Origin: Escherichia virus TH42
Strand: one strand, 5' to 3'
Sequence record: MT446413.1
DNA: 64,000 bases
Part shown: positions 1 to 64,000 of the stretch, one piece after another
Position numbering within the stretch: position 1 is the first letter of the stretch
Layout of the letters: each line of letters starts with the position of its first letter
Notes under the pieces: model-generated
Told to the model about the DNA's origin: nothing
The model's database searches: none
What the model saw: the letters and a program-made list of their open reading frames with translations, nothing else
Made by a program: the position numbers and the translations under genes

Positions 1-228
1 TACAGACTTAGAACGCCCCATTTCAGGGTCATAGACTTTGACTCGCTTGGCTGTTGAGCCAGTAACTTGCAACACTTTGAGAAGATAACCTTGATTTCCA
101 ATAGACCATGCAACAACATCACGATTCTTGATATAACGACCAAGCATATCACGATGATAGAACTGCTGCATAACTTTAGCTTTGCTAATCTCTTCAGATG
201 GCGGGGCCACTTTACTCAAATCTAACAT
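1..228 (-). CDS. hypothetical protein, N-terminal part (gene runs past window start)
   Basis: Minus-strand ATG at 226-228 (MLDLSKVAPPSEEISKAK...) with open frame to position 1; absent from ORF track because no stop in window. Confidence 0.3.
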   Translation of the reverse strand, partial: MLDLSKVAPPSEEISKAKVMQQFYHRDMLGRYIKNRDVVAWSIGNQGYLLKVLQVTGSTAKRVKVYDPEMGRSKSV

Positions 229-298
229 AACTCTCTCCTGTTTCATACAATATTCTTATACTGTATATACATTTGAGAGTTATCATATCTACTACCAA

Positions 299-514
299 CT
301 AGTAATAAACCTTGCTGGATATGAATCCAGCACTGTTCTGGATATTTTCAATCCAACGATGAATCTCCACCTTTTCAGCGATTCCTAAAGCTTTTGTAGC
401 TTTTATAGTTTTCTTAGCAAGACGAGCCTCTTGTCTTGTGTTGAATAATTGAATACAATCACCACCAAGAGCTTTGTTAGCCCATTTAGTACGAACTGCC
501 CATAATTTATCCAT
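299..514 (-). CDS. small hypothetical protein, KVYY-tail paralog family
   Basis: 71 aa; shares NTRQEAR-x2-KK core and C-terminal KVYY with 514..726 and 935..1183. Confidence 0.4.
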   Translation of the reverse strand: MDKLWAVRTKWANKALGGDCIQLFNTRQEARLAKKTIKATKALGIAEKVEIHRWIENIQNSAGFISSKVYY

Positions 515-726
515 TAGTAATGTACCTTTCCGCTGATATAGAAACGACCTGATTTAAAGTCTTGAGCTTTGTGGATAGTGATCTTATTAATTGTGCTTTC
601 ACAACTTAACAAGAACTTCTTATGAGCGCGAGCTTCTTGACGGGTATTCCTAATACCCATTGACTCTGTACCACTGCTCCAGTGAATACGAACTACCCAA
701 CGTCTTTTCATTGTTCCAAACTCCAT
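514..726 (-). CDS. small hypothetical protein, KVYY-tail paralog family
   Basis: 70 aa; IRNTRQEARAHKK ... ISGKVHY; tandem paralog. Confidence 0.4.
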   Translation of the reverse strand: MEFGTMKRRWVVRIHWSSGTESMGIRNTRQEARAHKKFLLSCESTINKITIHKAQDFKSGRFYISGKVHY

Positions 727-917
727 TATCTGTCAACCGATTTAGGGACAAACTGCATTACACAGACCTGATTACGAGGGAGATTTATTTCACAAGCGGC
801 TCTTCTCGTCTCAATCTTAACGCTAGAATCTGGACCAACGTTAGATATAAATACTCCCATAGCAAATGCCCCAACTACAAAACCAATAGCTAAGTAAGTA
901 GCTTTTTCTTCTTTCAT
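726..917 (-). CDS. small membrane protein
   Basis: 63 aa; N-terminal hydrophobic helix ATYLAIGFVVGAFAMGVFI. Confidence 0.35.
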   Translation of the reverse strand: MKEEKATYLAIGFVVGAFAMGVFISNVGPDSSVKIETRRAACEINLPRNQVCVMQFVPKSVDR

Positions 918-934
918 CTTGGTTATACACCTTA

Positions 935-1183
935 TTAGTAATATACCTTTTCATTGATAACTAAAGTGTCGTAATTCTCTGTCTGAGAGTGGACCGCTTT
1001 ATGTATAGTGGCAACTACATCAACAGCATCTTTAAAACGTCGGTAGTGGTTTATAGTTACCTGTTTGAGACGTCTAGCCTCCTCTCTTGAGGGAAGCTGA
1101 GTTTTCAGAACAGTGATTTTACCTGTTGAAAGCTTGGTAATCACAACTTTCAGTGCCCAACAATCCAGAGCAGCCTTTTTCAT
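935..1183 (-). CDS. small hypothetical protein, KVYY-tail paralog family
   Basis: 82 aa; PSREEARRLKQ ... INEKVYY. Confidence 0.4.
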   Translation of the reverse strand: MKKAALDCWALKVVITKLSTGKITVLKTQLPSREEARRLKQVTINHYRRFKDAVDVVATIHKAVHSQTENYDTLVINEKVYY

Positions 1184-1192
1184 TTTTAATCC

Positions 1193-1726
1193 TTATACAC
1201 CTTTAGATGCAACTACACCACTACTACCGTTATAACGACCCTTCACTGCATAGGAATCATCACCAGCGTGAGAGTGTTCAAACATAACCATTTGACCAAC
1301 ACGCATCCCAGCACGAACTCGTAAGCTGTGGTTGTGAGTAACATTATGGAACTCAAAGGTCAGCTTACTGTTGTTAAACCCTGCATCAGCCCAACCAGCA
1401 TGGAGGTGGTTCAAGCCACAGCGAGCCATTGAGGAGCGGAGTACAAACAAACTTGAGATATTATCTGGAAGGTTAAACTCTTCCATTGAGTGAGCTAAGA
1501 AGAATTGTCCCGGAGTGATGACAATACCATCTTCAGGGATTTTCACTTCTTTCCACTTGAGATTTTCTTTAGCATCAATGTCAACAATGCCGTCAGCCTG
1601 TTCTTCAACAAGGATAGTATCACCAATACGGATATCCACGCTAGCAGCGTTAACATATTTATGCTCCGCATCTAAAAAGCCATTATCAATAACGTTGTGT
1701 AGTTCTTGAGAACCTAAAAGACTCAT
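1193..1726 (-). CDS. dcd: dCTP deaminase
   Basis: 177 aa; dCTP deaminase/dUTPase-fold motifs (SVDIRIGDT, FVLRSSMARCGLNH, GWADAGF). Confidence 0.8.
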   Translation of the reverse strand: MSLLGSQELHNVIDNGFLDAEHKYVNAASVDIRIGDTILVEEQADGIVDIDAKENLKWKEVKIPEDGIVITPGQFFLAHSMEEFNLPDNISSLFVLRSSMARCGLNHLHAGWADAGFNNSKLTFEFHNVTHNHSLRVRAGMRVGQMVMFEHSHAGDDSYAVKGRYNGSSGVVASKGV

Positions 1727-3159
1727 GAGTTTCTGTTTCCTTGTACAGATGATGCCAAATTGTTAATCATGTTACGAGCTGTTTCACGAGTCAGCGTAAC
1801 ACCTGCTAAGTTACTATCAAGTTCACCAACTAATTCACGAGCTGTTGCTCGGAGTTCTGCACCAAGTGCAGTGTTAGAATGAGCCAGACCATTACGACGA
1901 CCAACAGGTCGAGCGTCGTTAGCTAAAGATGCAAAGCCAGTACGAGCAGCTTCACGAGCCGCTATAGCTGCTACCCGATCTTCTGTAGGGGTTGGCAAAT
2001 CACCAACTTCTACACGTTCTATATCACTAGAACGTAGACCCTGAACAACAGAGCTAACTGTTTCCCATGAACGACGGGAACGCTGCAAATCACCCATAGA
2101 TGGAGAAGAAGCAGGTCGAACAGTTACTCCACCTGTATCATGAGTGACGTGCCATGTACGAGTACCCATTCCAGAAGAACGGGCACTACCAAAACTACCA
2201 GTGAAAGTATCACGAGGTGCCTCTGTAGCAGGTGCTGCGAATCTTGTCTGTTGCCAAGAGTCACGTCTGTCAGTTCCCGGAGTCCAAGGCTGCGTAATTG
2301 CTTCAACACCAATAGTGGTTAATTCACTAGACCAATCTGTCTGTAGGTTAACCTCTTCATCCAGATAGTTACGACCCGCTTCCTGAGGAATATTTAATAC
2401 AGTTTCCATCATCTTCAAGGTGTAGTGGCGACGTTGATTCTGATACAAGTTTACACCAGCCATAGGCCCAACTAAATCACTGATCAGATGAACTTCTGGT
2501 TCACCAAAAGCTCCCATTGCAAGGTGCATATACTCAGTAGAACTGCTGTAAACTGCAACTGTTGCTTCAGGCCACTTTTTGTGGACATACTTCATGTCAC
2601 GACTTGTCACCACAGGGATATCATTAGTATATGCCATTGCAAACATACCTTCGTTCGACACATACATATCATCGAGAGTCATAAACCCTTGACAAATCAT
2701 AGGGAAGCGACCTCTCAGAGTATCCATATCCAGAGGGAGGTTAATCATCATCTGAATCTTCACTTCGTCAATCTCCACTTCCAAAATCTCTTGGAAAGTG
2801 AAAAGTGCTTCAGCGTAATTTGTCCCACTAACAGGCTGAACTAGGCGAGATGTAGTTTGAAGCCCTTTACTCTCTGTCCAAGACAAGAAGTTGTCAAGGA
2901 ACAGTGCAGCATTACCCACGTTAGCAGGGCTGTTTTCCTGACGAGTGTTCCAACGAAATCCTCCTTGAACTAGGAAGATATCAACGTCATTCGGAGTTCG
3001 ATTTTGGAAGAACGTATCACGGATAGCACCACCCGCAATAACAGGATAGATACCATCAGGGACTACGTTATCTCTGATCAAATTACGAATCAGGTCAAGC
3101 CCTACACTGAGGGCTTCTCCTTCTTGAAGGTTTAATTCAGACAATGGAATCTTAATCAT
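1723..3159 (-). CDS. nucleotidyltransferase (CCA-adding / poly(A) polymerase head-domain family) with low-complexity C-terminal tail
   Basis: 478 aa; N-terminal VIAGGAIRDTFF...NDVDIF matches the Pol-beta NTase motif GGAVRD-x-LLG...DxD; last ~150 aa Arg/Ser/Ala-rich low complexity. Confidence 0.5.
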   Translation of the reverse strand: MIKIPLSELNLQEGEALSVGLDLIRNLIRDNVVPDGIYPVIAGGAIRDTFFQNRTPNDVDIFLVQGGFRWNTRQENSPANVGNAALFLDNFLSWTESKGLQTTSRLVQPVSGTNYAEALFTFQEILEVEIDEVKIQMMINLPLDMDTLRGRFPMICQGFMTLDDMYVSNEGMFAMAYTNDIPVVTSRDMKYVHKKWPEATVAVYSSSTEYMHLAMGAFGEPEVHLISDLVGPMAGVNLYQNQRRHYTLKMMETVLNIPQEAGRNYLDEEVNLQTDWSSELTTIGVEAITQPWTPGTDRRDSWQQTRFAAPATEAPRDTFTGSFGSARSSGMGTRTWHVTHDTGGVTVRPASSPSMGDLQRSRRSWETVSSVVQGLRSSDIERVEVGDLPTPTEDRVAAIAAREAARTGFASLANDARPVGRRNGLAHSNTALGAELRATARELVGELDSNLAGVTLTRETARNMINNLASSVQGNRNS

Positions 3160-3161
3160 TT

Positions 3162-3710
3162 CTACATTTTCCAGTTGAGAGATGGGGGATTCTTATAATC
3201 AAATCCTGCCATTTGGCAAAGACACATGTAAACCTTAACTGTTAAGTTAACGTCTTGCTCACAATATGTGAACATGTCTTCAGTGAATGCATCCCATGCT
3301 TCTTCCTGCTCACCATAATCACCCTTCAGTTCACCCAGAAATTCGCCCCATTGCTTGAGGCCATGACCACGAGGGCCATGTCTAGGGTCGCCTTTGGGAT
3401 ATTCTGGATTATCTCCAATACGGTCAGGCTTGAGATAACGACTCAGGCAAAGTGTATCAAAGACATTGAAGTGGAAAGGTATTACATGAGAGTAGAATTT
3501 AAAGAGAGCTGGTAGGTCAAAATCTATGATGTTGTGTCCTACAACTATATCAGCTTCCTTCAGTTTGTGAAGAGCTTCTTCAATTTGGTGAGGGCGATAC
3601 CCCCACCGTTCACCTGTAAGAACATCAAATATCCAGATACACCAGACATTTTGGATGCCCTCATAGAGATTATCACCCTCGATATCGAAGGCGAATATTT
3701 TCTTTACCAA
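3162..3710 (-). CDS. DnaQ-like (DEDDy) 3'-5' exonuclease
   Basis: 182 aa; Exo I FDIEGD, Exo II HNIIDFD, Exo III YCEQD motifs. Confidence 0.75.
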
Positions 3711-5494
3711 GGTCGTGCCTCCCCGTCTTGTGTGAGCAGAGAAGCTGCATCCTCACCATTGGTCAAGACAAACGGATTAGCTTCATCAACTTCGTGATCT
3801 TCTCGTTCTACAAGTCGACCTGTTTCATTGATATACTTGGTGTAGCAAACACCTGTCTGACCGTAGTTACGCTCCTTGAGAAGTCGTATGATTGACAAGT
3901 TCTTGCCTAACCCATCCGCTTGCTTATCTCGCTCAAAACCGATGATGCACTGACACCAACGCATCAGTGAACGTGAACCAGTGAACTGAACTTCTTTCAC
4001 CTGCCCACCTTCTTCGTGAGGAGCACCACCTGCCGGAGCATTCAAGTGAGATAATACAAAAGCAGTGAAGTCTAATTCCTTACACATACCAGCAAGCTCT
4101 GAAGCAATCTTACTGATTTCTGTATTCACCTCAGATGGAGTTAGGTGAGAAACTAATGCAGTGATGTTATCAAGAATGATAAACTTACACTGATTCTCAA
4201 CTACCCAGAAGCGAATACACTGCTTAATATCATCCCACTCATTCTGTCCGAAGTTGTCATACAAGAAGAACTTGTCAGCGTAACGGAGTGCTTCGTCACG
4301 TAGCTGAGATTCCTCATATTCAACATCAGGTCGGTGGAAAGGTACAGATGCTGATTTACCTGCAATGTTTTTAACAGACATGCCTACCTTCTCTTCCAAG
4401 AAGAAGCCACCACCATTAAAACCATGCTCAAGGCAAAGCCATGCTACCAGTTCGTGTGCGATTAAGGTTTTACCTGAACCAACACCACCACCGATTGCAA
4501 CCATCTCTCCCCAACGAATGCCGAAGGTCATTTCATTCAGAGTTTTCCACGGATAAGGAATACCCCATTCCGCTTTCTTCAGAGCGTCTTCTAAACAATC
4601 AAAGACAGTAACAGCACCAGCAGGTGATTCCCGCTTCGCTGAATATTTCAGATTGTTGAATAGCTCTTGACCTCGACCAGCGAGTAACATGTCATTTGCA
4701 TCTTTGATTTCCTTCTCTTGACCATTGTAAGTGAAGGTTCCTTTCGGAATACGAGCAAATTTAACATGGGGATATAATGCACGACCTTTAGTTAATGCAA
4801 TCTCACCTGCATCATCATTGTCCATGCAGAGCACAATCTCCTCAAAACCATTCAAGAAGTCACGGTTACGTGAGAGAACGGAAGAGATTGAACCTGCACC
4901 AAACGGTAGAGATACACACGCAGGTTTGATGTTTGTAGCGTTCGTGAACGCAGTGAGCACATGGAAGCCAGACATACAAGAGAGTGGGTCTTCAAAGATG
5001 AAGAGCTTCTTGTTGTACACGTCCCCGCGTTGTGCTTGAGCCATACCGAATAGGTCAGCTTCTTTAACACTGCCGATGTAATAGAATTTCTTGCTGTCTA
5101 GAAGCTTAACTTCATAACCAACAATGTTTCCATCACGTTCACGAGGGAAGAAGTAACTATCAGGAGTTTGCCCATCTGTCTGACTCAAACCAATACGGCA
5201 TTCATACCGTTCAGAGACAGCTTTAGGAATCAAACGACGAGTAAGCTCACCCTGAGGCAGCTCTAAGCAATCGTCTAAGATCTCTCGGAGTTCTTCAGGG
5301 GATAGTTCTTTCTTTTCATTCGGTGTAGGAGTTGTTCCCTTTTCGAAAACTTCATAACTACCACAACGATTACAACTGCCCCACTCTTCACCGGACTCTT
5401 CGTTTCGGAAGAGAATCATGTGATTGTGGGTCTTATCACGACCATGAGAGATACATTCTTTACAACCTGTATCCCCTAAAATGATCTTTGACAT
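3704..5494 (-). CDS. DNA primase/helicase (T7 gp4-like)
   Basis: 596 aa; N-terminal Cys4 zinc motif (CKEC...CNRC), TOPRIM-like middle, Walker [10 protein letters not shown] and DnaB-like helicase C-terminus. Confidence 0.85.
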
Positions 5495-5530
5495 GCTCTA
5501 TCCTCCTTGGAATTCCTTGAGCAGACTTCT

Positions 5531-5737
5531 TCAATAAAACGAACGTATTTCTTCCCACACATCATCTTGAAGACTTTTAAAACCCTGTAAAGCTGATTGG
5601 GTTCTCATGATAAAATCTTCAGAATGTTTATTGCGGTCAAGCATACTGACAAACTTGTCATAGCGGTTAATCTTCCACCGTAACTTTAAGTAGTCAGACT
5701 CGAGCTTTCTCAGCTTCTGTCGCTCAGTTACTGTCAT
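5531..5737 (-). CDS. hypothetical protein
   Basis: Start placed at internal ATG (MTVTERQKLRKLE...) preceded by AGGTGA SD; the longer track ORF (to 5836) would overlap the upstream gene by >100 nt. Confidence 0.3.
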   Translation of the reverse strand: MTVTERQKLRKLESDYLKLRWKINRYDKFVSMLDRNKHSEDFIMRTQSALQGFKSLQDDVWEEIRSFY

Positions 5738-6155
5738 CCTGATCACCTGCCAGATACGCTGTCCAGTCGCCAGATTCAACCAGAACATCTTGTTCTTCGT
5801 CGATATGATAAATCCATGCTTCCACAGTTTCACCACTATCCAGCACTACTGGAATTAGTGTACGATTGTAGAAAGTGTATGGATTGTCTTTACCACGATA
5901 ACCTTCCAGACCGTCATACGGACCTTCCAAACCAGCTTGAGTTGTTTCAAATACTTCCACACGAACAGGCTTGCCATTGCTGTCGTGCTCCAGAGACACA
6001 CTTGGGAAGTATGCTGTGCAATACTGATACAGGTTACAGTTGTTCACTGTCCAACCCTCACCAATAGACACACCACCGGCACGAGCATTGATAGCGTGGT
6101 TGTGTTGACCTTTTCTCAAGCTGCCGTAAGTTGCTACTAATACTTTATCAGACAT
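5724..6155 (-). CDS. gamma-glutamyl cyclotransferase-like (GGCT/AIG2 fold) protein
   Basis: 143 aa; N-terminal ATYGSL motif and size typical of GGCT family. Confidence 0.5.
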   Translation of the reverse strand: MSDKVLVATYGSLRKGQHNHAINARAGGVSIGEGWTVNNCNLYQYCTAYFPSVSLEHDSNGKPVRVEVFETTQAGLEGPYDGLEGYRGKDNPYTFYNRTLIPVVLDSGETVEAWIYHIDEEQDVLVESGDWTAYLAGDQDDSN

Positions 6156-6220
6156 TATATTACCTTTTGTGTTTCAGTTAAATTTGAACTAGCCCCCTCT
6201 TCCGAAGAGGCTAAAGCAAA

Positions 6221-6406
6221 TTATTCTACTTCGAAGTGTTTGATCACACCAGTCAACACGTCAGATTGGAATGTACCTACCAACTCTACTCCTCGGAAGA
6301 AGTTAACACTTGTTCCAAGTGATTCAAAGCGATCTGCTTGAATATCTAGAGATTGAATATTACCTTCTGAGTTTACTGTACGAAACATGATTGTGTATTT
6401 ATTCAC
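6221..6406 (-). CDS. hypothetical protein
   Basis: 61 aa ORF, co-oriented and tightly packed (stop overlaps next start). Confidence 0.35.
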   Translation of the reverse strand: MNKYTIMFRTVNSEGNIQSLDIQADRFESLGTSVNFFRGVELVGTFQSDVLTGVIKHFEVE

Positions 6407-6645
6407 AGAGTTGTTACTCCCTTATCTTCTTGTGCAATTGCGATGATACGCTCAACACATTCCATTGAATATTTATCACCTCGTTTAAGGAAGGTGACAA
6501 TTGCAGAGAACTGATTACCAATCATTCTCTTGTTTGTGATTCCAAACTCTTCACAGAGTTGGTTAATAGCTTTACGAGAACCAACAATCAGAGGTTCTTT
6601 TTGTTCGGTCATTCCACGACTGATCAAATCTTCGATAGACAACAT
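6403..6645 (-). CDS. hypothetical protein
   Basis: 80 aa ORF in operon context. Confidence 0.4.
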   Translation of the reverse strand: MLSIEDLISRGMTEQKEPLIVGSRKAINQLCEEFGITNKRMIGNQFSAIVTFLKRGDKYSMECVERIIAIAQEDKGVTTL

Positions 6646-6665
6646 TACAAATTCCTTTTGTTTAA

Positions 6666-7913
6666 TTACAGAGTTACTGCCACTTCACTACCTTCAACAG
6701 TTACAGACTCTAACTTACGAGGGTTGTGGACTTGTTGCGGATGAACCGGAACGTTCCAGCCACTGCGGTAGAAGTTACGACCATCGCAGAACAGAATGAC
6801 ATTGGCAGACATTGCATTAGGTTGCAGGTTGTTATGAACATGACGAATATCTGCAATCCAGTAACCACGAGACAACACATAACCAGTAGGTGCATTACGG
6901 ATTGTCTGAGTATTCATCTGACCTTCCAGTTGCATTTCTTCAGGAACTACATCCACTGAATCAACCGGCTGTGCGACTTGGCCTTCCAGTGCGAAGTTTT
7001 CATCATCAGCACTTTCACTGTCAGCAACCAATTCACCATCTCCATCTTCAATTGGAGCTTCAACAGGAGTCTGGTAAACCACTTTATACTGAGGAGTATA
7101 GAGAGGGTTTTGAGCTTTAACAAACTCAAGGATGTTGTGACGGTAGGTATCCAGAGTTGTACCAGTCAGGCCCGGTGCTGTATTAACTTCCAGTACCCAT
7201 GCTTCTCGACCTTTGGTAATGATATCAACTGCACCAAAATCCAGACCCATCGATTCAACGGCCTTCACTGCGTTGATCAGAGATGTATCGTTCGGAACAT
7301 CCGTAAAAGAGCTTGAGTAAACCCAACCAGTGTGATGGTTACGAACATCTTCACGATAGTTAGGGTCTTCACGATAACCATTACGACGAATTTTCTTCTG
7401 AACATAGGTGATTGCACCTTTGAACACATGGACACGCCATTCACGACGTGGGCCTTGAATACCTTTGGTGTACAGTTCAGCTTGACCAACTGAATCACGA
7501 GGCTCAACAACAATAATACCCGAACCAGAGTGACCAGTCAGTTCATGACGTTCATACACAATGTTGCCAGAGTTTGACCACTCCTGAGCAATCTCTTGAA
7601 CATCTGTATACTCAACAGTTTTAACACCTGCTTGGTCCATCACGCTGAAAGCACGACGTTTGTTCGCTGCCATGTGTAAGGCTGCGGTACGGTTAAGAAC
7701 AGTTGCAGAACCAAAGAAGGATTCAGGATAGCGGCGGTTTCCGTAGTTCACAACCACATCACCCTCACGAGAACGCCAGCGACTGTTCTCAGAAAGAAGA
7801 CCCATTACGTTAGCGTTGATACGTTCATCACGGATAGTATCACTAATGGCAGTTACCAGAGCGTTAACAGAATCAGAAGGGCCATACGGAAGAACACGGA
7901 TACGAGTAGTCAT
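6666..7913 (-). CDS. ATP-grasp family ligase
   Basis: 415 aa; ATP-grasp C-terminal signature DFGAVDIITKGREAWVLEVNTAPGL, upstream GSGIIVVE; acidic C-terminal extension. Confidence 0.65.
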   Translation of the reverse strand: MTTRIRVLPYGPSDSVNALVTAISDTIRDERINANVMGLLSENSRWRSREGDVVVNYGNRRYPESFFGSATVLNRTAALHMAANKRRAFSVMDQAGVKTVEYTDVQEIAQEWSNSGNIVYERHELTGHSGSGIIVVEPRDSVGQAELYTKGIQGPRREWRVHVFKGAITYVQKKIRRNGYREDPNYREDVRNHHTGWVYSSSFTDVPNDTSLINAVKAVESMGLDFGAVDIITKGREAWVLEVNTAPGLTGTTLDTYRHNILEFVKAQNPLYTPQYKVVYQTPVEAPIEDGDGELVADSESADDENFALEGQVAQPVDSVDVVPEEMQLEGQMNTQTIRNAPTGYVLSRGYWIADIRHVHNNLQPNAMSANVILFCDGRNFYRSGWNVPVHPQQVHNPRKLESVTVEGSEVAVTL

Positions 7914-7915
7914 TT

Positions 7916-8146
7916 TTAGATACCTTTTAGTTTAAGAATTTCGTTACGACAGGATTGAATTTTAACTTCGATTTCCCAATACTTGGCGAACATCTCGTCT
8001 TCTTGGTCATCGCTTGGTGAATCAATTAGGTTAAAAGCAAACGGATACAGCTTTCGCTGCTCCGTTACCAGTTGTTGAAGTCGGAGTTGTTGATACTCCA
8101 GCATTGTCAGGTGAGGCTTAGCTCCCTTGCTTGACATGAGGCTCAA
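7916..8146 (-). CDS. hypothetical protein
   Basis: 76 aa ORF in operon context. Confidence 0.35.
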   Translation of the reverse strand: MSLMSSKGAKPHLTMLEYQQLRLQQLVTEQRKLYPFAFNLIDSPSDDQEDEMFAKYWEIEVKIQSCRNEILKLKGI

Positions 8147-8351
8147 CTTTAATCCCCTTCAATTTCACATAGTCAGCCAACACGTTGTTGATAACGGTTG
8201 GGAAAGGGATTTCAACTGGAGAGTTAACCAGTCCCCCAATACCTTCTTGCATCCATTTCTGAATAGCTCGAAGGTTATCACATCCTGTGCTTGTCATTGG
8301 GATACGTCGAGTGGTTACAACGTTATCCAACATCAATTTACGAACTTCCAT
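8118..8351 (-). CDS. hypothetical protein
   Basis: 77 aa ORF in operon context. Confidence 0.35.
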   Translation of the reverse strand: MEVRKLMLDNVVTTRRIPMTSTGCDNLRAIQKWMQEGIGGLVNSPVEIPFPTVINNVLADYVKLKGIKVEPHVKQGS

Positions 8352-8362
8352 AACTTCACCTC

Positions 8363-10366
8363 TTAATGTTTACCTTTACAGTAATCTGAATTACAGATCA
8401 CCCTGTTTTCTTTGTTTAGTGAGCAAACTTCTGCATCACGCCACGGAATTTGTTTATAACAGACTGCACAAAACCCAATTGAAGTCCAGAGGGCTTTTGT
8501 GAACTCAGCTGTTCGTTGTCCGTCGTAACTGACAACTGTTTTTCGGAGAGTTGTTTGCTTTTCTGGAAATGTTTCCGCTTTCTCAGCGGGCACCTCCTTT
8601 GGGGCATTCTTTGGACCATAAACAGAGATGGCATAGGTATCGCCACCACGTTTTTCCAAGTAAGAGTTTGGAACATCAGACAATTCAATGTCACCAGAAC
8701 GTTTAGCTGAGCTGACCATTACAATCATCCGGCTAAGCATACGCTGATCAACACGAACTGCTACTTCAGGGCGACGTGGGTTGGTTGTGTCAACTGCTTT
8801 AGTCCAAATGTAACCTTCAGACAATGTAGTGTTAGTCACTTTGTCTTTGATCTCTTTGGCACAGACATAACAAATATCTTCACCACGAAGTTTACTCATT
8901 TCGTTATCAAACTCGAAATCAGTTTTAACATTGCCACATACAGCACAGACACCCAAAGGAATGTCTTCATCTTCTTCAGACGGTTTGGACAATGCTTCGA
9001 AACAGGCCGGATGCCAATATGCTTGGTAAGCGAACACAGCTTTCTTAGCATCTTTCCATTCAATGTGCTTGTCACAACCGCCACAATCACCATGAGAATG
9101 TGATTCCCAGAACTTACGGGTGACTTCCACACCATTCTTAGTGATGAAGGAGTCTTCTAAATCAAAAGGGATATCATCATCAAAATCAGCGGTGGTGCTT
9201 TGAGGCTCCTTATCGGTAGCATCAACAAACAGCCCTGAAGTGAGTACGAGGCGAATCATACTGTCCACTTCGGAGATACAAGCAACCGTCCCGCGATACA
9301 CCACCTTTGGGTTTTCGAGAGCCTTCAAGTATTCACTCTTGGCTACATTATGAACATCACCCTCAACATACTCTTGAGCAGCGTCATCATAAATATAACC
9401 AACCATCTTACCACGGTCAGTGTTGTTGTAAGCGTGGAACTCGTGAGGGATGATATCCACACGACCGTCACGACGATACGGAAGACCACGATCGGCAGCC
9501 AGTTTATTCTGATCTTCAATCGCTTTACGACGACGAATGTCTCCGCTTGTCACGCCGGGCTTGTCGTCTTTGTTTCCGTAAATGTCGCTTGTGCTGCTGC
9601 TTGATTTGTTTGTCTGTTGGTTCTGATACAGAGAGGAGTTCGAGTAATAGCCGCCCCAGCGACTCGTTACCGTAAAAACCGGAAGCTTGTGCTCCACCTC
9701 TTGAGTCAGAGTCATACGGTTGCCAGACAAATCAAAGATGTATTCAGTTCCCACTTTACACTCAAAGTGATCATTGATACGGTTCTTGTGTGACTTGGAA
9801 CGATTAAGAATCCACATCAACATATCTTCTTCAGAAGCACCAAACCAATCCAGACCACAACGGGCCAGATGGAAAGGACGTTCATCATTACGAATGATAT
9901 GCAGAGTATTGTCTTTGGCGTCATGCCAGATTAAAGTGAACGCACCATCCAACTTCTGGATAGTCTCTGCTGCACCAATGGTGTTGATTGAATGACAGAT
10001 GTTTTCGCTATCAACTTCGAAATTCTTATGATCTGGTAATAGTTCCTGATCTAACAGTGTACCATTATGAACCAGAGTAATGTCACCATGAGAGAAAGGG
10101 TGAGCATTTCGAGCATTGACAGCACCACGTGTGGCATGTCGGCTATGACCAACAATCCACGATGGAGGAACTACATAGTTCGTAAGCCCCTTAGTAAGAT
10201 TCGTGTACCCTGTCTGGAGCATAAAGGCATAGGAAGGAAGTGCTTCTTTATAAGAAAATACTTTTTCATCACCTTTACGCTGACCGAACACACCAGTTGA
10301 GTGCTGACCACGGAAGACTCCAGCATACAGAAGCTGGTTGAATACGTCTAAGTCTGTGGAGGTCAT
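8363..10366 (-). CDS. class II (Ntn) glutamine amidotransferase domain protein with C-terminal multi-Cys zinc-ribbon region; true start probably AUU at 10396
   Basis: N-terminal ~250 aa align to PurF/GlmS-type GATase (RGQHSTGV, VGHSRHATRGAVNARNAHPF, ITLVHNGTL); C-terminal half has several CxxC pairs; nucleophile Cys lies upstream of first ATG. Confidence 0.7.
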   Translation of the reverse strand: MTSTDLDVFNQLLYAGVFRGQHSTGVFGQRKGDEKVFSYKEALPSYAFMLQTGYTNLTKGLTNYVVPPSWIVGHSRHATRGAVNARNAHPFSHGDITLVHNGTLLDQELLPDHKNFEVDSENICHSINTIGAAETIQKLDGAFTLIWHDAKDNTLHIIRNDERPFHLARCGLDWFGASEEDMLMWILNRSKSHKNRINDHFECKVGTEYIFDLSGNRMTLTQEVEHKLPVFTVTSRWGGYYSNSSLYQNQQTNKSSSSTSDIYGNKDDKPGVTSGDIRRRKAIEDQNKLAADRGLPYRRDGRVDIIPHEFHAYNNTDRGKMVGYIYDDAAQEYVEGDVHNVAKSEYLKALENPKVVYRGTVACISEVDSMIRLVLTSGLFVDATDKEPQSTTADFDDDIPFDLEDSFITKNGVEVTRKFWESHSHGDCGGCDKHIEWKDAKKAVFAYQAYWHPACFEALSKPSEEDEDIPLGVCAVCGNVKTDFEFDNEMSKLRGEDICYVCAKEIKDKVTNTTLSEGYIWTKAVDTTNPRRPEVAVRVDQRMLSRMIVMVSSAKRSGDIELSDVPNSYLEKRGGDTYAISVYGPKNAPKEVPAEKAETFPEKQTTLRKTVVSYDGQRTAEFTKALWTSIGFCAVCYKQIPWRDAEVCSLNKENRVICNSDYCKGKH

Positions 10367-10473
10367 GTTGCCCCCAGCTAATACGATACCACAAATTTTC
10401 TAATCCACCTGAAGGGTAAACCCTTTCATCTAATTAACCTTTAAATGCGCCCTTTATCAGAGCGCCCATTGTG

Positions 10474-11574
10474 TTACAGCAGTCGTTCTAATTGCATTTC
10501 CAGATGGTCTGGAATGTAACCAGTGACGTTATCATCACTGCTACCTGATTCACGCATCAGAGCAAACATGTGACGAATTTCACGAACCGTTGCGATTCGA
10601 GTGTTTTCAATCTGAGGGGTGTAATAGGTCAGGATCTCTTCGTAAACAGAGTTGGCATTACCACGTACATATCCCAAGAAACCGTAGAAGTCGCCCATAT
10701 CACGCAAGTTGATAAGGATTTCACCATCAGGTCCAGTCTGCTGTACACGAACACGACCAACCAGAGTAACAGAATGTTCACGACAGAACAGAATATCACG
10801 AGCCAAACGATAACCGCCAGTCAGGTCATCATCATTAGGTGTGTAGTCCAGAGGCAGATACTGAATCATAGGAGCGAAGCGTAGCTCATTCAGTTTCTCA
10901 ACATATGCTTCATTATCCAAATCTGCATACTCAACAGCCAGTTTCTTGAGAACCAAGAAGCGGTTGACCAGATTAAGGAGTTGGCTTTTCTTCCACTTTG
11001 GCTCTGAGATACGAAATTCAACAGAACCAAACTGAGCCAGAGGTAATAGGTTAAGGGAGGTGTACTTGTCCCAGCTATTAACAAGAGTATTGAAGAAGGC
11101 TTCACCATCTCGGTTGAACGCTGCGGAAGCATTCATTACCTGTGCTTGAACAACAGCAAAGGCAGGACAGAAGTTGCTACGATAGCGATGGTATCCAGAA
11201 CATTTGAACATCATCTTTTCATAGAACGTCCATCCAAGAATTACTTTCTTCAGGATGTTACTATCAGCGTCACGCATATCCATATGAACGTGAGTAGAGC
11301 AGCGCCAAGTCCCTTCAGCTTCAGAGTCTTGTACTGCTTCACTCAGATTGTTAATAGCACTAAGCAATTCTACACCGTTGTAAGGCCGTGCACAAACCAT
11401 CTCACAGCCATCACGAAGTGAACCATCTTCAGTACAAACCCAAAGGTCTGCATCAATTTCAGAGGTTCCTTCAACTTCCAGCTCGATGCCAATACCACAC
11501 TGAAAAGCGATGCTTGGGTGCGGCTCAGCCAGACGAGCATTACGGTATCCAAAAACTTGTGCTACGGTTGTCAT
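10474..11574 (-). CDS. amidoligase (Amidoligase_2-type, glutamine-synthetase-like fold)
   Basis: 366 aa; GIGIELEVEG, EDGSLRDGCEMV, CSTHVHMD motifs. Confidence 0.7.
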   Translation of the reverse strand: MTTVAQVFGYRNARLAEPHPSIAFQCGIGIELEVEGTSEIDADLWVCTEDGSLRDGCEMVCARPYNGVELLSAINNLSEAVQDSEAEGTWRCSTHVHMDMRDADSNILKKVILGWTFYEKMMFKCSGYHRYRSNFCPAFAVVQAQVMNASAAFNRDGEAFFNTLVNSWDKYTSLNLLPLAQFGSVEFRISEPKWKKSQLLNLVNRFLVLKKLAVEYADLDNEAYVEKLNELRFAPMIQYLPLDYTPNDDDLTGGYRLARDILFCREHSVTLVGRVRVQQTGPDGEILINLRDMGDFYGFLGYVRGNANSVYEEILTYYTPQIENTRIATVREIRHMFALMRESGSSDDNVTGYIPDHLEMQLERLL

Positions 11575-12197
11575 AACGTTTCCACCAACTCTACATTATA
11601 TGATGACAGATCTGAAGAAATATGCTTGAACTTCTCCAGAAGATTTAAAGATTGACGACCATTGTCGCCGTAACCAGCAGAAAGATCAACTTGACCTACA
11701 AGTGCCCCTTTGTAATAAACTTTACCATCGACAGGGTTGATGTAGATGAAGCGAGTAACCAGACCTTCGAAGTCAGGATTAAACAGATTATACACCAGCT
11801 CTCCCGGAATCGAACGACCCATTGAAGGAGGTGCACCACGTAATTTGTTCCCCATCAGACCCTTAGCTCGCTGACGAACAGGGTTGATATGAGTCCAGCT
11901 TACCATGTTGTTGCCGTGTTGTAAGTATCCCACATCTGGAGATTCCAGAATAAGGCTTTGATCAAACACAGGAATGCCCTGAACAACCTGTCGTTCAAAC
12001 TGCCCTTCGGCGTTCTTAGACCAGCGTTCAACTTCAAAAGTTAAGGCCATTTCTGCTTCGTGAGAGAAGTCATCTTCTCCAAAGCGGTTTGCTTGGTTCA
12101 CGTTGAGTACATAAAGAGGTAAATTAATCCCTCGTTCTGCACGTTGGGCAATCCATGTTCCGCAATAATAATGCTGAAAATCTCTTAACAGGCTCAC
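11571..12197 (-). CDS. hypothetical protein (amidoligase cluster member)
   Basis: 208 aa; start overlaps upstream stop; no motif recognised. Confidence 0.4.
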   Translation of the reverse strand: MSLLRDFQHYYCGTWIAQRAERGINLPLYVLNVNQANRFGEDDFSHEAEMALTFEVERWSKNAEGQFERQVVQGIPVFDQSLILESPDVGYLQHGNNMVSWTHINPVRQRAKGLMGNKLRGAPPSMGRSIPGELVYNLFNPDFEGLVTRFIYINPVDGKVYYKGALVGQVDLSAGYGDNGRQSLNLLEKFKHISSDLSSYNVELVETL

Positions 12198-12206
12198 GAT
12201 AACACC

Positions 12207-13013
12207 TTAGATAATCTGGAGTTTAGAGGAGAATTTATCCGCTTCTTTAACATCGTTGCTATTGATGATGTTGTGAAGCTTTTCGATAGGCAGACGGGAG
12301 TGCAGAGACATGAGAATTTCCATATCACAGCCCTGAATAACCTTATCAACTTGATCGTAAACAAACTTACGAGTGGACTGTTCACCAATCCAGAAGTTCG
12401 ACAGAGAACGATATTCAATACCGTAATCTTTATAACGAATAGCAGATGCCTTGCCGTAAAGTTCTTTACGACGAGTGTCCTTATCCATAATTACTGCTGG
12501 AAGTGACAGGAAGTAATCACACAGAACACCCAGCATCATCTGAGTCTGTCGAGTTACTTCCAAAGACCCTGCAACACCGAGGTGTACGTGACCGCCAGCA
12601 GTACGCAGACCTTTGTCTGTCGCTACCGGAGATGGGTTTTTCTGACCAGTGAAGGCGTTGAAATCAGGAGTACAGCCAAACACAAAGGCTGATGGATGGA
12701 ATGATTGCAGCTCTTCAGAAGTGTACACATGAGAACTAATCCCAAGTGCAGCTTCCATACCACGTTCATTAAGAACTTTGTTGGTCAGATCAATACCACG
12801 CTGGATGTTATCATCAAACGCTTCGAACCCTTTCTGTGGGTTAATATCGAATTCAGCCAGAACGTTGTCTTCTTGAAGACGAACATCAGGGGCCAGATCG
12901 ATTTTGTTATCTTTAGAACAGCCCAGCTTACCAGCCACAGAGGTGATAACACCAGAAGCAGTACGAACAAACATTTCAGGGTCAGAACCAATAAGGAAAG
13001 CACGCTTAGTCAT
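12207..13013 (-). CDS. putative COOH-NH2 ligase-type amidoligase
   Basis: Start at internal ATG with GGAG SD (track ORF begins at GTG 13058); MTKRAFLIGSDPEMFV and GGHVHLG resemble GCS2/COOH-NH2 ligase family; tentative. Confidence 0.45.
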   Translation of the reverse strand: MTKRAFLIGSDPEMFVRTASGVITSVAGKLGCSKDNKIDLAPDVRLQEDNVLAEFDINPQKGFEAFDDNIQRGIDLTNKVLNERGMEAALGISSHVYTSEELQSFHPSAFVFGCTPDFNAFTGQKNPSPVATDKGLRTAGGHVHLGVAGSLEVTRQTQMMLGVLCDYFLSLPAVIMDKDTRRKELYGKASAIRYKDYGIEYRSLSNFWIGEQSTRKFVYDQVDKVIQGCDMEILMSLHSRLPIEKLHNIINSNDVKEADKFSSKLQII

Positions 13014-13956
13014 TGTAATACTCCACAAGTTCATCAAAAAGGGAAACAACACGGGCACCAGCTTCTTCTGGTGTCATTGAGGAAGGTACTGCTTGCATCA
13101 AGCGTTCAATAAAACTGCGAACAGTAATTCTGTCCATACGCTGATCTAATACTTCACGTTTATGGCCTGCACACATTGACCAGAGACGCAACCACTCACT
13201 CATACTTTCGTAATAGTCAGGGTCTTGGTCACGACGACGAGCCATACGGCGGAGAACTCCGTCATTATGGTTTCGTACATAACCATCTCTGTTATCGTCA
13301 ATACCAAATACATTCTGAACCCATACGTTTTCAGAAAATTCATCAGTTGAACAGACCAGTGGCAAGAATGCGATTGCACTCATATCGCCAGTAAAATAGG
13401 TCGCTGCTGATTCATCATCAGTGTCTACATCATTTGAATAAGACCAACGACCAAAGAAGTTACGACTCAAACCGGCTAAACGTAAAGCTAAGCTGATTCG
13501 TTGTCGCTTGAGTAACTCTTCCTTGTCTTGAACGCCTTCCTGAAGGAACTCCATTCCCATAAAATCTCCATCCAGATAACTCCGGAGGGTCATTAATCCA
13601 GTAAACACCTTGTCTGCTGGGTGGTCTCGAAGGTTCACGGCAACTGAGTTCACCGAAGTGACAGAGAACATGTTTTTATAGCAAGACATTGAGTTAAAAA
13701 TGTCTGTTGCTTCAACTAAAGCTCTTTCGATATCTTTAGCTGGTACGCCATAAAAATTGTGAGGCCAGAAGTTAATAACTCCAATTTCTGAAGTTCTATC
13801 ACGAAGGCTTGAGAGATTGATACTGTCGCCATTAATGTCTGTAACAGAATACATATGCTGACAGTTGAAAGTACCAAAACAAGCTCGCCCTCTGAACACT
13901 GACTCACCAAAGTCCCCTGATGGTGTTACCGGAGCAGTCGATGCGGAGATTGACAT
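13006..13956 (-). CDS. hypothetical protein (amidoligase cluster member)
   Basis: 316 aa ORF, co-oriented, overlaps neighbours by a few nt. Confidence 0.45.
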   Translation of the reverse strand: MSISASTAPVTPSGDFGESVFRGRACFGTFNCQHMYSVTDINGDSINLSSLRDRTSEIGVINFWPHNFYGVPAKDIERALVEATDIFNSMSCYKNMFSVTSVNSVAVNLRDHPADKVFTGLMTLRSYLDGDFMGMEFLQEGVQDKEELLKRQRISLALRLAGLSRNFFGRWSYSNDVDTDDESAATYFTGDMSAIAFLPLVCSTDEFSENVWVQNVFGIDDNRDGYVRNHNDGVLRRMARRRDQDPDYYESMSEWLRLWSMCAGHKREVLDQRMDRITVRSFIERLMQAVPSSMTPEEAGARVVSLFDELVEYYND

Positions 13957-13964
13957 ATTCGCCT

Positions 13965-15182
13965 CTATTTATTGAAGAATAATTTTTCCAAAATGTTTTC
14001 CCACTCTTCTGAGGGACGTACTGTATAATTACTACCTGTCAGTCCATTGGACATACTACTGATAATGTTATACATGTTGTAGCTTCGAGCTGAAGCTGTT
14101 TCATTGTTCCAGTTATAACCGAACACAATTTTAGCAAAAGATGTTTCAGATTCAGCCACCTCTCGGATAAATTCAACCAAGAGTGACTTTTCTGTGATGA
14201 TTGGTCGGGTATCTTCCGACAGATGGCAATATTGAGGCAAAAGGATTGGCAAGAACATCGAATTGTTCACTCGACAATCACGAACACCTTCACTGCGATA
14301 GATCAGACTGGAGAAGTCTTCATCACGCAGGTGGCCTTCACCTTCAGTGTATTCACACTGTCGCCATTTGGTCTGGCGAGGCTCAACCATTGTACTACCA
14401 ACACCCACTGTATACAGAGATGCTTGGAAGATACAGGAATCGTAATCATTCCCTGTTAAAGCAACACGTTCGTTACCGAACACATCCACTGAAGAGTTGA
14501 TCAGTCGGCTGAATGCAAGAGAGGCTAAAGGAGACCAGCCCTTCTTATACATCTTGTTCAACATTTCATACACAGCAGATTTTTCATCATCTGTATAGAA
14601 TGTGCGATTCAACATCAGATAGAACAGAGCACGATCAGCGGGACAGCCATCAGTACAAACACCCATGAACCCTACTTCATGCCATACCAGACATGAGTCA
14701 AGGTCTTTATCCATGAATGCTGCAAAGGTTTCCATAACAACACGATCAGTGATATCAGGACGGTTGTTTTCTTCTGCCCATGTTTCCACATGAGAAGGAG
14801 GACGAGGGTCTTCATTTTCTAACCCTTCACGGAAATACTGAGTAGCGATATATTCAGTATCACCATAACATCTTACACCGTGAGCTGGAAGATGTGTTCC
14901 GGAGTTCCAGATATACTTGATTTCAGACATAGGCAACATATTCTCAAGAACGTTCTCTTCAGCAGTGCCTTGACGAACCATCATATTTCCACTCCACACC
15001 TTGATGCGGATATTCCAGCCGAAATTACTATCGTATGTATTATAGTAATCAGGATCACCATCTTCATCTTCGTCATAATCACCACCCTGATAGTAACCTG
15101 CTTTCAGGAAACCATAACAAGGGGGCCAGACGGTTACAACGTCTTCTGATTCTTTCCAGCTTTGAAGTGTTACAGGGAACAT
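13965..15182 (-). CDS. hypothetical protein (amidoligase cluster member), acidic N-terminal tract
   Basis: 405 aa ORF; DYDEDEDGDPDYY tract; no motif recognised. Confidence 0.45.
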   Translation of the reverse strand: MFPVTLQSWKESEDVVTVWPPCYGFLKAGYYQGGDYDEDEDGDPDYYNTYDSNFGWNIRIKVWSGNMMVRQGTAEENVLENMLPMSEIKYIWNSGTHLPAHGVRCYGDTEYIATQYFREGLENEDPRPPSHVETWAEENNRPDITDRVVMETFAAFMDKDLDSCLVWHEVGFMGVCTDGCPADRALFYLMLNRTFYTDDEKSAVYEMLNKMYKKGWSPLASLAFSRLINSSVDVFGNERVALTGNDYDSCIFQASLYTVGVGSTMVEPRQTKWRQCEYTEGEGHLRDEDFSSLIYRSEGVRDCRVNNSMFLPILLPQYCHLSEDTRPIITEKSLLVEFIREVAESETSFAKIVFGYNWNNETASARSYNMYNIISSMSNGLTGSNYTVRPSEEWENILEKLFFNK

Positions 15183-15193
15183 CTTTTACCTCT

Positions 15194-15556
15194 TTACTCT
15201 GCTACCAAAAGGCTCAGAGATTTACGAATGTAGGCAATGCTACGGAAGTTTCGATAGTTCTCTTGGAAGCGCATCTTTTCAAATTCTGCTTCCTGAAGTT
15301 CTACCTCTGCTGCATTGTATCCTGCCACAGCCAAACTCACCACATCCTGAGGTAAGGTATTACGACGACGAATAAGATATTTATTCGCCTTTAGTTTGCT
15401 TTGTGCACGAGCCATTTTGGCCTTTGCCGCCTTAATGCCATGAGCAATCCAGAGCAGTTGCTGCTCCAAATCATTCTCGTCCATGCCACCCAAATCATTT
15501 GCTACTTTATGCAGCGTAGACAGGTTCACATGGCCTTTGATGGGGCGTAGGTTCAT
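15194..15556 (-). CDS. hypothetical protein
   Basis: 120 aa ORF; start ATG overlaps stop of upstream small ORF (ATGA). Confidence 0.4.
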   Translation of the reverse strand: MNLRPIKGHVNLSTLHKVANDLGGMDENDLEQQLLWIAHGIKAAKAKMARAQSKLKANKYLIRRRNTLPQDVVSLAVAGYNAAEVELQEAEFEKMRFQENYRNFRSIAYIRKSLSLLVAE

Positions 15557-15720
15557 AACTTCTCCTGTTTATCACATTGATTGGTCAGCCAGTTGTAAGC
15601 CCCTCTGTTGTTCTTGCTTAACTCACAAGATGCAAAAGAATAGGTTCTGACAAACCCCACGGTGGCTAAGCAAATAAAGATTGCTGCCAATAAGAACTTA
15701 ACTTTCAACTTATTATCCAT
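15553..15720 (-). CDS. small membrane protein (unlisted 55-aa ORF)
   Basis: ATG 15718-15720; MDNKLKVKFLLAAIFICLATVGFV... hydrophobic N-terminus; stop TGA overlaps next ATG; below ORF-track size cutoff. Confidence 0.35.
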   Translation of the reverse strand: MDNKLKVKFLLAAIFICLATVGFVRTYSFASCELSKNNRGAYNWLTNQCDKQEKL

Positions 15721-15740
15721 ACAACCTCTTCTTTGAACTT

Positions 15741-15765
15741 AAAAAAGGACTCTCCTAAGAGAGCC
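15741..15765 (-). terminator. intrinsic terminator (minus strand)
   Basis: Minus-strand RNA GGCTCTC-TTAG-GAGAGTCC followed by UUUUUU. Confidence 0.45.
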
Positions 15766-15904
15766 AAGCTTTAAGGCCAATTAAATAGATATCACCCAAT
15801 ATCTGTGGATAACCTGCTCTTAAAATATTCTATCCGACGGATGTTCGAGGACTATTCCTCTCCCTAGCATCGGCCCCATACGGGTAAGATTAAATTAAGT
15901 TTAG

Positions 15905-15956
15905 GTTAGTTGAGCCAGAATAGCTCACATAGCCCTCTGATACTCACAAGGGCTAT
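15905..15956 (-). repeat. conserved composite RNA element, copy 1 (8-bp hairpin + TCAACTAACC on minus strand)
   Basis: Plus: GGTTAGTTGAG...ATAGCCCT-ctgatactcaca-AGGGCTAT; immediately 3' of gene 15962..16210. Confidence 0.5.
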
Positions 15957-15961
15957 AGATG

Positions 15962-16210
15962 TTACTCTGTGGCTCCGTCAAAGCGAAGGATTGCTGTTGG
16001 AACAGGGATTACAACCATATCAAAATCTAAGCGGAAGAGGTGTCCTGTGCTCAGTTGAACTGCTGTTACAGGCTTAGCAATTCCTGAGACTTCTGCGGAA
16101 GGGATTCTGATAAAGAATTCTCCCGGATACTCAGGTGAATGAAACACTTCTCCCGCTGTCATATTTACCAACTTAATGTCGGGTACGGGTTGTTTATTTT
16201 CAATTTGCAT
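15962..16210 (-). CDS. small protein, PG(D/E)xF paralog family
   Basis: 82 aa; MTAGEVF...PGEFF and C-terminal VIPVP; followed by conserved hairpin element. Confidence 0.45.
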   Translation of the reverse strand: MQIENKQPVPDIKLVNMTAGEVFHSPEYPGEFFIRIPSAEVSGIAKPVTAVQLSTGHLFRLDFDMVVIPVPTAILRFDGATE

Positions 16211-16443
16211 TACAGACCCTTCTTGGCACGATCTTTGGCAGTTTTGCCAGTGCGGATACGATGGGAAACATTAACCAGCTCACCACCTTCGACGATAGTT
16301 ACGCTTTTGTTTTTCGCAATATCAAACACAGACTTCTCTGTTCCGCCTAGACGAATCTGACGCGGTTCACTTTGGGTCTGAGTTGACTTGGACTGGAACT
16401 GGAACGGCTGACGGATGGCATCAATTGCGCTAACTTTAGACAT
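16210..16443 (-). CDS. hypothetical protein
   Basis: 77 aa ORF in operon context. Confidence 0.4.
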   Translation of the reverse strand: MSKVSAIDAIRQPFQFQSKSTQTQSEPRQIRLGGTEKSVFDIAKNKSVTIVEGGELVNVSHRIRTGKTAKDRAKKGL

Positions 16444-16471
16444 GTTTTTATTACCTTAAATTAAAGAGAGA

Positions 16472-16885
16472 TTAAACAACGAATTGGAACGCTTCGTATC
16501 CAAACTTATAAGAGAAGTCATGCTTGAATTTCACTACACGACCACGGTCACGGAAAGATTTCAGACGAGTGATGAACCCAGCCATCGGCTCAAGGTCAAT
16601 AGGGCTACGAATCTTCATAGCTACAGAGTGCAGCTTGAAGCGCTTACCAGTGCTACAGGCCATCATCACATACTCCATACGAGTAGTCCAGATGTTGAGC
16701 ACCATGCTTGTTTTCTCCGCTGACCAACCAGTCTTACGGGCGATTTCCTTATGGATGTTAAGCTCCAAAGGAAGAGGGAATTGCTTGTTGAATGAAGCCG
16801 GATAAAGTTTGACCAGAAGATCAATGTTTTCTTTATACGTGAGGTAGGCCAATTTTTTGCTTACGTTGGGGAATTTCCCAGCCAT
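16472..16885 (-). CDS. ProQ/FinO-like RNA-binding protein
   Basis: 137 aa; KKLAYLTYKENIDLLVKLYPASFNKQFPLPLELNIHKEI...NIWTTRMEYV parallels the ProQ N-terminal domain (FP-CF, PLKIGI, YT-x2-W-x-Y). Confidence 0.5.
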   Translation of the reverse strand: MAGKFPNVSKKLAYLTYKENIDLLVKLYPASFNKQFPLPLELNIHKEIARKTGWSAEKTSMVLNIWTTRMEYVMMACSTGKRFKLHSVAMKIRSPIDLEPMAGFITRLKSFRDRGRVVKFKHDFSYKFGYEAFQFVV

Positions 16886-16904
16886 TTTTGAAGCTCCAAA
16901 ACAG

Positions 16905-16962
16905 CGCCGAAAAGAGAGGCGTCATAGTAGCTAAAGGGAGGAGAGAAGAGGGCTTATTTACT
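16905..16962. repeat. ~45-nt direct repeat, copy 1
   Basis: GCGTCATAGTAG ... AGAGAAGAGG(G)CTTA-TTTACT shared with 23476-23522. Confidence 0.45.
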
Positions 16963-17070
16963 TGCCTTTTTCTGTCCGTTAATGTACCAGATAACTGAGC
17001 CATCAGGCTGTCGCTGACCAAAGCCTTTCAGGTTAACCATTTCTTCTTCAGAGTAGGCACGTTTTCTCAC
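16954..17070 (-). CDS. possible small protein (38 aa, GTG start)
   Basis: GTG preceded by AGGAG SD at 7 nt; followed by the 45-nt repeat; track ORF 16833..17021 in another frame judged less likely. Confidence 0.25.
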   Translation of the reverse strand: MRKRAYSEEEMVNLKGFGQRQPDGSVIWYINGQKKASK

Positions 17071-17083
17071 TGATTTTCTCCTG

Positions 17084-17341
17084 TCAATAGAAGGTGTGTG
17101 TAGAGTCGTCGTTCATAGATAACCAAACGAAGAAGACAATCACACAGAAAGCAATAATACCGAGAATTGCAAGGATTATAGTGTTAGCTAATGTGATATC
17201 TAACACGCTTTGCAGATACATAAAGAACTGTACGACACCACATATCATTAGCACGACACCAACAACAATGAGGAGCCAATATGTGCAGAGAAGGGCTGCA
17301 TCCAATAGTGACACATATTTTGGATGATCTTTACGTTTCAC
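17084..17341 (-). CDS. membrane protein (two predicted TM helices)
   Basis: 85 aa; LLCTYWLLIVVGVVLMICGVV and ILAILGIIAFCVIVFFVWL. Confidence 0.45.
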   Translation of the reverse strand: MKRKDHPKYVSLLDAALLCTYWLLIVVGVVLMICGVVQFFMYLQSVLDITLANTIILAILGIIAFCVIVFFVWLSMNDDSTHTFY

Positions 17342-17597
17342 TAACCTTCTCCACTAAATCCAGAGTTGCTGATTCAAATACAACACCAACTGGCATATTA
17401 GGTGCCATATTACGAACGTACCCACTCTGCATAGACACGGCTCGAGAGTATTCAGAACCGTTAGAGCTTTTGTTTACTTTCATGTAAAGGGTTTGTTCTT
17501 TATCTTCTTTAAGGGTAAAGAAAGAACCGGGAAGAAGTCCCTGAACGGTTACAGGGATATCTGCAACACGAGTCTTATTGATAGTAAGGACTGTCAT
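17331..17597 (-). CDS. small protein, PG(D/E)xF paralog family
   Basis: 88 aa; GLLPGSFFTLK ... LYMKV. Confidence 0.45.
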   Translation of the reverse strand: MTVLTINKTRVADIPVTVQGLLPGSFFTLKEDKEQTLYMKVNKSSNGSEYSRAVSMQSGYVRNMAPNMPVGVVFESATLDLVEKVSET

Positions 17598-17600
17598 TAT

Positions 17601-17855
17601 TTATTCCTTAATAATTGCTTCAGCTTTAATAGGAATAACAGCAACATCTTTACGAGGCGCTGTCGCTCGGCCTGTGTTAAGACAGGCTACAAGTCTATGC
17701 TCGTCCGCACCCTTAATGCACAAGCGAGTGGAGAACTCTGTAGAGAGTAAGATGTATAAATCACCATCTTCACTGTTAGGGTACATGAAGCAATCCCCAA
17801 GTCGCAAAGCACTGAGGGGTATTGAATTTTTACCTGCTGGCATGTTAACTTTCAT
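17601..17855 (-). CDS. small protein, PG(D/E)xF paralog family
   Basis: 84 aa; LSALRLGDCFMY ... LYILL ... VAVIPI. Confidence 0.45.
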   Translation of the reverse strand: MKVNMPAGKNSIPLSALRLGDCFMYPNSEDGDLYILLSTEFSTRLCIKGADEHRLVACLNTGRATAPRKDVAVIPIKAEAIIKE

Positions 17856-18069
17856 TTAACCACCTTTAGTTATGGACCAATTTATGAGAGAACTCTCGGA
17901 AGAATGCTTTCATAAATAGGGGGGAGGGGACGAATCCTCCCATATCCTATTAATTAATGTTGCATGTAAGACCTAACAATCCGATGCTGTAGTGGATAGC
18001 GTAAAACGCTTACCGGCATTAAACCCAGCCCATGAGGGGCTTATGTGATTAAAATGCTCAACATTGAGC

Positions 18070-18110
18070 GGTTAGTTGATAGGAGATCTGAAGTCCTATC
18101 TCAAAGGACT
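18070..18110 (-). repeat. related composite element, copy 3 (different hairpin, same GGTTAGTTGA flank)
   Basis: Plus: GGTTAGTTGATAGG...AGTCCT-atctcaa-AGGACT. Confidence 0.35.
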
Positions 18111-18132
18111 CTCGTAAGAATCCTTCACGATA

Positions 18133-18399
18133 TTACTTAGTAATAAAGACTGTCACCTTATCCATTACCCAGCCTATCAACATAAGTAAAGGTAAGAAGA
18201 GGATAAAGATCAGCATAAAAGGCCAGAAGAATATCACCGTCCAAATAGAGTATTCATCAGGCTTACCACTCCATGAGGAATGGAAGAAGTTGTAGAGTGT
18301 ATTGGTTTTAAAGCACCATTTAACTACAATGGCTGCCAACCACCAACCAATAACATAAATCAGGAGGACATACGCTGCTGTAACCATTGACCGTTCCAT
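18133..18399 (-). CDS. membrane protein (multiple TM helices)
   Basis: 88 aa; highly hydrophobic (VLLIYVIGWWLAAIVV, FFWPFMLIFILFLPLLMLIGWV). Confidence 0.45.
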   Translation of the reverse strand: MERSMVTAAYVLLIYVIGWWLAAIVVKWCFKTNTLYNFFHSSWSGKPDEYSIWTVIFFWPFMLIFILFLPLLMLIGWVMDKVTVFITK

Positions 18400-18614
18400 T
18401 GATAGTTGCGAGTTACCACGTTTCCGTGGATAAGGAAGTGCTGGCGGCGAAGGATATCTTTAACGTTGTAGTAGGCAGCGTTACCGAGATGGCCTTCTTT
18501 GATAAGCCAGCGCAGATTACGAATATCAACCAACAACATGCTTACTTGTTGCTTGCATGAAGTCTGAGCCGCTGTTTCAATCAGAGATTTCGTATCAGAA
18601 TAATGACCAGACAT
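18360..18614 (-). CDS. hypothetical protein
   Basis: 84 aa ORF; overlaps downstream gene start. Confidence 0.35.
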   Translation of the reverse strand: MSGHYSDTKSLIETAAQTSCKQQVSMLLVDIRNLRWLIKEGHLGNAAYYNVKDILRRQHFLIHGNVVTRNYQWNGQWLQQRMSS

Positions 18615-18615
18615 A

Positions 18616-18915
18616 TCACCACTCCTTACCTGTTGTTGTCACAGAACCACCACACCACAATGCCGTATCAATCACAACCTTGTCTGGTGTAGACTTCTCT
18701 TCGTTGATAGACGGGTTGGCATTAGAACAGGTTGCCCCGTTGTAGCGCATATCAATCTCACCACTAGGAACCTTGTTCCCTGAATGCCAGCGAGATACGC
18801 ACACACCTTCTACCGATAATGCACACCATCCATCAGGACGATGCTGTACACAGCCTGTAAGAGCTACACAGGCGATAAAGATACAGGTTAAGGTAATTAC
18901 ACCACCCCAGCTCAT
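18616..18915 (-). CDS. Cys-rich lipoprotein
   Basis: 99 aa; signal peptide with lipobox LTGC ([12 protein letters not shown]); six further Cys. Confidence 0.55.
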
Positions 18916-19052
18916 GATCCCTCCTGAAGCGCCTTACGGCGGCTATCTCGCCAAGCCATCCATAGGTAGGTTTTAAGTTCTTCTCTTTCTTCTTCGCTGA
19001 ACAAAGGAGAAGTAAAGATATCATCGAACCACTCATTAAACTCAGGGGTCAT
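18912..19052 (-). CDS. possible small protein (46 aa), translationally coupled to lipoprotein gene
   Basis: ATG with GGAGG SD; [31 protein letters not shown]...; stop TGA overlaps lipoprotein ATG; preferred over track ORF 18833..19036. Confidence 0.3.
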
Positions 19053-19072
19053 AAACCCTCCTATTTGATTTG

Positions 19073-19224
19073 GTGGACTATCTGGAATCGAACCAGAAGC
19101 TCACTAAGAAAGCAATTCCCACTGTTATAAAAGCACTTGCCTCAACAGGGATACACTAACTCTGGTGCCGTACCCATACTAGCCCTTGTTTAAAATTGGT
19201 CGGGACGGAAGGATTCGAACCCTC
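19073..19224 (-). other. two tRNA 3'-half-like motifs (T-arm plus acceptor 3' strand) with no detectable 5' acceptor partner
   Basis: Minus strand TCTGG-TTCGATT-CCAGA (~19081-19097) and GAGGG-TTCGAAT-CCTTC-CGTCCCG-A-CCA (~19197-19224, CCA encoded). Confidence 0.3.
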
Positions 19225-19248
19225 TTACGTTGATTTAAAAGCTCTTAG

Positions 19249-19327
<79 letters not shown>

Positions 19328-19350
19328 ATTAAGAGCTTTCAATATTTTGT

Positions 19351-19560
19351 TTAACTGAAAATACGCAAGGCCACATCATGACCGATATGACCGGGAACTT
19401 TGTGCTGCTCTATTTTCAAACAGAGTTTACAAACACGAGACACACGAGACTCTTTCGCTTCGACTGGAGTGTCTTTAGCGTGAGTGATGTGTAGGTTTTC
19501 AGTGATCACCCACTCGTGTTTACATCCAGAATCTTCGGGCTTTTTCTTACGAAAGAACAT
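19351..19560 (-). CDS. small zinc-finger-like protein (tandem paralog 1 of 3)
   Basis: Start at internal ATG (MFFRKKKPEDSGCKHEWVITE...CKLCLK); H-x-H/E-W and CxxC pattern shared with the next two ORFs. Confidence 0.4.
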   Translation of the reverse strand: MFFRKKKPEDSGCKHEWVITENLHITHAKDTPVEAKESRVSRVCKLCLKIEQHKVPGHIGHDVALRIFS

Positions 19561-19568
19561 AATACCCC

Positions 19569-19733
19569 TTAGATCAGATCTGTTTTCTTGTGCAGACCAC
19601 ACACTTTACAGCGAGAGTAGATACGCAACCCTTGTCGCTCTCTGTCAGTAAGTTTATTTGTGATCGTCAGTTCATAAGTATGAAGATCTTCCCACTCATG
19701 GAAATGAAAGAAACGTTTGAACCATTTAATCAT
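19569..19733 (-). CDS. small zinc-finger-like protein (tandem paralog 2 of 3; unlisted 54-aa ORF)
   Basis: MIKWFKRFFHFHEWEDLHTYELTITNKLTDRERQGLRIYSRCKVCGLHKKTDLI; ATG 19731-19733; below track size cutoff. Confidence 0.4.
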   Translation of the reverse strand: MIKWFKRFFHFHEWEDLHTYELTITNKLTDRERQGLRIYSRCKVCGLHKKTDLI

Positions 19734-19742
19734 AATGATTCC

Positions 19743-19904
19743 TTAGATTACATCACGATGACTAACATCACCACACACCTTACACTGAATAACGTAACGT
19801 GTGCCCTTGTCATTGTTCCCATCTGAATCTGTATAGACCAGAGGACGGGTGTTAATAATCTTCCAATCATGACAATGGAAGACACGCTTTAGCCATTTAA
19901 TCAT
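19743..19904 (-). CDS. small zinc-finger-like protein (tandem paralog 3 of 3)
   Basis: Start at internal ATG (MIKWLKRVFHCHDW...CKVCGD). Confidence 0.4.
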   Translation of the reverse strand: MIKWLKRVFHCHDWKIINTRPLVYTDSDGNNDKGTRYVIQCKVCGDVSHRDVI

Positions 19905-19905
19905 A

Positions 19906-20196
19906 CTAAGCACACGCCGGTAATTCAATTAACTGAGGAGTACGACAAGGGCCATCCTCATACACACCTACTAGTGTTGGCATGTAAGGCCCAGCGCACT
20001 GGTATTCATCGAACAGTTCGTTATAGGTAGGCTTCCACTTCCAAGCCCACACATAGCCCATTCGATCAATGGCAATGTAACGAGTGTTCAGAGGAACCTG
20101 CATCATCACATCACCAACTGCTATTACTTTCGTAATAACTGCTGCTCGGAAGTTTGTCTTCATAGTCTCACCGCTTAACCATAAATTGATACTCAC
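19906..20196 (-). CDS. hypothetical protein
   Basis: 96 aa ORF in operon context. Confidence 0.4.
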   Translation of the reverse strand: MSINLWLSGETMKTNFRAAVITKVIAVGDVMMQVPLNTRYIAIDRMGYVWAWKWKPTYNELFDEYQCAGPYMPTLVGVYEDGPCRTPQLIELPACA

Positions 20197-20359
20197 GGAT
20201 CGAGTCTACGTACTCCAACACCGCAGACTCTAACGTTTCCCACACCGAAGCCGCCCCCTCGCCTACGAGAACCTCCCATAACTCCGGTGATATCTGCGTT
20301 AGTTTTATCGTCGGTTTACCCGCAGCCTTACTCACCCCTAAAATAATTTCTTCCTGCAT
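20168..20359 (-). CDS. hypothetical protein
   Basis: 63 aa ORF; overlaps downstream gene by 29 nt. Confidence 0.3.
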   Translation of the reverse strand: MQEEIILGVSKAAGKPTIKLTQISPELWEVLVGEGAASVWETLESAVLEYVDSIREYQFMVKR

Positions 20360-20385
20360 AGTCTCACCTCTATTATATTCACCAG

Positions 20386-20694
20386 TTAATCCGACAATGC
20401 CGCCATCATTTTATTCATTTTAGCCACACCTTTACGGATAAGTGGCATGAACTCATCGGCCAGTTCAGTGGATAAAAGTTTAAGACCACCTGATTTAATT
20501 CCATTCACTGCCTTCTCAACCTCATCCGACAGCAATGTCATTGTTAACAATGGGGATTTTATTACCACAGTAAAGCCCGGTTCGTACCGTGAGTGACTGT
20601 AGGTGAACTCTAAGTGAGTGACACCGGGCATCTTAGACATTTGAGCACGGATATCTACATTAGGGTTACAGTGGGTTGAAGATGAAATTGTCAT
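20386..20694 (-). CDS. hypothetical protein
   Basis: 102 aa ORF. Confidence 0.4.
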   Translation of the reverse strand: MTISSSTHCNPNVDIRAQMSKMPGVTHLEFTYSHSRYEPGFTVVIKSPLLTMTLLSDEVEKAVNGIKSGGLKLLSTELADEFMPLIRKGVAKMNKMMAALSD

Positions 20695-20942
20695 GGCTTT
20701 TTAATCTCAATCTGGACGTTGACAACAAATACAGTATGGTTTGCACTGTACACCGAAGTGCCTATGATTGGTTTGTCATCACTGAGGATTTCAACAGCGT
20801 GCTCAAGGTTAATCTTCAGATGAAGTCGACCTGATTCCATGAAGAAGTCACCAGCACGAATCTCACCAAACTTGGATGGCACACCGATAGAGGGTATCAG
20901 TATGTCAGTACGACCTTTACGGTCAAATAAACGATTGAACAT
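20691..20942 (-). CDS. small protein, PG(D/E)xF paralog family
   Basis: 83 aa; FGEIRAGDFFMESGRLHLKI ... VFVVNVQIEI. Confidence 0.45.
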   Translation of the reverse strand: MFNRLFDRKGRTDILIPSIGVPSKFGEIRAGDFFMESGRLHLKINLEHAVEILSDDKPIIGTSVYSANHTVFVVNVQIEIKKP

Positions 20943-20951
20943 ATCAACCCC

Positions 20952-21161
20952 TTATGTGATATCAACCTCAAACCAACAGGTAAGAGCTTTTTCATTGTTG
21001 CGCTTTGGTTCAAAGGATTTAGTAACTGATAACACCCGTCGCTGTTGTCCATCAAACCAGATAGTTTCATTTCTTTCAGGAAGTAGGTTGTGTGCAGCAC
21101 AAACGATTTCACCTAGCACAACCTGTCTGCCATCTTGTTTACGAACTAAATGAATGTTCAT
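20952..21161 (-). CDS. hypothetical protein
   Basis: 69 aa ORF. Confidence 0.4.
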   Translation of the reverse strand: MNIHLVRKQDGRQVVLGEIVCAAHNLLPERNETIWFDGQQRRVLSVTKSFEPKRNNEKALTCWFEVDIT

Positions 21162-21204
21162 ATCAACCTCTCTTATTAGTTTAAGTAAGAGTTATCCCTT
21201 AATT

Positions 21205-21235
21205 AAAACAACAAAGGCCACCCCGAAGGGCAGCC
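21205..21235 (-). terminator. intrinsic terminator (minus strand)
   Basis: Minus-strand GGCUGCCC-UUCG-GGGUGGCC (8-bp stem with G-U pairs) then UUUGUUGUUUU. Confidence 0.55.
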
Positions 21236-21627
21236 TCTTATTAATTATCCACCGTAAAACCAATCACCTTGACGTTTACGGATGTTAGTTGTCAGACGAA
21301 GCATGGCAGACTCAATCTTCAGAGCACCATTTGCTACTGCATCCATACGTTCAGGACGGTTCATACGCTTGGTTGACTTCTTCATAACGTTCTCTCTTTG
21401 TTAGTGGAGGCAGGATTGCCAGTTAATATAAAGGGAAGCCCTACACGTTAAGGCTTCCGCTTGTACAAACTGTCGAGAACTCTCTACCCCTAGATTGTTC
21501 TCTATCCCAAACCGATACATACCCCTACATATCGGAATGCCATTCGAAAATTAACAGGTTTTAGTCTATCACCGGATGTTTGAGACAAGTCTCGCCCTAG
21601 CGGTGAGCCATATGGCACTGAGATTAT

Positions 21628-21678
21628 GGTTAATTGAGGAACACCCTCACATAGCCCTCTGATAATCACAAGAGCTAT
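21628..21678 (-). repeat. conserved composite RNA element, copy 2
   Basis: Plus: GGTTAATTGAGG...ATAGCCCT-ctgataatcaca-AGAGCTAT; the G-to-A change keeps pairing only in the minus-strand RNA (U-G wobble); 3' of gene 21688..21912. Confidence 0.5.
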
Positions 21679-21687
21679 AAGTCGATG

Positions 21688-21912
21688 TTACTTGTTGGTC
21701 AGTCTAACATTAGGTACACGATATACCTCTGTTGGTTTACGATCAGAGGAACGTTTACCAGTGTAGAGGTTAACAAAATAGGTTTTGTGTTCCCCATAAC
21801 ACGAAGTACACATGTAGTATTGGGTTTCAGCAGTATTAAACTGGAAGACTTCACCCGGCTCTAAATCACCGAGAGTTACAACCGCTGGTGTATTGTCGAT
21901 ATCAATCTTCAT
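21688..21912 (-). CDS. small protein, PG(D/E)xF paralog family
   Basis: 74 aa; LGDLEPGEVFQF ... VPNVRLTN; followed by conserved hairpin element. Confidence 0.45.
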   Translation of the reverse strand: MKIDIDNTPAVVTLGDLEPGEVFQFNTAETQYYMCTSCYGEHKTYFVNLYTGKRSSDRKPTEVYRVPNVRLTNK

Positions 21913-22143
21913 TTAACCACCAATATTCGTTACTTGTACATTAGGTACAGAGATAACTTCATGATCTTCAGGTATCTGGAACAAAGTCCCCTGACCAAGA
22001 CCAACGACACGGTGCATACCCTGCACATAGGTGTCTGTCTTTAGGTAGAGGTGTTCAGTGTTATTTTGTAATCGGAATACGTCACCCGGACGTAACTCAC
22101 TAAGCTTTTTAGTAACAACTTCAGAGGAGAGATTGATTTTCAT
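21913..22143 (-). CDS. small protein, PG(D/E)xF paralog family
   Basis: 76 aa; LSELRPGDVFRL ... VPNVQVTN; tandem duplicate of 21688..21912. Confidence 0.45.
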   Translation of the reverse strand: MKINLSSEVVTKKLSELRPGDVFRLQNNTEHLYLKTDTYVQGMHRVVGLGQGTLFQIPEDHEVISVPNVQVTNIGG

Positions 22144-22299
22144 TTGATTAACACCAAATCAGTACGACGTTCGAAGGAAGGAGAGGATTCACCATTCCAC
22201 TGAACAAGATAACAGAGAACACCATCAATCGTTGTTCTCCGACGAATAACACCTGTTTGAGTACCGCCAACAAGGCGAACAGTGTGACCAGTGGTAAAC

Positions 22300-22605
22300 T
22301 TAACCTTTGAGCGCATCCTCTGTTTCCTCATTCTGGCGTTTAATTTCTTCAGTGAGTTGCTTATTGAGATCTTGAATACGCTTAATCTCCCAACCCAAAG
22401 AAGCCAAACGATCATTACGTGCTTCAATTTGCTCCTGCATCTTAACCAATTTGGAACGAACATCAGCATTAAAGACTTCCTCTTGCTTAAGAAGGAACTC
22501 ATAACGACGCTTCCAGCTTGCTGACTTATTACTTAAAGCAATAAATCCCAGAGTAGAAATCGTTACAGTGAGTACGAGAAGGAACTTATAAACCTCTAAA
22601 GACAT
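22300..22605 (-). CDS. i-spanin-like membrane protein (N-terminal TM helix plus coiled coil)
   Basis: 101 aa; FLLVLTVTISTLGFIAL then heptad-rich charged segment; adjacent to cell-wall hydrolase gene. Confidence 0.4.
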   Translation of the reverse strand: MSLEVYKFLLVLTVTISTLGFIALSNKSASWKRRYEFLLKQEEVFNADVRSKLVKMQEQIEARNDRLASLGWEIKRIQDLNKQLTEEIKRQNEETEDALKG

Positions 22606-22668
22606 ATCTTTATCCTCTTAAAGTAAGATATTATAAGAAATATTATTTAGAATTTATTATTTCTAAAC

Positions 22669-23193
22669 TTAATTTCTATCAATAATTTTCAGAGGTCTAT
22701 ATACAGTCATTACCTCTGGTTCCGAATCACTACCACTTTTTGCAGAGAAAATCATAAGTAGGTGATTTATAAGGGAATTTAGTTTGTCAATCTTGGCACC
22801 TATGAACCAGTCACGGGCACTATTATTGAACACTAAATCACCACAATACATTGGATTGGTATACCACTTTGGCACCCCTTCGCTCTTACTCTGAAAGTAT
22901 GTACCGCTATACAAAGGCACATAGCTTTTCTTCAGTGCACGTCTTGCAAGCTGCTCGCTCTCCCTGATTGACTTCTTTGTCAGAGGATTATCATCACGAA
23001 TTAGCTTTACATAACGTTTAAAAGGCTTCTCCTTCTTTAATAAGACGGGTATCCACTCGAACTGGTTTCGTTGTTTTATAACCTGCTCGGCAGTCAGTTT
23101 TCGTTGTGACATTCTGTTTATTACGGTATCCGCTACTAATGCTTTGCAAGCGGTTGGCTGATTCCCTGCCTCATAATAAATAGTCAATGTCAA
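22669..23193 (-). CDS. SleB-type cell-wall hydrolase (candidate endolysin)
   Basis: 174 aa, TTG start; motifs ALVADTVINRMSQ, NQFEW, PLYSGTYF resemble Hydrolase_2 (SleB) family. Confidence 0.55.
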   Translation of the reverse strand: MTLTIYYEAGNQPTACKALVADTVINRMSQRKLTAEQVIKQRNQFEWIPVLLKKEKPFKRYVKLIRDDNPLTKKSIRESEQLARRALKKSYVPLYSGTYFQSKSEGVPKWYTNPMYCGDLVFNNSARDWFIGAKIDKLNSLINHLLMIFSAKSGSDSEPEVMTVYRPLKIIDRN

Positions 23194-23244
23194 AAGTAGC
23201 TGGGCTGTCGTTATCAGAACTTACTACCCCCTTGTTTTACGGGC

Positions 23245-23272
23245 ATAAAAAAGCCCCATCCGAAGACGGGGC
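23245..23272 (-). terminator. intrinsic terminator (minus strand)
   Basis: Minus-strand GCCCCGUC-UUCG-GAUGGGGC then UUUUUUAU; two weaker hairpin+U-run structures at ~23327-23350 and ~23432-23452. Confidence 0.5.
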
Positions 23273-23475
23273 GACCTGAAAAGTGAACATGACCTCACTC
23301 GTTTAAGAACCCTCTCAAAGACTCTTAAAAAAGCGGCCTCATTAGAGGCCCGGTCAAATGACCATCCAATAGGGATTGAACCATGCCAATGATTCACAAA
23401 GGGCTTTCCCTTTAGGCATCACTAGCTACGCAAAAAGCCGCACAAAGGCGGCAGGCACAAAGACGCCCTAGAAGA

Positions 23476-23522
23476 GCGTCATAGTAGTTGACTACAGGTG
23501 TAGAGAAGAGGCTTACTTTACT
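23476..23522. repeat. ~45-nt direct repeat, copy 2
   Basis: GCGTCATAGTAG identical 12-mer plus AGAGAAGAGGCTTACTTTACT; overlaps stop codon of 23513..23956. Confidence 0.45.
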
Positions 23523-23956
23523 CTCGCTTCCTTGATAGGGTCTATGTATTTTTCGACTCCCCATTTATGCTGACTATCAGCGTAGAAAACATCCGGTGCA
23601 CATTGGCTGGTAGTAGGGAAAGCTTTCGGTGGCTTAGTGCTACCTTTATTCTTCTGCTTACCCTTAGTGCGGCCGTTACAATAGATTTCTAAACGTTTCT
23701 CTTCTTCTGTTTTCGCTGCACCGTTGGTTAACAAGGAACGTTTATGATCAGCAAGAAGAAGTGCATCAGCACGGTGAACACGACGCCCTAACACCTTTGC
23801 TACGGTAGACGGTTTATGTTCTTGAGCGGCTTGTTTGATAGCTCTACGTTTAAGGCTACGTTTGCTAACGTGGTTAGTAGCGACTGGCTTATCTTTTTCC
23901 AGTTCACTCATCGAGAACACACGCCCGCCTTTCATGCTGATTTTAGATTTAGCCAT
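23513..23956 (-). CDS. basic hypothetical protein
   Basis: 147 aa; Lys/Arg-rich, possible nucleic-acid binding; no motif recognised. Confidence 0.4.
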   Translation of the reverse strand: MAKSKISMKGGRVFSMSELEKDKPVATNHVSKRSLKRRAIKQAAQEHKPSTVAKVLGRRVHRADALLLADHKRSLLTNGAAKTEEEKRLEIYCNGRTKGKQKNKGSTKPPKAFPTTSQCAPDVFYADSQHKWGVEKYIDPIKEARVK

Positions 23957-24026
23957 TGCTTTATTCCTTTCGCTGATAAATTATATCGTGCAAGCCTTAC
24001 CACATAGCAAGGCTTAACCAAATAAC

Positions 24027-24236
24027 TTAATCAATCAAACTAAACGACTTCCAGCTACGCGTAATTGCTACCCGTTCGCCATCAAAGAGAACACTTACAG
24101 AGATTAGCTTACCGCGACAACTGGATACCGTGGTAATACGTCCGGTTAGTGCCTTACCTTTATTCAGATAGTGATAGCGGACACGACGCCCTAGTAGTCG
24201 AGTAGCTTTCTTCTCTAATGTGCTTAAGCTGGTCAT
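24027..24236 (-). CDS. hypothetical protein
   Basis: 69 aa ORF. Confidence 0.35.
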   Translation of the reverse strand: MTSLSTLEKKATRLLGRRVRYHYLNKGKALTGRITTVSSCRGKLISVSVLFDGERVAITRSWKSFSLID

Positions 24237-24457
24237 TAAACAACCTCTTTATATTGGAGTGATCTTACACGACGATACATTACAGAAGATGCATTAATCG
24301 CCGCTTGTTTTCTTTCGTGCTCATGCTGGTTTTTGTGTATCTTATCCATCTCGGCATCATTACGACGACGCTGTAAGATTCTGCTACACTTGCGATGGTT
24401 ATTGTTAGCACGTGCTTTCTTACAGATAGGGCACAAGTGAGATTGAGTTAAGATCAT
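24236..24457 (-). CDS. hypothetical protein with CxxC pair
   Basis: 73 aa; LCPICKK...HRKC. Confidence 0.35.
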   Translation of the reverse strand: MILTQSHLCPICKKARANNNHRKCSRILQRRRNDAEMDKIHKNQHEHERKQAAINASSVMYRRVRSLQYKEVV

Positions 24458-24678
24458 TTTCGCAGTCCTAACTTACGAAGGAATCGGCCTAGCTTAGTTT
24501 CCTGCGTGATAGTGTAAGTAACAGAGTTTTCAATTAATGCTTGTTCTTGAATCGGTGACGGATACCATTCACCGGTAAGGATGCATTTACACTCGATTCC
24601 ATACTTATCGGTTTTACGATAGGTCATGTTGTTTAAGATATTACGATACATCTTAACTTCTGTTTTCAATTTTGGCAT
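24454..24678 (-). CDS. hypothetical protein
   Basis: 74 aa ORF. Confidence 0.35.
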   Translation of the reverse strand: MPKLKTEVKMYRNILNNMTYRKTDKYGIECKCILTGEWYPSPIQEQALIENSVTYTITQETKLGRFLRKLGLRK

Positions 24679-24732
24679 GGTGTTTATCTCTTTTTAGTTT
24701 CTTTGATTAGTACACTGAATCAATGCACTAGT

Positions 24733-24766
24733 AAAAGAAAAGGCGCTACCCTTTCGAATAGCGCCT
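24733..24766 (-). terminator. intrinsic terminator (minus strand) after 24787..25689
   Basis: Minus-strand AGGCGCUA-loop-UAGCGCCU followed by UUUCUUUUAC. Confidence 0.45.
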
Positions 24767-24786
24767 TATATGTTCTTTATTGTAGG

Positions 24787-25689
24787 TTATGCAGCTTGTT
24801 GGCGTGCTGCCATGATCTCGGCAGCTTTACGCAATACTTCTTCCTCGTCTGCCGCCGCTTTCTCGTTCGCTTTGACAGTAGAAGCTGTAGAGATACGACC
24901 GCGAAGGTTAGACAATTTTTCAGTCATTTCGTTGATCGCTTTTTCCATTTCATCAGCGTATGAGTCCAGCGATTCAAGCTCTTTAACTGAGGCATTGATC
25001 AGATAGTCATCGCTGATAGATACAGTTGATGCGGTTACTTTCTTAAGGAGTGAATCAAAAGTTTTCTTAACTTTGCCTACTTCTTCACTCAATGCGATAG
25101 TGTTATCAGAAGATGCACCGTTGCGCTCGTCTGCCAACAAGGCCGCTTCAATACGGATGGCAGCTAAACGATCAGTTAGAGCGTAAATATCCTGATTAAA
25201 GTTTTCGTTAACCTTCTGGTTAATCTGATTTGCTACCGGAACGTTGTCGTTGCAGCCTTTATAGAAAGCTGGATTATCGACCTGTACATCTTCACCTTTA
25301 GCAAAGCGTTCGAAGGAGTTAGACCAGCGGGCACGGTTTTGCTCCATTTTGGTTTTAACCTGTTCCGGTTTAGCATCTTCTTTCGCTTTCGCTTCACCTT
25401 CCAGATTAATCCATTTCTTTTTACCGTTCGCCCCGTCGCTGTTGTACTTGATAGGAGTGAGGAAAGAGATTGCAACCGCAATCACATCTAAATCACGGTA
25501 ACGCTCAGTCAGTAAGAAATCTACCGCCCCCTGCAATACATCCAGCTTCTTACCGTTAGCACGGAAGTGCTGCAAATGACCTAACAGGAAGTTAGAAACA
25601 TCTTGCTTAATCGCTGCGTTGTTGCTACGGATATTGTTAGCCAGTGCGTTAAAGCCAGATTCGTTAACCAGATTGAAAGATTTAGCCAT
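24787..25689 (-). CDS. hypothetical protein (first gene of leftward block)
   Basis: 300 aa ORF with AAGG SD; Ala/Lys/Glu-rich, probably helical; terminator hairpin immediately downstream. Confidence 0.5.
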   Translation of the reverse strand: MAKSFNLVNESGFNALANNIRSNNAAIKQDVSNFLLGHLQHFRANGKKLDVLQGAVDFLLTERYRDLDVIAVAISFLTPIKYNSDGANGKKKWINLEGEAKAKEDAKPEQVKTKMEQNRARWSNSFERFAKGEDVQVDNPAFYKGCNDNVPVANQINQKVNENFNQDIYALTDRLAAIRIEAALLADERNGASSDNTIALSEEVGKVKKTFDSLLKKVTASTVSISDDYLINASVKELESLDSYADEMEKAINEMTEKLSNLRGRISTASTVKANEKAAADEEEVLRKAAEIMAARQQAA

Positions 25690-26594
25690 GATAATTTACC
25701 TTTTAATTAAAACGCTCTATGCGCCGCTCTCTATGAGCTATTCAAGTCACAATGACTTAACACTAATCACTAACTATTAGTAACCAGTGGTAAATCAGGC
25801 GGACTTATCAGGAGTTAACCTTGCCGCCTAACTTTCCATGATGTTTCATCCGGTGGATTCTATTAATCGCTATAAACGAAGCCGATTTGCCAGCGATGAT
25901 TAATCATCATAATAAGGCAGTGTGCCCATCTCTAATTAGCTAACGTTCTAGCCGATGGTAATGCTGTTTACTTTACGTTCGCTCCGCGATACCCTTTTAT
26001 ATTAACTCTCTAAGCCGACTTATCACCTACTACGGGAAAGTATATGGCAAAGAGTCACTAACCGCCTGATAGATTGGCGTTTGATTATCTCTCTCGCGAT
26101 TTACTACAGTGCATTGTTATGTACTCACATCTTATTGACGTGTTTCAAACAACTTGCTTAGTAAACACTCACACTTAAACCTTATTATTAAATAGCAATT
26201 TGCTACTCTTTAACCTTCACACCGTCGCTCGCTATTGAGCGTTAATTCGTCGGGATTGACTACCCTGATTAACGTCTATTACCGTAGCACTTTACTAGCA
26301 CCGCCGCCGCTACCCTTTAACCGTAGGTGATTAGCTTAAGCCTTGCATGTACTCGATAACTTCGTTTATCAGTGGCATCGTTTCCAGTAAGGGAATGTAA
26401 AGCGGTTTTCTCTGATATTTTAGAGCGCCTTACATCGTTTTATCTGGCATAACTTGCAATGGTTATTATTGCTCGTTATGTTCAACCGATATAGGAAGAA
26501 GTTTAAATTGTTAAAGAGCGGTAAATCTATCGAAGTGCTTTCTCACTTCCCGCCACCGTTCGCCGTGGTTTCGCGTTTCACTAGTTGCCTAGTG

Positions 26595-26645
26595 AGTGCT
26601 CATTATGAATCATCCCGTTTAGCGTGTCAACCACTTTTTTTAAAT
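26595..26645 (-). promoter_or_regulatory. sigma70-type promoter (leftward)
   Basis: On minus strand: A-tract, -35 TTGACA (26625-26630), 17-bp spacer, -10 CATAAT (26602-26607). Confidence 0.45.
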
Positions 26646-26897
26646 CTTTTTCTCGTCTATTCTTTCGAATGACCAGTTAATCACACATTGGATTAACAAG
26701 ATTGTAAGCGGTTGCGCTTAACTTTCTGATTCATATTTTTAAAGAGCGGTGCGGTTTTCATGACTCCGCAAACATTTTCATTTTGAAGTCTACTTATGCA
26801 CTAACGGGGCGACTACACCCGACCTACACGCTGCACTATGTGCCACCTTTCCCGCGCTACGTCACTTAGGGGAACTGTTTAGCAAGTTGCCTTGCTT

Positions 26898-26947
26898 AGT
26901 GAACATTCTAACAGAGTGTTTCACCTTGTCAACTCTTTTTATCATCT
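26898..26947 (-). promoter_or_regulatory. sigma70-type promoter (leftward)
   Basis: On minus strand: A-rich upstream, -35 TTGACA (26927-26932), 16-bp spacer, -10 TAGAAT (26905-26910). Confidence 0.45.
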
Positions 26948-27129
26948 TCTTTTATTCTATTCCCTTATCTCGCGTGAATCTTTGCGAAAGGGCAAGATGA
27001 TAATTTGTTAAAGAGCGTTAAATCTGTCGCCGTCTTCCTCGGCTTCGTGCCTTGAGTGTTCCCACTCCTTCCAGTTTAAGCCTTTTTACATGATGCTAAT
27101 CATCTATCTGGAAGTGTTCTGTACTGCTG

Positions 27130-27180
27130 AGATCACATCTTATCATAGTGATTCGACGTGTCAACAACTATTTTTCGATT
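27130..27180 (-). promoter_or_regulatory. sigma70-type promoter (leftward, weaker -10)
   Basis: On minus strand: -35 TTGACA (27159-27164), 16-bp spacer, -10 TAAGAT (27137-27142). Confidence 0.35.
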
Positions 27181-27225
27181 AATGCATCTTGATAAACTAG
27201 CGACCATTGAGGCCGCTAACCTACC

Positions 27226-27465
27226 TTAGTTCATACGTTTAAAGGTTAAATCTTTATCCGTACTTACCAGCGATAACACCGCGATAGATTTGCCATTGTC
27301 GGCATCAGCTATCATTTCTTTCGCTTGCTGTAACGTGCTACCGACTATTCTCATAATCATGTTAGTAACGTTAATGCTAGTGCAAGTGATTTGCGTGTCT
27401 TTGCTTGAGAAGGTGTAAATGTTCATGGATAAATCCTCATTATGGCATGGTTGGGAGTTTATCAA
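27226..27465 (-). CDS. hypothetical protein
   Basis: 79 aa ORF, TTG start. Confidence 0.35.
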   Translation of the reverse strand: MINSQPCHNEDLSMNIYTFSSKDTQITCTSINVTNMIMRIVGSTLQQAKEMIADADNGKSIAVLSLVSTDKDLTFKRMN

Positions 27466-27928
27466 GATACACTAATCGAATTTTTAAAGAGCTAGTAAAC
27501 AAAGTTTGCCTTGAGAGAATCTAGTACACTGTTAAACGCTGATTTCTTTGAAGTATCGACCTTATAGGCCGCCAAATCCACGCATGAAAGAGGAATCGAC
27601 TAGGATAATCAACTAAGTGCCTTATAGTAATGACGCTTGTTAGCACCACTCCTAAGCAAACCTTGTTTTTAAAGAGCAAGGCTAAAAGTCTAGCCTATCA
27701 GGCTTGTTACCGACTGCATAACTAAACCTGAGATTCAAATATAAATCTATCAAGCAAAGAAAGCAATACCTTTTTCTAAAATAATTTCACTTTCTTTTAG
27801 GTATAGATGAGCACGCGCACGAATAACATCAGGGGAGGAAGAAAACAAGCCTTATAATCGAAAATAAGGCATACAGGAGGCGTTCTAACGAGCTAAACAG
27901 GGGCAAGATGTGCAATCACCTTAGAAAT

Positions 27929-27953
27929 GAAAAAAGCGCCTCAAAAGGGCGCT
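27929..27953 (-). terminator. intrinsic terminator (minus strand) after 27974..28315
   Basis: Minus-strand AGCGCC-CUUUUGA-GGCGCU then UUUUUUCAUUU. Confidence 0.5.
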
Positions 27954-27973
27954 TAGGAAGTCTTACGGGTTGG

Positions 27974-28315
27974 TTACGGATTGGTGCAAGTGCCGTTACC
28001 GGATGATATTTCGTTCATCGACTCATCGAACAACGTCATACTAGACCGCATCATGTGATCAATAGTAATTTGTTTGCCTGTAGCTTCGTTAACAAGCATC
28101 GCATATTTGCTATCAACAACCTTGTTGTCGTAGTCATTCAGGTCAATCAATACTACCTTGCTGGACTTCTTGCCAGTGTCGTAATTTTCCATAAGGTAGG
28201 TACATTGCAGGCCATCGAGATTAGCCTCATTGAATACGGCAGCATAAGACACGGAAGAAACAGCGAACAAGGCAGCACATACAGCTAATTTAATTTTCAT
28301 AATCCAATCCTCCAA
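27974..28315 (-). CDS. secreted/periplasmic small protein
   Basis: 113 aa; signal-peptide-like MKIKLAVCAALFAVSSVSYAAVF (internal ATG probable start); terminator downstream. Confidence 0.45.
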   Translation of the reverse strand: MEDWIMKIKLAVCAALFAVSSVSYAAVFNEANLDGLQCTYLMENYDTGKKSSKVVLIDLNDYDNKVVDSKYAMLVNEATGKQITIDHMMRSSMTLFDESMNEISSGNGTCTNP

Positions 28316-28427
28316 TACGATTGGGGCAATCCTTAAAAAGAACGTGCAACATAAGAAATCATGTCATAGGTAAATAACATGATACAGAAAGCAATCAGGC
28401 AATGCAAAAAGTATTTATGAATCACCA

Positions 28428-28676
28428 TTAACGATCCTCGACGGTTAACAGTTCTTCCAGTGATAGACCGGATTTAACCAGCAAATCACGATATTCGTTA
28501 GCATCCATCGGATCAAGGCCGGACAACCGGGCAATAGTCATGCGTGCATGTGCTGAAGACAAGGAAGCCAAAGCACGGATAGGAATCAGTACAAGCCCAT
28601 ATTTACCGCTGATAACCAAATCACCATGCTGGATGCACATATGGGAGTTTATTACGGTTGCAAATGATTCGTTCAC
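28428..28676 (-). CDS. hypothetical protein
   Basis: 82 aa ORF. Confidence 0.35.
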   Translation of the reverse strand: MNESFATVINSHMCIQHGDLVISGKYGLVLIPIRALASLSSAHARMTIARLSGLDPMDANEYRDLLVKSGLSLEELLTVEDR

Positions 28677-29536
28677 TGGATAGCCTCACAATTAGCAAAG
28701 TTAATAAAGGTTGTATAAACTGCTACACCGTCATTGTAAGCAGTGGTAGCGAGTACAGTTTCACTAACATCACCATAGCTAACGAGATTAGTCACGAACT
28801 GTAATTTCTCTTTCTCAACCTTCTGATATAGAGAGTATGTAACCATGTCATGATCACTATCAGCACGCTTTAAATTAATAACCGACTGAATGCCTGATTT
28901 CTCACTTAACGGGGTAAGAGTGACACGCACATCTTTTACGGTTACAGAGTTAAAATGCACCTTCCAGAATGAATCATTACCATCACTGCCAACGTCACGG
29001 CAAGCCATATCAGGAGCATTCTTAAACGTGCTAACAAAGGATTGAAGACCTGTAGAAAGAGAGTCTTTTGCCTGCACATTGGTAGCGATAGCACTAACAC
29101 TGATAGCTGCAACCAGCGCATAACTTGCAAGGTTGACAGACTTCATAATCTTACTTGCAATAGAAGGCTTACTATCTTTCTTCTTCTTGTTCTGAACAGC
29201 TTCAACCATAGCAGACAAGCGGGATAATACTGCGTTAACATCGCGGCAAGATTCAGGCCAATCATTCTGAGTCCAACTATCTAAATTAGCCTGAATGTAA
29301 CAGTTGATAGCATCTTGCATATCTGTAAAACCATTCTCTTTCATTGACTGCTCATCTTCACACTGTAAGGCGTTCGCAGCGGAATCTATGATAAGACAAG
29401 CCAGAATGACAGAGTTTTTAAAGCTGGTGCGAGCTTGCTGGTTATCCATCCATTGAGAAGGCACACCAACGGAAAGACCTAACAGAGAAAGTACATCATT
29501 TGCCTGATTCAAGTATTTAATTGCTAACTTTGACAT
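28673..29536 (-). CDS. hypothetical protein
   Basis: Start at internal ATG (MSKLAIKYLNQ...) with AAGGA SD; track ORF begins at TTG 29569. Confidence 0.45.
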   Translation of the reverse strand: MSKLAIKYLNQANDVLSLLGLSVGVPSQWMDNQQARTSFKNSVILACLIIDSAANALQCEDEQSMKENGFTDMQDAINCYIQANLDSWTQNDWPESCRDVNAVLSRLSAMVEAVQNKKKKDSKPSIASKIMKSVNLASYALVAAISVSAIATNVQAKDSLSTGLQSFVSTFKNAPDMACRDVGSDGNDSFWKVHFNSVTVKDVRVTLTPLSEKSGIQSVINLKRADSDHDMVTYSLYQKVEKEKLQFVTNLVSYGDVSETVLATTAYNDGVAVYTTFINFANCEAIQ

Positions 29537-29824
29537 TTCATTAATCCTTTCGGTTGATGTGAACTGCAAACTACAGTCGCAACTATATATTAAAGGAAAA
29601 ACATGTCAACCACTTATTTTCAAACTATTTCATAACTCATTGAATCTAAAAGGAATTTAATTTACTAAACTTTCTTACTCAGAGGTACAGCTTACTAACA
29701 GAATGTTACTTTATAACGCTTATAGAACGGGTAGCAGATCAACGGTAACGACAGATGGGTAGAACGTGCCGCATAGGTTAGCCAATGGGTAAGAAGCCTA
29801 ACGAGGAAGGGGAAACGGGTAGGA

Positions 29825-29835
29825 TATAATGTAAG
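29825..29835 (+). promoter_or_regulatory. TATAAT / TAATGTA-type promoter element in control region
   Basis: ggaTATAATGTAAG: TATAAT 29825-29830 overlapping TAATGTAAG 29827-29835. Confidence 0.3.
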
Positions 29836-30059
29836 TTAGTTACAGGTAACAGGTCAGACCATGCGGGAGTTAATTACCAGTCAAATAATTTACTCAAACA
29901 ACAAAAGAAAAAGACCAACAGCACGCTGAAAAAGAAAAAGATTAAAAGAAAGGATTAACATAATCACTTAAGTAAACAATAACCAGTCTAAACATACATA
30001 CATCAATAATCCACTCATAAATAATCACATAAGTTATTACATTCAAACTATGGGGAGTG

Positions 30060-30082
30060 TGTGGGTTGATATAATTGCATGG
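30060..30082 (+). promoter_or_regulatory. extended -10 promoter (rightward)
   Basis: TGaTATAAT at 30067-30075. Confidence 0.4.
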
Positions 30083-30544
30083 TGTTACCATGTGGGTATC
30101 ATTAATGTTCTTACTATTAATACCGGTTAGTTATAGTCTTCTATTAGTATGCCTGTACAGTACATCAGAGTCTAGCCTTTCATCCCTTCTCAACATGAGT
30201 AAGAGAAATACGGGTAGGAAATCACTGGTTAGATATACATGGGTAGATTCGCATTACTAGATAATGCTCATGGGTAAATAATGCATGTCTAATATCAATG
30301 GGTAGGGTATTTATGGGTAGGTGTGCCACTGAACGCAGATAGGGCAAGGCTTAGAGCTTAAAGGCTGATTGATTTCCTAAAGGCGATTGCATTCCCTATA
30401 ACCCTTTTTTAAATGAGGACTCCCCCTTTTACCAAAACACGCTCGGAGGGGCTAGGTCCACTCGGTCAAATCAGAATTTTAAACCCTTATATATAACTAT
30501 ATGCCCCAACGTTAGTTGTGGATTTAAGAGTGAGGAACAACTTT

Positions 30545-30709
30545 ATGTGGAAATTGAAGATGATTATCAGGCAGATTAAATGTAATCACGAGTACTACCC
30601 AATCCGGATATCGAGAGGTGATGAACGGTTACATGCTTATTACAAGAGTACATGGAGGTGTGCAGATTGTGGTAAGGTTAAGAATAGTAAATGGGTGGAT
30701 AGGCCTTAA
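30545..30709 (+). CDS. small zinc-ribbon protein
   Basis: Start at ATG (MWKLKMIIRQIKCNHEYY...RCADCGKVKNS) with GAGG SD; track ORF begins at GTG 30518. Confidence 0.35.
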   Translation: MWKLKMIIRQIKCNHEYYPIRISRGDERLHAYYKSTWRCADCGKVKNSKWVDRP

Positions 30710-30831
30710 CATGACATGGCCTTTATGAAGTCCCCTTTACATCAGCGTACATGGGTTCATACATGGGTGGGCCTTTAGATGAGTAAGCCTTTATGGGTTG
30801 ATCACTCTCGTTTATCAGAGGAGATATAAAA

Positions 30832-31080
30832 ATGATTCTAGACTTTTTATCAGAGCTGCTTCCTTACTTCCGCACTGAAAGATGTGCATTTGTATTTGAT
30901 GAAGGGGAGGAGGTATTGAGTTGTTTGGGTAGATTAGTAGACCTAGATGACGATGAAGATTTTGATGCTACGATGGATATTAGTTCATTGGGCTGGTTGT
31001 ACATGAGATGCTTTGTAACCTACAAGGCTGAGACGTTTAAAGACTATCGTTATAACACGGAAGGAGAGAATGATGAATAA
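30832..31080 (+). CDS. acidic hypothetical protein
   Basis: 82 aa ORF; DLDDDEDFD tract. Confidence 0.4.
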   Translation: MILDFLSELLPYFRTERCAFVFDEGEEVLSCLGRLVDLDDDEDFDATMDISSLGWLYMRCFVTYKAETFKDYRYNTEGENDE

Positions 31081-31726
31081 TATGACAGGAACTAATACAC
31101 TGAATGCAATCTACGAGAACATGGGATGTAAAGGCGAGGTTGTTTACAATGGTAATCTCCGTCCCTTATCAGAGGACACTCTCTATCTGAATCGTGTTCA
31201 TGAAACCACTGGAGGTAAATCCCGAGTTGAGATGGTAAAACAATTGGCTCATGGTTCTGTGTATGGTCATGCTCCTTCAACCCGTGAACTATGGGAAAGT
31301 TTGATTCCTCGTACAGAAGCTAAAGATGTGAAAGATTATTTTACTGTAGCAAAAGAAGTTAAACGCAAGTGTCCATCCAATTTAGAAGTTGTTCCGTATG
31401 TATCTGACAAACATGCACACCTACCGGATTATGCCCGTGAGATGATTGAGATGATAGAAGAAGCTGAGTATGAAGCTCTGAATAATTATTTAAATTCGAA
31501 AGATCAGTGGTCACGTAATGTAGTAATTGATGAAGAAGGTAATGAAGTAGTTACGTGGGTACATGCTAGTGAACAAGCTCTGGACCCCGAGCTTGAAGAA
31601 TACAAAAAATTTTTGGCGTCCTCTTCTTTTGATGTAGAGAATGACAAATCTGTTCCAGTGACTTGGGAAGGTGAAACTGTAGCTCTCCAGACTTTGTTCA
31701 ACCTACACGTAGGTAATGTAGATTAA
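31070..31726 (+). CDS. hypothetical protein
   Basis: 218 aa ORF; intrinsic terminator follows. Confidence 0.5.
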   Translation: MMNNMTGTNTLNAIYENMGCKGEVVYNGNLRPLSEDTLYLNRVHETTGGKSRVEMVKQLAHGSVYGHAPSTRELWESLIPRTEAKDVKDYFTVAKEVKRKCPSNLEVVPYVSDKHAHLPDYAREMIEMIEEAEYEALNNYLNSKDQWSRNVVIDEEGNEVVTWVHASEQALDPELEEYKKFLASSSFDVENDKSVPVTWEGETVALQTLFNLHVGNVD

Positions 31727-31737
31727 TAAAAGGTGTT

Positions 31738-31762
31738 GCCTCCTCTAGTGGGAGGCTTTTTG
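31738..31762 (+). terminator. intrinsic terminator
   Basis: GCCUCC-UCUAGUG-GGAGGC then UUUUUGUU. Confidence 0.5.
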
Positions 31763-31771
31763 TTATAACGA

Positions 31772-31780
31772 TAATGTAGA
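31772..31780 (+). promoter_or_regulatory. candidate phage-sigma-dependent promoter motif (TAATGTAGA)
   Basis: Matches TAATGTATA-like motif just upstream of 31792 gene start. Confidence 0.3.
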
Positions 31781-31791
31781 AGGAGTATAAG

Positions 31792-32259
31792 ATGTTTGGA
31801 GAAAAAGGAGAACTCACGCCTGCACAGGTAGCTGAGGTTACAGGAAGATTACCCGGTGTAACTGATGAATTGGAAAACCGTGGTATGGAGCCAAGCACAG
31901 GGAAGTTCCAAAAGGGAAATAAGTTCGGACGACCCAAAGGTAGTAGAGGTAAGTTGACACAGCTCATGTTGGACCGAGTTGCTTCAAGTCATCTGTCCCC
32001 TGATGAAGTGTTGATTCAAATTTATGAAGATCCAAATATTCCACCTGATCTTAGATTCAAGGCTGCAAGTAAAGTTGCAGATCTGGTATATCCGAAGGCA
32101 GCTTCTGTTGAGATTAAGATTGAGGAAGAGAATGTAATTAATGAAGATTCATTGAACGCACAAATCAAGGACTTCTTGGCTGGAGCATTAGGTGCAGATG
32201 TGCTACCTCCAGAGGACTCTGAGGACGCTGAAAAGGAGGAGGAAGCGGACGAGAGTTAA
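31792..32259 (+). CDS. candidate terminase small subunit
   Basis: 155 aa; immediately upstream of terminase large subunit; acidic C-terminus; assignment by position only. Confidence 0.4.
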   Translation: MFGEKGELTPAQVAEVTGRLPGVTDELENRGMEPSTGKFQKGNKFGRPKGSRGKLTQLMLDRVASSHLSPDEVLIQIYEDPNIPPDLRFKAASKVADLVYPKAASVEIKIEEENVINEDSLNAQIKDFLAGALGADVLPPEDSEDAEKEEEADES

Positions 32260-32325
32260 TAGGAATAAAGGGGAGGGTTCTTTTCGCGAGGGATCTCTCC
32301 CTTTTCTATTTTAATTGGAGGAAAC

Positions 32326-33867
32326 ATGTCATTAGATAAAGAAATATATGAAGCACTAACTGGAGACAAACTATCGGTAGAGGAGAAGAAGGCTCTGCTT
32401 GAAATGCTGAAGGATAGAGATCAATGGAGAAAGTATAATAGGATTCTTTCTTTTAAAGCATACCAGTTTCAGAAAGACTTTTATGCAGCGGGACTGAAGC
32501 ATCGCTTTAGATTCCTGTGTGCAGCTAACCGTGTTGGTAAATCTTACAGCGAGGCATACGAGTTTGCTTGTCATGTCACAGGTCGCTACCCAACTTGGTG
32601 GACAGGATATAGATTTAATCGACCCATATTGGCTTGGGCAGTAGGGATTACAGGGGACTCTACAAGAAAGGTATTGCAAAAGGAATTGTTTGGAACACCT
32701 ATCGGAAAGGATACAAACTTATTAGGGACGGGTGTTATTCCTCGTGATGCTATCGTCATTGACACGATAGAACGAGATGGAAACAAATTACAGATCGTAC
32801 AAATCAAGCACCAAAATGCTAGAGGCGAATTTGATGGGCTGAGTACGTTAGAGTTTCGTTCTACCCAACAAGGTGAACACACATTAATGGGTGCTACAGT
32901 GGATTACATTTGGCTGGATGAAGAAGATCCTTATGAAAGTATGGCAATCTTCTCTCAGTGCGTAACACGTACACTTACTACTAAAGGTTTAGTTACGATT
33001 ACAGCTACACCAGAGAACGGATTAACAGAGCTGGTGGACAAGTTTATGAAAGGTGAAGGGGACGAGAACACAGGTTCTCTATATTTCCAAAATGCTTCTT
33101 GGTGGGATGCTCATGTGGACCTAGGTGGTCACATCTCTGACCAAGATATAAAGGATATGACAGAAGGTATTCCGGCATGGCAGCTAGAGATGCGCTCTAA
33201 AGGTATGCCTCTGTTGGGTTCAGGTTTGATTTATGATGTATCTGATGATTCAATTAAGTGTGACCCGTTTGAAATTCCTGATACGTGGAAACGTGTTTGT
33301 GCCATTGATATTGGTATTGATCACCCGACGGCAGCTGTATGGTCAGCTTATGATGCTAACACCGATACAATCTACATTTATGACTGCTATAAAGAAAGTG
33401 GCTTTACTCCAGTGTATCATGCACCAGCTATTAATGGTCGTGGTCAGTGGATTCCAGTCATTCTTCCTCACGATGCTGATAACATTGAGAAGGGAAGTGG
33501 TGCTTCTGTAGCACAATTCTATAAAAATGCAGGAGTAAACGTACAAAATGATACCTTCCATAACAAGATCGGAATGGATGGTAAGAAGAACTTCTTTGTG
33601 GAGCCAGGAATTACTGATATTCGTGAGCGTATGATGTCAGGTCGATTCAAAGTCTTTAATACTACCGCATGTGCTAAGCTCTTTGAAGAGAAAGCACGTT
33701 ACCATCGAAAAGTTGGTAAGATTATTAAAGAACATGATGACCTTATGGACGCAATGCGATATTCAGCTTGTTCTGTTACACACAGAGGTCGGTCTAAGCA
33801 TGACGCTAGCTATGGTAGCTCGTCGCTTTATCAAGAAAATATTAACAGATGGAATCAAAGCTACTAA
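32326..33867 (+). CDS. terminase large subunit
   Basis: 513 aa; Walker A-like CAANRVGKS, ATPase plus C-terminal nuclease-type acidic residues; precedes portal. Confidence 0.75.
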   Translation: MSLDKEIYEALTGDKLSVEEKKALLEMLKDRDQWRKYNRILSFKAYQFQKDFYAAGLKHRFRFLCAANRVGKSYSEAYEFACHVTGRYPTWWTGYRFNRPILAWAVGITGDSTRKVLQKELFGTPIGKDTNLLGTGVIPRDAIVIDTIERDGNKLQIVQIKHQNARGEFDGLSTLEFRSTQQGEHTLMGATVDYIWLDEEDPYESMAIFSQCVTRTLTTKGLVTITATPENGLTELVDKFMKGEGDENTGSLYFQNASWWDAHVDLGGHISDQDIKDMTEGIPAWQLEMRSKGMPLLGSGLIYDVSDDSIKCDPFEIPDTWKRVCAIDIGIDHPTAAVWSAYDANTDTIYIYDCYKESGFTPVYHAPAINGRGQWIPVILPHDADNIEKGSGASVAQFYKNAGVNVQNDTFHNKIGMDGKKNFFVEPGITDIRERMMSGRFKVFNTTACAKLFEEKARYHRKVGKIIKEHDDLMDAMRYSACSVTHRGRSKHDASYGSSSLYQENINRWNQSY

Positions 33868-33875
33868 ATATAGTG

Positions 33876-33895
33876 GGGAGGCTAGTCCTCCCTTT
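33876..33895 (+). terminator. weak terminator-like hairpin after terminase gene
   Basis: GGGAGG-CUAGU-CCUCCC then UUU only. Confidence 0.3.
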
Positions 33896-33934
33896 AGTAG
33901 TTTACTCCAAGCTATCAACCGAGGGAGAGATTAG

Positions 33935-36178
33935 ATGGCTAAGAAGAAATTTAGTGAAGATATTTTGGATGAATTACGCGTTGACCTTCAACGTCGATTC
34001 AATTATGCACAAGGTTATGTAGACCTCGCTGTAAAAGGTTATTCTCGTGAAGCATGGGAATACTTCTACGGAAACTTACCAGCTCCAGTAACTGCTGGAA
34101 GCTCTAGTTGGGTAGATCGTACAGTATGGGAGTCTGTTAACGGAACTCTCCAAGATATCATTAACGTATTCTGTTCAGGCGATGAAGCGGTGACGTTTGT
34201 TGCGGACAACCAAGCAGATTCGGATGCAGCTGATGTAGCAACTAAGCTGGTAAACCAAATCTTGCTTCGTGATAATCCGGGATATAACATCATTTCCTCA
34301 GCGGCTCAGGAATGTCTGGTTACACGTAACTCTTTTATCAAATACTATTGGGATGAACAAACCTCCACTCAAACAGAAGAGGCTGAGGGCGTACCTCCAG
34401 AAGCTTTGGCTGCATACGTACAAGGTATGGAAGCAGGCGGACTTCAAGATTTAGAAATCTTTACCACTGAAAACGATGATGGAACAGTGGATGTTAAAGT
34501 AACTTACAAACAAACAGTAAAACGTGTTAAAGTAGAATATGTTCCTTCAGAGCAAATCTTTGTTGATGAACATGCTACCTCTTTTGCAGATGCTCAGTAT
34601 TTCTGTCATCGCACACGTAAATCTAAAGATGATTTATTAGCAATGGGCTTCCCTAAAGACGAGATCGAAGCGTTTAACGACTGGACTGATACAATGGACA
34701 CCACTCAGTCTACAGTTGCTTGGTCACGTACTGACTGGAGACAGGACATTGATGCAGACATTGGTGTGGACACTGAAGATGTGGCTTGCATGGTTTGGGT
34801 TTATGAGCATTACATCCGTACAGGTGTATTGGATAATAACAAAGAATCTAAACTCTATCAAGTAATCCAAGCAGGTGAGCATATTCTCTCTTGTGAAGAA
34901 GTAACTAGCATTCCGTTTGTTACTTTCTGTCCTTACCCTATTCCGGGTTCCTTCTATGGTCAATCCGTGTATGACATTACTAAAGATATTCAAGACCTAC
35001 GTACAGCACTTGTCCGTGGTTACATTGATAACGTTAACAACGCAAACTATGGTCGATATAAAGCCATTGTAGGAGCCTATGACCGTCGTTCTTTACTAGA
35101 CAACCGTCCGGGTGGTGTAGTTGAAATGGAGCGTCAGGATGCGATTGATCTCTTCCCTTACCACAACCTACCTCAAGGTATTGATGGTCTGTTAGGAATG
35201 TCTGAAGAGTTGAAAGAAACTCGTACAGGTGTTACTAAACTTGGTATGGGTATTAACCCTGATGTATTTAAGAATGATAACGCATATGCAACCGTAGGTT
35301 TAATGATGAATGCTGCACAGAACCGTCTCCGTATGGTCTGTCGTAACATTGCTCATAATGGTATGGTTGAATTAATGCGTGGTATTTACAACCTTGTCAG
35401 AGAAAATGGTGAAGTTCCTTTACAGGTTCAAACCCCTCGTGGCATGGTTGAAGTAAATCCTAAACAATTACCAGCTCGTCATAATTTACAAGTTGTTGTA
35501 GCTATCTCTCCTACTGAGAAATCAGAACGTGCACAGAAACTGATTAGCCTGAAGCAATTGATTGCTGCTGATGCTCAGCTTGCACCTCTCTTTACTCTGG
35601 AGCAAGATCGTTATATGACTGCACAGATCTTTGAGTTGATGGGTATTAAAGACACTCATAAATATCTTATGCCTCTTGAACAGTATCAACCTCCTCAGCC
35701 TTCTCCGATGGAAATCCTCCAGCTCGAGATGACTAAAGCTCAGGTTGAGAACGTACAGGCTTCTTCTCAGAAGATGATTGCTGATGCATTCGACCAGCGT
35801 GAACGTACTACGTTTGAACAGCAGAAAGCTGCGGACGAGTTCAGCTTACGTCAAGAAGAATTGCAATTCAAGCAAGAGAATGCTGCTGATCAGATGACTC
35901 TTGAAAATCGTAAGGAAGATAACTCAGCTACTCTTGAACAAGCTAAGCATAAGCTTTCTCTCCTTCAGCAACAGGTTCGTCAATATGAATCTATACTGAA
36001 AGAACTTCAGATGACTATGAATCATCAGGTTGATCTTGAGAAGGTAGACCAGCAAGCTAAAATTCAAGATAAGACTTTGGAACTCCAAAAGAAAGAAGCA
36101 AATGAAACTAAGAAAGAACAACAAAGTTCTCTCAAAGATTCTAGGATTCCTAATAGAAAGCTTGGTAGTAGAAAATAA
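33935..36178 (+). CDS. portal protein
   Basis: 747 aa; position between terminase and scaffold; coiled-coil C-terminus. Confidence 0.55.
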   Translation: MAKKKFSEDILDELRVDLQRRFNYAQGYVDLAVKGYSREAWEYFYGNLPAPVTAGSSSWVDRTVWESVNGTLQDIINVFCSGDEAVTFVADNQADSDAADVATKLVNQILLRDNPGYNIISSAAQECLVTRNSFIKYYWDEQTSTQTEEAEGVPPEALAAYVQGMEAGGLQDLEIFTTENDDGTVDVKVTYKQTVKRVKVEYVPSEQIFVDEHATSFADAQYFCHRTRKSKDDLLAMGFPKDEIEAFNDWTDTMDTTQSTVAWSRTDWRQDIDADIGVDTEDVACMVWVYEHYIRTGVLDNNKESKLYQVIQAGEHILSCEEVTSIPFVTFCPYPIPGSFYGQSVYDITKDIQDLRTALVRGYIDNVNNANYGRYKAIVGAYDRRSLLDNRPGGVVEMERQDAIDLFPYHNLPQGIDGLLGMSEELKETRTGVTKLGMGINPDVFKNDNAYATVGLMMNAAQNRLRMVCRNIAHNGMVELMRGIYNLVRENGEVPLQVQTPRGMVEVNPKQLPARHNLQVVVAISPTEKSERAQKLISLKQLIAADAQLAPLFTLEQDRYMTAQIFELMGIKDTHKYLMPLEQYQPPQPSPMEILQLEMTKAQVENVQASSQKMIADAFDQRERTTFEQQKAADEFSLRQEELQFKQENAADQMTLENRKEDNSATLEQAKHKLSLLQQQVRQYESILKELQMTMNHQVDLEKVDQQAKIQDKTLELQKKEANETKKEQQSSLKDSRIPNRKLGSRK

Positions 36179-36187
36179 GGACACTAA

Positions 36188-36424
36188 ATGAATACTAGAC
36201 AACAATTCAATAAAGAGCATGCCGCCGCTTTGGCGGCTCTCAATCATAACGGCATTCTTGACGCAGCATTAGAGGCATTAAAAGAAACCCTCATGAAAGA
36301 CATAGTTTTAACTGATGTGCATGAGTCAAAGAAACGCGAAGAGTGTTATCAAAAGTATAAAATGGTTGGTAGCTTAAAAGAGGTCATAAAAGCTGCTATC
36401 AATAGTGCAGGAGATAATTCCTAA
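36188..36424 (+). CDS. hypothetical protein
   Basis: 78 aa ORF between portal and scaffold. Confidence 0.4.
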   Translation: MNTRQQFNKEHAAALAALNHNGILDAALEALKETLMKDIVLTDVHESKKREECYQKYKMVGSLKEVIKAAINSAGDNS

Positions 36425-37503
36425 TGGCAAATGAATTTTTAGACCCAAACGATTTTAAATCATTCCTCCAACTTGATGACTTGAAAGGATCTTTTAAAGA
36501 AGACCTAAGTCGATTAGAATCTGAACAAGAACCAGAAGTGGACATTGACAGTGAGTTTCCAGAAGATACTGGAGATAACTTTGACTTTGATTCCGACCTT
36601 CTCGGTAAGGGTGATGAACTCACGTTCGAAGATGAAGAAGGATGGGATGATTCAGAAGAGGAAGGAGAAGACGATGAAGGTGATTCAGACGACGACTCTG
36701 ATGAAGTTGTTGAAGATGAAGAACCAAGTGATGTAGATCACGATGATTCTACTGACAGTGAATACGAAGAAGGTGACGCTTTCGACGTAGATTATGAAAC
36801 TGTTATCACCCTTCCTGATGGTCGTGAGATGACTATTGAAGAGTTATCAAATGGCTATGTTACTGGCTCCGATATGACTGAACGGGAAGCTGTTCTTCAG
36901 CGTCATGTTGAAGCTTTTGAAGAGCGTGTAGGTGGTTTAGCGGATGTATTAGAATTAGCGTCCTTAGAAGCAGACCGAGTAATTGAAGATTATAACGGTT
37001 TTGATTGGGACAAGCTAGCAGTTGAAGATCCACAAGCCTATGTTGAAAACAAACGCTTTTTAGAGAAGTACACTGCTCGTCGTCAGCAGCTTGAACAAGC
37101 GCAAGTTAAGATCAAGCAAGATGCAGCAGCAAAAGAACAGCAAGCCTTCCAAGCTAAATGTACCGAATGTGTTAATGTATTGAAACGTGAAATTCCTAAT
37201 TGGGATGACAGTGTTTATCAGAATCTGATGCAATATGCAATTGATCTCGGTGCTACAGAAGAAGAAGTCTTGAAAGAGAATCGTCCGTCTATTTTCCTAG
37301 CTTTGCACAAAGCATACCAATTCGATAAAGGTAAGCAACAAGTAATGGCTAAGATTAAACGTCCGGGTTCTCCACGTAAGGTTGTGAAGTCCGACTCTTC
37401 TAAGTCTCGTACTTCCAATACGCCAGACAACGCTAAGGTTGCCAAGGCATTTTCAGAGGGTCGAATTCGTCACGAAGATGCATTTAAGTATCTCGTAGAT
37501 TAA
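36424..37503 (+). CDS. scaffolding protein
   Basis: 359 aa; extremely acidic N-terminal half (poly-D/E), helical C-terminus; directly upstream of capsid gene. Confidence 0.5.
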   Translation: MANEFLDPNDFKSFLQLDDLKGSFKEDLSRLESEQEPEVDIDSEFPEDTGDNFDFDSDLLGKGDELTFEDEEGWDDSEEEGEDDEGDSDDDSDEVVEDEEPSDVDHDDSTDSEYEEGDAFDVDYETVITLPDGREMTIEELSNGYVTGSDMTEREAVLQRHVEAFEERVGGLADVLELASLEADRVIEDYNGFDWDKLAVEDPQAYVENKRFLEKYTARRQQLEQAQVKIKQDAAAKEQQAFQAKCTECVNVLKREIPNWDDSVYQNLMQYAIDLGATEEEVLKENRPSIFLALHKAYQFDKGKQQVMAKIKRPGSPRKVVKSDSSKSRTSNTPDNAKVAKAFSEGRIRHEDAFKYLVD

Positions 37504-37543
37504 TCGACAAATTATTTTTAAATAGTATAGGAGCTAACATAAC

Positions 37544-38602
37544 ATGGCAAATCCAACTTTATTTGTATCTTACGACCAGAACGGTAAAAAACTTTCTTTT
37601 GCTAACTGGATTTCTGTCCTCTCTCCGCAAGATACTCCGTTTGTGTCTATGACTGGTAAAGAGTCTATCAACCAGACTATTTTCAGCTGGCAGACCGATG
37701 CACTGGCAAGTGTTGATGCTAACAACGCACACGTTGAAGGCTCTCGCGCTGATGACGGTGAAATGCAACCGACTGTTATCAAATCTAACGTAACTCAGAT
37801 CCTGCGTAAAGTAGTTCGTGTTTCTGATACTGCTAACACCACCGCTAACTACGGTCGTGGTCGTGAACTGATGTATCAGCTGGAGAAGAAAGGTAAAGAG
37901 ATTAAACGTGACCTCGAGAAAATCTTGCTGTCCGGTCAGGCTCGTACCGACGTTCTGGCTGACCAGTATCTGACTAACTCAGCAGCTGATCCTGCTCTGG
38001 CTGGTCTGAATGACACTCATGCAGCTCGTAAGACTGGTGCTTTCCAGTTCCTGTGTGCCCATGGTGGTCTGTCTGGTAGCGTTGTTGATAAGACTAAGAA
38101 CGGTCCTGCTGACCCGGATACCGGTGCAGTAACTGTTAAAGTTGCACAGAACGCATCTAACCCTACCACTAACGTAGGTTTTGATGAAGCAGATATCTTT
38201 GATATGACCCTTCAGCTGTATACCGCAGGTTCTGAAGCTGATATCATCATGATTAACCCTGCTCACGCTAGCGTTTTCGCTAAGCTGCAGGAAAACTCTG
38301 TTGGTTCTCGTCAGCGTATCTTTGAGAACACTAAACAATTCATCTACGAAGTTAATAGCATCACCGACCCGCTGGGTCAGAGTTATAAAATCATCGTTAA
38401 CCGTTGGATGCCTACTGATGCAGTTTACTTCTTCCGTAGCTCTGATTGGACGCAGATGGTTCTTCGTGCACCGAAGCGTACTGAACTGGCTAAAGACGGT
38501 TCTTACGAGAAGTGGATGATCGAGATGGAAGTTGGTCTGCGTCACCGCAACCCGTATGCTTCCGGTGTTCTGTTCACTGCTGCGGGAAAGGTAGCGGCGT
38601 AA
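37544..38602 (+). CDS. major capsid protein
   Basis: 352 aa; position after scaffold; strong SD; slippery heptamer and stem-loop at 3' end leading into an Ig-like frame. Confidence 0.6.
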   Translation: MANPTLFVSYDQNGKKLSFANWISVLSPQDTPFVSMTGKESINQTIFSWQTDALASVDANNAHVEGSRADDGEMQPTVIKSNVTQILRKVVRVSDTANTTANYGRGRELMYQLEKKGKEIKRDLEKILLSGQARTDVLADQYLTNSAADPALAGLNDTHAARKTGAFQFLCAHGGLSGSVVDKTKNGPADPDTGAVTVKVAQNASNPTTNVGFDEADIFDMTLQLYTAGSEADIIMINPAHASVFAKLQENSVGSRQRIFENTKQFIYEVNSITDPLGQSYKIIVNRWMPTDAVYFFRSSDWTQMVLRAPKRTELAKDGSYEKWMIEMEVGLRHRNPYASGVLFTAAGKVAA

Positions 38603-39405
38603 CAGTTGACAGCGTAACTGTTAGCCCTGCGTCAGTGGCAAGTCTACTGACCGGGGCTACCCAACAGTTTACAGCTCAAGCAGAACTAAGCGACGGCTCC
38701 ACATCAACTACTGGCTTTGATTGGTCAGTATCCGGTGGTGGGGCTATTTCTGCTTCTGGACTGTTCACTGCTCCGGGTTCGCCTCAAACCGCTGATATCA
38801 CAGTGACTGCTACGCTTAAAGGTGTATCAAGTACTGCCGTTATTTCGGAAATTAAAGCTCCAATCCCTGACCCAGCTTCCATTGCTGTAACTGGGGGTGG
38901 TCTAACTGGTGATACTCTCACCATAACTGTTCCAGATGCTACCAGCCTGACTGCTTCTGTATCTCCTGCTGGTGCACCTCAAGGTGTTACTTGGGAAATT
39001 GCAGATCCGACTAAGGCTACGGTAACAACTGCTGGTCGTGTAACTGCTGTTGCAGCAGGTAGCACTACCCTTACAGTTAAATCTTCTACTAAACCTTCTG
39101 TCACTAAAGTGATTAATGTTGTTGTCAACCCCCAGCCTCCAACTATCGCGGCTAAAGCTGCTATTACTGGAAAATCTGGTGGAGACAGTGTCGCTTTTAC
39201 AGACATGTTTACTGTTCAACGCTCAGCTGCTAGTGACTATAATTTTGTAGTAACTCCATCTGCTGCTGGTACAGTGAATGCTGCTGGTCAGCTCACTTTA
39301 GCTGGTACGGCTAGCGGTAACGTAACTGTTAAAGCTACTCATAAAACTCAGACCTCAGTAACTGCAACTTCTACTATCACTGTTGTGGAATCAGGGTTAC
39401 CCTGA
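37544..39405 (+). CDS. predicted capsid-Ig-like fusion produced by -1 programmed ribosomal frameshift at 38584-38590
   Basis: -1 frame ORF 38512..39405 encodes Big_2-type Ig-like repeats and has no start context of its own; G_GGA_AAG heptamer 12 nt before capsid stop; stem-loop 38600-38623. Confidence 0.45.
38584..38623 (+). other. -1 frameshift signal (slippery heptamer GGGAAAG plus downstream 8-bp stem-loop)
   Basis: GGGAAAG at 38584-38590 in capsid zero frame (G GGA AAG); hairpin TAACAGTT/AACTGTTA with 8-nt loop starting 9 nt downstream. Confidence 0.5.
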
Positions 39406-39467
39406 GAACTGACCTAGGTTCTACAGTGTTCAAAACTTACACCATTAAATCTGGTGCTTAAAACTAA

Positions 39468-39492
39468 GGCTGCCTTCGGGTGGCCTTTTCTC
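39468..39492 (+). terminator. intrinsic terminator after capsid/Ig-like ORF
   Basis: GGCUGCC-UUCG-GGUGGCC then UUUUCUCAUUUU. Confidence 0.55.
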
Positions 39493-39519
39493 ATTTTAAG
39501 ACCCTTATAAGGAGATATG

Positions 39520-39528
39520 TAATGTATT
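39520..39528 (+). promoter_or_regulatory. candidate phage-sigma-dependent promoter motif (TAATGTATT)
   Basis: TAATGTATA-like motif ~35 nt upstream of 39562 gene, just after capsid terminator. Confidence 0.35.
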
Positions 39529-39561
39529 CTCTTTGTCTATACATAACTAGGAGGACACACT

Positions 39562-40308
39562 ATGGCAATGCCTGAAGTTCAGTATCCTATCAATACCTAT
39601 GGCTGGCTTAAAAAGGCTGTGTCACTCTGGGCCGATAGGGATGATGGTGAATTTGTAGATCAAATTCCAAACTTTATTAACTTTGCAGAGAAAGAAATCT
39701 ATCGTAACTTACGAATCCCTCCTCTGGAAAAAGAAGTATATTTAGATATCAAGGATGGTATTGCTTTTATCCCTCCTGACTTTTTAGAAGCACAGTGGAT
39801 TATGAGAGCTTCAAATGGAATGATGTTCAGAGTAACCTCTCCTGAAGAACTTGACTGGTTGAAGAGAAATAACTCAGTCAACCCATCCAATTGGAATCAA
39901 GGGGAAGTTGTTTTTGCTCGTTTAGGTAGTCGGTTTATGTTCTACCCTCTAATTGATGCAGATACTCCTGTTTATCCTGATGATGGAGCACCTGAAATCC
40001 CTGCTGAGAATGCTGTAGTTTTAAGTTATTATGCAGACCCACCGGAGTTCCACTCTGATGAAGATACCAGTGCTATTCTAACTATTGCTCCTGAGCTGCT
40101 TCTATATTTTACTCTGCGTCATGCTTCTTTATTCGTTCAAGATGATAATGGAGTTCAAAAGTGGTCAGCACTTGGTAAAGCAATCCTTGACGAGATTGTG
40201 GAGCAGAGTAAGAAAGCAGAATACTCAGGTTCCCCTCTAGTAATCCCTAATACTATTAGCCGTCTTAATAGCTCACGAGAAGTGTACGGCATTCGTAGAT
40301 ACAGATAA
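39562..40308 (+). CDS. virion structural protein (head-tail joining or tail tube candidate)
   Basis: 248 aa ORF between capsid and tail fibre genes. Confidence 0.45.
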   Translation: MAMPEVQYPINTYGWLKKAVSLWADRDDGEFVDQIPNFINFAEKEIYRNLRIPPLEKEVYLDIKDGIAFIPPDFLEAQWIMRASNGMMFRVTSPEELDWLKRNNSVNPSNWNQGEVVFARLGSRFMFYPLIDADTPVYPDDGAPEIPAENAVVLSYYADPPEFHSDEDTSAILTIAPELLLYFTLRHASLFVQDDNGVQKWSALGKAILDEIVEQSKKAEYSGSPLVIPNTISRLNSSREVYGIRRYR

Positions 40309-40317
40309 GGAGAACAT

Positions 40318-42951
40318 ATGATCGTTTATAACAACCAAGAACCTACTACAGTAAATAATGTAGGCCAATTTGGTGCAACAGAAGGCTCTATCGGAGCCTA
40401 TAAACAAGCAGCTGAGTATGCTGCTGATTCTAAATATTGGGCACTTTTAGCTGAGTCTAAGTTTGGTACAGTTGATGATCTTATTGCTGAAGTAGAGAAA
40501 CTTTATAAGCAAGGTATTCTATTACAGCAAGATATTGAAGATCTGAAACAGGACTTTAAAGATCAAGATGCTCGACTGATGCAACTGATTGCACAGACTA
40601 ACGCAGCTGTTGCTAATGCTAACAACTCTATTGCTTTGATTAACCAAAAACTGATTGAAGTCGATCAGCAACTTGATATCCTGTTGGCTATGAAAGTTAC
40701 AGTGACCACTCTTCCTCCGGGTTCTGAAGCTACTGGTTCTTTCAATAACCAAACTGGTGAAATCAAGCTAGGTATTCCTGAAGGTGAGCCGGGTCGTGAT
40801 GGTTCTGTAACCGACTTAAACACTGCCCCAACGGGGGTTCCAGAAGCAGGGGATATTGGTTTTTATGTTGACCCTGATGACAACAAAGTGTATAAAACCA
40901 GCCTCAGTAATATCGCTAACTTAATCCCTTCTGTTCGTTCTATCAAAGTTAATGATGGTCCAGAACAAACTGGAGATGTAGCCCTTACTCTTGATAAGAA
41001 CGTTGTTGGCCTAGGTAACGTTCTGAACGTTGCTCAATATAGTCGTCAAGAGATTAATGACAAATTCGATAAACCTATTAAAATATATCAAACTAAAGCT
41101 GATGCTGATGCAAATGCTCAATATCGTCAAACAGGCGAATCTGTTATGGTTTGGGAAAACACTCAATATGTTTTCTACACCGTTTCAGCTAATAAAACAC
41201 TAATTCCAGCTAAAACCGAAGGTCGTATTATTACAGTTAACTCACGATCTCCTGACTCATCTGGCAACATTGATATTACTATTCCTACAGGGAACCCTTC
41301 TTTGTATCTCGGTGAGATGGTTATGTTCCCATATGACCCAGCTAAGAATATCTCTTACCCCGGTGTACTACCTGCTGATGGTCGCTTGGTTTCTAAGGAA
41401 AGTGCTTTAGATTTAGGTCCATCTTTGGTCAGTGGCCAATTACCAGTAGTTAGTGAAACTGAATGGCAGTCCGGTGCTAAGCAGTATTTCTCTTGGGGTA
41501 AACTGGCTGATGGTTTTACTGATGCAGACTCTAGCAACTTCATCAGCATCCGACTTCCAGATTGGACTGGTGGGGAAGCTATTCGTGCTCCAGACGCTGA
41601 CAAAGATTCTCAATATGACGGGTCTGTTCAATCTCAGAAACCTTATGTGGTTACTGTTAACAATCAAGCTCCTGATGAAGCTACAGGTAATGTTACTATT
41701 TCTAGAACTACTCTAGGAGCTGCTTCTTCTGGTGCAAACTCAGACATAACCTCTATTACAGGACTTACGACTGCTCTCTCTGTTTCTCAGGGTGGTACAG
41801 GTGGTAAGACAGCAACCGAAGCCCGTGGAAATTTAGGGTTGGATAAGATTGATCAACAGGAATCTGAAACTAAGATTTTATCCCCTGACAAAAGTACTTA
41901 CATGTTTGTAGATAATGCCGGCTGGGGTTGTTATAATAACACAACAGGAACAGTTGCACTTACTGTAGAACGTGGAGGCACTGGAGCTACTGATGCTGCT
42001 ATCGCTAGAACAAATTTAGGCCTTGGCTCAATTTCTACCTTAAGCAACGTCCCTGTTGCTAGTGGTGGTACAGGTGCAACTAATGCAGCTGGAGCAAGAA
42101 CTAATCTTGGATTAGGGAACATCTCTACACTAAATAACGTCCCTGTTGCTAGTGGTGGTACAGGTGCAACTAATGCAGCTGGAGCAAGAACTAATCTTGG
42201 ATTAGGCAACTCAGCCACAATGAACACTGGAACAAATAGTGATAACGTTCTTAAGGTAGGTGATTTTGGTATTGGGAGACCTGATGGTGCTTTAGTTTTT
42301 GATACAACGTCCCAAGACGCCCTTCTTGCATCACTTGGCAACTACGGTCTTAGTGTCTTTAGAAATAACCAACAAATTCCAGCTCCTTGGGACATATGGA
42401 ATTATTCCTCAAACCTTTTCTTTAAGGCAGGTGATACGTACAGTATGATAAGTATCCCATTTGAGAGTGCTGGCAAGATAAAAGTTTTTGGTGGTGCTGA
42501 GGGGCAGGGATGGAAAACTTCGAGGACGGTATACGATACCGTAAATACAACTGTTGACGTCAATGGTTTTATTAAAGCAGCGTCACCAATAGTAAAAGTG
42601 TTTCATGATGGAAGTTTTGAAACAAATGAACAATCAGATGGAGTTAGTGTTAAAAGAATTTCAGCTGGAGTGTATTTAGTTTCAGGATGCCTAGGTCTCA
42701 ATTCAGATGCAGGGTGGGGTGGGGTTAATGGTGGTTTTGAGATACCGTGTGATATTAACAAACAAGCGAAAGTATGGCTTGATTACGAAGTGAAAGAAGA
42801 TGGTTCTATTCTGGTAAAAACTTACCACAGAACACATCCTACTTCTCCCGTCTTTGCTCGTAATGAGATTGAAGGATATTCTGATGGGGACCCTATTGAC
42901 ATACCGAAAGATACTTTCATCTCTGTTCGTATTGAAATGCCATCTAAGTAA
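40318..42951 (+). CDS. tail fibre protein
   Basis: 877 aa; four copies of the phage tail-fibre repeat GGTG-x-T-x-A-x-AR-x-NLGL, two of them near-identical at DNA level. Confidence 0.6.
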   Translation: MIVYNNQEPTTVNNVGQFGATEGSIGAYKQAAEYAADSKYWALLAESKFGTVDDLIAEVEKLYKQGILLQQDIEDLKQDFKDQDARLMQLIAQTNAAVANANNSIALINQKLIEVDQQLDILLAMKVTVTTLPPGSEATGSFNNQTGEIKLGIPEGEPGRDGSVTDLNTAPTGVPEAGDIGFYVDPDDNKVYKTSLSNIANLIPSVRSIKVNDGPEQTGDVALTLDKNVVGLGNVLNVAQYSRQEINDKFDKPIKIYQTKADADANAQYRQTGESVMVWENTQYVFYTVSANKTLIPAKTEGRIITVNSRSPDSSGNIDITIPTGNPSLYLGEMVMFPYDPAKNISYPGVLPADGRLVSKESALDLGPSLVSGQLPVVSETEWQSGAKQYFSWGKLADGFTDADSSNFISIRLPDWTGGEAIRAPDADKDSQYDGSVQSQKPYVVTVNNQAPDEATGNVTISRTTLGAASSGANSDITSITGLTTALSVSQGGTGGKTATEARGNLGLDKIDQQESETKILSPDKSTYMFVDNAGWGCYNNTTGTVALTVERGGTGATDAAIARTNLGLGSISTLSNVPVASGGTGATNAAGARTNLGLGNISTLNNVPVASGGTGATNAAGARTNLGLGNSATMNTGTNSDNVLKVGDFGIGRPDGALVFDTTSQDALLASLGNYGLSVFRNNQQIPAPWDIWNYSSNLFFKAGDTYSMISIPFESAGKIKVFGGAEGQGWKTSRTVYDTVNTTVDVNGFIKAASPIVKVFHDGSFETNEQSDGVSVKRISAGVYLVSGCLGLNSDAGWGGVNGGFEIPCDINKQAKVWLDYEVKEDGSILVKTYHRTHPTSPVFARNEIEGYSDGDPIDIPKDTFISVRIEMPSK
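42050..42210 (+). repeat. near-identical tandem DNA repeat inside tail fibre gene
   Basis: cgtccctgttgctagtggtggtacaggtgcaactaatgcagctggagcaagaactaatcttggattagg occurs twice ~90 nt apart. Confidence 0.5.
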
Positions 42952-42996
42952 AACTAAGAATGCCCTCTCTTCAGAGGGCTTTATGGAGGATTATAA

Positions 42997-45174
42997 ATGT
43001 CTAGAGAGTTAATGCCCAAGTCTGGGATAATGATGCCTCATGTTGTAGTATCACGAGATGCTGCTGTTGTCGGTGTATCTACTGTTGATGGTGCCGCTGG
43101 CGCTATCGACCTAACTAATAAATATTTACAGAAGACTGCAGCTGAAAACACCTATATGACAAAAACTGAAGGTGCTACTAAGGTTTATGTTTCAGACTCT
43201 ATTGCCCCTATTATGGAAGGTGCTCTGTTTAAATCTGATCCTTTTGTAGCTAATGATGTACCATTCCGTGCTGCTGGGGCTAATGGTGTAGAGTCTGTCG
43301 ATATGATTAAAGTTACACCAGAGAACACTATCAAAATCGGTAGCTACGCTTCTTCTGTTCAGGGTGTAGAAGTTCACACTGCTGGTCGTCTTCAGGTTGT
43401 GGATTTGAATGACGGTGGTGTAGAAACTAAATATCCTGTCTACTCAAAACGGTATCGTCCTGAGATTGATGAACTTCCTTTTGCAGCGATCGGTTCATAT
43501 GTCAAGGATTCTAAAGGACGCACTATTGGTGTAACTCGTACTGGTATCAACTCTGATATAACTCAGATGACTCAGAAAGTAACCTTCACACAACCAGTAA
43601 CTGTTGCAGATGCTGTAGGAGATTATGATGCAGTTACCTACCGTCAACTTAAGAATCAGGGTGGTGGTTCTGGTGGTCCTACCATGAGTGGTATCTCCAA
43701 CTTTGGTATTGGTGATTTCCATCTTCGTGATAGTCGTGCTTTCATTCCTGCATTCGAAGTTGTATCCGATGGTCAGCTACTGAATCGTGCTGATTACCCT
43801 GATCTTTGGGCTTATGCCCAGCTGTTAACTCCTATCACAGATGCTGCTTGGTTGGCTGATGCACAGCAACGAGGTAAATATTCAACTGGTGATGGTTCTA
43901 CTACCTTCCGTGTTCCTGATAGGAATGGTGTTCAGAGTGGCTCTCTGAAAGAACTCTTTGCTCGTGGTGATGGTGGTAATAGTAGTAATAATGGAATGGC
44001 TTATGATGCGGCACTTCCTAACATCGTAGGTTACACTGCCCACACTCTTTTAACTGCTGCGAGTAATCAAGGACAGGTTGCTACCGATGGAGCTTTTACC
44101 TCTACAACCTCAACCTCAGGTGTTTGGCCTTTGTCTGGCGGCGGCGGTCTTTATACCAACATTCAGCTTAACGCTAACAACAGTGATGCTACTTATGGTC
44201 GCTACGGAATCACAGCGAATGCTATCCCTCGTAACTTCATTGGTGTTTGGACTATCCGTGCTCATGGTGGGTTTGTAGCAGCTAATACTTCTTGGGCTGT
44301 TATTAACAGTGATACCTCTCGACCTTCAGCTGGTTCAAAAGCGACTGGTGGTTCTATCTTATCTCAGTATAAAATAGGCTCTGATGTAGAAGCTGAGACT
44401 TACTTGAAAACTGATGCTTATATCAACGGAACTTACTACGGAGTTATTGGTGTTATTAACAAAACCAAAGGAGTGACTTCTGAGCTAACCTTTGGTGATG
44501 ATGGCATCCTAAACTCTAACAAATACAGAGCAAGGCAAGTCTCGGGTTTGAGTTGGAATAATACAGGAGTTGAGAAGGGTACTTATGCAATTGAAGATGT
44601 TAACATAGGAACTAACTATAACTTCAACAGTATAATCAGTGCTGCACAATCTTCTAATTCTGGTTACAGAACTTCTACTCATATCGGTCAAATTCATAAT
44701 GACGGTGGCTCTTTTGCTCAATCCTGCTGGCATGTATCAGGAGATGAAACTAACCAATATGGTGTTCGTCTTGCCATCCAACCTAACTATGAAGATATTT
44801 ATTACTACTTCTGGGCACCAGATGTTTCTCGAACCTACACTCTTCAGAAGAATGCTGTCTCTGATGAACGTCTTAAGCGTGACATTTACGATCTTGATGC
44901 GTCTAGGCCTATTGAAATTTTGAAAGGTTTGACTTTCCGTTCCTTTGTCTATAAGGATGATGAAAAGCAGAGAACTCGTCGTGGTGTTATTGCACAGGAG
45001 GCAGAGAAGGTAGAACCTCTGTATGTTAAGACGATTAACTTCTATGACCCTGATGGTAGCAAGAAAGATCAGAAACAGCTGGATACAACTCCTATGCTTC
45101 TTGATACAATGGCGGTAGTTCAAGACCTCCTAAAACGTGTTGAAGAGTTAGAAGCTAAACTGGCTGCTAAGTAA
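42997..45174 (+). CDS. tail fibre/spike with C-terminal intramolecular chaperone (peptidase S74-type) domain
   Basis: 725 aa; C-terminus SDERLKRDIYDL...GVIAQEAEKVEPLYV...coiled coil; terminator follows. Confidence 0.7.
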   Translation: MSRELMPKSGIMMPHVVVSRDAAVVGVSTVDGAAGAIDLTNKYLQKTAAENTYMTKTEGATKVYVSDSIAPIMEGALFKSDPFVANDVPFRAAGANGVESVDMIKVTPENTIKIGSYASSVQGVEVHTAGRLQVVDLNDGGVETKYPVYSKRYRPEIDELPFAAIGSYVKDSKGRTIGVTRTGINSDITQMTQKVTFTQPVTVADAVGDYDAVTYRQLKNQGGGSGGPTMSGISNFGIGDFHLRDSRAFIPAFEVVSDGQLLNRADYPDLWAYAQLLTPITDAAWLADAQQRGKYSTGDGSTTFRVPDRNGVQSGSLKELFARGDGGNSSNNGMAYDAALPNIVGYTAHTLLTAASNQGQVATDGAFTSTTSTSGVWPLSGGGGLYTNIQLNANNSDATYGRYGITANAIPRNFIGVWTIRAHGGFVAANTSWAVINSDTSRPSAGSKATGGSILSQYKIGSDVEAETYLKTDAYINGTYYGVIGVINKTKGVTSELTFGDDGILNSNKYRARQVSGLSWNNTGVEKGTYAIEDVNIGTNYNFNSIISAAQSSNSGYRTSTHIGQIHNDGGSFAQSCWHVSGDETNQYGVRLAIQPNYEDIYYYFWAPDVSRTYTLQKNAVSDERLKRDIYDLDASRPIEILKGLTFRSFVYKDDEKQRTRRGVIAQEAEKVEPLYVKTINFYDPDGSKKDQKQLDTTPMLLDTMAVVQDLLKRVEELEAKLAAK

Positions 45175-45180
45175 AGGACT

Positions 45181-45198
45181 GCCCCTTCGGGGGCTTTT
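45181..45198 (+). terminator. intrinsic terminator after tail fibre gene
   Basis: GCCCC-UUCG-GGGGC then UUUU. Confidence 0.55.
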
Positions 45199-45267
45199 AG
45201 AAGTTAAATTAGTGAATAGGTAATGAAACTAATATATCTAAAAGGATAAACACATAGGAGAAAGAAG

Positions 45268-45486
45268 ATGAAATTAATGAAACAAATCACATATGGACTG
45301 GCTTGCTTAGGTACCGGTTTTGTAGTATCTACAGCAATCCCTGTTAGTGCTGTCAGCTCCCATTCAGTTATTGAAGCTCCAGTAGAAAAACTTAGCGCTG
45401 AATGTAAGCAAAGAACTATCCAGAATAATCTCGTAGTTATTTGTCCAGATGCCCAATCTTCAGCGTTGAGAAAAGTTCTACCTTGA
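45268..45486 (+). CDS. small secreted/membrane protein
   Basis: 72 aa; N-terminal hydrophobic segment ITYGLACLGTGFVVSTAIPVSAV; directly upstream of lysozyme. Confidence 0.4.
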   Translation: MKLMKQITYGLACLGTGFVVSTAIPVSAVSSHSVIEAPVEKLSAECKQRTIQNNLVVICPDAQSSALRKVLP

Positions 45487-45514
45487 TACAATAATAAAAA
45501 TAGAGGAGGTCAAG

Positions 45515-46006
45515 ATGGACGCTATCGCATTGCCACCTGTACAGCATAATTTAAGTCCTGAGGGTTTGGAGTTCATTATGAAGCATGAAGGTATGAGAAC
45601 CCGTGCTTATCAAGACTCCGCTGGCATATGGACTATATGTGTCGGAGCAACGCGCGATATGAATGGGTATCCAGTCAGAAAAGGATTAACGTATTCTATA
45701 GAGGATTGTTTGATATTACTAGATCGTGACACTCAAGACTCTGTTCGTGCTACTCAGAAAAATATAAGGGTTCCTTTGTTTACTAATGAGTTTGATGCTT
45801 TAACCTCTTTCAACTTTAATGTTGGTGGTACAGCTCTCGCTACTTCTAAACTAAGGAAAGTGATCAACGGAGATGTTAGAGGTGATGTTTACTCTGAGTT
45901 TTTGCGTTGGGATAAAATAACAGTCAGAGGTGTAAAACAACAGAGTCCGGGACTTCACAACCGAAGGGTTGCAGAAGCAGACCTATACACCACAGGTAAA
46001 TACTAA
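45515..46006 (+). CDS. T4-type lysozyme (GH24)
   Basis: 163 aa; catalytic region EGMRTRAYQDSAGIWTICVGAT. Confidence 0.75.
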   Translation: MDAIALPPVQHNLSPEGLEFIMKHEGMRTRAYQDSAGIWTICVGATRDMNGYPVRKGLTYSIEDCLILLDRDTQDSVRATQKNIRVPLFTNEFDALTSFNFNVGGTALATSKLRKVINGDVRGDVYSEFLRWDKITVRGVKQQSPGLHNRRVAEADLYTTGKY

Positions 46007-46018
46007 TGGAGGTGCCTT

Positions 46019-46822
46019 TTGGCTATTGAAACTACAGCGGTAGTAACTACCGATTTAAACCCCCTGTACCCTCGTGACAGGGATTATATTTATGAAGGGG
46101 CGGCTCAACTCCGCCTTATCAAACAAGTCTTGATTAACACATTCCCTAACATCACTGAACCAGTGAACCTTTCTTCTGAATCCTTTAAGGCTTTGTCAGA
46201 GAAAATCACTTTTACTGGTGATGCTATGGATGTTGGTAATCTGATGATTAAAAACCTGACTCCGGGCACTGGTGATAAAGATGCTGTAACCAAAGGTCAG
46301 ATGGAAGCTTTCATGTTGAATTGGATGCAGAATAAACTATATCGTATTGGTGCTTACTACATCACTGAAGAAGATATTAACCCCGGTGATTCTAGCTCTC
46401 TCGGCTTTGGCTCTTGGGCTAAAGTTACTGGTGTTGTTATGGGTACTGGTGTTGTCAACCCCGATGGGTCTGTTCCTAACGCCCAACGTGTTGAGTTCCA
46501 AGCAGGCGGTACAGGTGGTCGTGTGTTTAATACAGTTCGTACTGAGAATATGCCTCTAACTACAATCAATGGTTCTAGTTTCCAAGTTAGCTCCTACTCT
46601 CACGCACACAACATTACGATGGGCCGAGGGGATGCTAGTGGTCATAACAGCAGCCCTAACTGGTATAGTCCGGGTGGTGGTTATACTCAAGTAACTGACA
46701 CAAACACTCACTCACACTCAATCTCAGGTTCTGTTAGTTTTGGTTATGATGACATTTCTCGTCAACCTATCAACACATTACCGCCATTCCGAGCAGCACA
46801 TATTTGGAGACGTATTAGCTAA
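46019..46822 (+). CDS. tail protein (fibre/baseplate-like)
   Basis: 267 aa; GDKDAVTKGQM motif common in tail-fibre N-termini; Gly/Ser-rich C-terminus. Confidence 0.5.
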   Translation: MAIETTAVVTTDLNPLYPRDRDYIYEGAAQLRLIKQVLINTFPNITEPVNLSSESFKALSEKITFTGDAMDVGNLMIKNLTPGTGDKDAVTKGQMEAFMLNWMQNKLYRIGAYYITEEDINPGDSSSLGFGSWAKVTGVVMGTGVVNPDGSVPNAQRVEFQAGGTGGRVFNTVRTENMPLTTINGSSFQVSSYSHAHNITMGRGDASGHNSSPNWYSPGGGYTQVTDTNTHSHSISGSVSFGYDDISRQPINTLPPFRAAHIWRRIS

Positions 46823-46831
46823 GGAGGTAGC

Positions 46832-49800
46832 ATGGCTCTCTATCCAATTAAATCACTAGGCGCAGTTGGGGTTATCGCTGACCAAGCACCTACTGACTTA
46901 GCACCAAATGCTTTCACTAACGCTATTAATGCTCGGTTTGTTGAGCAGAGGGTCTTTAAGACGGGGGGCAATGCCCCTCTTTCTTATGTAGACGAAGATA
47001 AAGATCTGACTCCTCTCTCATTCCTTTCAATGCCTTTCGACTATTATAGCGCAGGTAATAGCTTTCTTGTGGTAGGTACAGATAAGAAACTGTATAAACT
47101 TACCGACGAGAGTTTAACTGATATCAGCCGTAAGGTTGCTACAGCGACAAAGAAAGCATCAGCGACAATTAAGATTTATCCAGTAGTCTCAAATATTGTT
47201 CCTAAAGAGACTTCTGTATCTATGAATTTTAACCAGACCAAGATTCTCGAAGTTGAAGTCACCCCTACAGATGCTCAAAATGCTAATCTAGTTTGGGAAG
47301 TAAGCAACTCTTCTTACGGCAGTATTGAAGTTGACCCTACTGACTCCAAGAAGGCTACCCTAACTTCTAAGTCTGTTGAAGGTAATTTAGTTGTGACAGT
47401 GAGCACATCTGATGAATCTATCTCAGCTCAGATTGCAGTTAATATCATTGATGGTGATTCAGGTATCTATTTGAGCCAAGACACTTTGACTATGCGTAAA
47501 GGTGGTACATCAACCCTTACAGCAATTACAGGCAAACCGTCTGTAACTTGGTCTTCCTCTAACCCATCGTTAGTTTCTGTTTCTCCTAATGCTAATACAA
47601 AGACAGTTGTTCTTACAGCTCTTGGAGAAGGACAGGTAACTATAACTGCTGATAATGAGACAAAGACTGCATCTTGTATAGTAACAGCAATACCTCAAAT
47701 TGATAGCATCACATTAAGTCAGACAGATATTCAAATGAGCCGTGGTACTCAGTACATCCTAACTGCAACAGTTAGTCCAGCTAACGCACCCAACCAAACA
47801 ATCACTTGGACTTCTTCTAATACCAACATTGCTACAGTAAGTGGTACAGGTACAGAAGCTACAATAACTGGATTGCTTGCAGGGTATACAGAGATTACAG
47901 CAGTTACAGCGGAAGGAGGTCGTTCAGCAGTTTGTACTGTACGTGTTGATTTATCTTCTCGTCTGGCAAGTAGGGCTATGTCAGCAATGACTATCACTAC
48001 AGAAGCTCCTGTAGAAGAACCAATGGTTGGCTCAGAAGAGGTAACATACTTCGACACTGATAACATTGGTATTGATACGACAGGAATGGCAGAAGGGAAT
48101 AACTTCTACGACTACTCTAACGTCATGGACTTGGAAGGTTTTGGTAGAGCAGCAATGCTTGCTAATGATCCACCTTTGACTGGAGTTACTCTTGATGTTA
48201 TTGATGCCTCTCTTGATGTAGGTGAAGAGATTGTTATCACAGCTACAGCATCTCCTACTGGAAGCTATACTTACAAGTGGACAGTTGATAAGAGTGGTTA
48301 TGTTTCTACTACTTCTACAACTGACTCAACTTTGAAACTTACTGCTATTCGTAAGGGTGAGGTTAAAGTGACTTGTACTGTAAGCCAGATGGTTCAGAAA
48401 GACTATGATGCGTTTGAAGATTATCCTTGGTATCATGCGATCATCTCTAACTGTGCAGTAGCAACTACTCACTACGAAACTCCTCAGGTTAAGGAATTCG
48501 ATTCTGAATACTTCACTGATCTTCCGGGATGGGGTGAGCAGACGGTTGTTGATGCAGATGGTAATCCTTCTGTTAAGAAGTATAACTGGAAATGTGAACG
48601 AGTGAGAGCTTTTAACAATAGACTGTTTGCTCTGAATATGAGAGAGTCTAATGCCTCTGGTGTTACTACTCACTACCCTCTTCGTTTGCGTTGGTCTAAC
48701 TTTGCAGAGGAAAACAAAGCCCCTCAGCTTTGGGATGATTATGCATATGACCGAGCAGTGAGTTCTGACCTAGCAGCTAACATCGTAGGACAGACAGAAG
48801 CTCTTGAGAATGGTTATGCAGGATATATTGATTTGGCTGACTCTAATGGTAGTTTGTTAGATGTTCTTCCTCTGAAAGATTATCTGTTCGTTTACACTGA
48901 GTTTGAAACTTATATCGGCTCTCCTACCAACAACACCTATCAGCCTTTGATGTTTAAAAAGCTGTTTAACGATTCAGGAATACTTGCTCCTGAGTGTGTG
49001 GTGGAAGTTGAAGGTGGTCACTTTGTGGTAACTCAGAACGACGTCATTCTACACAATGGTGCTTCTAAGAAATCTATTGCTTCTAACCGAGTGAAGAACA
49101 TGCTCATTAATGAGATTTGTCTGGTGAACCCAATTGCTACACGAGTTCATCTTCATCAGGATAAGAAAGAAGTATGGGTTCTTTATGTAGGTCCGGGTGA
49201 GCCTAAGGAAAGTTTTGCCTGTACTAAAGCAGCAGTATGGAATTATGAGTTCGACACTTGGTCTTTCCGTACGATTCCTTATTCTTATTGTATCGGTCTT
49301 GTTGATCCTCCGGTTCTGGAACGCGGTCCTATCTGGGCTGATTTCCAAGAGATCACTTGGGATGACCCTTCGATTGACAAACTGGTGTGGAGAAAAGATG
49401 CAACTAACTTCCGTCAGCGAGTTACAATCATAGGTTCTTTCTTGAAAGGATTCTACCAAGTTGATATAGGAGCTTTGGATTATATCTATGACAGAACAAA
49501 CGATGTGGTTATAGAGAAGCCTCTGGAAATGAGACTAGAGAGAACGGGGATTGATTTTGATAACGTCACTAATGAATGGAATCAGAAACACATTAACCGA
49601 TTTAGACCTCAAGTAACAGGAACGGGGACTTATACTTTTGAAGCAGGTGGTAGTCAATTCTCTAATGAGTATGGACACAACCACTCTACTAAAGAGTTTA
49701 GGGTTGGTGTGGATCGTCACGTAGCAGTCAGACTGAACCATCCATACCTATTCTATAATGTTATAGATAATGATGTTAACAGTAATGCGTCTATGAATGG

Positions 49801-49837
49801 TTTAACCATAGAGTTTGCTGTTGGCGGTCGAAGATAA
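46832..49837 (+). CDS. large virion protein with several Ig-like (Big_2-type) domains
   Basis: 1001 aa; repeated ~80-aa Ig-like units in N-terminal 400 aa (e.g. GQVTITADNETKTASCIVT, YTEITAVTAEGGRSAVCTVRV); terminator follows. Confidence 0.55.
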   Translation: MALYPIKSLGAVGVIADQAPTDLAPNAFTNAINARFVEQRVFKTGGNAPLSYVDEDKDLTPLSFLSMPFDYYSAGNSFLVVGTDKKLYKLTDESLTDISRKVATATKKASATIKIYPVVSNIVPKETSVSMNFNQTKILEVEVTPTDAQNANLVWEVSNSSYGSIEVDPTDSKKATLTSKSVEGNLVVTVSTSDESISAQIAVNIIDGDSGIYLSQDTLTMRKGGTSTLTAITGKPSVTWSSSNPSLVSVSPNANTKTVVLTALGEGQVTITADNETKTASCIVTAIPQIDSITLSQTDIQMSRGTQYILTATVSPANAPNQTITWTSSNTNIATVSGTGTEATITGLLAGYTEITAVTAEGGRSAVCTVRVDLSSRLASRAMSAMTITTEAPVEEPMVGSEEVTYFDTDNIGIDTTGMAEGNNFYDYSNVMDLEGFGRAAMLANDPPLTGVTLDVIDASLDVGEEIVITATASPTGSYTYKWTVDKSGYVSTTSTTDSTLKLTAIRKGEVKVTCTVSQMVQKDYDAFEDYPWYHAIISNCAVATTHYETPQVKEFDSEYFTDLPGWGEQTVVDADGNPSVKKYNWKCERVRAFNNRLFALNMRESNASGVTTHYPLRLRWSNFAEENKAPQLWDDYAYDRAVSSDLAANIVGQTEALENGYAGYIDLADSNGSLLDVLPLKDYLFVYTEFETYIGSPTNNTYQPLMFKKLFNDSGILAPECVVEVEGGHFVVTQNDVILHNGASKKSIASNRVKNMLINEICLVNPIATRVHLHQDKKEVWVLYVGPGEPKESFACTKAAVWNYEFDTWSFRTIPYSYCIGLVDPPVLERGPIWADFQEITWDDPSIDKLVWRKDATNFRQRVTIIGSFLKGFYQVDIGALDYIYDRTNDVVIEKPLEMRLERTGIDFDNVTNEWNQKHINRFRPQVTGTGTYTFEAGGSQFSNEYGHNHSTKEFRVGVDRHVAVRLNHPYLFYNVIDNDVNSNASMNGLTIEFAVGGRR

Positions 49838-49843
49838 CAACTA

Positions 49844-49866
49844 GGGAGCTTCGGCTCCCTTTTATT
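49844..49866 (+). terminator. intrinsic terminator after 1001-aa gene
   Basis: GGGAGC-UUCG-GCUCCC then UUUUAUU. Confidence 0.55.
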
Positions 49867-49874
49867 GTTTATAA

Positions 49875-50897
49875 TTGGAGGTACTTATGGGTGCTGGAGG
49901 TTTTCGTAAGAATACTGGAAGAAACAACACCACACTTCCCTACAACGTTGGGTTTTTAAACAATGTAGAGGATACGGATAAATATAACGTTGCAGTTTAT
50001 GATGAATTGCAGAAAGTCAGTACAGCAACTAACCAGATGTTCCAAGCAATCGACGAGATTCATGAAGAAATAGATGTTCGTATTAAAGCTCTTAATGCAA
50101 TGAACCTACAGTTTGATGAACTTGAGAACCGAATTACTACAGAGATTGAAACAGCTATTGCTGATATTCAAACACAGATGGGTAATCTTTCTACTGAAGA
50201 CATTTGGGATAGAAGCACTAACCCTCCGACTAAACTGGATGGTACAGTTGCAGGTTTCAAAACTTCTATTGAAGGTAATGATTTAAAGATTCAGACAGTA
50301 CAAGGTATTGTGAATGAACAAGGACAAGAGATTGCTTTAGTTCAGACAGAACTTACTGCTCAAGGTACTCAGATTGCTGAAGTGGATGGTAAGGTTACTA
50401 CTGTACAGAATTCTCTTTCTCAATACATGAGACTAGATAGTTACGAAGCTACATGGGGTGTCAACTCTTCTATTAATGGTCAGTACGCTGGTGTTAAACT
50501 AACTAACAACGGCACGAACAGCCAATTCCAAGTAACGGCTAATAAATTTATTGTTGGTGATGGCAACTCTGGTAATACTCCTTTTGTTTTTGAAGGTGGT
50601 AGAGCTAGAATGGAATTCGCTGATATCAAGAATGTCAACATTACAACTGCTCAGATTGCTAATGCTCGAATCCAATTTGCTCAGATTGATAACGTATGGA
50701 TTCAAGATGGACAGATTGCTAACCTTACTGCTAACAAGATTACTGCTGGCTCTATGAGTGGTTCAAACTGGAGACTTACTGTTGGCGGGGATTTTGTGAT
50801 GGGTGGTACAGGCGGTTCTCAGTTGTGGATGAACGGTAATAGAATAGATTTTTATGATGGGAGTGGAACTCTTCGTATAAGAATAGGGAGTTGGTAA
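49875..50897 (+). CDS. tail fibre-like protein
   Basis: 340 aa; N-terminal coiled coil then repeat-like IANARIQFAQIDNVWIQDGQIANL. Confidence 0.45.
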   Translation: MEVLMGAGGFRKNTGRNNTTLPYNVGFLNNVEDTDKYNVAVYDELQKVSTATNQMFQAIDEIHEEIDVRIKALNAMNLQFDELENRITTEIETAIADIQTQMGNLSTEDIWDRSTNPPTKLDGTVAGFKTSIEGNDLKIQTVQGIVNEQGQEIALVQTELTAQGTQIAEVDGKVTTVQNSLSQYMRLDSYEATWGVNSSINGQYAGVKLTNNGTNSQFQVTANKFIVGDGNSGNTPFVFEGGRARMEFADIKNVNITTAQIANARIQFAQIDNVWIQDGQIANLTANKITAGSMSGSNWRLTVGGDFVMGGTGGSQLWMNGNRIDFYDGSGTLRIRIGSW

Positions 50898-50898
50898 T

Positions 50899-51933
50899 AT
50901 GGCATATGGAATATGGACAAGCCCTGTTGGTCCGGGTCCGGCGGCACCTGCTGATATTTACATCGATAGTGGTAGCACGTTTCCTCAACTCAAGAATAGA
51001 GTTAGCGGTAACTTTGCATTTAGTGGAAACATTTGTGACCTCCCTATAAACGGGTGGGATGGAAGTGGTCAAATAGTTATTGTCCCAACAGGCTCTGTGG
51101 TATGGGAAAGATACATACCGCCTAATGTGACCTCGGACGTATACTGGATAGACAACATCTCAGTTATTAATAACTCTACTTTTCGAGTTACTATGGATTA
51201 TAATGTTAATGGGTGGGTATTTGATATGGCTTTTAATGTGTATCAGATATGGCCTAGAGCTAATAGAAACTACGGAATTACTTTTTCTAACACAGCTGAT
51301 TACTTCTCTATTTCTGACTCTGGCACTGTTGGTCAGTGTATCTGGGCTTGGGAAGGTGACATAAACGGCTCTCTTCAGATACCAGATATTGGAGGTTTTG
51401 ATATGAGCCGGGCAACTGTTTATGCAAACTGGAGTCACGGAGGGGCGGGGTTGTTGTATAACCCATCTAACAGGGTTGTTTATGTGTACCAAAACAGGTC
51501 TCACGATAACAGTAACACAAACCAAACAGGATCTATTGGTGGTGTTAGGATTGCTGTTTTCTGCGATGGTTCTGGGGTACCAACCCACAACGGTGGCCTA
51601 AACATCTTTTCCCCAAATGGGTCTCAGTGCGTATTCTCTACCTATAGAACCCCTTTTAGTGTTGAAGGGTTTATGCCTATGAGTGGAGGTAATACATCTC
51701 TGGCCTATCCAATGATACCACTGTCTTATGGGGCTGGGGCTATACGAGGAAGTGCTAGTGGTTGGTACTTTCAACACACAAGATCTCATATGATGAATGG
51801 ATCTTCTTTTGGGACAGGGTATGGAAGAATGATATACTCTTGGTCAAATCAGTATGATCTCGGTGGTGGGGGTGCTCTAGGATTAAGTATTCCGGTATTA
51901 GACGCCAAGAAGATTTTTAGAAGCATACAATAA
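50899..51933 (+). CDS. virion structural protein
   Basis: 344 aa ORF, start adjacent to upstream stop. Confidence 0.45.
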   Translation: MAYGIWTSPVGPGPAAPADIYIDSGSTFPQLKNRVSGNFAFSGNICDLPINGWDGSGQIVIVPTGSVVWERYIPPNVTSDVYWIDNISVINNSTFRVTMDYNVNGWVFDMAFNVYQIWPRANRNYGITFSNTADYFSISDSGTVGQCIWAWEGDINGSLQIPDIGGFDMSRATVYANWSHGGAGLLYNPSNRVVYVYQNRSHDNSNTNQTGSIGGVRIAVFCDGSGVPTHNGGLNIFSPNGSQCVFSTYRTPFSVEGFMPMSGGNTSLAYPMIPLSYGAGAIRGSASGWYFQHTRSHMMNGSSFGTGYGRMIYSWSNQYDLGGGGALGLSIPVLDAKKIFRSIQ

Positions 51934-51942
51934 GGAGAGGAT

Positions 51943-52737
51943 ATGGATAGGATTTTAGGAGTTTCAGAACTAGATCCACTGGTTCAACAAGCTGCTAAGA
52001 AGTATGGTATTCCTGCTGCTCTTGTTCATGCGGTCATTCAGAGGGAGTCTAGTGGTAAGCCCTCTGCCGCTTCAGGAACAGGGCCAGTAGGATTGATGCA
52101 GATTAGTAAAGGTTTGGCTAAAGATTATGGTTACAAATTAGAAGATCGTCTAGACCCAGCTAAGAATATCGACATGGGTGCTAGATATATCAGGGACAAC
52201 CTAAAAGCGTTTAATGGTGATGTAAGAAAGGCAATGGTAGGTTATTCAGAAGGGACTGGTGGAGCAAAACAAATGTTCGCTGGTAAGAGAGGGTTTACAC
52301 CTCAAGCTCTCGATTCTATGAATAATAAAAACTTCCTCCCTTTCTATACAGCCAATGATGCTGCTGGTCAGGTAGCTAATCCGGTTGGGGCTTTACAGTC
52401 AGCACAGCCAGTGAACCAGTTCTCTCCTGAATTGGTTACTAAAGAAGGTGCTGCTAATTCCCCTACTCAAGCTGAGATTGCTGCTGCTAAGACAGGTGCT
52501 CTAGGTGGTTCTCCTGCTGAGTTCTATTCCGATGCTGTAGCAGAGACTGGGGAAGATCAGAAACCACAACAGAACTTCGGTAATGCTGCACTAGCTGCTG
52601 CTGCGATGTTAGCAGGGAAGGCTCCTAAGTCTCAAACAGTTCAGAGAGCACATGCACCAACTCAAGCAGGTTCTCAATACAGCCCACAGACACAAGCCGT
52701 TCTTAGACGTTTGGCAAGTGTTGGTGTTATTAAATAA
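51943..52737 (+). CDS. lytic transglycosylase (SLT domain) virion protein
   Basis: 264 aa; AALVHAVIQRESSGKP...GPVGLMQIS motif. Confidence 0.7.
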   Translation: MDRILGVSELDPLVQQAAKKYGIPAALVHAVIQRESSGKPSAASGTGPVGLMQISKGLAKDYGYKLEDRLDPAKNIDMGARYIRDNLKAFNGDVRKAMVGYSEGTGGAKQMFAGKRGFTPQALDSMNNKNFLPFYTANDAAGQVANPVGALQSAQPVNQFSPELVTKEGAANSPTQAEIAAAKTGALGGSPAEFYSDAVAETGEDQKPQQNFGNAALAAAAMLAGKAPKSQTVQRAHAPTQAGSQYSPQTQAVLRRLASVGVIK

Positions 52738-52749
52738 TAAGGAGGACGT

Positions 52750-53799
52750 ATGTCTTTATTCGGGTCTGCTTCTAAGACTAAAACTACAGTGGCTCCATCC
52801 TCTCAGGTTGATGCTCTGTTAAAACAGATTGTGGCTAATGCTCAGAATATGAACAGCAATGATGCTGGATTTATTTCTCAGCAACTAGCTGGCCTTAACC
52901 CTAACCAACAAGCTGCTCTATCTAACTTAGCTAACTCTTCCACCTTGAATCAACTGAGTAATATGTACACTCCTCGGACACAACAAGGTCTGGATCAGAT
53001 GAACACTTTGGCTCAGAGATATCAAGACTTGGCTAATAGTTCAATCAGTGCTAGTGATGTTAACAAGTTCAGTTCTGGTCTAAACAATTCTGCACTGGCT
53101 CAGGCAACAGGAAAGGCTGCATCTAACGTATCTCTTGGTAATGGTTCTGATTCAGGATCTCTTCGTAGGGCTGCTGCTCAGGGTGCTGCTTTGAATTCTG
53201 CTAATACCAACCTGTCTCGTACTATCTCTGGTAAGAACTTAGGTGTTGACGCTTTAAGATCTAACAGTTCCTTCCAGCAAGGCCTTCTGAACGCACAAAC
53301 AGGGTTGGCTGGACAAAACCTTAACCTCGGCTCTCAAGGCACTCAGGCAGCTCAACAGGCTATCCAGAATCAACTTACTGCTGGTAACTTACAACAGCAG
53401 CAAGATCAGACTCAAGCTGACCTTAATTGGCAGAATGCTATTGGTAGTCAACAGTACGGATGGAATCAACTCAACAACCAATTAAATGTATTAAACTCAG
53501 TAAGCCCTATGGCTGGTTATACAATTACTAATAAAGGAGCCTCTCCTAACACATCCCAGCAAATTCTTGGTGCTGGAGTGACTGGTCTAGGTATTGCTGG
53601 TAGATTGGGTGCTTTCACTCCTAGTCAACAAACTCAGAATGCTTGGAACTCTTATAATGCTTCGGGTGGTCAATCTGGTATGGCTGGTCCTATGATCGGT
53701 GGGTCTAACCTATCCAATCAGAGTAATCAGAATAACTGGTTGTCTACAGCTGGGAGTAATATTTTGGGTGGTGTTCTAGGTGCCTTCGGGGCAAACTAA
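52750..53799 (+). CDS. internal virion protein (Q/N/S/A-rich)
   Basis: 349 aa low-complexity protein in internal-protein block. Confidence 0.45.
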   Translation: MSLFGSASKTKTTVAPSSQVDALLKQIVANAQNMNSNDAGFISQQLAGLNPNQQAALSNLANSSTLNQLSNMYTPRTQQGLDQMNTLAQRYQDLANSSISASDVNKFSSGLNNSALAQATGKAASNVSLGNGSDSGSLRRAAAQGAALNSANTNLSRTISGKNLGVDALRSNSSFQQGLLNAQTGLAGQNLNLGSQGTQAAQQAIQNQLTAGNLQQQQDQTQADLNWQNAIGSQQYGWNQLNNQLNVLNSVSPMAGYTITNKGASPNTSQQILGAGVTGLGIAGRLGAFTPSQQTQNAWNSYNASGGQSGMAGPMIGGSNLSNQSNQNNWLSTAGSNILGGVLGAFGAN

Positions 53800-53810
53800 G
53801 GAGGTAAATA

Positions 53811-54782
53811 ATGGCAGGTTTATTCGGTGGAGGGGGTAGCTCTTCTACTTCCAAAATGACAAGACCTGAATATATTCAATCCTATATTGACCAACTGGTT
53901 AATCAGGTGAATAACACAAGTTCAGGCGATTATGTTTATAGAGATAATGTAGGTTTCAATCAGAACCAAACTGAGGCTCTGAATAACCTTTCTCAATCAG
54001 GAGCACTTGGTGCTCTGTCTTCTCAATATATGGATGCTGCTCAATCTGGTCTGGGATATCTCGACCAAGCCAATTCAGGCTATAACAACCTATCTAACTC
54101 TGGTCAAATTACTGGTGAACAGATTGGTGCCTTGGCTGGTCAGCTCTATGACGATGAAGCTGTTCAGGCTGCTATTACAGCTAACAATGAACAGACACAA
54201 CAGGATTTGGCTCGTAATGCTCTACCTCAGTTGGCTCAGCAATATGCTGGACAGCAAGGTTCAGGTGCTAGAATGGCTAAATCTTTTGCTCAAGGTGATG
54301 CTCTTAATCAGATGCAGAACACAGCAACCAATATTACCAACAGTGCTTATGATTCAGCTCTTAATCAAGCTCAAAGCATTCTGTCAGGTAATAGACAATC
54401 TCAAGCTTCTGCTCTAAGTGGACTCTCTGGAATTGGTAGTTCTTTATCTAATTTAGGAACCCAAGCAGGTCAACTATCCCAGCAGCAGATGCAGAATCAG
54501 TGGGCAGCAGGTTTGCAGCAACAGCAACAGCAACAAGCTGGTCTGGATAATGCTTATACAAACGCTCAGAATGCAGCCAATTGGGGCTGGCAAGACATTA
54601 ACAACCAACTCGGTGCAGCTGGTGTTCTCAACGGTGCTTTAGGTACTACAACTACTAATAAGGTTTCAGGTGGTGGGAGTGGTTTCTTAGGTGGTGCTAT
54701 GAGTGGCGCAGCAGCAGGCTCTTCCTTCGGACCTTGGGGTGCATTAGCAGGTGGGGTTATCGGTGGGTTGGCTAGTTCTTAA
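53811..54782 (+). CDS. internal virion protein (Q/N/G-rich)
   Basis: 323 aa low-complexity protein. Confidence 0.45.
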   Translation: MAGLFGGGGSSSTSKMTRPEYIQSYIDQLVNQVNNTSSGDYVYRDNVGFNQNQTEALNNLSQSGALGALSSQYMDAAQSGLGYLDQANSGYNNLSNSGQITGEQIGALAGQLYDDEAVQAAITANNEQTQQDLARNALPQLAQQYAGQQGSGARMAKSFAQGDALNQMQNTATNITNSAYDSALNQAQSILSGNRQSQASALSGLSGIGSSLSNLGTQAGQLSQQQMQNQWAAGLQQQQQQQAGLDNAYTNAQNAANWGWQDINNQLGAAGVLNGALGTTTTNKVSGGGSGFLGGAMSGAAAGSSFGPWGALAGGVIGGLASS

Positions 54783-54796
54783 TTAGGAGATTAATT

Positions 54797-56428
54797 ATGC
54801 AACAAACATCTTACGCGTATCTTCGTAGTCAAGACCCGCGAAATCAGATTTATGGTGATCGTCAGAGAGGGGTTACGGCCTCTCCTTACATGTCCAGACC
54901 TGCTGGTCCAGCAGCTGACTTATCTATGTATCAGCGTCCAGCTCTTCCTGCTGTCTTAGGAGCTACAGTTGAACAAGCACAGGCTGACCAAGAAGCTATG
55001 ATGAATCCGGGATTCAAGCAACGTCTTTATGAACAGCAGGGTATTTCCACTCCTACTAGTTTGGCTGGTATTGATGCTGGCATTAATCCGGGTGATGAAG
55101 GCTCTATGATGCCTGCTGATGTAGCTCCTGCTTCTAGCCCTCTTCCGGTTACAGCTCCTGCTAAACCAATTGAAGAGTCGGATAAAGAGTTTGCCCCTGA
55201 ACAAGTACAACAGGCACAAGGTGTCATGAATACTATCGCTTCTGGTGTTCCTCAGGGTGAAGGTATGAGTGGTGCTACTCGTGCTGCTGACCAAGAACGT
55301 GTGAATCAGGATATTCTTAAAGTTGCACAATCTAAGAACCCGGCAGATGCGTGGAAGACTATGCAGAAACAGCCTTTCTATCAAAACTCTAGTTTCTATA
55401 CAGGATTGATGGGTGTGGGTCTTTCTATTATGTCTGGTAAATCTCCGATTGAAGCATTCCAGATTGGCTCTGGTATGGCATCTCAGGATGAAGCTAAACA
55501 ACAATTAGAACTGAACCGTGATAACCTGATCGAACAAGGTTACTCTCAGGATTCTGTAGCTGCTGCTGTAGCTGCTGGTGACCCTTCTCTTCTGAAGATG
55601 CGTCAGATTAGTCCTCAAGAGAAGATGGCTCTAGCCGCTCAAGATGAAGCTCGTGCTAATCAAGAGTGGGATAGACGTCAACAGATTCAAGAGAATTCGA
55701 TGCGGGAACGTGCTGCTGAAACCCGTCGTGCTGCTGAACAACGTGCTGATGCTCAGTTTGAGAAGCAGAAAGAGTTGATTGGTTATCGTGATCAAGTTAA
55801 GGCAGACCGTGCAGAACAAGCTGCTCAAAGTTTTAACTTTAACCCGAAAGAAGTTCGTCTTGCTCAGAACACTGCTGAAGGTACGGTTGCTAAGCAATGG
55901 GCAGAGAAGGCAGGACTGTTTAACCAGTCTCATAAAGACTTGGATTTGGCAGACAAAGCAGTTAAGGATGGTGATTATCAGACTGCTCGTTCTGCGTACA
56001 TGCAGGCTATCATGAACTCCGCGAGAGCTGAGATTGGTGCTAACCGTTCTCTGCAAGCTGATGACTTGTCACACTTCGCAGAAGACCCATCCATTCTTGT
56101 TAAGGTAGGTAACACTTGGTCTCTTAAAGCTGGTTATCGTCCATCCGATGCCGCTCTTTCCTATGCCCGTAAGCAAGCAACTGTTGGTGCTTCTTCTGCT
56201 GAGAAAGGTGTTAAGGATTCTAAGAAAGCAACTATTGAAGCTTATGTTGGTTCTGGTATGGACAAGAAACGTGCAACTGCTCTTGTTAACCGAGCTATTC
56301 CTTCTGCTGGTTTCTATGACCCTCTCGGTGTATTCGAAGCAGAGTCTGAAGCAGCTGTTGGTGGTTCAGCAACCAATCCTAAACTTAATGGTGCTTTGTC
56401 TTCTAACACTGATTGGATGACTCAGTAA
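54797..56428 (+). CDS. internal virion protein
   Basis: 543 aa ORF. Confidence 0.45.
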   Translation: MQQTSYAYLRSQDPRNQIYGDRQRGVTASPYMSRPAGPAADLSMYQRPALPAVLGATVEQAQADQEAMMNPGFKQRLYEQQGISTPTSLAGIDAGINPGDEGSMMPADVAPASSPLPVTAPAKPIEESDKEFAPEQVQQAQGVMNTIASGVPQGEGMSGATRAADQERVNQDILKVAQSKNPADAWKTMQKQPFYQNSSFYTGLMGVGLSIMSGKSPIEAFQIGSGMASQDEAKQQLELNRDNLIEQGYSQDSVAAAVAAGDPSLLKMRQISPQEKMALAAQDEARANQEWDRRQQIQENSMRERAAETRRAAEQRADAQFEKQKELIGYRDQVKADRAEQAAQSFNFNPKEVRLAQNTAEGTVAKQWAEKAGLFNQSHKDLDLADKAVKDGDYQTARSAYMQAIMNSARAEIGANRSLQADDLSHFAEDPSILVKVGNTWSLKAGYRPSDAALSYARKQATVGASSAEKGVKDSKKATIEAYVGSGMDKKRATALVNRAIPSAGFYDPLGVFEAESEAAVGGSATNPKLNGALSSNTDWMTQ

Positions 56429-56448
56429 GACCTAAGTCCTATCTCTTA

Positions 56449-56457
56449 TAATGTATA
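56449..56457 (+). promoter_or_regulatory. candidate phage-sigma-dependent promoter motif (TAATGTATA, exact)
   Basis: Exact TAATGTATA 37 nt upstream of the 1472-aa gene start. Confidence 0.4.
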
Positions 56458-56493
56458 TAGGAGGTAGGACATTTTTATTTATAAGGAGAAATT

Positions 56494-59400
56494 ATGGCTA
56501 ACTTAAAACCGTGGGAAGAAGCTTCTAAAAGCCCTGCGTATTTGAATGCCTCCCCTGAGCAACAGTCTCAGATGCGAGAACAGTATAAAGCAGCGGGTGG
56601 AACGATTCCTGAGGCTGCTCCAGCTCCTAAACAAGAAGAGCAACCGGGGTTGGTTGGTGATTTTGCCCAAGGTGTGTCCAACGCTATTCAATCAGGTGGT
56701 GCAAACATTGCAGCTAGTGCTGCTAGAGGTATTGGTGGATTAGTTGAGATTGGAGAAAATCTAGCTGGTACACAGACAAGTTATGGTAAGCGTATTCAAG
56801 ACAACTCTAAAAACTTACTAGAAGAACGTCTTTCTCAAATCGAAGATGGTGTAGGTAAATCTGTAGGTCAGTATGCTGGCGTTGCCGCTGATATCGGTCT
56901 TACGGTCGCTAACCCAGCTGTAGCTGCTGCTGTTATTGCAGCTCGTGAAACAGGTAGGGCTTATGCGGACCAAACTCCAGAAGAGGGTGAAGAGAAGTCT
57001 GTTCTTGATGCTGGTCTAGTTGGTGGTGCTAACTTTGCAGCTCAGAAGATTCTTCCGGGGATGACAGGAACTGCTTCTACTACTCTAGGTCGTGTTGGTC
57101 AGAGTGTAGCATCTAACGCAGTGGCTGGTGCTAAAGGTGGTGCTCTTGTAGGTGCTGCTGAAGCACAGAACAAATATGGTGATGACACTACTCTTGCTAA
57201 CATTATTGAAGGTGCTGTAGAAGAAGGTGCGATGGGTGCTGCTTACGGTGGGGCTATCGGTGGGGTTCATGGATTGATAAGTCGTCCTAGTCCTCAAGTC
57301 TTTGACCGTACTCCAGAACACGTTAAGACTGACATTGCCGCTGAAGATGAAGCTATTCGCTCAGCTAAAAATGCAGACGAACTAAGAGAGGCTTACTCTA
57401 AAGCTGATAACGCTAACACAGCTTCCGCTCTTAACCTCCTCGATGAGAACGGTTTCCGTGTTACTGATGCTGTGGCTATGGACTCCCCTGCTGCTCAGCG
57501 TATCCTTAATACTGATCAAAGTCGTGCTGAGAAGGCTGCTACTATTCTGGAAGATCGTTCTAATGTTCCGGGTTTAAATCCTCTTGCTGCTCCTAATAAA
57601 AAGCAAGGTAAAGCTAACGCAGACAACGAACATAACCAGAAACAAGCTGTGGCAATGAAAGATGCAATGGCTGATTATACAAAAGACAACACTAAATCTC
57701 TGTCTGATGTTCTGGATAATCTTGATCGTGAATTAACAGCTGCTCGTGCCAGTGGTGATTTTACTGGTAGTGCTATGGACATTAAGAATCGTACCCAAGC
57801 AGATCGTGATTTCATTGATGCTTATAAAACTTTCTATAACGAAGCTAATCGATTCAAAGCTCGTGATGGTGAAGACTTTAATAACTTCATAGAGAAAGCT
57901 ACAGAGCTTCAGAAACTGGCTGATAATGTATCTCCAGAAATGAAAACTGCTATTGGTGGTTTGAAGAAACTTAAAGGAATGCCTGAAGGTTTCAACCCAA
58001 TCCAAGATGCTTTCACTCTGAATAATACAGCTAAGTTAATGAGTAATCAAGACCGTGGTTGGACTTCTCTGACTGCTGATGGTTTTAAAGAAGCTGCTCC
58101 TCCAGTTCTGATTAAGAATCCTCTTGGTGCTGCTAAGCATGTTCTTAACCGTTTCCGTTCTGACCGTGCTCGCTCTCAACGCGAAAGCCAGCAGGCTGCT
58201 AACAGTGAAGCTATTCGTTCTCTTGCTCGTAGTGATATGGAAGTAACTCGTGCTCGTGCTCAGGCTGATGAAGCCCGTGCTGCGATGGAGAAAGAACCTG
58301 AAGTTGATGACATTAAATTTAAGACTCAAAATGACACGGAAATCGAACCGGTTCGGGAGCCTTCTGCTACTACTGTGACGGAAGAAATTTCCTCTCCAGA
58401 AACCTCTCCTTTAACTGCTCGTGATTTGGTCGCACAGAGACGTGCTTTGAAGGAAGCTGAAGCTAGACGTCAAGAAGCCGAAGCTAATAAGGTTCAGGAA
58501 GAACCAACTCCAGAGCCAGTTCCACAAGAACCAGTTACTACCGCAAGGGATTTAGTTGCCCAGCGTCGTGCTGTTGCAGAAGCTCGTAAACGTCAAGAAG
58601 CAGAAGAGGCTAGCAAGGCTGCTGAGAGCGTTCCTGAGGAGCCTACCGTTCAAGCCGAGCCATTACCTACCCGTGCTCCTAAAGCTCCTGAGATTGAGCC
58701 TGAGCCTGTTAAACCAGCTACTGGAATAGAACGTCTAGCTGCTATGTCAAGTGCTGCCCGTCAAGCTACTAAAGATCGTGCAGATCGCTTTGCTCGTTCC
58801 CTGTATACGGCAGGTGCTAAGGCTAAAGCCACAGCGGAGAATTTCCTTTCTTATAAAGGTGACCCGAAAGAGTTGATGCGTCGTATCCGTCAGGAAGACC
58901 AAGCTAACAACGCTGAACGTCATGCTGAGATGGCTCGTAACCAGCTTGCTTCTCAACAGGGTATTGCTGCTGCTAAGTCACAACGTGTTCGTTCTTCGTT
59001 TGCTGATTGGGTTAAGGAACGTGGTCTACCTTCTGATATTGCTACCAAGGCATTACGTGCTGAGGAGAAAGGTATTGGTGGGAACGTGACTAGTCTGGAT
59101 TCACTGAAGCGTAGGTCTGAACGTCTGTATCAGAAACAGCGCGATGATGAATTTAACAAGATGTATGAAGAAGCTCTTGCAGAGAATAAGAAGCTTGATA
59201 AAGCTGATGCTCCTAAACTGGTTGACCAGAAGAAAGAGTTACACAGCGAAATCAATTTACTTCTTGATGCAGAGCCATTACGTCCAGCTCAAAAAGATGC
59301 TATGCGTAAGTTGATGGAAGACTTTGTAGATGGGAAGTTTAAAGCTTCAGAGAAGGCTGGAAGGGAAGATGCTTTGGAAGTGGGACAGATGAAGGATATA

Positions 59401-60912
59401 TGGGATGGATTCATTAACACATATAACCGTGAAGTTAACATGTTCAACAAAGCTAATAAGAACTCTCAGTACGAAGCAGCAGCTAAACATTTGCAAGCAC
59501 GTCAAGAACGTCTTGAGACGCTCCGTAACAGAGCTAAAGCTCGTAGTGATGCCAAGGCAGCAATAGAGACAGAAAGACAGTCTCTCGAGGCTATAGCGGC
59601 TCAGAAATCGGAGATGGAGAACCTGTTGAAAGATTTACCAGAGTCGGTACGTGAGTCTCAGGAAGGTCGTACACTGAAACAGTTAGCAGCTCACCACGAT
59701 AAGAACTCTCCTGTACCACCGGAGCGTTTCCGTAGTATTATCGAACGTATCCACAACGCAGAAAGTGATTACATTGACCGTAAGCGTCGTCTCACTGAAG
59801 CGGAAGAAGATGCTCGAGAAGCTAAGTGGAATAAGATGTATGAACAGGCGGAAGAGATGAACCGTAAATACGACATTGATTCCCGTGTACAACGTGACAA
59901 GAAGCTCAAAGAAGCTCAGGAAGCAGAGAACGATCGCATGGCAATACAACGCCAACGTGATGACATTCATAAGCGCCTGATGCGTTCTATGGAGGATAAA
60001 GGGATTCCTAAAGAAGATGCAGAAATCTTTGCAGGTTCTTATATGGATAACCGTTACTCTCTTCTGGAGAAACCTATGACTCCTACTGAGCACCAGAATG
60101 CTCGTTCTCGTATTGAATCGGATATTTCAAAGTTTGCTAAGGATTTTGAGAAGATGACACCAATCGAGAAAGATATTGCTAAGGCAACTGGTGATATGGA
60201 TGGGAAGGTAGAGGTGGATGCAGACACTTCGAAAGCTATCGAAGATGCGAAGAAGGTAGATTCTGAGTTGAAGAAACTTCAGGATGAGGAGTTGGAAATG
60301 GAGAAAGTTCGTTCGGCATTGCCAGAAGATGAAAGATCTCAAGCCTCCTCTGATATACTGGAAAGCATTAAGAAGCAGGAAGATGACTTTGCTAACAAAG
60401 CAGAGAAAGCTTTTATCGAAGGTAAAGACTTGCAGGAACTGGCTAGTGTAGCAGAGGTTCTAGATAGAGTTCATGGTGCTGACAAGGCTGGTAACAACCG
60501 TCGCTTTGTACGTGCATTACAAACTGCTGCGGAGAACAAGAAACAGTATGGGGATAATCCAGTGGCTTGGTTTAGTGCTGATGACTATTCTGCTATTGCT
60601 AAACTTGGGGCTGCTTCAGCGGGTGGTAACAAATCTAGAGCACTGGAGAAAATCTTTGGTTCTACTGCTGAACAAGCTAAAGGGAAACTTTTAGGGCGGG
60701 ATGATGTAGCGAAGATTAGACGTGTGATTGAAGAGAATCCTGATGTTAAGATCCCTTCTTACAAGACAACTACTCGACAAGAGTATTTACAGTTCTTGGA
60801 GAAGTATAATGACGAGGGAGAGTTGAAAGTCAAACGTGGTTCTCTGTCTGACAAGTTGGAGAGAAGTAAGCGTCAAGCTAAACTCCGTGTTAGAGTTCGA
60901 GCTAAGGAGTAA
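56494..60912 (+). CDS. very large virion protein (internal core/ejection protein or tape-measure-like)
   Basis: 1472 aa, Ala/Glu/Lys/Arg-rich with long helical repeats; TAATGTATA motif upstream; bidirectional terminator downstream. Confidence 0.55.
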   Translation: MANLKPWEEASKSPAYLNASPEQQSQMREQYKAAGGTIPEAAPAPKQEEQPGLVGDFAQGVSNAIQSGGANIAASAARGIGGLVEIGENLAGTQTSYGKRIQDNSKNLLEERLSQIEDGVGKSVGQYAGVAADIGLTVANPAVAAAVIAARETGRAYADQTPEEGEEKSVLDAGLVGGANFAAQKILPGMTGTASTTLGRVGQSVASNAVAGAKGGALVGAAEAQNKYGDDTTLANIIEGAVEEGAMGAAYGGAIGGVHGLISRPSPQVFDRTPEHVKTDIAAEDEAIRSAKNADELREAYSKADNANTASALNLLDENGFRVTDAVAMDSPAAQRILNTDQSRAEKAATILEDRSNVPGLNPLAAPNKKQGKANADNEHNQKQAVAMKDAMADYTKDNTKSLSDVLDNLDRELTAARASGDFTGSAMDIKNRTQADRDFIDAYKTFYNEANRFKARDGEDFNNFIEKATELQKLADNVSPEMKTAIGGLKKLKGMPEGFNPIQDAFTLNNTAKLMSNQDRGWTSLTADGFKEAAPPVLIKNPLGAAKHVLNRFRSDRARSQRESQQAANSEAIRSLARSDMEVTRARAQADEARAAMEKEPEVDDIKFKTQNDTEIEPVREPSATTVTEEISSPETSPLTARDLVAQRRALKEAEARRQEAEANKVQEEPTPEPVPQEPVTTARDLVAQRRAVAEARKRQEAEEASKAAESVPEEPTVQAEPLPTRAPKAPEIEPEPVKPATGIERLAAMSSAARQATKDRADRFARSLYTAGAKAKATAENFLSYKGDPKELMRRIRQEDQANNAERHAEMARNQLASQQGIAAAKSQRVRSSFADWVKERGLPSDIATKALRAEEKGIGGNVTSLDSLKRRSERLYQKQRDDEFNKMYEEALAENKKLDKADAPKLVDQKKELHSEINLLLDAEPLRPAQKDAMRKLMEDFVDGKFKASEKAGREDALEVGQMKDIWDGFINTYNREVNMFNKANKNSQYEAAAKHLQARQERLETLRNRAKARSDAKAAIETERQSLEAIAAQKSEMENLLKDLPESVRESQEGRTLKQLAAHHDKNSPVPPERFRSIIERIHNAESDYIDRKRRLTEAEEDAREAKWNKMYEQAEEMNRKYDIDSRVQRDKKLKEAQEAENDRMAIQRQRDDIHKRLMRSMEDKGIPKEDAEIFAGSYMDNRYSLLEKPMTPTEHQNARSRIESDISKFAKDFEKMTPIEKDIAKATGDMDGKVEVDADTSKAIEDAKKVDSELKKLQDEELEMEKVRSALPEDERSQASSDILESIKKQEDDFANKAEKAFIEGKDLQELASVAEVLDRVHGADKAGNNRRFVRALQTAAENKKQYGDNPVAWFSADDYSAIAKLGAASAGGNKSRALEKIFGSTAEQAKGKLLGRDDVAKIRRVIEENPDVKIPSYKTTTRQEYLQFLEKYNDEGELKVKRGSLSDKLERSKRQAKLRVRVRAKE

Positions 60913-60920
60913 ATGAGAAA

Positions 60921-60957
60921 AGCCCCCAACCTGAAAAGGAAGGGGGCTTCTTTATTT
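60921..60957. terminator. bidirectional intrinsic terminator between convergent transcription units
   Basis: AGCCCCC-14 nt loop-GGGGGCT with T-rich runs on both sides (UCUUUAUUU on plus; UUUUCUCAUUU on minus). Confidence 0.55.
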
Positions 60958-61070
60958 CTAGATGTTAGAATCCATCGAATTCATCATACATCCCAATTTT
61001 CTTCTTGATGAAGGAGGTCTGGACGTTCATCAAACACTCCCCCAATCTTCTTCTTCGATCATAAGACCTC

Positions 61071-61307
61071 CTAGATTAAATCATAATACTTAATAATATC
61101 AGAGAGCTTAAACTCTCGAATGTCATTCTTGTCATTGTCCCAAGCGGTCATTATCCAACAAGGTTTGCCCCCATTATGATAACGGGAAGAAGCAACTGAG
61201 GTTCGTATAGGAACAACGGAGCGGTCTGCAATTTCACCTCTCCAATTACGATAGCTAAAGCGAAGAACTTGTTTCGTAGATACTTGATCATAGGTGTTTT
61301 CCTTGTT
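61071..61307 (-). CDS. hypothetical protein
   Basis: Start at internal ATG (MNKENTYDQ...) to avoid overlap with HNH gene; track ORF 61071..61430. Confidence 0.35.
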   Translation of the reverse strand, partial: NKENTYDQVSTKQVLRFSYRNWRGEIADRSVVPIRTSVASSRYHNGGKPCWIMTAWDNDKNDIREFKLSDIIKYYDLI

Positions 61308-61332
61308 CATAGATTCAAAGACTTCTCTTTCT

Positions 61333-61737
61333 TCAGGAGTCTCTAGATTTTTTAAATTCTCGTCTTGCATCATTCTCTTCCTTAGTTTTAATCTTATGAC
61401 AAGGCTCTTTACACAAGACTTGAAAGCCATCTACTTCAACCAAAGCTCTCTCGATGATTTCATCCCAAGAAGCTTCATGGTCCACTGGAACAATAGGGTT
61501 GATATGGTCAACAGCTACCTCTTTGAGAGGAGAGTCATTACCGCACATGGCACACTCATAGTGCATTGCCAGTTTACCAGTTTTGGGGTTGATCTTACGC
61601 TCTGTCTGAGCCTCTTTAAGAGAGTCAAACATAGGCTTCCACTTTCTAGTGAGAGAACGAATCCCTGACTTGATGAAGGAATTATATCGTGCTTCAGTCC
61701 ACTGACCAGAGCATCTAGTTTTCTCAGCTTTCGCCAT
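61333..61737 (-). CDS. HNH endonuclease
   Basis: Start at internal ATG (MAKAEKTR...); CAMCG ... VDHINPIV ... CKEPCH zinc-finger HNH motif. Confidence 0.6.
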   Translation of the reverse strand: MAKAEKTRCSGQWTEARYNSFIKSGIRSLTRKWKPMFDSLKEAQTERKINPKTGKLAMHYECAMCGNDSPLKEVAVDHINPIVPVDHEASWDEIIERALVEVDGFQVLCKEPCHKIKTKEENDARREFKKSRDS

Positions 61738-61915
61738 AACCCACATCCATGTCAGCATCTTCCCAAATACGTTTGTTAATACGATGTGATTCTTTTTCAG
61801 CACGAGGGATACGTCCTGTACGACGATCAAATGCTTGGTGTTTAATCTTCTGGTCTTTACGAGACTCACGATTAGAGGAATTTTCATCATACGAACGATA
61901 GTCAAATTTACCCAT
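61724..61915 (-). CDS. hypothetical protein
   Basis: 63 aa charged ORF between exonuclease and HNH genes. Confidence 0.3.
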   Translation of the reverse strand: MGKFDYRSYDENSSNRESRKDQKIKHQAFDRRTGRIPRAEKESHRINKRIWEDADMDVGYGES

Positions 61916-61925
61916 TATAATATCC

Positions 61926-62771
61926 TTATTCCCAAGATTTATCTAACCACGACCAATCAAAGAGGTCGCCTTCAGCTTGTCCAACGAAGAGCAATCGAGC
62001 ATTTTCTAACATCTTAGCTTCTGCTTCTTCCTCGAACCTCTTATAGTATTCCATTCGTATAATATGATAAAGAGTCCACTTATCGAATACCTTCTCAATA
62101 AGTTTGATAGCAGCTTTGCTACCAATACCCTTACGACGCATAACTAAGTTACCGCCCCACATCATTTCAACTTTCTCACCACATCCGGGGATGTTATCTG
62201 TACTGTCTCCAATCAACATCTGATAGAAGAAGTTCTGCCATGCTACTTCCTCTGATACGTAATGAGGGGGTACTTCTTTCTGTCGTTCACCGCAAGCCCA
62301 GCGGTAATGCCATCCGGGAGTGATTAACAAATCCTTATCACGAGTACAGATGATTGTGTTCTTTTCTATACGCTGTCGTTCAGCGAGTGCATCATCTGCT
62401 TCTCTACCAAACACCTCAACGTACTGATAATGTTCTTTGATGTAATCACTAACGTTCTGCCAGTGATGTGGTCTTTCTCCCGGAGGTCGGTTAGCTTTGT
62501 AACCTTGTTGCTGAGCAATATCAAATCGGAAGTTACCACCTTCACTAAAATAGAAGACAGTTCTTTCACAACCAGCTCTTGAGATGATTACATCAATCTT
62601 ATGTTGGAGACGTTCAATCAAGAATCCATAATCAACTGGAACACGACCTGTGTCTAGGAAAGGATGCTCTTGTGTAAGAGCACCAACTTCATACCTAAGA
62701 ACATCTGCATCCACAATTGCTACTTCAGGATAGATTACATCAGGCATAGAGATCTCTCCGTGTCTGTGCAA
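61926..62771 (-). CDS. 5'-3' exonuclease (T7 gene 6-like, FEN family)
   Basis: 281 aa; IVDADVL, YKANR, FGREADD, CTRDKDLL, GDSTDNIPGCG motifs. Confidence 0.8.
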   Translation of the reverse strand: MHRHGEISMPDVIYPEVAIVDADVLRYEVGALTQEHPFLDTGRVPVDYGFLIERLQHKIDVIISRAGCERTVFYFSEGGNFRFDIAQQQGYKANRPPGERPHHWQNVSDYIKEHYQYVEVFGREADDALAERQRIEKNTIICTRDKDLLITPGWHYRWACGERQKEVPPHYVSEEVAWQNFFYQMLIGDSTDNIPGCGEKVEMMWGGNLVMRRKGIGSKAAIKLIEKVFDKWTLYHIIRMEYYKRFEEEAEAKMLENARLLFVGQAEGDLFDWSWLDKSWE

Positions 62772-63336
62772 TACTGTATTCTAAATACTCCACCGCCTCT
62801 TCTACAGAACAATCATTAAAGAGAAGGTAGGTTGAAAGGTTCGCGCCTTCAATATAGGAACGAGAGTCTCCTTCAAAAGTACAGCCATCACGATGAATCT
62901 GAATTACTCGAACATGGAAATGTTTTTCCAGTTCTTCAACTTCTGCTTTAAATCCACCATCAGAGAATACAATAACATCATTCTGTGTTGGGATGCGTTG
63001 TTGAATACTGCTAACAGCAAGCTTACCCATGCAGGTGTCACCAAACATTGGTTTCAGGTAGTTCTCACTAGTCGCAATCATTAAATCTCGAACTGTCTTA
63101 CCGCCCCATTCAGGACGGCTATATTCTTTCCACTCACGGTCGTTGTATAGCTCCATGAACTCATAAAGAGGAAGTCCTAATGCAGCAGCAGCCACTCGAT
63201 ACATAGGCTCCTTAAAAGCCTTTACATGCGGTCTAAACTCAGTGTTACCGACGGTCTTCTCTAACCAAGCATTAGCGATTGTATCTTTACCACAACCCGG
63301 TGGTCCATTCAGAATTACTACTAACGGTTTACTCAT
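62740..63336 (-). CDS. P-loop nucleotide kinase (dNMP kinase-like)
   Basis: 198 aa; Walker A GPPGCGKDT near N-terminus, size and pattern of phage dNMP kinases. Confidence 0.6.
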   Translation of the reverse strand: MSKPLVVILNGPPGCGKDTIANAWLEKTVGNTEFRPHVKAFKEPMYRVAAAALGLPLYEFMELYNDREWKEYSRPEWGGKTVRDLMIATSENYLKPMFGDTCMGKLAVSSIQQRIPTQNDVIVFSDGGFKAEVEELEKHFHVRVIQIHRDGCTFEGDSRSYIEGANLSTYLLFNDCSVEEAVEYLEYSIAQTRRDLYA

Positions 63337-63986
63337 TATTGAATCATCCCTTGAAGATCTTCTTTATCAAAGTGCTTCTCTACTACAGCTTCATACAGAT
63401 CACGATTCTCTGCATAACGGCGATAGAAGGTTCCGTGTGAAATTCCTAACTGCTGCTGAATATGATCATGAGGAATTCCAAGGAAGAGCATAGAGAACAT
63501 GCTTGCCATTTTCTTGGTATCCATAATATCACTTAAGTCTTGGAAGAAGAAAAAGATTCTAGATTCCAAGAAGGGGTCTCCAGTAGAGTCATGCTTATCC
63601 ATCGCAATCTCTAAAGGACTTTCCCATGAGTTCATCTCAGGAGGTCTAAACATATCAGCCTCTGGAATAGAGTAGATACGTCGATCTCCAACTGTCTGAC
63701 GGTTAGAACGAATAGACCAGATGATATTCTTAACACGATAAGTCATGTGTTCAATATCTTTTTCATCAGTGAGCAGAAGTTCTTCTTGCTTTGCAAACAC
63801 AAAACGCCAAGCGTTCAGTAACACTTCCTGAGCAACATCCTCTGCTTCGTGATAATCTTTAATGTCATACATGAAATAGCGATGCACAACTTTCCAGTTC
63901 TCTCGATAGAATTCATCGAAGGTTGGATAATATTTAATAGGAATGCCATGAATACGATAGCGTGTGGGTGTTGTCTTCTTCTTCAT
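63336..63986 (-). CDS. ECF-like sigma factor
   Basis: 216 aa; region-2-like [18 protein letters not shown] and C-terminal [16 protein letters not shown]. Confidence 0.55.
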
Positions 63987-64000
63987 AAGTCGTCCTTAAC

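Follow-up and report, generated by a model that had tools for sequence, protein, structure and literature searches.

A P-loop kinase gene of the Kuravirus TH42 most likely encodes a soluble nucleoside-monophosphate kinase of the T4 gp1/T5 Dnk lineage

Does the P-loop kinase gene of Escherichia virus TH42 serve the supply of DNA precursors, or does it belong to a pathway that modifies the phage DNA? The window, that is, the whole stretch of 64,000 nucleotides that was analyzed (MT446413.1), belongs to a Kuravirus, a lytic phiEco32-like coliphage with a G+C content of 42.6%. An earlier note on this DNA had offered two alternatives for the gene, a canonical deoxynucleoside monophosphate (dNMP) kinase or a modified-nucleotide kinase linked to the amidoligase cluster. 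The first survived insofar as the product is a phage dNMP-kinase-like P-loop protein according to its PHROG family, its fold, and its catalytic residues; the link to the amidoligases did not. As set out below, the protein is probably a soluble enzyme of the T4 gp1/T5 Dnk lineage, a (deoxy)nucleoside-monophosphate kinase that functions in dNTP supply.

In the ORF listing, the kinase gene (62740..63336) starts with an ATG at position 63336, ends with a TGA at 62740-62742, and encodes 198 amino acids. The Walker A motif GPPGCGKDT and the length of about 200 residues described previously were both confirmed, with residue mapping placing the P-loop at residues 11-19 (63280..63306, minus strand); the strand of the gene, not given before, is the minus strand. 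The protein matched PHROG 139, "deoxynucleoside monophosphate kinase," with an E value of 6e-41, and T4 gp1 is found in the same family (E value of 2e-65). As there are, besides this match, 118 database homologs with identities down to 28% and matches to the kinase family in 1436 phage records, the ORF did not arise by chance. The orthologs in phiEco32 (gp34), Bas88 (Bas88_0025), and 4E8 carry a dNMP kinase annotation. The label of putative dNMP kinase reportedly goes back to the paper on the phiEco32 genome, and annotation pipelines in current use are said to agree. The reading as a dNMP kinase was thus already present in ortholog annotation, and the gene is an ordinary one.

Sequence searches of the PDB, either with the protein or with a profile of 64 sequences, yielded nothing but AAA+ ATPases and adenylate kinases, matched at the P-loop. 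As these hits were uninformative, folds were compared, and the nearest solved structure to the AF2 model of the kinase (pLDDT of 95) was 1DEK, T4 gp1. That the protein is a P-loop phosphotransferase of another type, for example, a polynucleotide 5′-kinase for nucleic acid repair or a phosphomevalonate-kinase-like small-molecule kinase, is very improbable. The Pfam model DNMK (PF21448) was not matched by the TH42 kinase at an E value of ≤0.1, whereas the controls T4 gp1 (3e-107) and T5 Dnk (4e-11) were recognized; the protein therefore falls into a sister subfamily for which Pfam has no separate model. P0110, a distant homolog, bears a precomputed PF21448 match, and NCBIfam contains no model for the TH42 kinase, T4 gp1, or T5 Dnk.

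T4 gp1 (PDB 1DEK/1DEL; Pfam DNMK, PF21448), which has been assayed on dGMP, dTMP, and hm-dCMP, shares 17-20% identity with the TH42 kinase and differs from it in having 241 residues, including a helical insertion of about 50 residues that is absent from the shorter protein. T5 Dnk, encoded at 21.8-22.5 kb and acting on all four dNMPs, aligned by BLASTP over the N-terminal 54 residues (E value of 1e-4). It has the same order of motifs (GKDT, R-x-x-L/M, D-x-x-F-x-x-E) but differs in the retained arginine of its DVR motif, the Pfam DNMK match, its 250 residues, and the presence of the helical insertion. Much closer are phiEco32 gp34, Bas88_0025, the 4E8 dNMP kinase, and T1 CPTT1_016, which are 39-93% identical to the TH42 kinase and share with it the motifs GPPGxGKDT, FKxP, DR..KE, R..MI..SE..KP, DGGF..E, and GDSR; phiEco32 gp34 comprises 297 residues with an N-terminal extension of about 100 residues. 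The T1 homolog, at 39% identity, is annotated as a deoxynucleotide kinase with an HHpred probability of 99% to T4 DNK, and in the T1 genome it has no ThyX, deaminase, or amidoligase neighbors. Of the TH42 subfamily, a literature search found no assayed member. A further gp1-like dNMP kinase of mobile-element origin, PP_1964 of Pseudomonas putida, is encoded on a genomic island and supplies essential TMP kinase activity (PMC10653934); members of the gp1 lineage are therefore able to serve as the dTMP kinase of a cell. PP_1964, likened to the TH42 kinase here by lineage, retains R177 and H206 of gp1 as R200 and H229.

The functional residues of gp1 were taken from Table 2 of PMC10653934 and mapped onto the TH42 kinase by sequence alignment. 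K14, D15, T16, R68, R132, M135, D175, E181, R197, D204, N223, and S226 of gp1 are conserved. In the P-loop, K17, D18, and T19 correspond to gp1 K14, D15, and T16, and in an alignment of 64 sequences G16 and K17 were invariant, as were R83, S90, E91, K95, P96, D126, G128, E132, D157, S158, and R159; D18 and T19 were kept in at least 90% of the sequences. Three further motifs, all on the minus strand, stood out in the alignment. In R83-D-L-M-I-A-T-S90-E91 (63064..63090), identified by alignment with T4 gp1 and T5 Dnk and by its invariance, R83 and M86 correspond to gp1 R132 (dNMP phosphate) and M135 (sugar), and S90-E91 is specific for the subfamily. The other two are also present in the phage T1 homolog: D126-G-G-F-K-A-E132 (62941..62961), with D126 and E132 corresponding to gp1 D175 and E181, and G156-D-S-R159 (62860..62871), with D157 corresponding to gp1 D204.

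At the ATP site of gp1 (G13, K14, D15, T16, R197, N223, S226, and L227, plus R11), the TH42 kinase has G16, K17, D18, T19, R149, N174, S177, and V178, the sole change being R11 to G14. At the dNMP site, six of nine gp1 residues are kept according to the alignment (R67, R83, M86, D126, E132, and D157 of the kinase) and three are changed: K37 has become Y46, and two residues that are invariant in the subfamily, G128 and R159, take the places of R177 and H206, respectively. Owing to these changes in the acceptor and ATP sites, the substrate range cannot be read from gp1. The acceptor pocket of the DGGF/GDSR subfamily appears to be a variant relative to those of both gp1 and Dnk.

The kinase gene lies between two genes of the same strand. 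The upstream gene (63336..63986, minus strand) is the ortholog of phiEco32 gp36 and encodes an ECF-type RNA polymerase sigma factor (PHROG 1740, E value of 3e-44; Pfam Sigma70_r2); its stop codon overlaps the kinase start codon by 1 nt (TAATG), and the order of the two genes is shared by phiEco32, Bas88, and a metagenomic relative with 46% identity. The downstream gene (61926..62747, minus strand) encodes a 5′-3′ exonuclease/flap endonuclease (PHROG 107, E value of 6e-61; Pfam 5_3_exonuc_N) with a likely ATG at 62747, giving an 8-nt overlap with the end of the kinase gene (ATGCCTGA) that is identical in the Bas88 annotation. In the Gordonclarkvirinae, the kinase gene has this same location, flanked by the genes for the sigma factor and the flap endonuclease; in TH42 it is translationally coupled to both. 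It is an accessory gene, since the complete genome of the Kuravirus LAMP lacks it.

A dCTP deaminase is encoded at 1193..1726 (minus strand); it scored above the TIGR02274 equivalog cutoff and matched PHROG 1663, and its Bas88 ortholog matched Pfam DCD (E value of 1e-34). Coupled to it is a lineage-specific nucleotidyltransferase-like protein of 478 residues. Close complete relatives encode ThyX together with the dCTP deaminase, and ThyX of the relative TH34 passes TIGR02170. The substrates of the kinase and its roles in salvage and dTTP supply are inferred. With ATP in its P-loop as the phosphate donor, the enzyme would turn free dNMPs into dNDPs, which host Ndk would convert to dNTPs, and would most likely boost dNTP supply for phage replication. 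One source of dNMPs may be degraded host DNA. The second would be a phage route in which the deaminase forms dUTP, host Dut (or the deaminase itself, if bifunctional) forms dUMP, and ThyX forms dTMP. The dCTP deaminase is a plausible partner of the kinase, though for the ordinary supply of dTTP and not for hypermodification.

[quoted passage not shown] In support, there are metavirome contigs in which amidoligase and glutamine-amidotransferase domains accompany 5-HMUDK and aGPT-Pplase2 (PMC8989533), and ParB-dependent phage T-dioxygenases are accompanied by GATases and P-loop kinases (PMC13229309). In addition, the unexplained restriction-modification resistance of the Gordonclarkvirinae would fit such a pathway. 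The established 5-hmdU DNA kinases (M6 gp54, PhiW-14 gp37, ViI gp67/gp243, and PaMx11 gp49) are likewise P-loop phosphotransferases of similar size from lytic phages. These enzymes, however, target a base in duplex DNA and belong to PHROG 800 and to Pfam PF18748 (HMUDK_HMUD1) or PF18747 (HMUD2), neither of which was matched by the TH42 kinase at an E value of ≤0.1; M6 gp54 (PF18748, 8e-18) and ViI gp243 (PF18747, 6e-169) served as positive controls. The TH42 kinase grouped with T4 gp1 and T5 Dnk instead: a profile of its family gave 19.7 and 22.2 bits for these two proteins but 1.6, 1.1, and -1.4 bits for three characterized 5-HMUDKs. Only the Walker A motif aligned with M6 gp54, PhiW-14 gp37, and ViI gp243, and hhalign comparisons with characterized 5-HMUDKs covered 23-32 columns confined to this motif, with probabilities of 9% and 22%. 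The kinase is also acidic (pI of 5.2), like gp1 (5.06) and Dnk (4.8), whereas the DNA-acting M6 gp54 and PhiW-14 gp37 are basic (8.4-8.7).

The established 5-hmdU DNA kinases are always found with a source of 5-hmdU and an amino-acid:DNA transferase, and neither was found for the TH42 phage. A ThyA-like hydroxymethylase, a Tet_JBP/2OG oxygenase, ParB, and an amino-acid:DNA transferase (AADT/aGPT-Pplase) were absent from the search results for the window, the complete Bas88 genome, and the TH34 segment that is missing from the window. Searches by tblastn with M6 gp58 and T5 ThyA gave no match in any of the three, and Pfam scans of nearly every early or middle ORF of ≥150 residues detected no Thymidylat_synt, Tet_JBP, or 2OG domain, although very divergent oxygenases could escape such scans; for the cluster ORFs of unknown function the scan was extended to an E value of ≤10. 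The earlier statement that the window contains no thymidylate-synthase-like hydroxymethylase was therefore correct, and beyond the window, in Bas88 and the TH34 segment, ThyX is present in place of such an enzyme. Two cluster proteins of unknown function, of 316 and 405 residues, each contain a single invariant histidine, at odds with a 2-His-1-carboxylate oxygenase. When both were compared by hhalign with the single AADT sequences M6 gp51 and gp55, nothing was found, but this comparison was powerless, since a positive control in which gp51 was set against gp55 was negative as well.

The kinase and the cluster are also uncoupled in their phyletic distribution. In LUZ24 the cluster is present and the kinase is missing; the same holds for the Kuravirus LAMP (68.5 kb), which contains all nine cluster genes and has retained ThyX, the deaminase, and the nucleotidyltransferase; conversely, the kinase is found without the cluster in phage T1 and in hundreds of other phages. 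The two consequently occur independently, even within Kuravirus. The cluster is still present in HC-25922 (70 kb), another Kuravirus with a small genome, and neither of the two small genomes examined, HC-25922 and LAMP, lacked it. By the refutation criterion of the earlier note, the reading as a 5-hmdU DNA kinase fails on the grouping with gp1 and Dnk and on the lack of a hydroxymethylase in the searches above; the other missing partners and the uncoupling from the cluster add to this, and the corresponding pathway of DNA modification retains hardly any probability.

The Gordonclarkvirinae reportedly withstand restriction-modification systems unusually well, a trait without an established explanation, which leaves room for an undiscovered nucleotide modification in this lineage. 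Neither nucleoside analyses nor in vitro restriction digestions of DNA from Kuravirus phages turned up in our literature search. The BASEL-II authors suggested dU-containing DNA, which agrees poorly with the fact that ThyX scored above the equivalog cutoff in every relative examined. A gp1-type kinase specialized for a noncanonical dNMP could feed a pre-replicative base substitution behind the resistance, which we regard as very unlikely. In favor of such a kinase, T4 gp1 itself phosphorylates hm-dCMP (annotation; PMC10653934), and the acceptor pocket differs from those of gp1 and Dnk, with DGGF for DTR/DVR and GDSR for DTH. Furthermore, ThyX of the lineage has KHQ where the RHR signature is expected, the 478-residue nucleotidyltransferase-like protein coupled to the deaminase is lineage specific, and the DNA contains sites for EcoRI, EcoRV, and EcoKI, which means that the resistance to these enzymes is not due to site loss. 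On the other hand, members of the same subfamily with the same motifs are found in T1 and in at least 370 Escherichia and at least 440 Klebsiella phage records without an amidoligase homolog. In LAMP, which has ThyX, the deaminase, and the nucleotidyltransferase but no kinase, host kinases must process the ThyX product, which indicates ordinary dTMP. ThyX passes the equivalog cutoff and its other dUMP-site residues are intact, and both CCWGG (2 sites, with about 150 expected) and 6-bp palindromes are strongly depleted, which suggests exposure of the DNA to type II enzymes. It would be a decidedly long shot that the DGGF/GDSR kinases, with an acceptor specificity unlike that of gp1 and Dnk, act in the Gordonclarkvirinae on a noncanonical pyrimidine dNMP, such as a product of the KHQ-ThyX or of the nucleotidyltransferase-like protein, and so allow pre-replicative modification and restriction-modification resistance.

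The TH42 protein, in the preferred reading a soluble dNMP kinase in dNTP supply, belongs to a widespread subfamily that lacks a Pfam model, is represented by more than 1400 phage records, and differs from gp1 in key acceptor-site residues. The kinase should not count as evidence for DNA modification via the 5-hmdU route by the amidoligase/GATase cluster of phiEco32-like phages; LUZ24 and LAMP have this cluster but no such kinase.

The 198-aa kinase ORF was present at 62740..63336, exactly where the earlier note had placed it, and lies on the minus strand, with its ATG at 63336, a TGA stop codon at 62740-62742, and its Walker A motif GPPGCGKDT at residues 11-19 (63280..63306, minus strand). The protein matched PHROG 139 ("deoxynucleoside monophosphate kinase") with an E value of 6e-41, a large protein database contained 118 homologs, and tblastn detected the family in 1436 phage records. 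In an alignment of 64 sequences with identities down to 28%, the residues G16, K17, R83, S90, E91, K95, P96, D126, G128, E132, D157, S158, and R159 were invariant. These results show that the ORF is a conserved gene and not a chance frame. Over the surrounding 3.1 kb, identity is 97.9% with Escherichia virus TH34 and 90-96% with ECBP2, Bas88, and further Gordonclarkvirinae, which are phiEco32-like C3 podoviruses of ~77 kb. The G+C content of the window is 42.6%, the phage being AT-richer than its host. Upstream lies an ECF sigma-factor gene, whose stop codon shares one base with the kinase ATG (TAATG), and downstream a 5'-3' exonuclease/FEN gene, whose likely ATG and the kinase stop share eight bases (ATGCCTGA), an overlap likewise annotated in Bas88. 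phiEco32 shares the sigma-kinase-FEN order, its ortholog gp34 being annotated as "putative ATPase or dNMP kinase," and so does a metagenomic relative with a kinase of only 46% identity. The strongest divergence of the window from TH34 and Bas88 was seen at an HNH endonuclease ORF (61333..61905, minus strand) and a 119-aa WYL-domain ORF (61071..61430, minus strand; Pfam E 7e-6) that overlaps its 3' part, consistent with homing-endonuclease turnover.

When PDB chains were searched by sequence, both the protein itself and the family profile returned P-loop matches only. An AlphaFold2 model predicted from the 64-sequence alignment was confident (mean pLDDT 95, pTM 0.89), and its best Foldseek match in the PDB was the T4 dNMP kinase gp1 (1dek_A) with a TMq of 0.70, the runner-up reaching 0.52. 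T4 gp1 also belongs to PHROG 139 (E 2e-65), and the kinase family profile scored 22.2 bits on the T5 dNMP kinase Dnk and 19.7 bits on gp1. As the kinase nevertheless did not match Pfam DNMK (PF21448), which both gp1 and Dnk do, it represents a sister subfamily in the gp1/Dnk lineage without a Pfam model of its own. The functional residues of gp1 (PMC10653934) were mapped by a MAFFT alignment of the kinase, gp1, Dnk, and family members. The ATP site is retained (K14, D15, T16, R197, N223, and S226 of gp1 correspond to K17, D18, T19, R149, N174, and S177), as is most of the dNMP site (R68, R132, M135, D175, E181, and D204 correspond to R67, R83, M86, D126, E132, and D157). Unlike gp1, the kinase carries G14 for R11, Y46 for K37, the invariant G128 of a DGGF motif for R177, and the invariant R159 of a GDSR motif for H206. 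Judged from this mapping, which is based on sequence rather than superposed coordinates, the enzyme class is clear, whereas the acceptor range is not readable from gp1. PHROG 139, the gp1 fold, and the retained residues support the first alternative of the earlier note, a dNMP kinase.

Its second alternative, a 5-hmdU DNA kinase linked to the amidoligase cluster, was refuted by the note's own criteria: the family assignment, and a search for a hydroxymethylase that found none in the window, Bas88, or the TH34 segment outside the window. With the characterized 5-hmdU DNA kinases M6 gp54, PhiW-14 gp37, and ViI gp243 (Lee et al. 2018, 2021) as references, BLASTP and hhalign aligned the Walker A motif alone (23-32 columns, probability 9-22%), and the kinase family profile scored 1.6, 1.1, and -1.4 bits on the three proteins. 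M6 gp54 and PhiW-14 gp37 belong to PHROG 800, not PHROG 139, and the kinase matched neither Pfam HMUDK_HMUD1 nor HMUD2, which match M6 gp54 and ViI gp243, respectively. Its pI of 5.2 is acidic, as for gp1 and Dnk, whereas the two 5-hmdU DNA kinases checked are basic (8.4-8.7).

Thymidine hypermodification requires a 5-hmdU source and an amino-acid:DNA transferase (Lee et al. 2018, 2021). TET/JBP T-dioxygenases, accompanied by GATases, P-loop kinases, and such transferases, can also supply 5-hmU post-replicatively (2026 paper, PMC13229309), and we therefore looked for both ThyA-like and TET/JBP sources. Local tblastn with M6 gp58 (ThyA-like), T5 ThyA, M6 gp51 and gp55, ViI gp247, and PLP and radical-SAM enzymes gave no hit in the window, the complete Bas88 genome, or the stretch of TH34 that the window does not cover. 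Pfam scans of nearly every early/middle-region ORF of at least 150 aa (unknown ORFs at E ≤ 10) revealed no Thymidylat_synt, Tet_JBP, 2OG-oxygenase, ParB, or aGPT-Pplase domain. Both searches agree with the earlier observation that the window holds no thymidylate-synthase-like hydroxymethylase, and tblastn detected none elsewhere in the genome, as represented by Bas88 and the TH34 segment. Mapped onto TH34, ~12.9 kb of the genome is absent from the window; the Bas88 counterpart is annotated with DNA polymerase, PhoH, a ligase fragment, thioredoxin, and a "thymidylate synthase." The latter is a flavin-dependent ThyX (Pfam Thy1 E 5e-43, above the TIGR02170 equivalog cut-off) that is 97% conserved in TH34; the dCTP deaminase of the window scored above the TIGR02274 cut-off. 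At the R-H-R signature site, present in T. maritima ThyX and in the other top PDB ThyX (6j61), the lineage's ThyX (TH34, L003:4424-5071; Bas88, L001:42783-43433) differs by K-H-Q and a one-residue insertion. The remaining aligned motif residues are retained (Q in ARQ, E/S/R/Y in NExSxRY, AR..VLP, and R…HAQ). Near ThyX and thioredoxin, outside the window, the 188-aa Bas88_0058 (L001:44569-45135), annotated as "DNA binding protein," contains a ferritin-like domain (Pfam E 2e-7).

The amidoligase cluster (5724-15556) comprises genes for GGACT, a RimK-type ATP-grasp protein, a class-II GATase, Amidoligase_2, a phiEco32-type COOH-NH2 ligase, and four unknowns. The two largest unknowns (316 and 405 aa) lack Pfam-annotated homologs, and each contains only one invariant histidine. 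In the early region, a 137-aa ORF (16472..16885, minus strand) has a ProQ/FinO-family RNA-chaperone domain at the gathering score (Pfam E 4.5e-6). The distribution of the cluster is unlike that of the kinase: the amidoligase occurred in 286 phage records (Pseudomonas 119, Escherichia 92) and the GATase in 328, whereas the 1436 records of the kinase family included 464 from Escherichia and 445 from Klebsiella, Pseudomonas falling under the top-ten threshold of 24. The kinase of phage T1, annotated as deoxynucleotide kinase, has 39% identity and every subfamily motif. In LUZ24, the ATP-grasp, GATase, amidoligase, and COOH-NH2 ligase genes adjoin primase/helicase; kinase, deaminase, and ThyX are absent, the top six-frame kinase-profile score being 3.8 bits. 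The most telling case is the complete genome of the Kuravirus LAMP (68,521 bp), which has kept all nine cluster genes, the dCTP deaminase, the nucleotidyltransferase-like gene, ThyX, and FEN, but not the kinase (top profile score 3.3 bits), in whose place an unrelated 89-aa ORF lies between the sigma factor and FEN genes. As LAMP and LUZ24 have the cluster without the kinase, the cluster can evidently do its work, whatever that is, without the kinase. The ThyX product of LAMP must be handled by kinases of the host, which points to ordinary dTMP. The N-terminus of the 89-aa LAMP protein gp33.1 (L016:32352-32621), MNNPALVSMVGGSHYNP, resembles an N-terminal extension that some kinase homologs, P0017 among them (NPALTNMVGDSHYKP), carry directly ahead of the P-loop strand; this resemblance suggests that the kinase may have been replaced by recombination at that point.

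The authors of BASEL-II highlighted the dCTP deaminase and the adjacent nucleotidyltransferase as a possible DNA-modification module and suggested dU-DNA, against which the conserved ThyX argues. The lineage-specific 478-aa "nucleotidyltransferase" (1723..3159, minus strand; PHROG 12715) matched no sequence in Pfam, NCBIfam, or the PDB, and the nucleotidyltransferase PHROG phrog_1614 weakly, over residues 32-71 only; the stop of its gene and the start of the dCTP deaminase gene (1193..1726) overlap. The window contains 12 EcoRI, 30 EcoRV, 6 EcoKI, and 111 EcoP1 sites, roughly the expected numbers, and the reported restriction-modification resistance of the subfamily to these enzymes is therefore not explained by site loss. 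CCWGG (the Dcm/EcoRII site) occurred twice in the whole window (1..64000) versus ~150 expected, GGATCC, GAGCTC, and CCCGGG did not occur there, and all 6-bp palindromes together numbered 601 versus 1066 expected, a depletion more typical of DNA that has met type II enzymes than of DNA that is hypermodified. That a gp1-type kinase serves pre-replicative DNA modification in this lineage is highly improbable: gp1 itself sets a precedent with hm-dCMP, and some small room for it is left by the variant acceptor pocket and by ThyX having KHQ in place of RHR, but the identical subfamily occurs in T1 and LAMP does without the kinase.

Classically, T4 gp1 and T5 Dnk salvage the dNMPs of degraded host DNA. 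The dNMP-kinase annotation is already carried by orthologs; from the family, fold, residues, and context observed here, we infer substrates and physiological role. The protein is most likely an accessory dNMP kinase that raises the dNDP/dNTP supply, for which degraded host DNA, and dTMP formed via dCTP deaminase, Dut, and ThyX, would provide the dNMPs.

Follow-up and report, generated by a model that had tools for sequence, protein, structure and literature searches.

Phage phiEco32 encodes a sigma factor, gp36, which binds Escherichia coli core RNA polymerase and directs initiation at its own promoters (PMC12276001, PMC8948821). Six such promoters have been described, upstream of genes 6, 13 and 26 (late) and of genes 40, 58 and 68 (middle), which share the single consensus tAATGTAtA and start transcription 6-8 bp downstream of this element; similar sequences are present at the expected locations in every phage of the phiEco32 subgroup (PMC8948821, PMC4331800). 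gp36 co-purifies with polymerase from infected cells, and is the sigma subunit of an open complex solved by cryo-EM on the E. coli enzyme (PDB 9m7y), the promoter in this complex being P68, that of gene 68 (PMC12276001). In the structure, published in 2025, the N-terminal domain resembles sigma2 and the C-terminal domain sigma4, with the first helix rotated by ~70 degrees and a short alpha4, and the core AATGTA is centred at -11.5 with further contacts at -37 and -34 (PMC12276001). A second phiEco32 protein, gp79, activates the gp36 holoenzyme while inhibiting those formed with sigma70 and sigmaS (PMC12276001).

Phage T4 offers a parallel to the system proposed below, in that host core polymerase is redirected by a divergent sigma-like protein together with a small factor removing sigma70 region 4 from the flap (gp55/gp33; AsiA/MotA), although the two systems have no sequence relationship. 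In T4, sigma70 is remodelled by AsiA, which stabilises no phage sigma factor, and gp55 lacks a sigma4-like domain. Promoters of bacterial ECF sigma factors carry AAC in the -35 and CGT in the -10 element. A comparison of gp36/gp79 with AsiA/MotA has already been drawn (PMC12276001). Salmonella phage 7-11 also possesses a sigma factor, gp47, encoded at the same genome position and serving late genes from similarly positioned promoters, but gp47 shares ~15% identity with gp36, its promoter reads GTAAtg-(16)-aCTA, and the phage has neither a gp79 homologue nor a middle class (PMC8948821).

Here we analysed a stretch of 64,000 nt, hereafter the window, from Escherichia virus TH42 (MT446413.1). A 2-kb query around its predicted sigma factor gene matched 68 phage records, the best being TH34 (98.2% DNA identity), Bas88 (96.4%) and ECBP2 (95.2%); in several of the matched records the gene is annotated as 'RNA polymerase sigma factor' or 'ECF sigma factor'. 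The best-matching phages are of the Kuravirus type, with 95-98% DNA identity to the window, and TH34 and the relatives of ECBP2 are classified in Gordonclarkvirinae. The window corresponds to a phiEco32-like podophage, and its gene order is that of phiEco32:

1 to ~29.6 kb, minus strand: leftward genes, corresponding to phiEco32 genes 68-128
30.8 to 60.9 kb, plus strand: rightward late genes, corresponding to phiEco32 genes 1-26
61 to 64 kb, minus strand: leftward genes, corresponding to phiEco32 genes 27-36

Past its right edge lie ~13 kb of the ~77-kb genome, with genes 37 to ~67. The window is clearly a member of the phiEco32 subgroup and not of the 7-11 subgroup; it differs from phiEco32 in its control region, where the sequence separating genes 128 and 1 is unrelated over ~650 bp.

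Within the first block of leftward genes, we also observed a tRNA-like gene of 79 nt (19249-19327, minus strand), at roughly the map position at which relatives possess a canonical tRNA-Arg(UCU). Its anticodon loop reads CUUCUAA, a 4-nt stub replaces the D arm, and the extra arm comprises 20 nt; the gene scores 36.4 bits in Rfam and is rejected by ARAGORN, is 100% identical in phage HC-25922, and is ~86% similar to 'tRNA-OTHER' elements of phi92-like and many other phages. Also in this block, positions 25690-27970 are almost free of ORFs and contain dispersed repeats, the phiEco32 counterpart being an annotation gap (72786-74731).

The original prediction placed a 216-aa sigma factor ORF near the right end of the window, and this was confirmed with the correction that the gene lies on the minus strand, in the middle-gene cluster:

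63336-63986, minus strand: phage sigma factor gene, orthologue of phiEco32 gp36, 216 aa, ATG start (from the ORF list, PDB 9m7y_F and PHROG 1740)

The start codon is backed by an alignment with gp36 from residue 1, and the stop codon has one base in common with the ATG of the dNMP-kinase gene that follows (TAATG). The neighbourhood of exonuclease, dNMP kinase and sigma factor genes is shared with phiEco32, except that no gene 35 separates the kinase from the sigma factor in the window and that the kinase is shorter, at 198 aa against 297 aa in phiEco32. Chain F of PDB 9m7y (gp36), an entry named 'RNA polymerase ECF sigma factor', matches residues 1-215 of the ORF (phmmer E 4.9e-119), with a global identity of 81% over 214/216 aa and a 2-aa insertion in the window protein after residue 118. 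PHROG 1740, 'RNA polymerase sigma factor', matches as well (E 2.9e-44).

We subsequently mapped the published gp36 contacts with the clamp helices, the -10 and -35 elements, the flap tip helix and gp79 (residue list from PMC12276001) onto the window protein, and found 22 of 23 positions to be identical and one conservatively replaced. Identical residues include the clamp-helix contacts D44, E47, E49, D50 and E54, the -10 readers E79, H80, Y83, R84, W90, S91, S94 and N95, and the -35 readers Y186 and R187 of gp36, which correspond to Y188 and R189 owing to a two-position shift. The grooves for the flap tip helix and gp79 are also kept, M138 to L being the sole change. Judged from its sequence, in which all testable defining features were found, the protein belongs to the gp36 family.

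Profile searches gave a less uniform picture of the two sigma-like segments that had been proposed. Region 2 is weakly detectable, with Pfam Sigma70_r2 (PF04542) matching residues 26-61 (E=5e-4, 20.3 bits against a cut-off of 24), TIGR02937 reaching 21.2 bits against a cut-off of 42.9, and several NCBIfam ECF models matching residues 22-63, all far under their cut-offs. Region 4, by comparison, gave no Sigma70_r4 or r4_2 match in the HMM search of the ORF, and a C-terminal sigma4-like fold is instead suggested by gp36, which is 81% identical and of known structure (PMC12276001). From this identity, a two-domain sigma2 plus sigma4 architecture would follow for the window protein. This predicted small architecture and the weak region 2 similarity are likenesses to bacterial ECF (group 4) sigma factors; however, the protein falls under every curated threshold, has no anti-sigma partner but a co-activator of the gp79 type, and would act at promoters of the form TRRNA-N19-AATGTA rather than of the AAC/CGT type. 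Furthermore, the gp36 promoter is read as AATGTA in a partly double-stranded state (PMC12276001). As neither the curated ECF thresholds nor the ECF promoter type apply, the label 'ECF-like' given to the protein in the original prediction would hold for its predicted architecture only.

An orthologue of the second phiEco32 factor was also identified by sequence alignment:

6403-6645, minus strand: orthologue of phiEco32 gp79, 80 aa, 80% identical

Its N-terminal hydrophobic residues corresponding to those in contact with gp36 are either kept (L9, M14) or conservatively replaced (L6 to I, V10 to I).

For the promoters, we took the phiEco32 positions from the literature (PMC4331800, PMC8948821), extracted the six regions and aligned them to the window. 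The regions of P6, P13, P26 and P68 align at 80-88% identity with an invariant motif, such that 4/4 phiEco32 promoters falling within the window have a counterpart at the orthologous position:

31749-31780, plus strand: predicted late promoter, orthologue of P6, with TGGGA at 31749-31753, TAATGTAGA at 31772-31780 and a predicted start at ~31787
31792-32259, plus strand: gp6-like gene downstream of the P6 orthologue, its ATG ~5 nt past the predicted start
39497-39528, plus strand: predicted late promoter, orthologue of P13, with TAAGA at 39497-39501, TAATGTATT at 39520-39528 and a predicted start at ~39535
39562-40308, plus strand: gp13-like virion gene downstream of the P13 orthologue
56426-56457, plus strand: predicted late promoter, orthologue of P26, with TAAGA at 56426-56430, TAATGTATA at 56449-56457 and a predicted start at ~56464
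56494-60912, plus strand: gp26-like gene, 1472 aa, downstream of the P26 orthologue
266-297, minus strand: predicted middle promoter, orthologue of P68, with TGGTA upstream of AAATGTATA at 266-274 and a predicted start at ~259
228 down to 1, minus strand: gp68-like gene downstream of the P68 orthologue, cut by the window edge

All four motif strings named in the original prediction, at 56449, 39520, 31772 and 29827, are present on the plus strand, and its account of a phiEco32 sigma factor with a conserved promoter element is borne out by the literature (PMC8948821, PMC4331800). Their reading as late promoters holds, base for base in the alignment, for 31772 (P6), 39520 (P13) and 56449 (P26), at distances of 12, 34 and 37 nt, respectively, from motif to next start codon, but found no support at 29827 (see below). 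Neither the P68 orthologue nor the gp79 orthologue had featured in that account.

The 35 nt surrounding the P68 orthologue are identical to phiEco32, and the site is kept in 5/5 relatives; the P6 orthologue is kept in phiEco32 and Ec3, and the P13 orthologue retains its core in five relatives with a diverging spacer. At P13 the window also departs from phiEco32 in possessing TAATGTATT, in which T replaces an otherwise invariant A at position 9, and TH43 possesses TAATGTACT at this site; given these variants, promoter strengths may differ. Orthologues of P40 and P58 would be located beyond the window; among related genomes, the P40 orthologue of Bas88 carries an exact TAATGTATA, and the P58 orthologues of Bas88, TH34 and TH43 fit the strict two-part pattern described next.

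The four predicted motifs might alternatively represent chance A+T-rich words in an A+T-rich genome, unrelated to the sigma factor, and raw counts are in keeping with such a reading. With up to one mismatch, TAATGTATA occurs 20 times in the window against 19.45 expected, and as this is no enrichment the bare 9-mer count was dropped as evidence; seven further matches with up to one mismatch sit within genes, and 7 of the 8 in-gene matches alignable to phiEco32 or Ec3 have lost the core in these diverged relatives. The shorter TAATGTA is found 17 times, compared with 10.1 +/- 3.1 expected, a marginal excess reached by 2 of 100 shuffles, and is co-oriented with transcription in 15 cases and anti-oriented in 2, a modest sense-strand excess (p ~0.012, codon-shuffle null) with no significant antisense depletion under the same null. 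Against chance, however, three of the four motifs and the site at 266-274 (minus strand) align exactly with experimentally mapped phiEco32 promoters, and intergenic, co-oriented 9-mers with an intact core number 4 against an analytic expectation of 0.70 (Poisson p = 0.006). The six aligned phiEco32 promoters also have in common a T at -38, purines at -37 and -36, and an A at -34 (6/6 each), an upstream TRRNA element that lies exactly 19 nt from AATGTA in all six and in the four window orthologues; this element is our own reading of the alignment, published contacts and mutagenesis covering only -37 and -34, on P68 alone. The two-part pattern TRRNA-N19-AATGTA occurs five times in the window compared with 0.84 expected (0/100 shuffles reach 5), four of these matches being the orthologous promoters, while the same search with N18 or N20 spacing returned 0 matches. 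Furthermore, the cores of all four promoters are intact in phiEco32 and Ec3, genomes of 72-80% identity. The motif scan with strand and position tests that had been suggested as a check gives no enrichment for the raw 9-mer count, and an excess for orientation, intergenic position and the two-part pattern. At the sequence level, the motif signal comes from intergenic position and orientation, the upstream element, orthology to mapped promoters and conservation in diverged relatives, not from raw counts, and we consider an origin by chance very improbable. Less probable still is that the product of the ORF is a helix-turn-helix DNA-binding regulator, acting as a repressor or activator and not as a polymerase subunit. 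Such a protein might account for a weak TetR_N helix-turn-helix match (residues 176-201, E 0.22) and for sigma HMM matches that all remain under curated cut-offs, but it is at odds with 81% identity to a protein that was co-purified with polymerase and seen by cryo-EM as its sigma subunit (PMC12276001), and with the conservation of every acidic clamp-helix contact residue.

The remaining site of the original prediction requires separate consideration:

29827-29835, plus strand: TAATGTAAG, in the divergent control region; doubtful gp36 promoter

This site probably belongs to a conserved non-coding block of ~150 bp with another role, for example as a sigma70-type -10 element, a signal for packaging or replication, or a binding site for a protein, with the TAATGTA being incidental. 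It has two mismatches at positions 8-9 and an A where T-38 is invariant, and is overlapped by a perfect TATAAT. The nearest ORF is at least 240 nt away, and the first plus-strand gene annotated in relatives begins roughly 690 nt downstream (by coordinate offset from the Bas88 annotation). Positions 29740-29890 are conserved as a whole (>87%) in eight close relatives, which makes conservation of the motif itself uninformative. The region is not alignable to phiEco32, for which no promoter upstream of gene 1 is reported (PMC4331800). The site lies before the terminal repeat and ~630 bp before what would be the right physical end of the genome, judging from record ends and an annotated repeat in relatives. 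An Rfam search of the control region (29570-30850) returned no match. Conversely, a gp36 promoter at this site would be consistent with the intact AATGTA core and T-15 and with the presence of G-37, G-36 and A-34, including the two published contact bases; positions 8-9 also vary among true orthologues (P13: TATT, TACT), and the TATAAT has no accompanying sigma70 -35 hexamer. In addition, no other rightward promoter was found for the homologues of genes 1-5, a search of 29570-30830 having yielded no sigma70-like match on the plus strand, and on late concatemeric DNA a transcript from 29827 could read across the repeat into these genes. The site may be a late promoter that serves genes 1-5 by read-through of the terminal repeat in concatemers, although we regard its identity as a real gp36 promoter as doubtful, and favour the conserved block with another role.

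Closer examination of the three late promoter orthologues also revealed a recurrent association with terminators, a context shared with phiEco32 along with promoter position, core and upstream element. The P6 orthologue is directly preceded by a terminator hairpin (31738-31756) that overlaps the upstream element, the 3' arm supplying TGGGA, and another (39466-39487) is found just upstream of the P13 orthologue. At P26, the -10-like element TAATGTATA is itself contained within a terminator-like 15-bp hairpin (56436-56470; folding energy -21.2 kcal/mol, z -4.5), followed by the T-run ATTTTTATTT; as read from the alignment, the stem has five differences from phiEco32 and pairing is kept in 5/5. 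Since the predicted start (~56464) falls in the 3' arm, P26 transcripts would be without the 5' arm and might be expected to escape termination. With each late promoter following or sitting within an intrinsic terminator, the late region would be split into genes 1-5, 6-12, 13-25 and 26. The predicted P6 leader of ~5 nt, an arrangement also seen in phiEco32, has no Shine-Dalgarno sequence, which leaves translation of the gp6-like gene from this mRNA unexplained.

Extending the two-part pattern to phiEco32 yielded eight matches, comprising the six published promoters and two more, one internal to gene 23 and one in the spacer between genes 40 and 41. The orthologue of the former is the fifth match in the window:

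53461-53493, plus strand: candidate internal site TGGAA-N19-AAATGTATT, within the gp23-like ejection-protein gene, 319 nt before the gp24-like gene

This site may be an internal late promoter and is present in 5/5 relatives, although its conservation may reflect the protein alone, because the peptide WNQLNNQLNVLN fixes most of the bases. That the gp36 regulon of this phage group is larger than the six published promoters is conceivable, but in our view rather unlikely.

The second additional phiEco32 match (36681-36713, plus strand), outside the window, is a complete gp36-type site in antisense orientation, in a back-to-back arrangement with P40. Conservation extends over phiEco32, Ec3, Bas88, TH34, TH43 and SU7; the site has its upstream half in common with P68 and points towards ~160 nt of nearly invariant non-coding sequence. 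An Rfam search of the phiEco32 gene 40-41 spacer gave no match, the near identity of the sequences left an alignment fold without compensatory changes, and comparing the folding energies of the plus and minus strands did not favour either. 'Promoter' features annotated in SU7 were uninformative, being located at start codons in the leftward cluster with none coinciding with a gp36-type site. If active, the antisense site could give rise to a late antisense or small RNA opposing early-to-middle read-through beside the promoter of the sigma operon.

Taken together, these results make it very probable that the product of the ORF is a gp36 orthologue serving the phage as its own sigma factor, with promoters of the gp36 type and a partner of the gp79 type. 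The proposal that the phage redirects host polymerase with its own sigma factor is supported through an orthologue of 81% identity and through promoter orthology, with the amendment that the regulon would be middle and late, and not late alone. From the phiEco32 experiments we infer that the protein binds RNA polymerase and uses these promoters, as well as the timing and the role of the gp79 orthologue. Expressed from the leftward middle-gene cluster, the sigma factor would take the place of sigma70 on the host core enzyme. Its sigma2-like N-terminal domain would bind the clamp helices and read AATGTA at -14 to -9, and its sigma4-like C-terminal domain, on the flap tip helix, would read the upstream element T-38, R-37, R-36 and A-34. 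The gp79 orthologue would displace sigma70 region 4, thereby shutting off host and early transcription, and would clamp the C-terminal domain of the phage sigma factor to stimulate initiation. Within the window, the resulting holoenzyme would start from the middle promoter at 266-297 (minus strand) and from the late promoters at 31749-31780, 39497-39528 and 56426-56457 (plus strand); the P40 and P58 orthologues, as middle promoters, are expected just past its right end. As P40 is located upstream of the sigma gene itself, positive autoregulation of the sigma factor might result.

For phiEco32, the sigma factor, its promoter consensus, the six promoter positions, the partner protein and the structure on polymerase are all published and already known, such that the biology outlined here is not new. 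The present analysis makes small additions, namely the fixed-distance 19-nt TRRNA element in the six published promoters, the terminators embedding or abutting late promoters, and the further candidate sites, which are testable refinements rather than surprises. Its value lies in functional annotation, providing for this phage a predicted sigma factor, an anti-sigma70/co-activator, four promoters with predicted starts, and the late transcription units.

An intrinsic-terminator hairpin was found to adjoin or enclose every late promoter in the window, namely the orthologues of phiEco32 P6, P13 and P26:

31738-31756, terminator hairpin adjoining P6
39466-39487, terminator hairpin adjoining P13
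56436-56470 (+), terminator hairpin at P26, 15 bp with a T-run directly after it

The P26 element TAATGTATA is located within the 15-bp hairpin, which has a predicted folding energy of -21.2 kcal/mol (z -4.5) and retains pairing at all five stem positions that differ from phiEco32. Given that the predicted P26 start lies in the 3' arm of the hairpin, RNA initiated at P26 would not form the terminator.

Two further matches to the motif of the phage sigma factor (gp36) were identified in the window:

53461-53493 (+), full match to the two-part gp36 pattern, inside the gp23-like ejection-protein gene
31714-31722 (+), exact repeat of the P6 nonamer, TAATGTAGA, located 58 nt 5' of P6

The first, a candidate internal promoter 319 nt ahead of the next gene, recurs in every one of the five relatives compared, among them phiEco32 (23005-23037). 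Most bases of this site are fixed by the peptide that it encodes, WNQLNNQLNVLN, and the match may therefore be a coincidence. The second, situated where the gp5-like gene ends and ahead of the terminator, is probably not a promoter, since no TRRNA element lies upstream of it and neither phiEco32 nor Ec3 has this copy.

Beyond the window, ~2.5 kb past position 64000 in the source genome, a candidate gp36-type site was also identified beside the middle promoter P40, in the spacer between genes 40 and 41. Its coordinates in two relatives are:

phiEco32 36681-36713 (+), full two-part match
Bas88 34346-34378 (+), full two-part match

The site, also present in TH34, TH43, Ec3 and SU7, comprises TGGTAGTAGATA-N12-AATGTATAT, with both promoter parts complete, and shares its upstream half with the middle promoter P68. 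It is directed rightward, back to back with P40 and antisense to middle and early genes. The ~160-nt spacer that it faces is nearly invariant across phage clades with gene identities of only 72-80%, and ends in a large hairpin resembling a leftward terminator. An Rfam search of the spacer matched no family, and no covariation was detected among the nearly invariant sequences compared. The site is not among the six published gp36 promoters, and the searchable literature yielded no mention of it.

Non-coding conservation was also evident around the 29827 site, a doubtful motif match in the control region:

29740-29890 (+), non-coding block of ~150 bp surrounding the 29827 site
29609-29582, leftward, strong sigma70-like promoter (TTGACA-16-TATAGT)

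The block, which lies between this promoter and the terminal repeat, is >87% conserved in eight relatives while its flanks diverge; it contains an inverted repeat (CCGCAT...ATGCGG) and had no match in Rfam. A separate region (25690-27970) is nearly ORF-free on the coding (minus) strand for ~1.5-2.3 kb, and carries dispersed repeats (e.g. TTGTTAAAGAGCG at 26504, 26732 and 27001) together with a 34-nt inverted repeat (27174-27207 / 27447-27480). Matching annotation gaps occur in phiEco32 (72786-74731) and Bas88 (70128-72281), and the region could represent an origin or a regulatory region.

Two further loci were noted, one of which is a tRNA-like gene:

19249-19327 (-), tRNA-like gene, 79 nt, Rfam tRNA 36.4 bits

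Its acceptor stem, anticodon arm (loop CUUCUAA; UCU, Arg) and T arm are normal, the D arm is replaced by a 4-nt stub, the extra arm is 20 nt long, and ARAGORN detected nothing here. Phage HC-25922 carries a copy that is 100% identical, and elements with ~86% similarity, some of them annotated 'tRNA-OTHER', occur in phi92-like phages and many others. In phiEco32 and Bas88, a canonical 77-nt tRNA-Arg(UCU) occupies approximately this place on the map, as judged from gene order without alignment. At the second locus (62740-63336 (-)), TH42 lacks gene 35 (annotated 'GTP-binding domain'), which in phiEco32 separates the sigma gene from the dNMP-kinase gene; the TH42 kinase comprises 198 aa compared with 297 aa in phiEco32. 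One base is common to the stop codon of the sigma gene and the start codon of the kinase gene (TAATG), an overlap which suggests translational coupling of the two genes.
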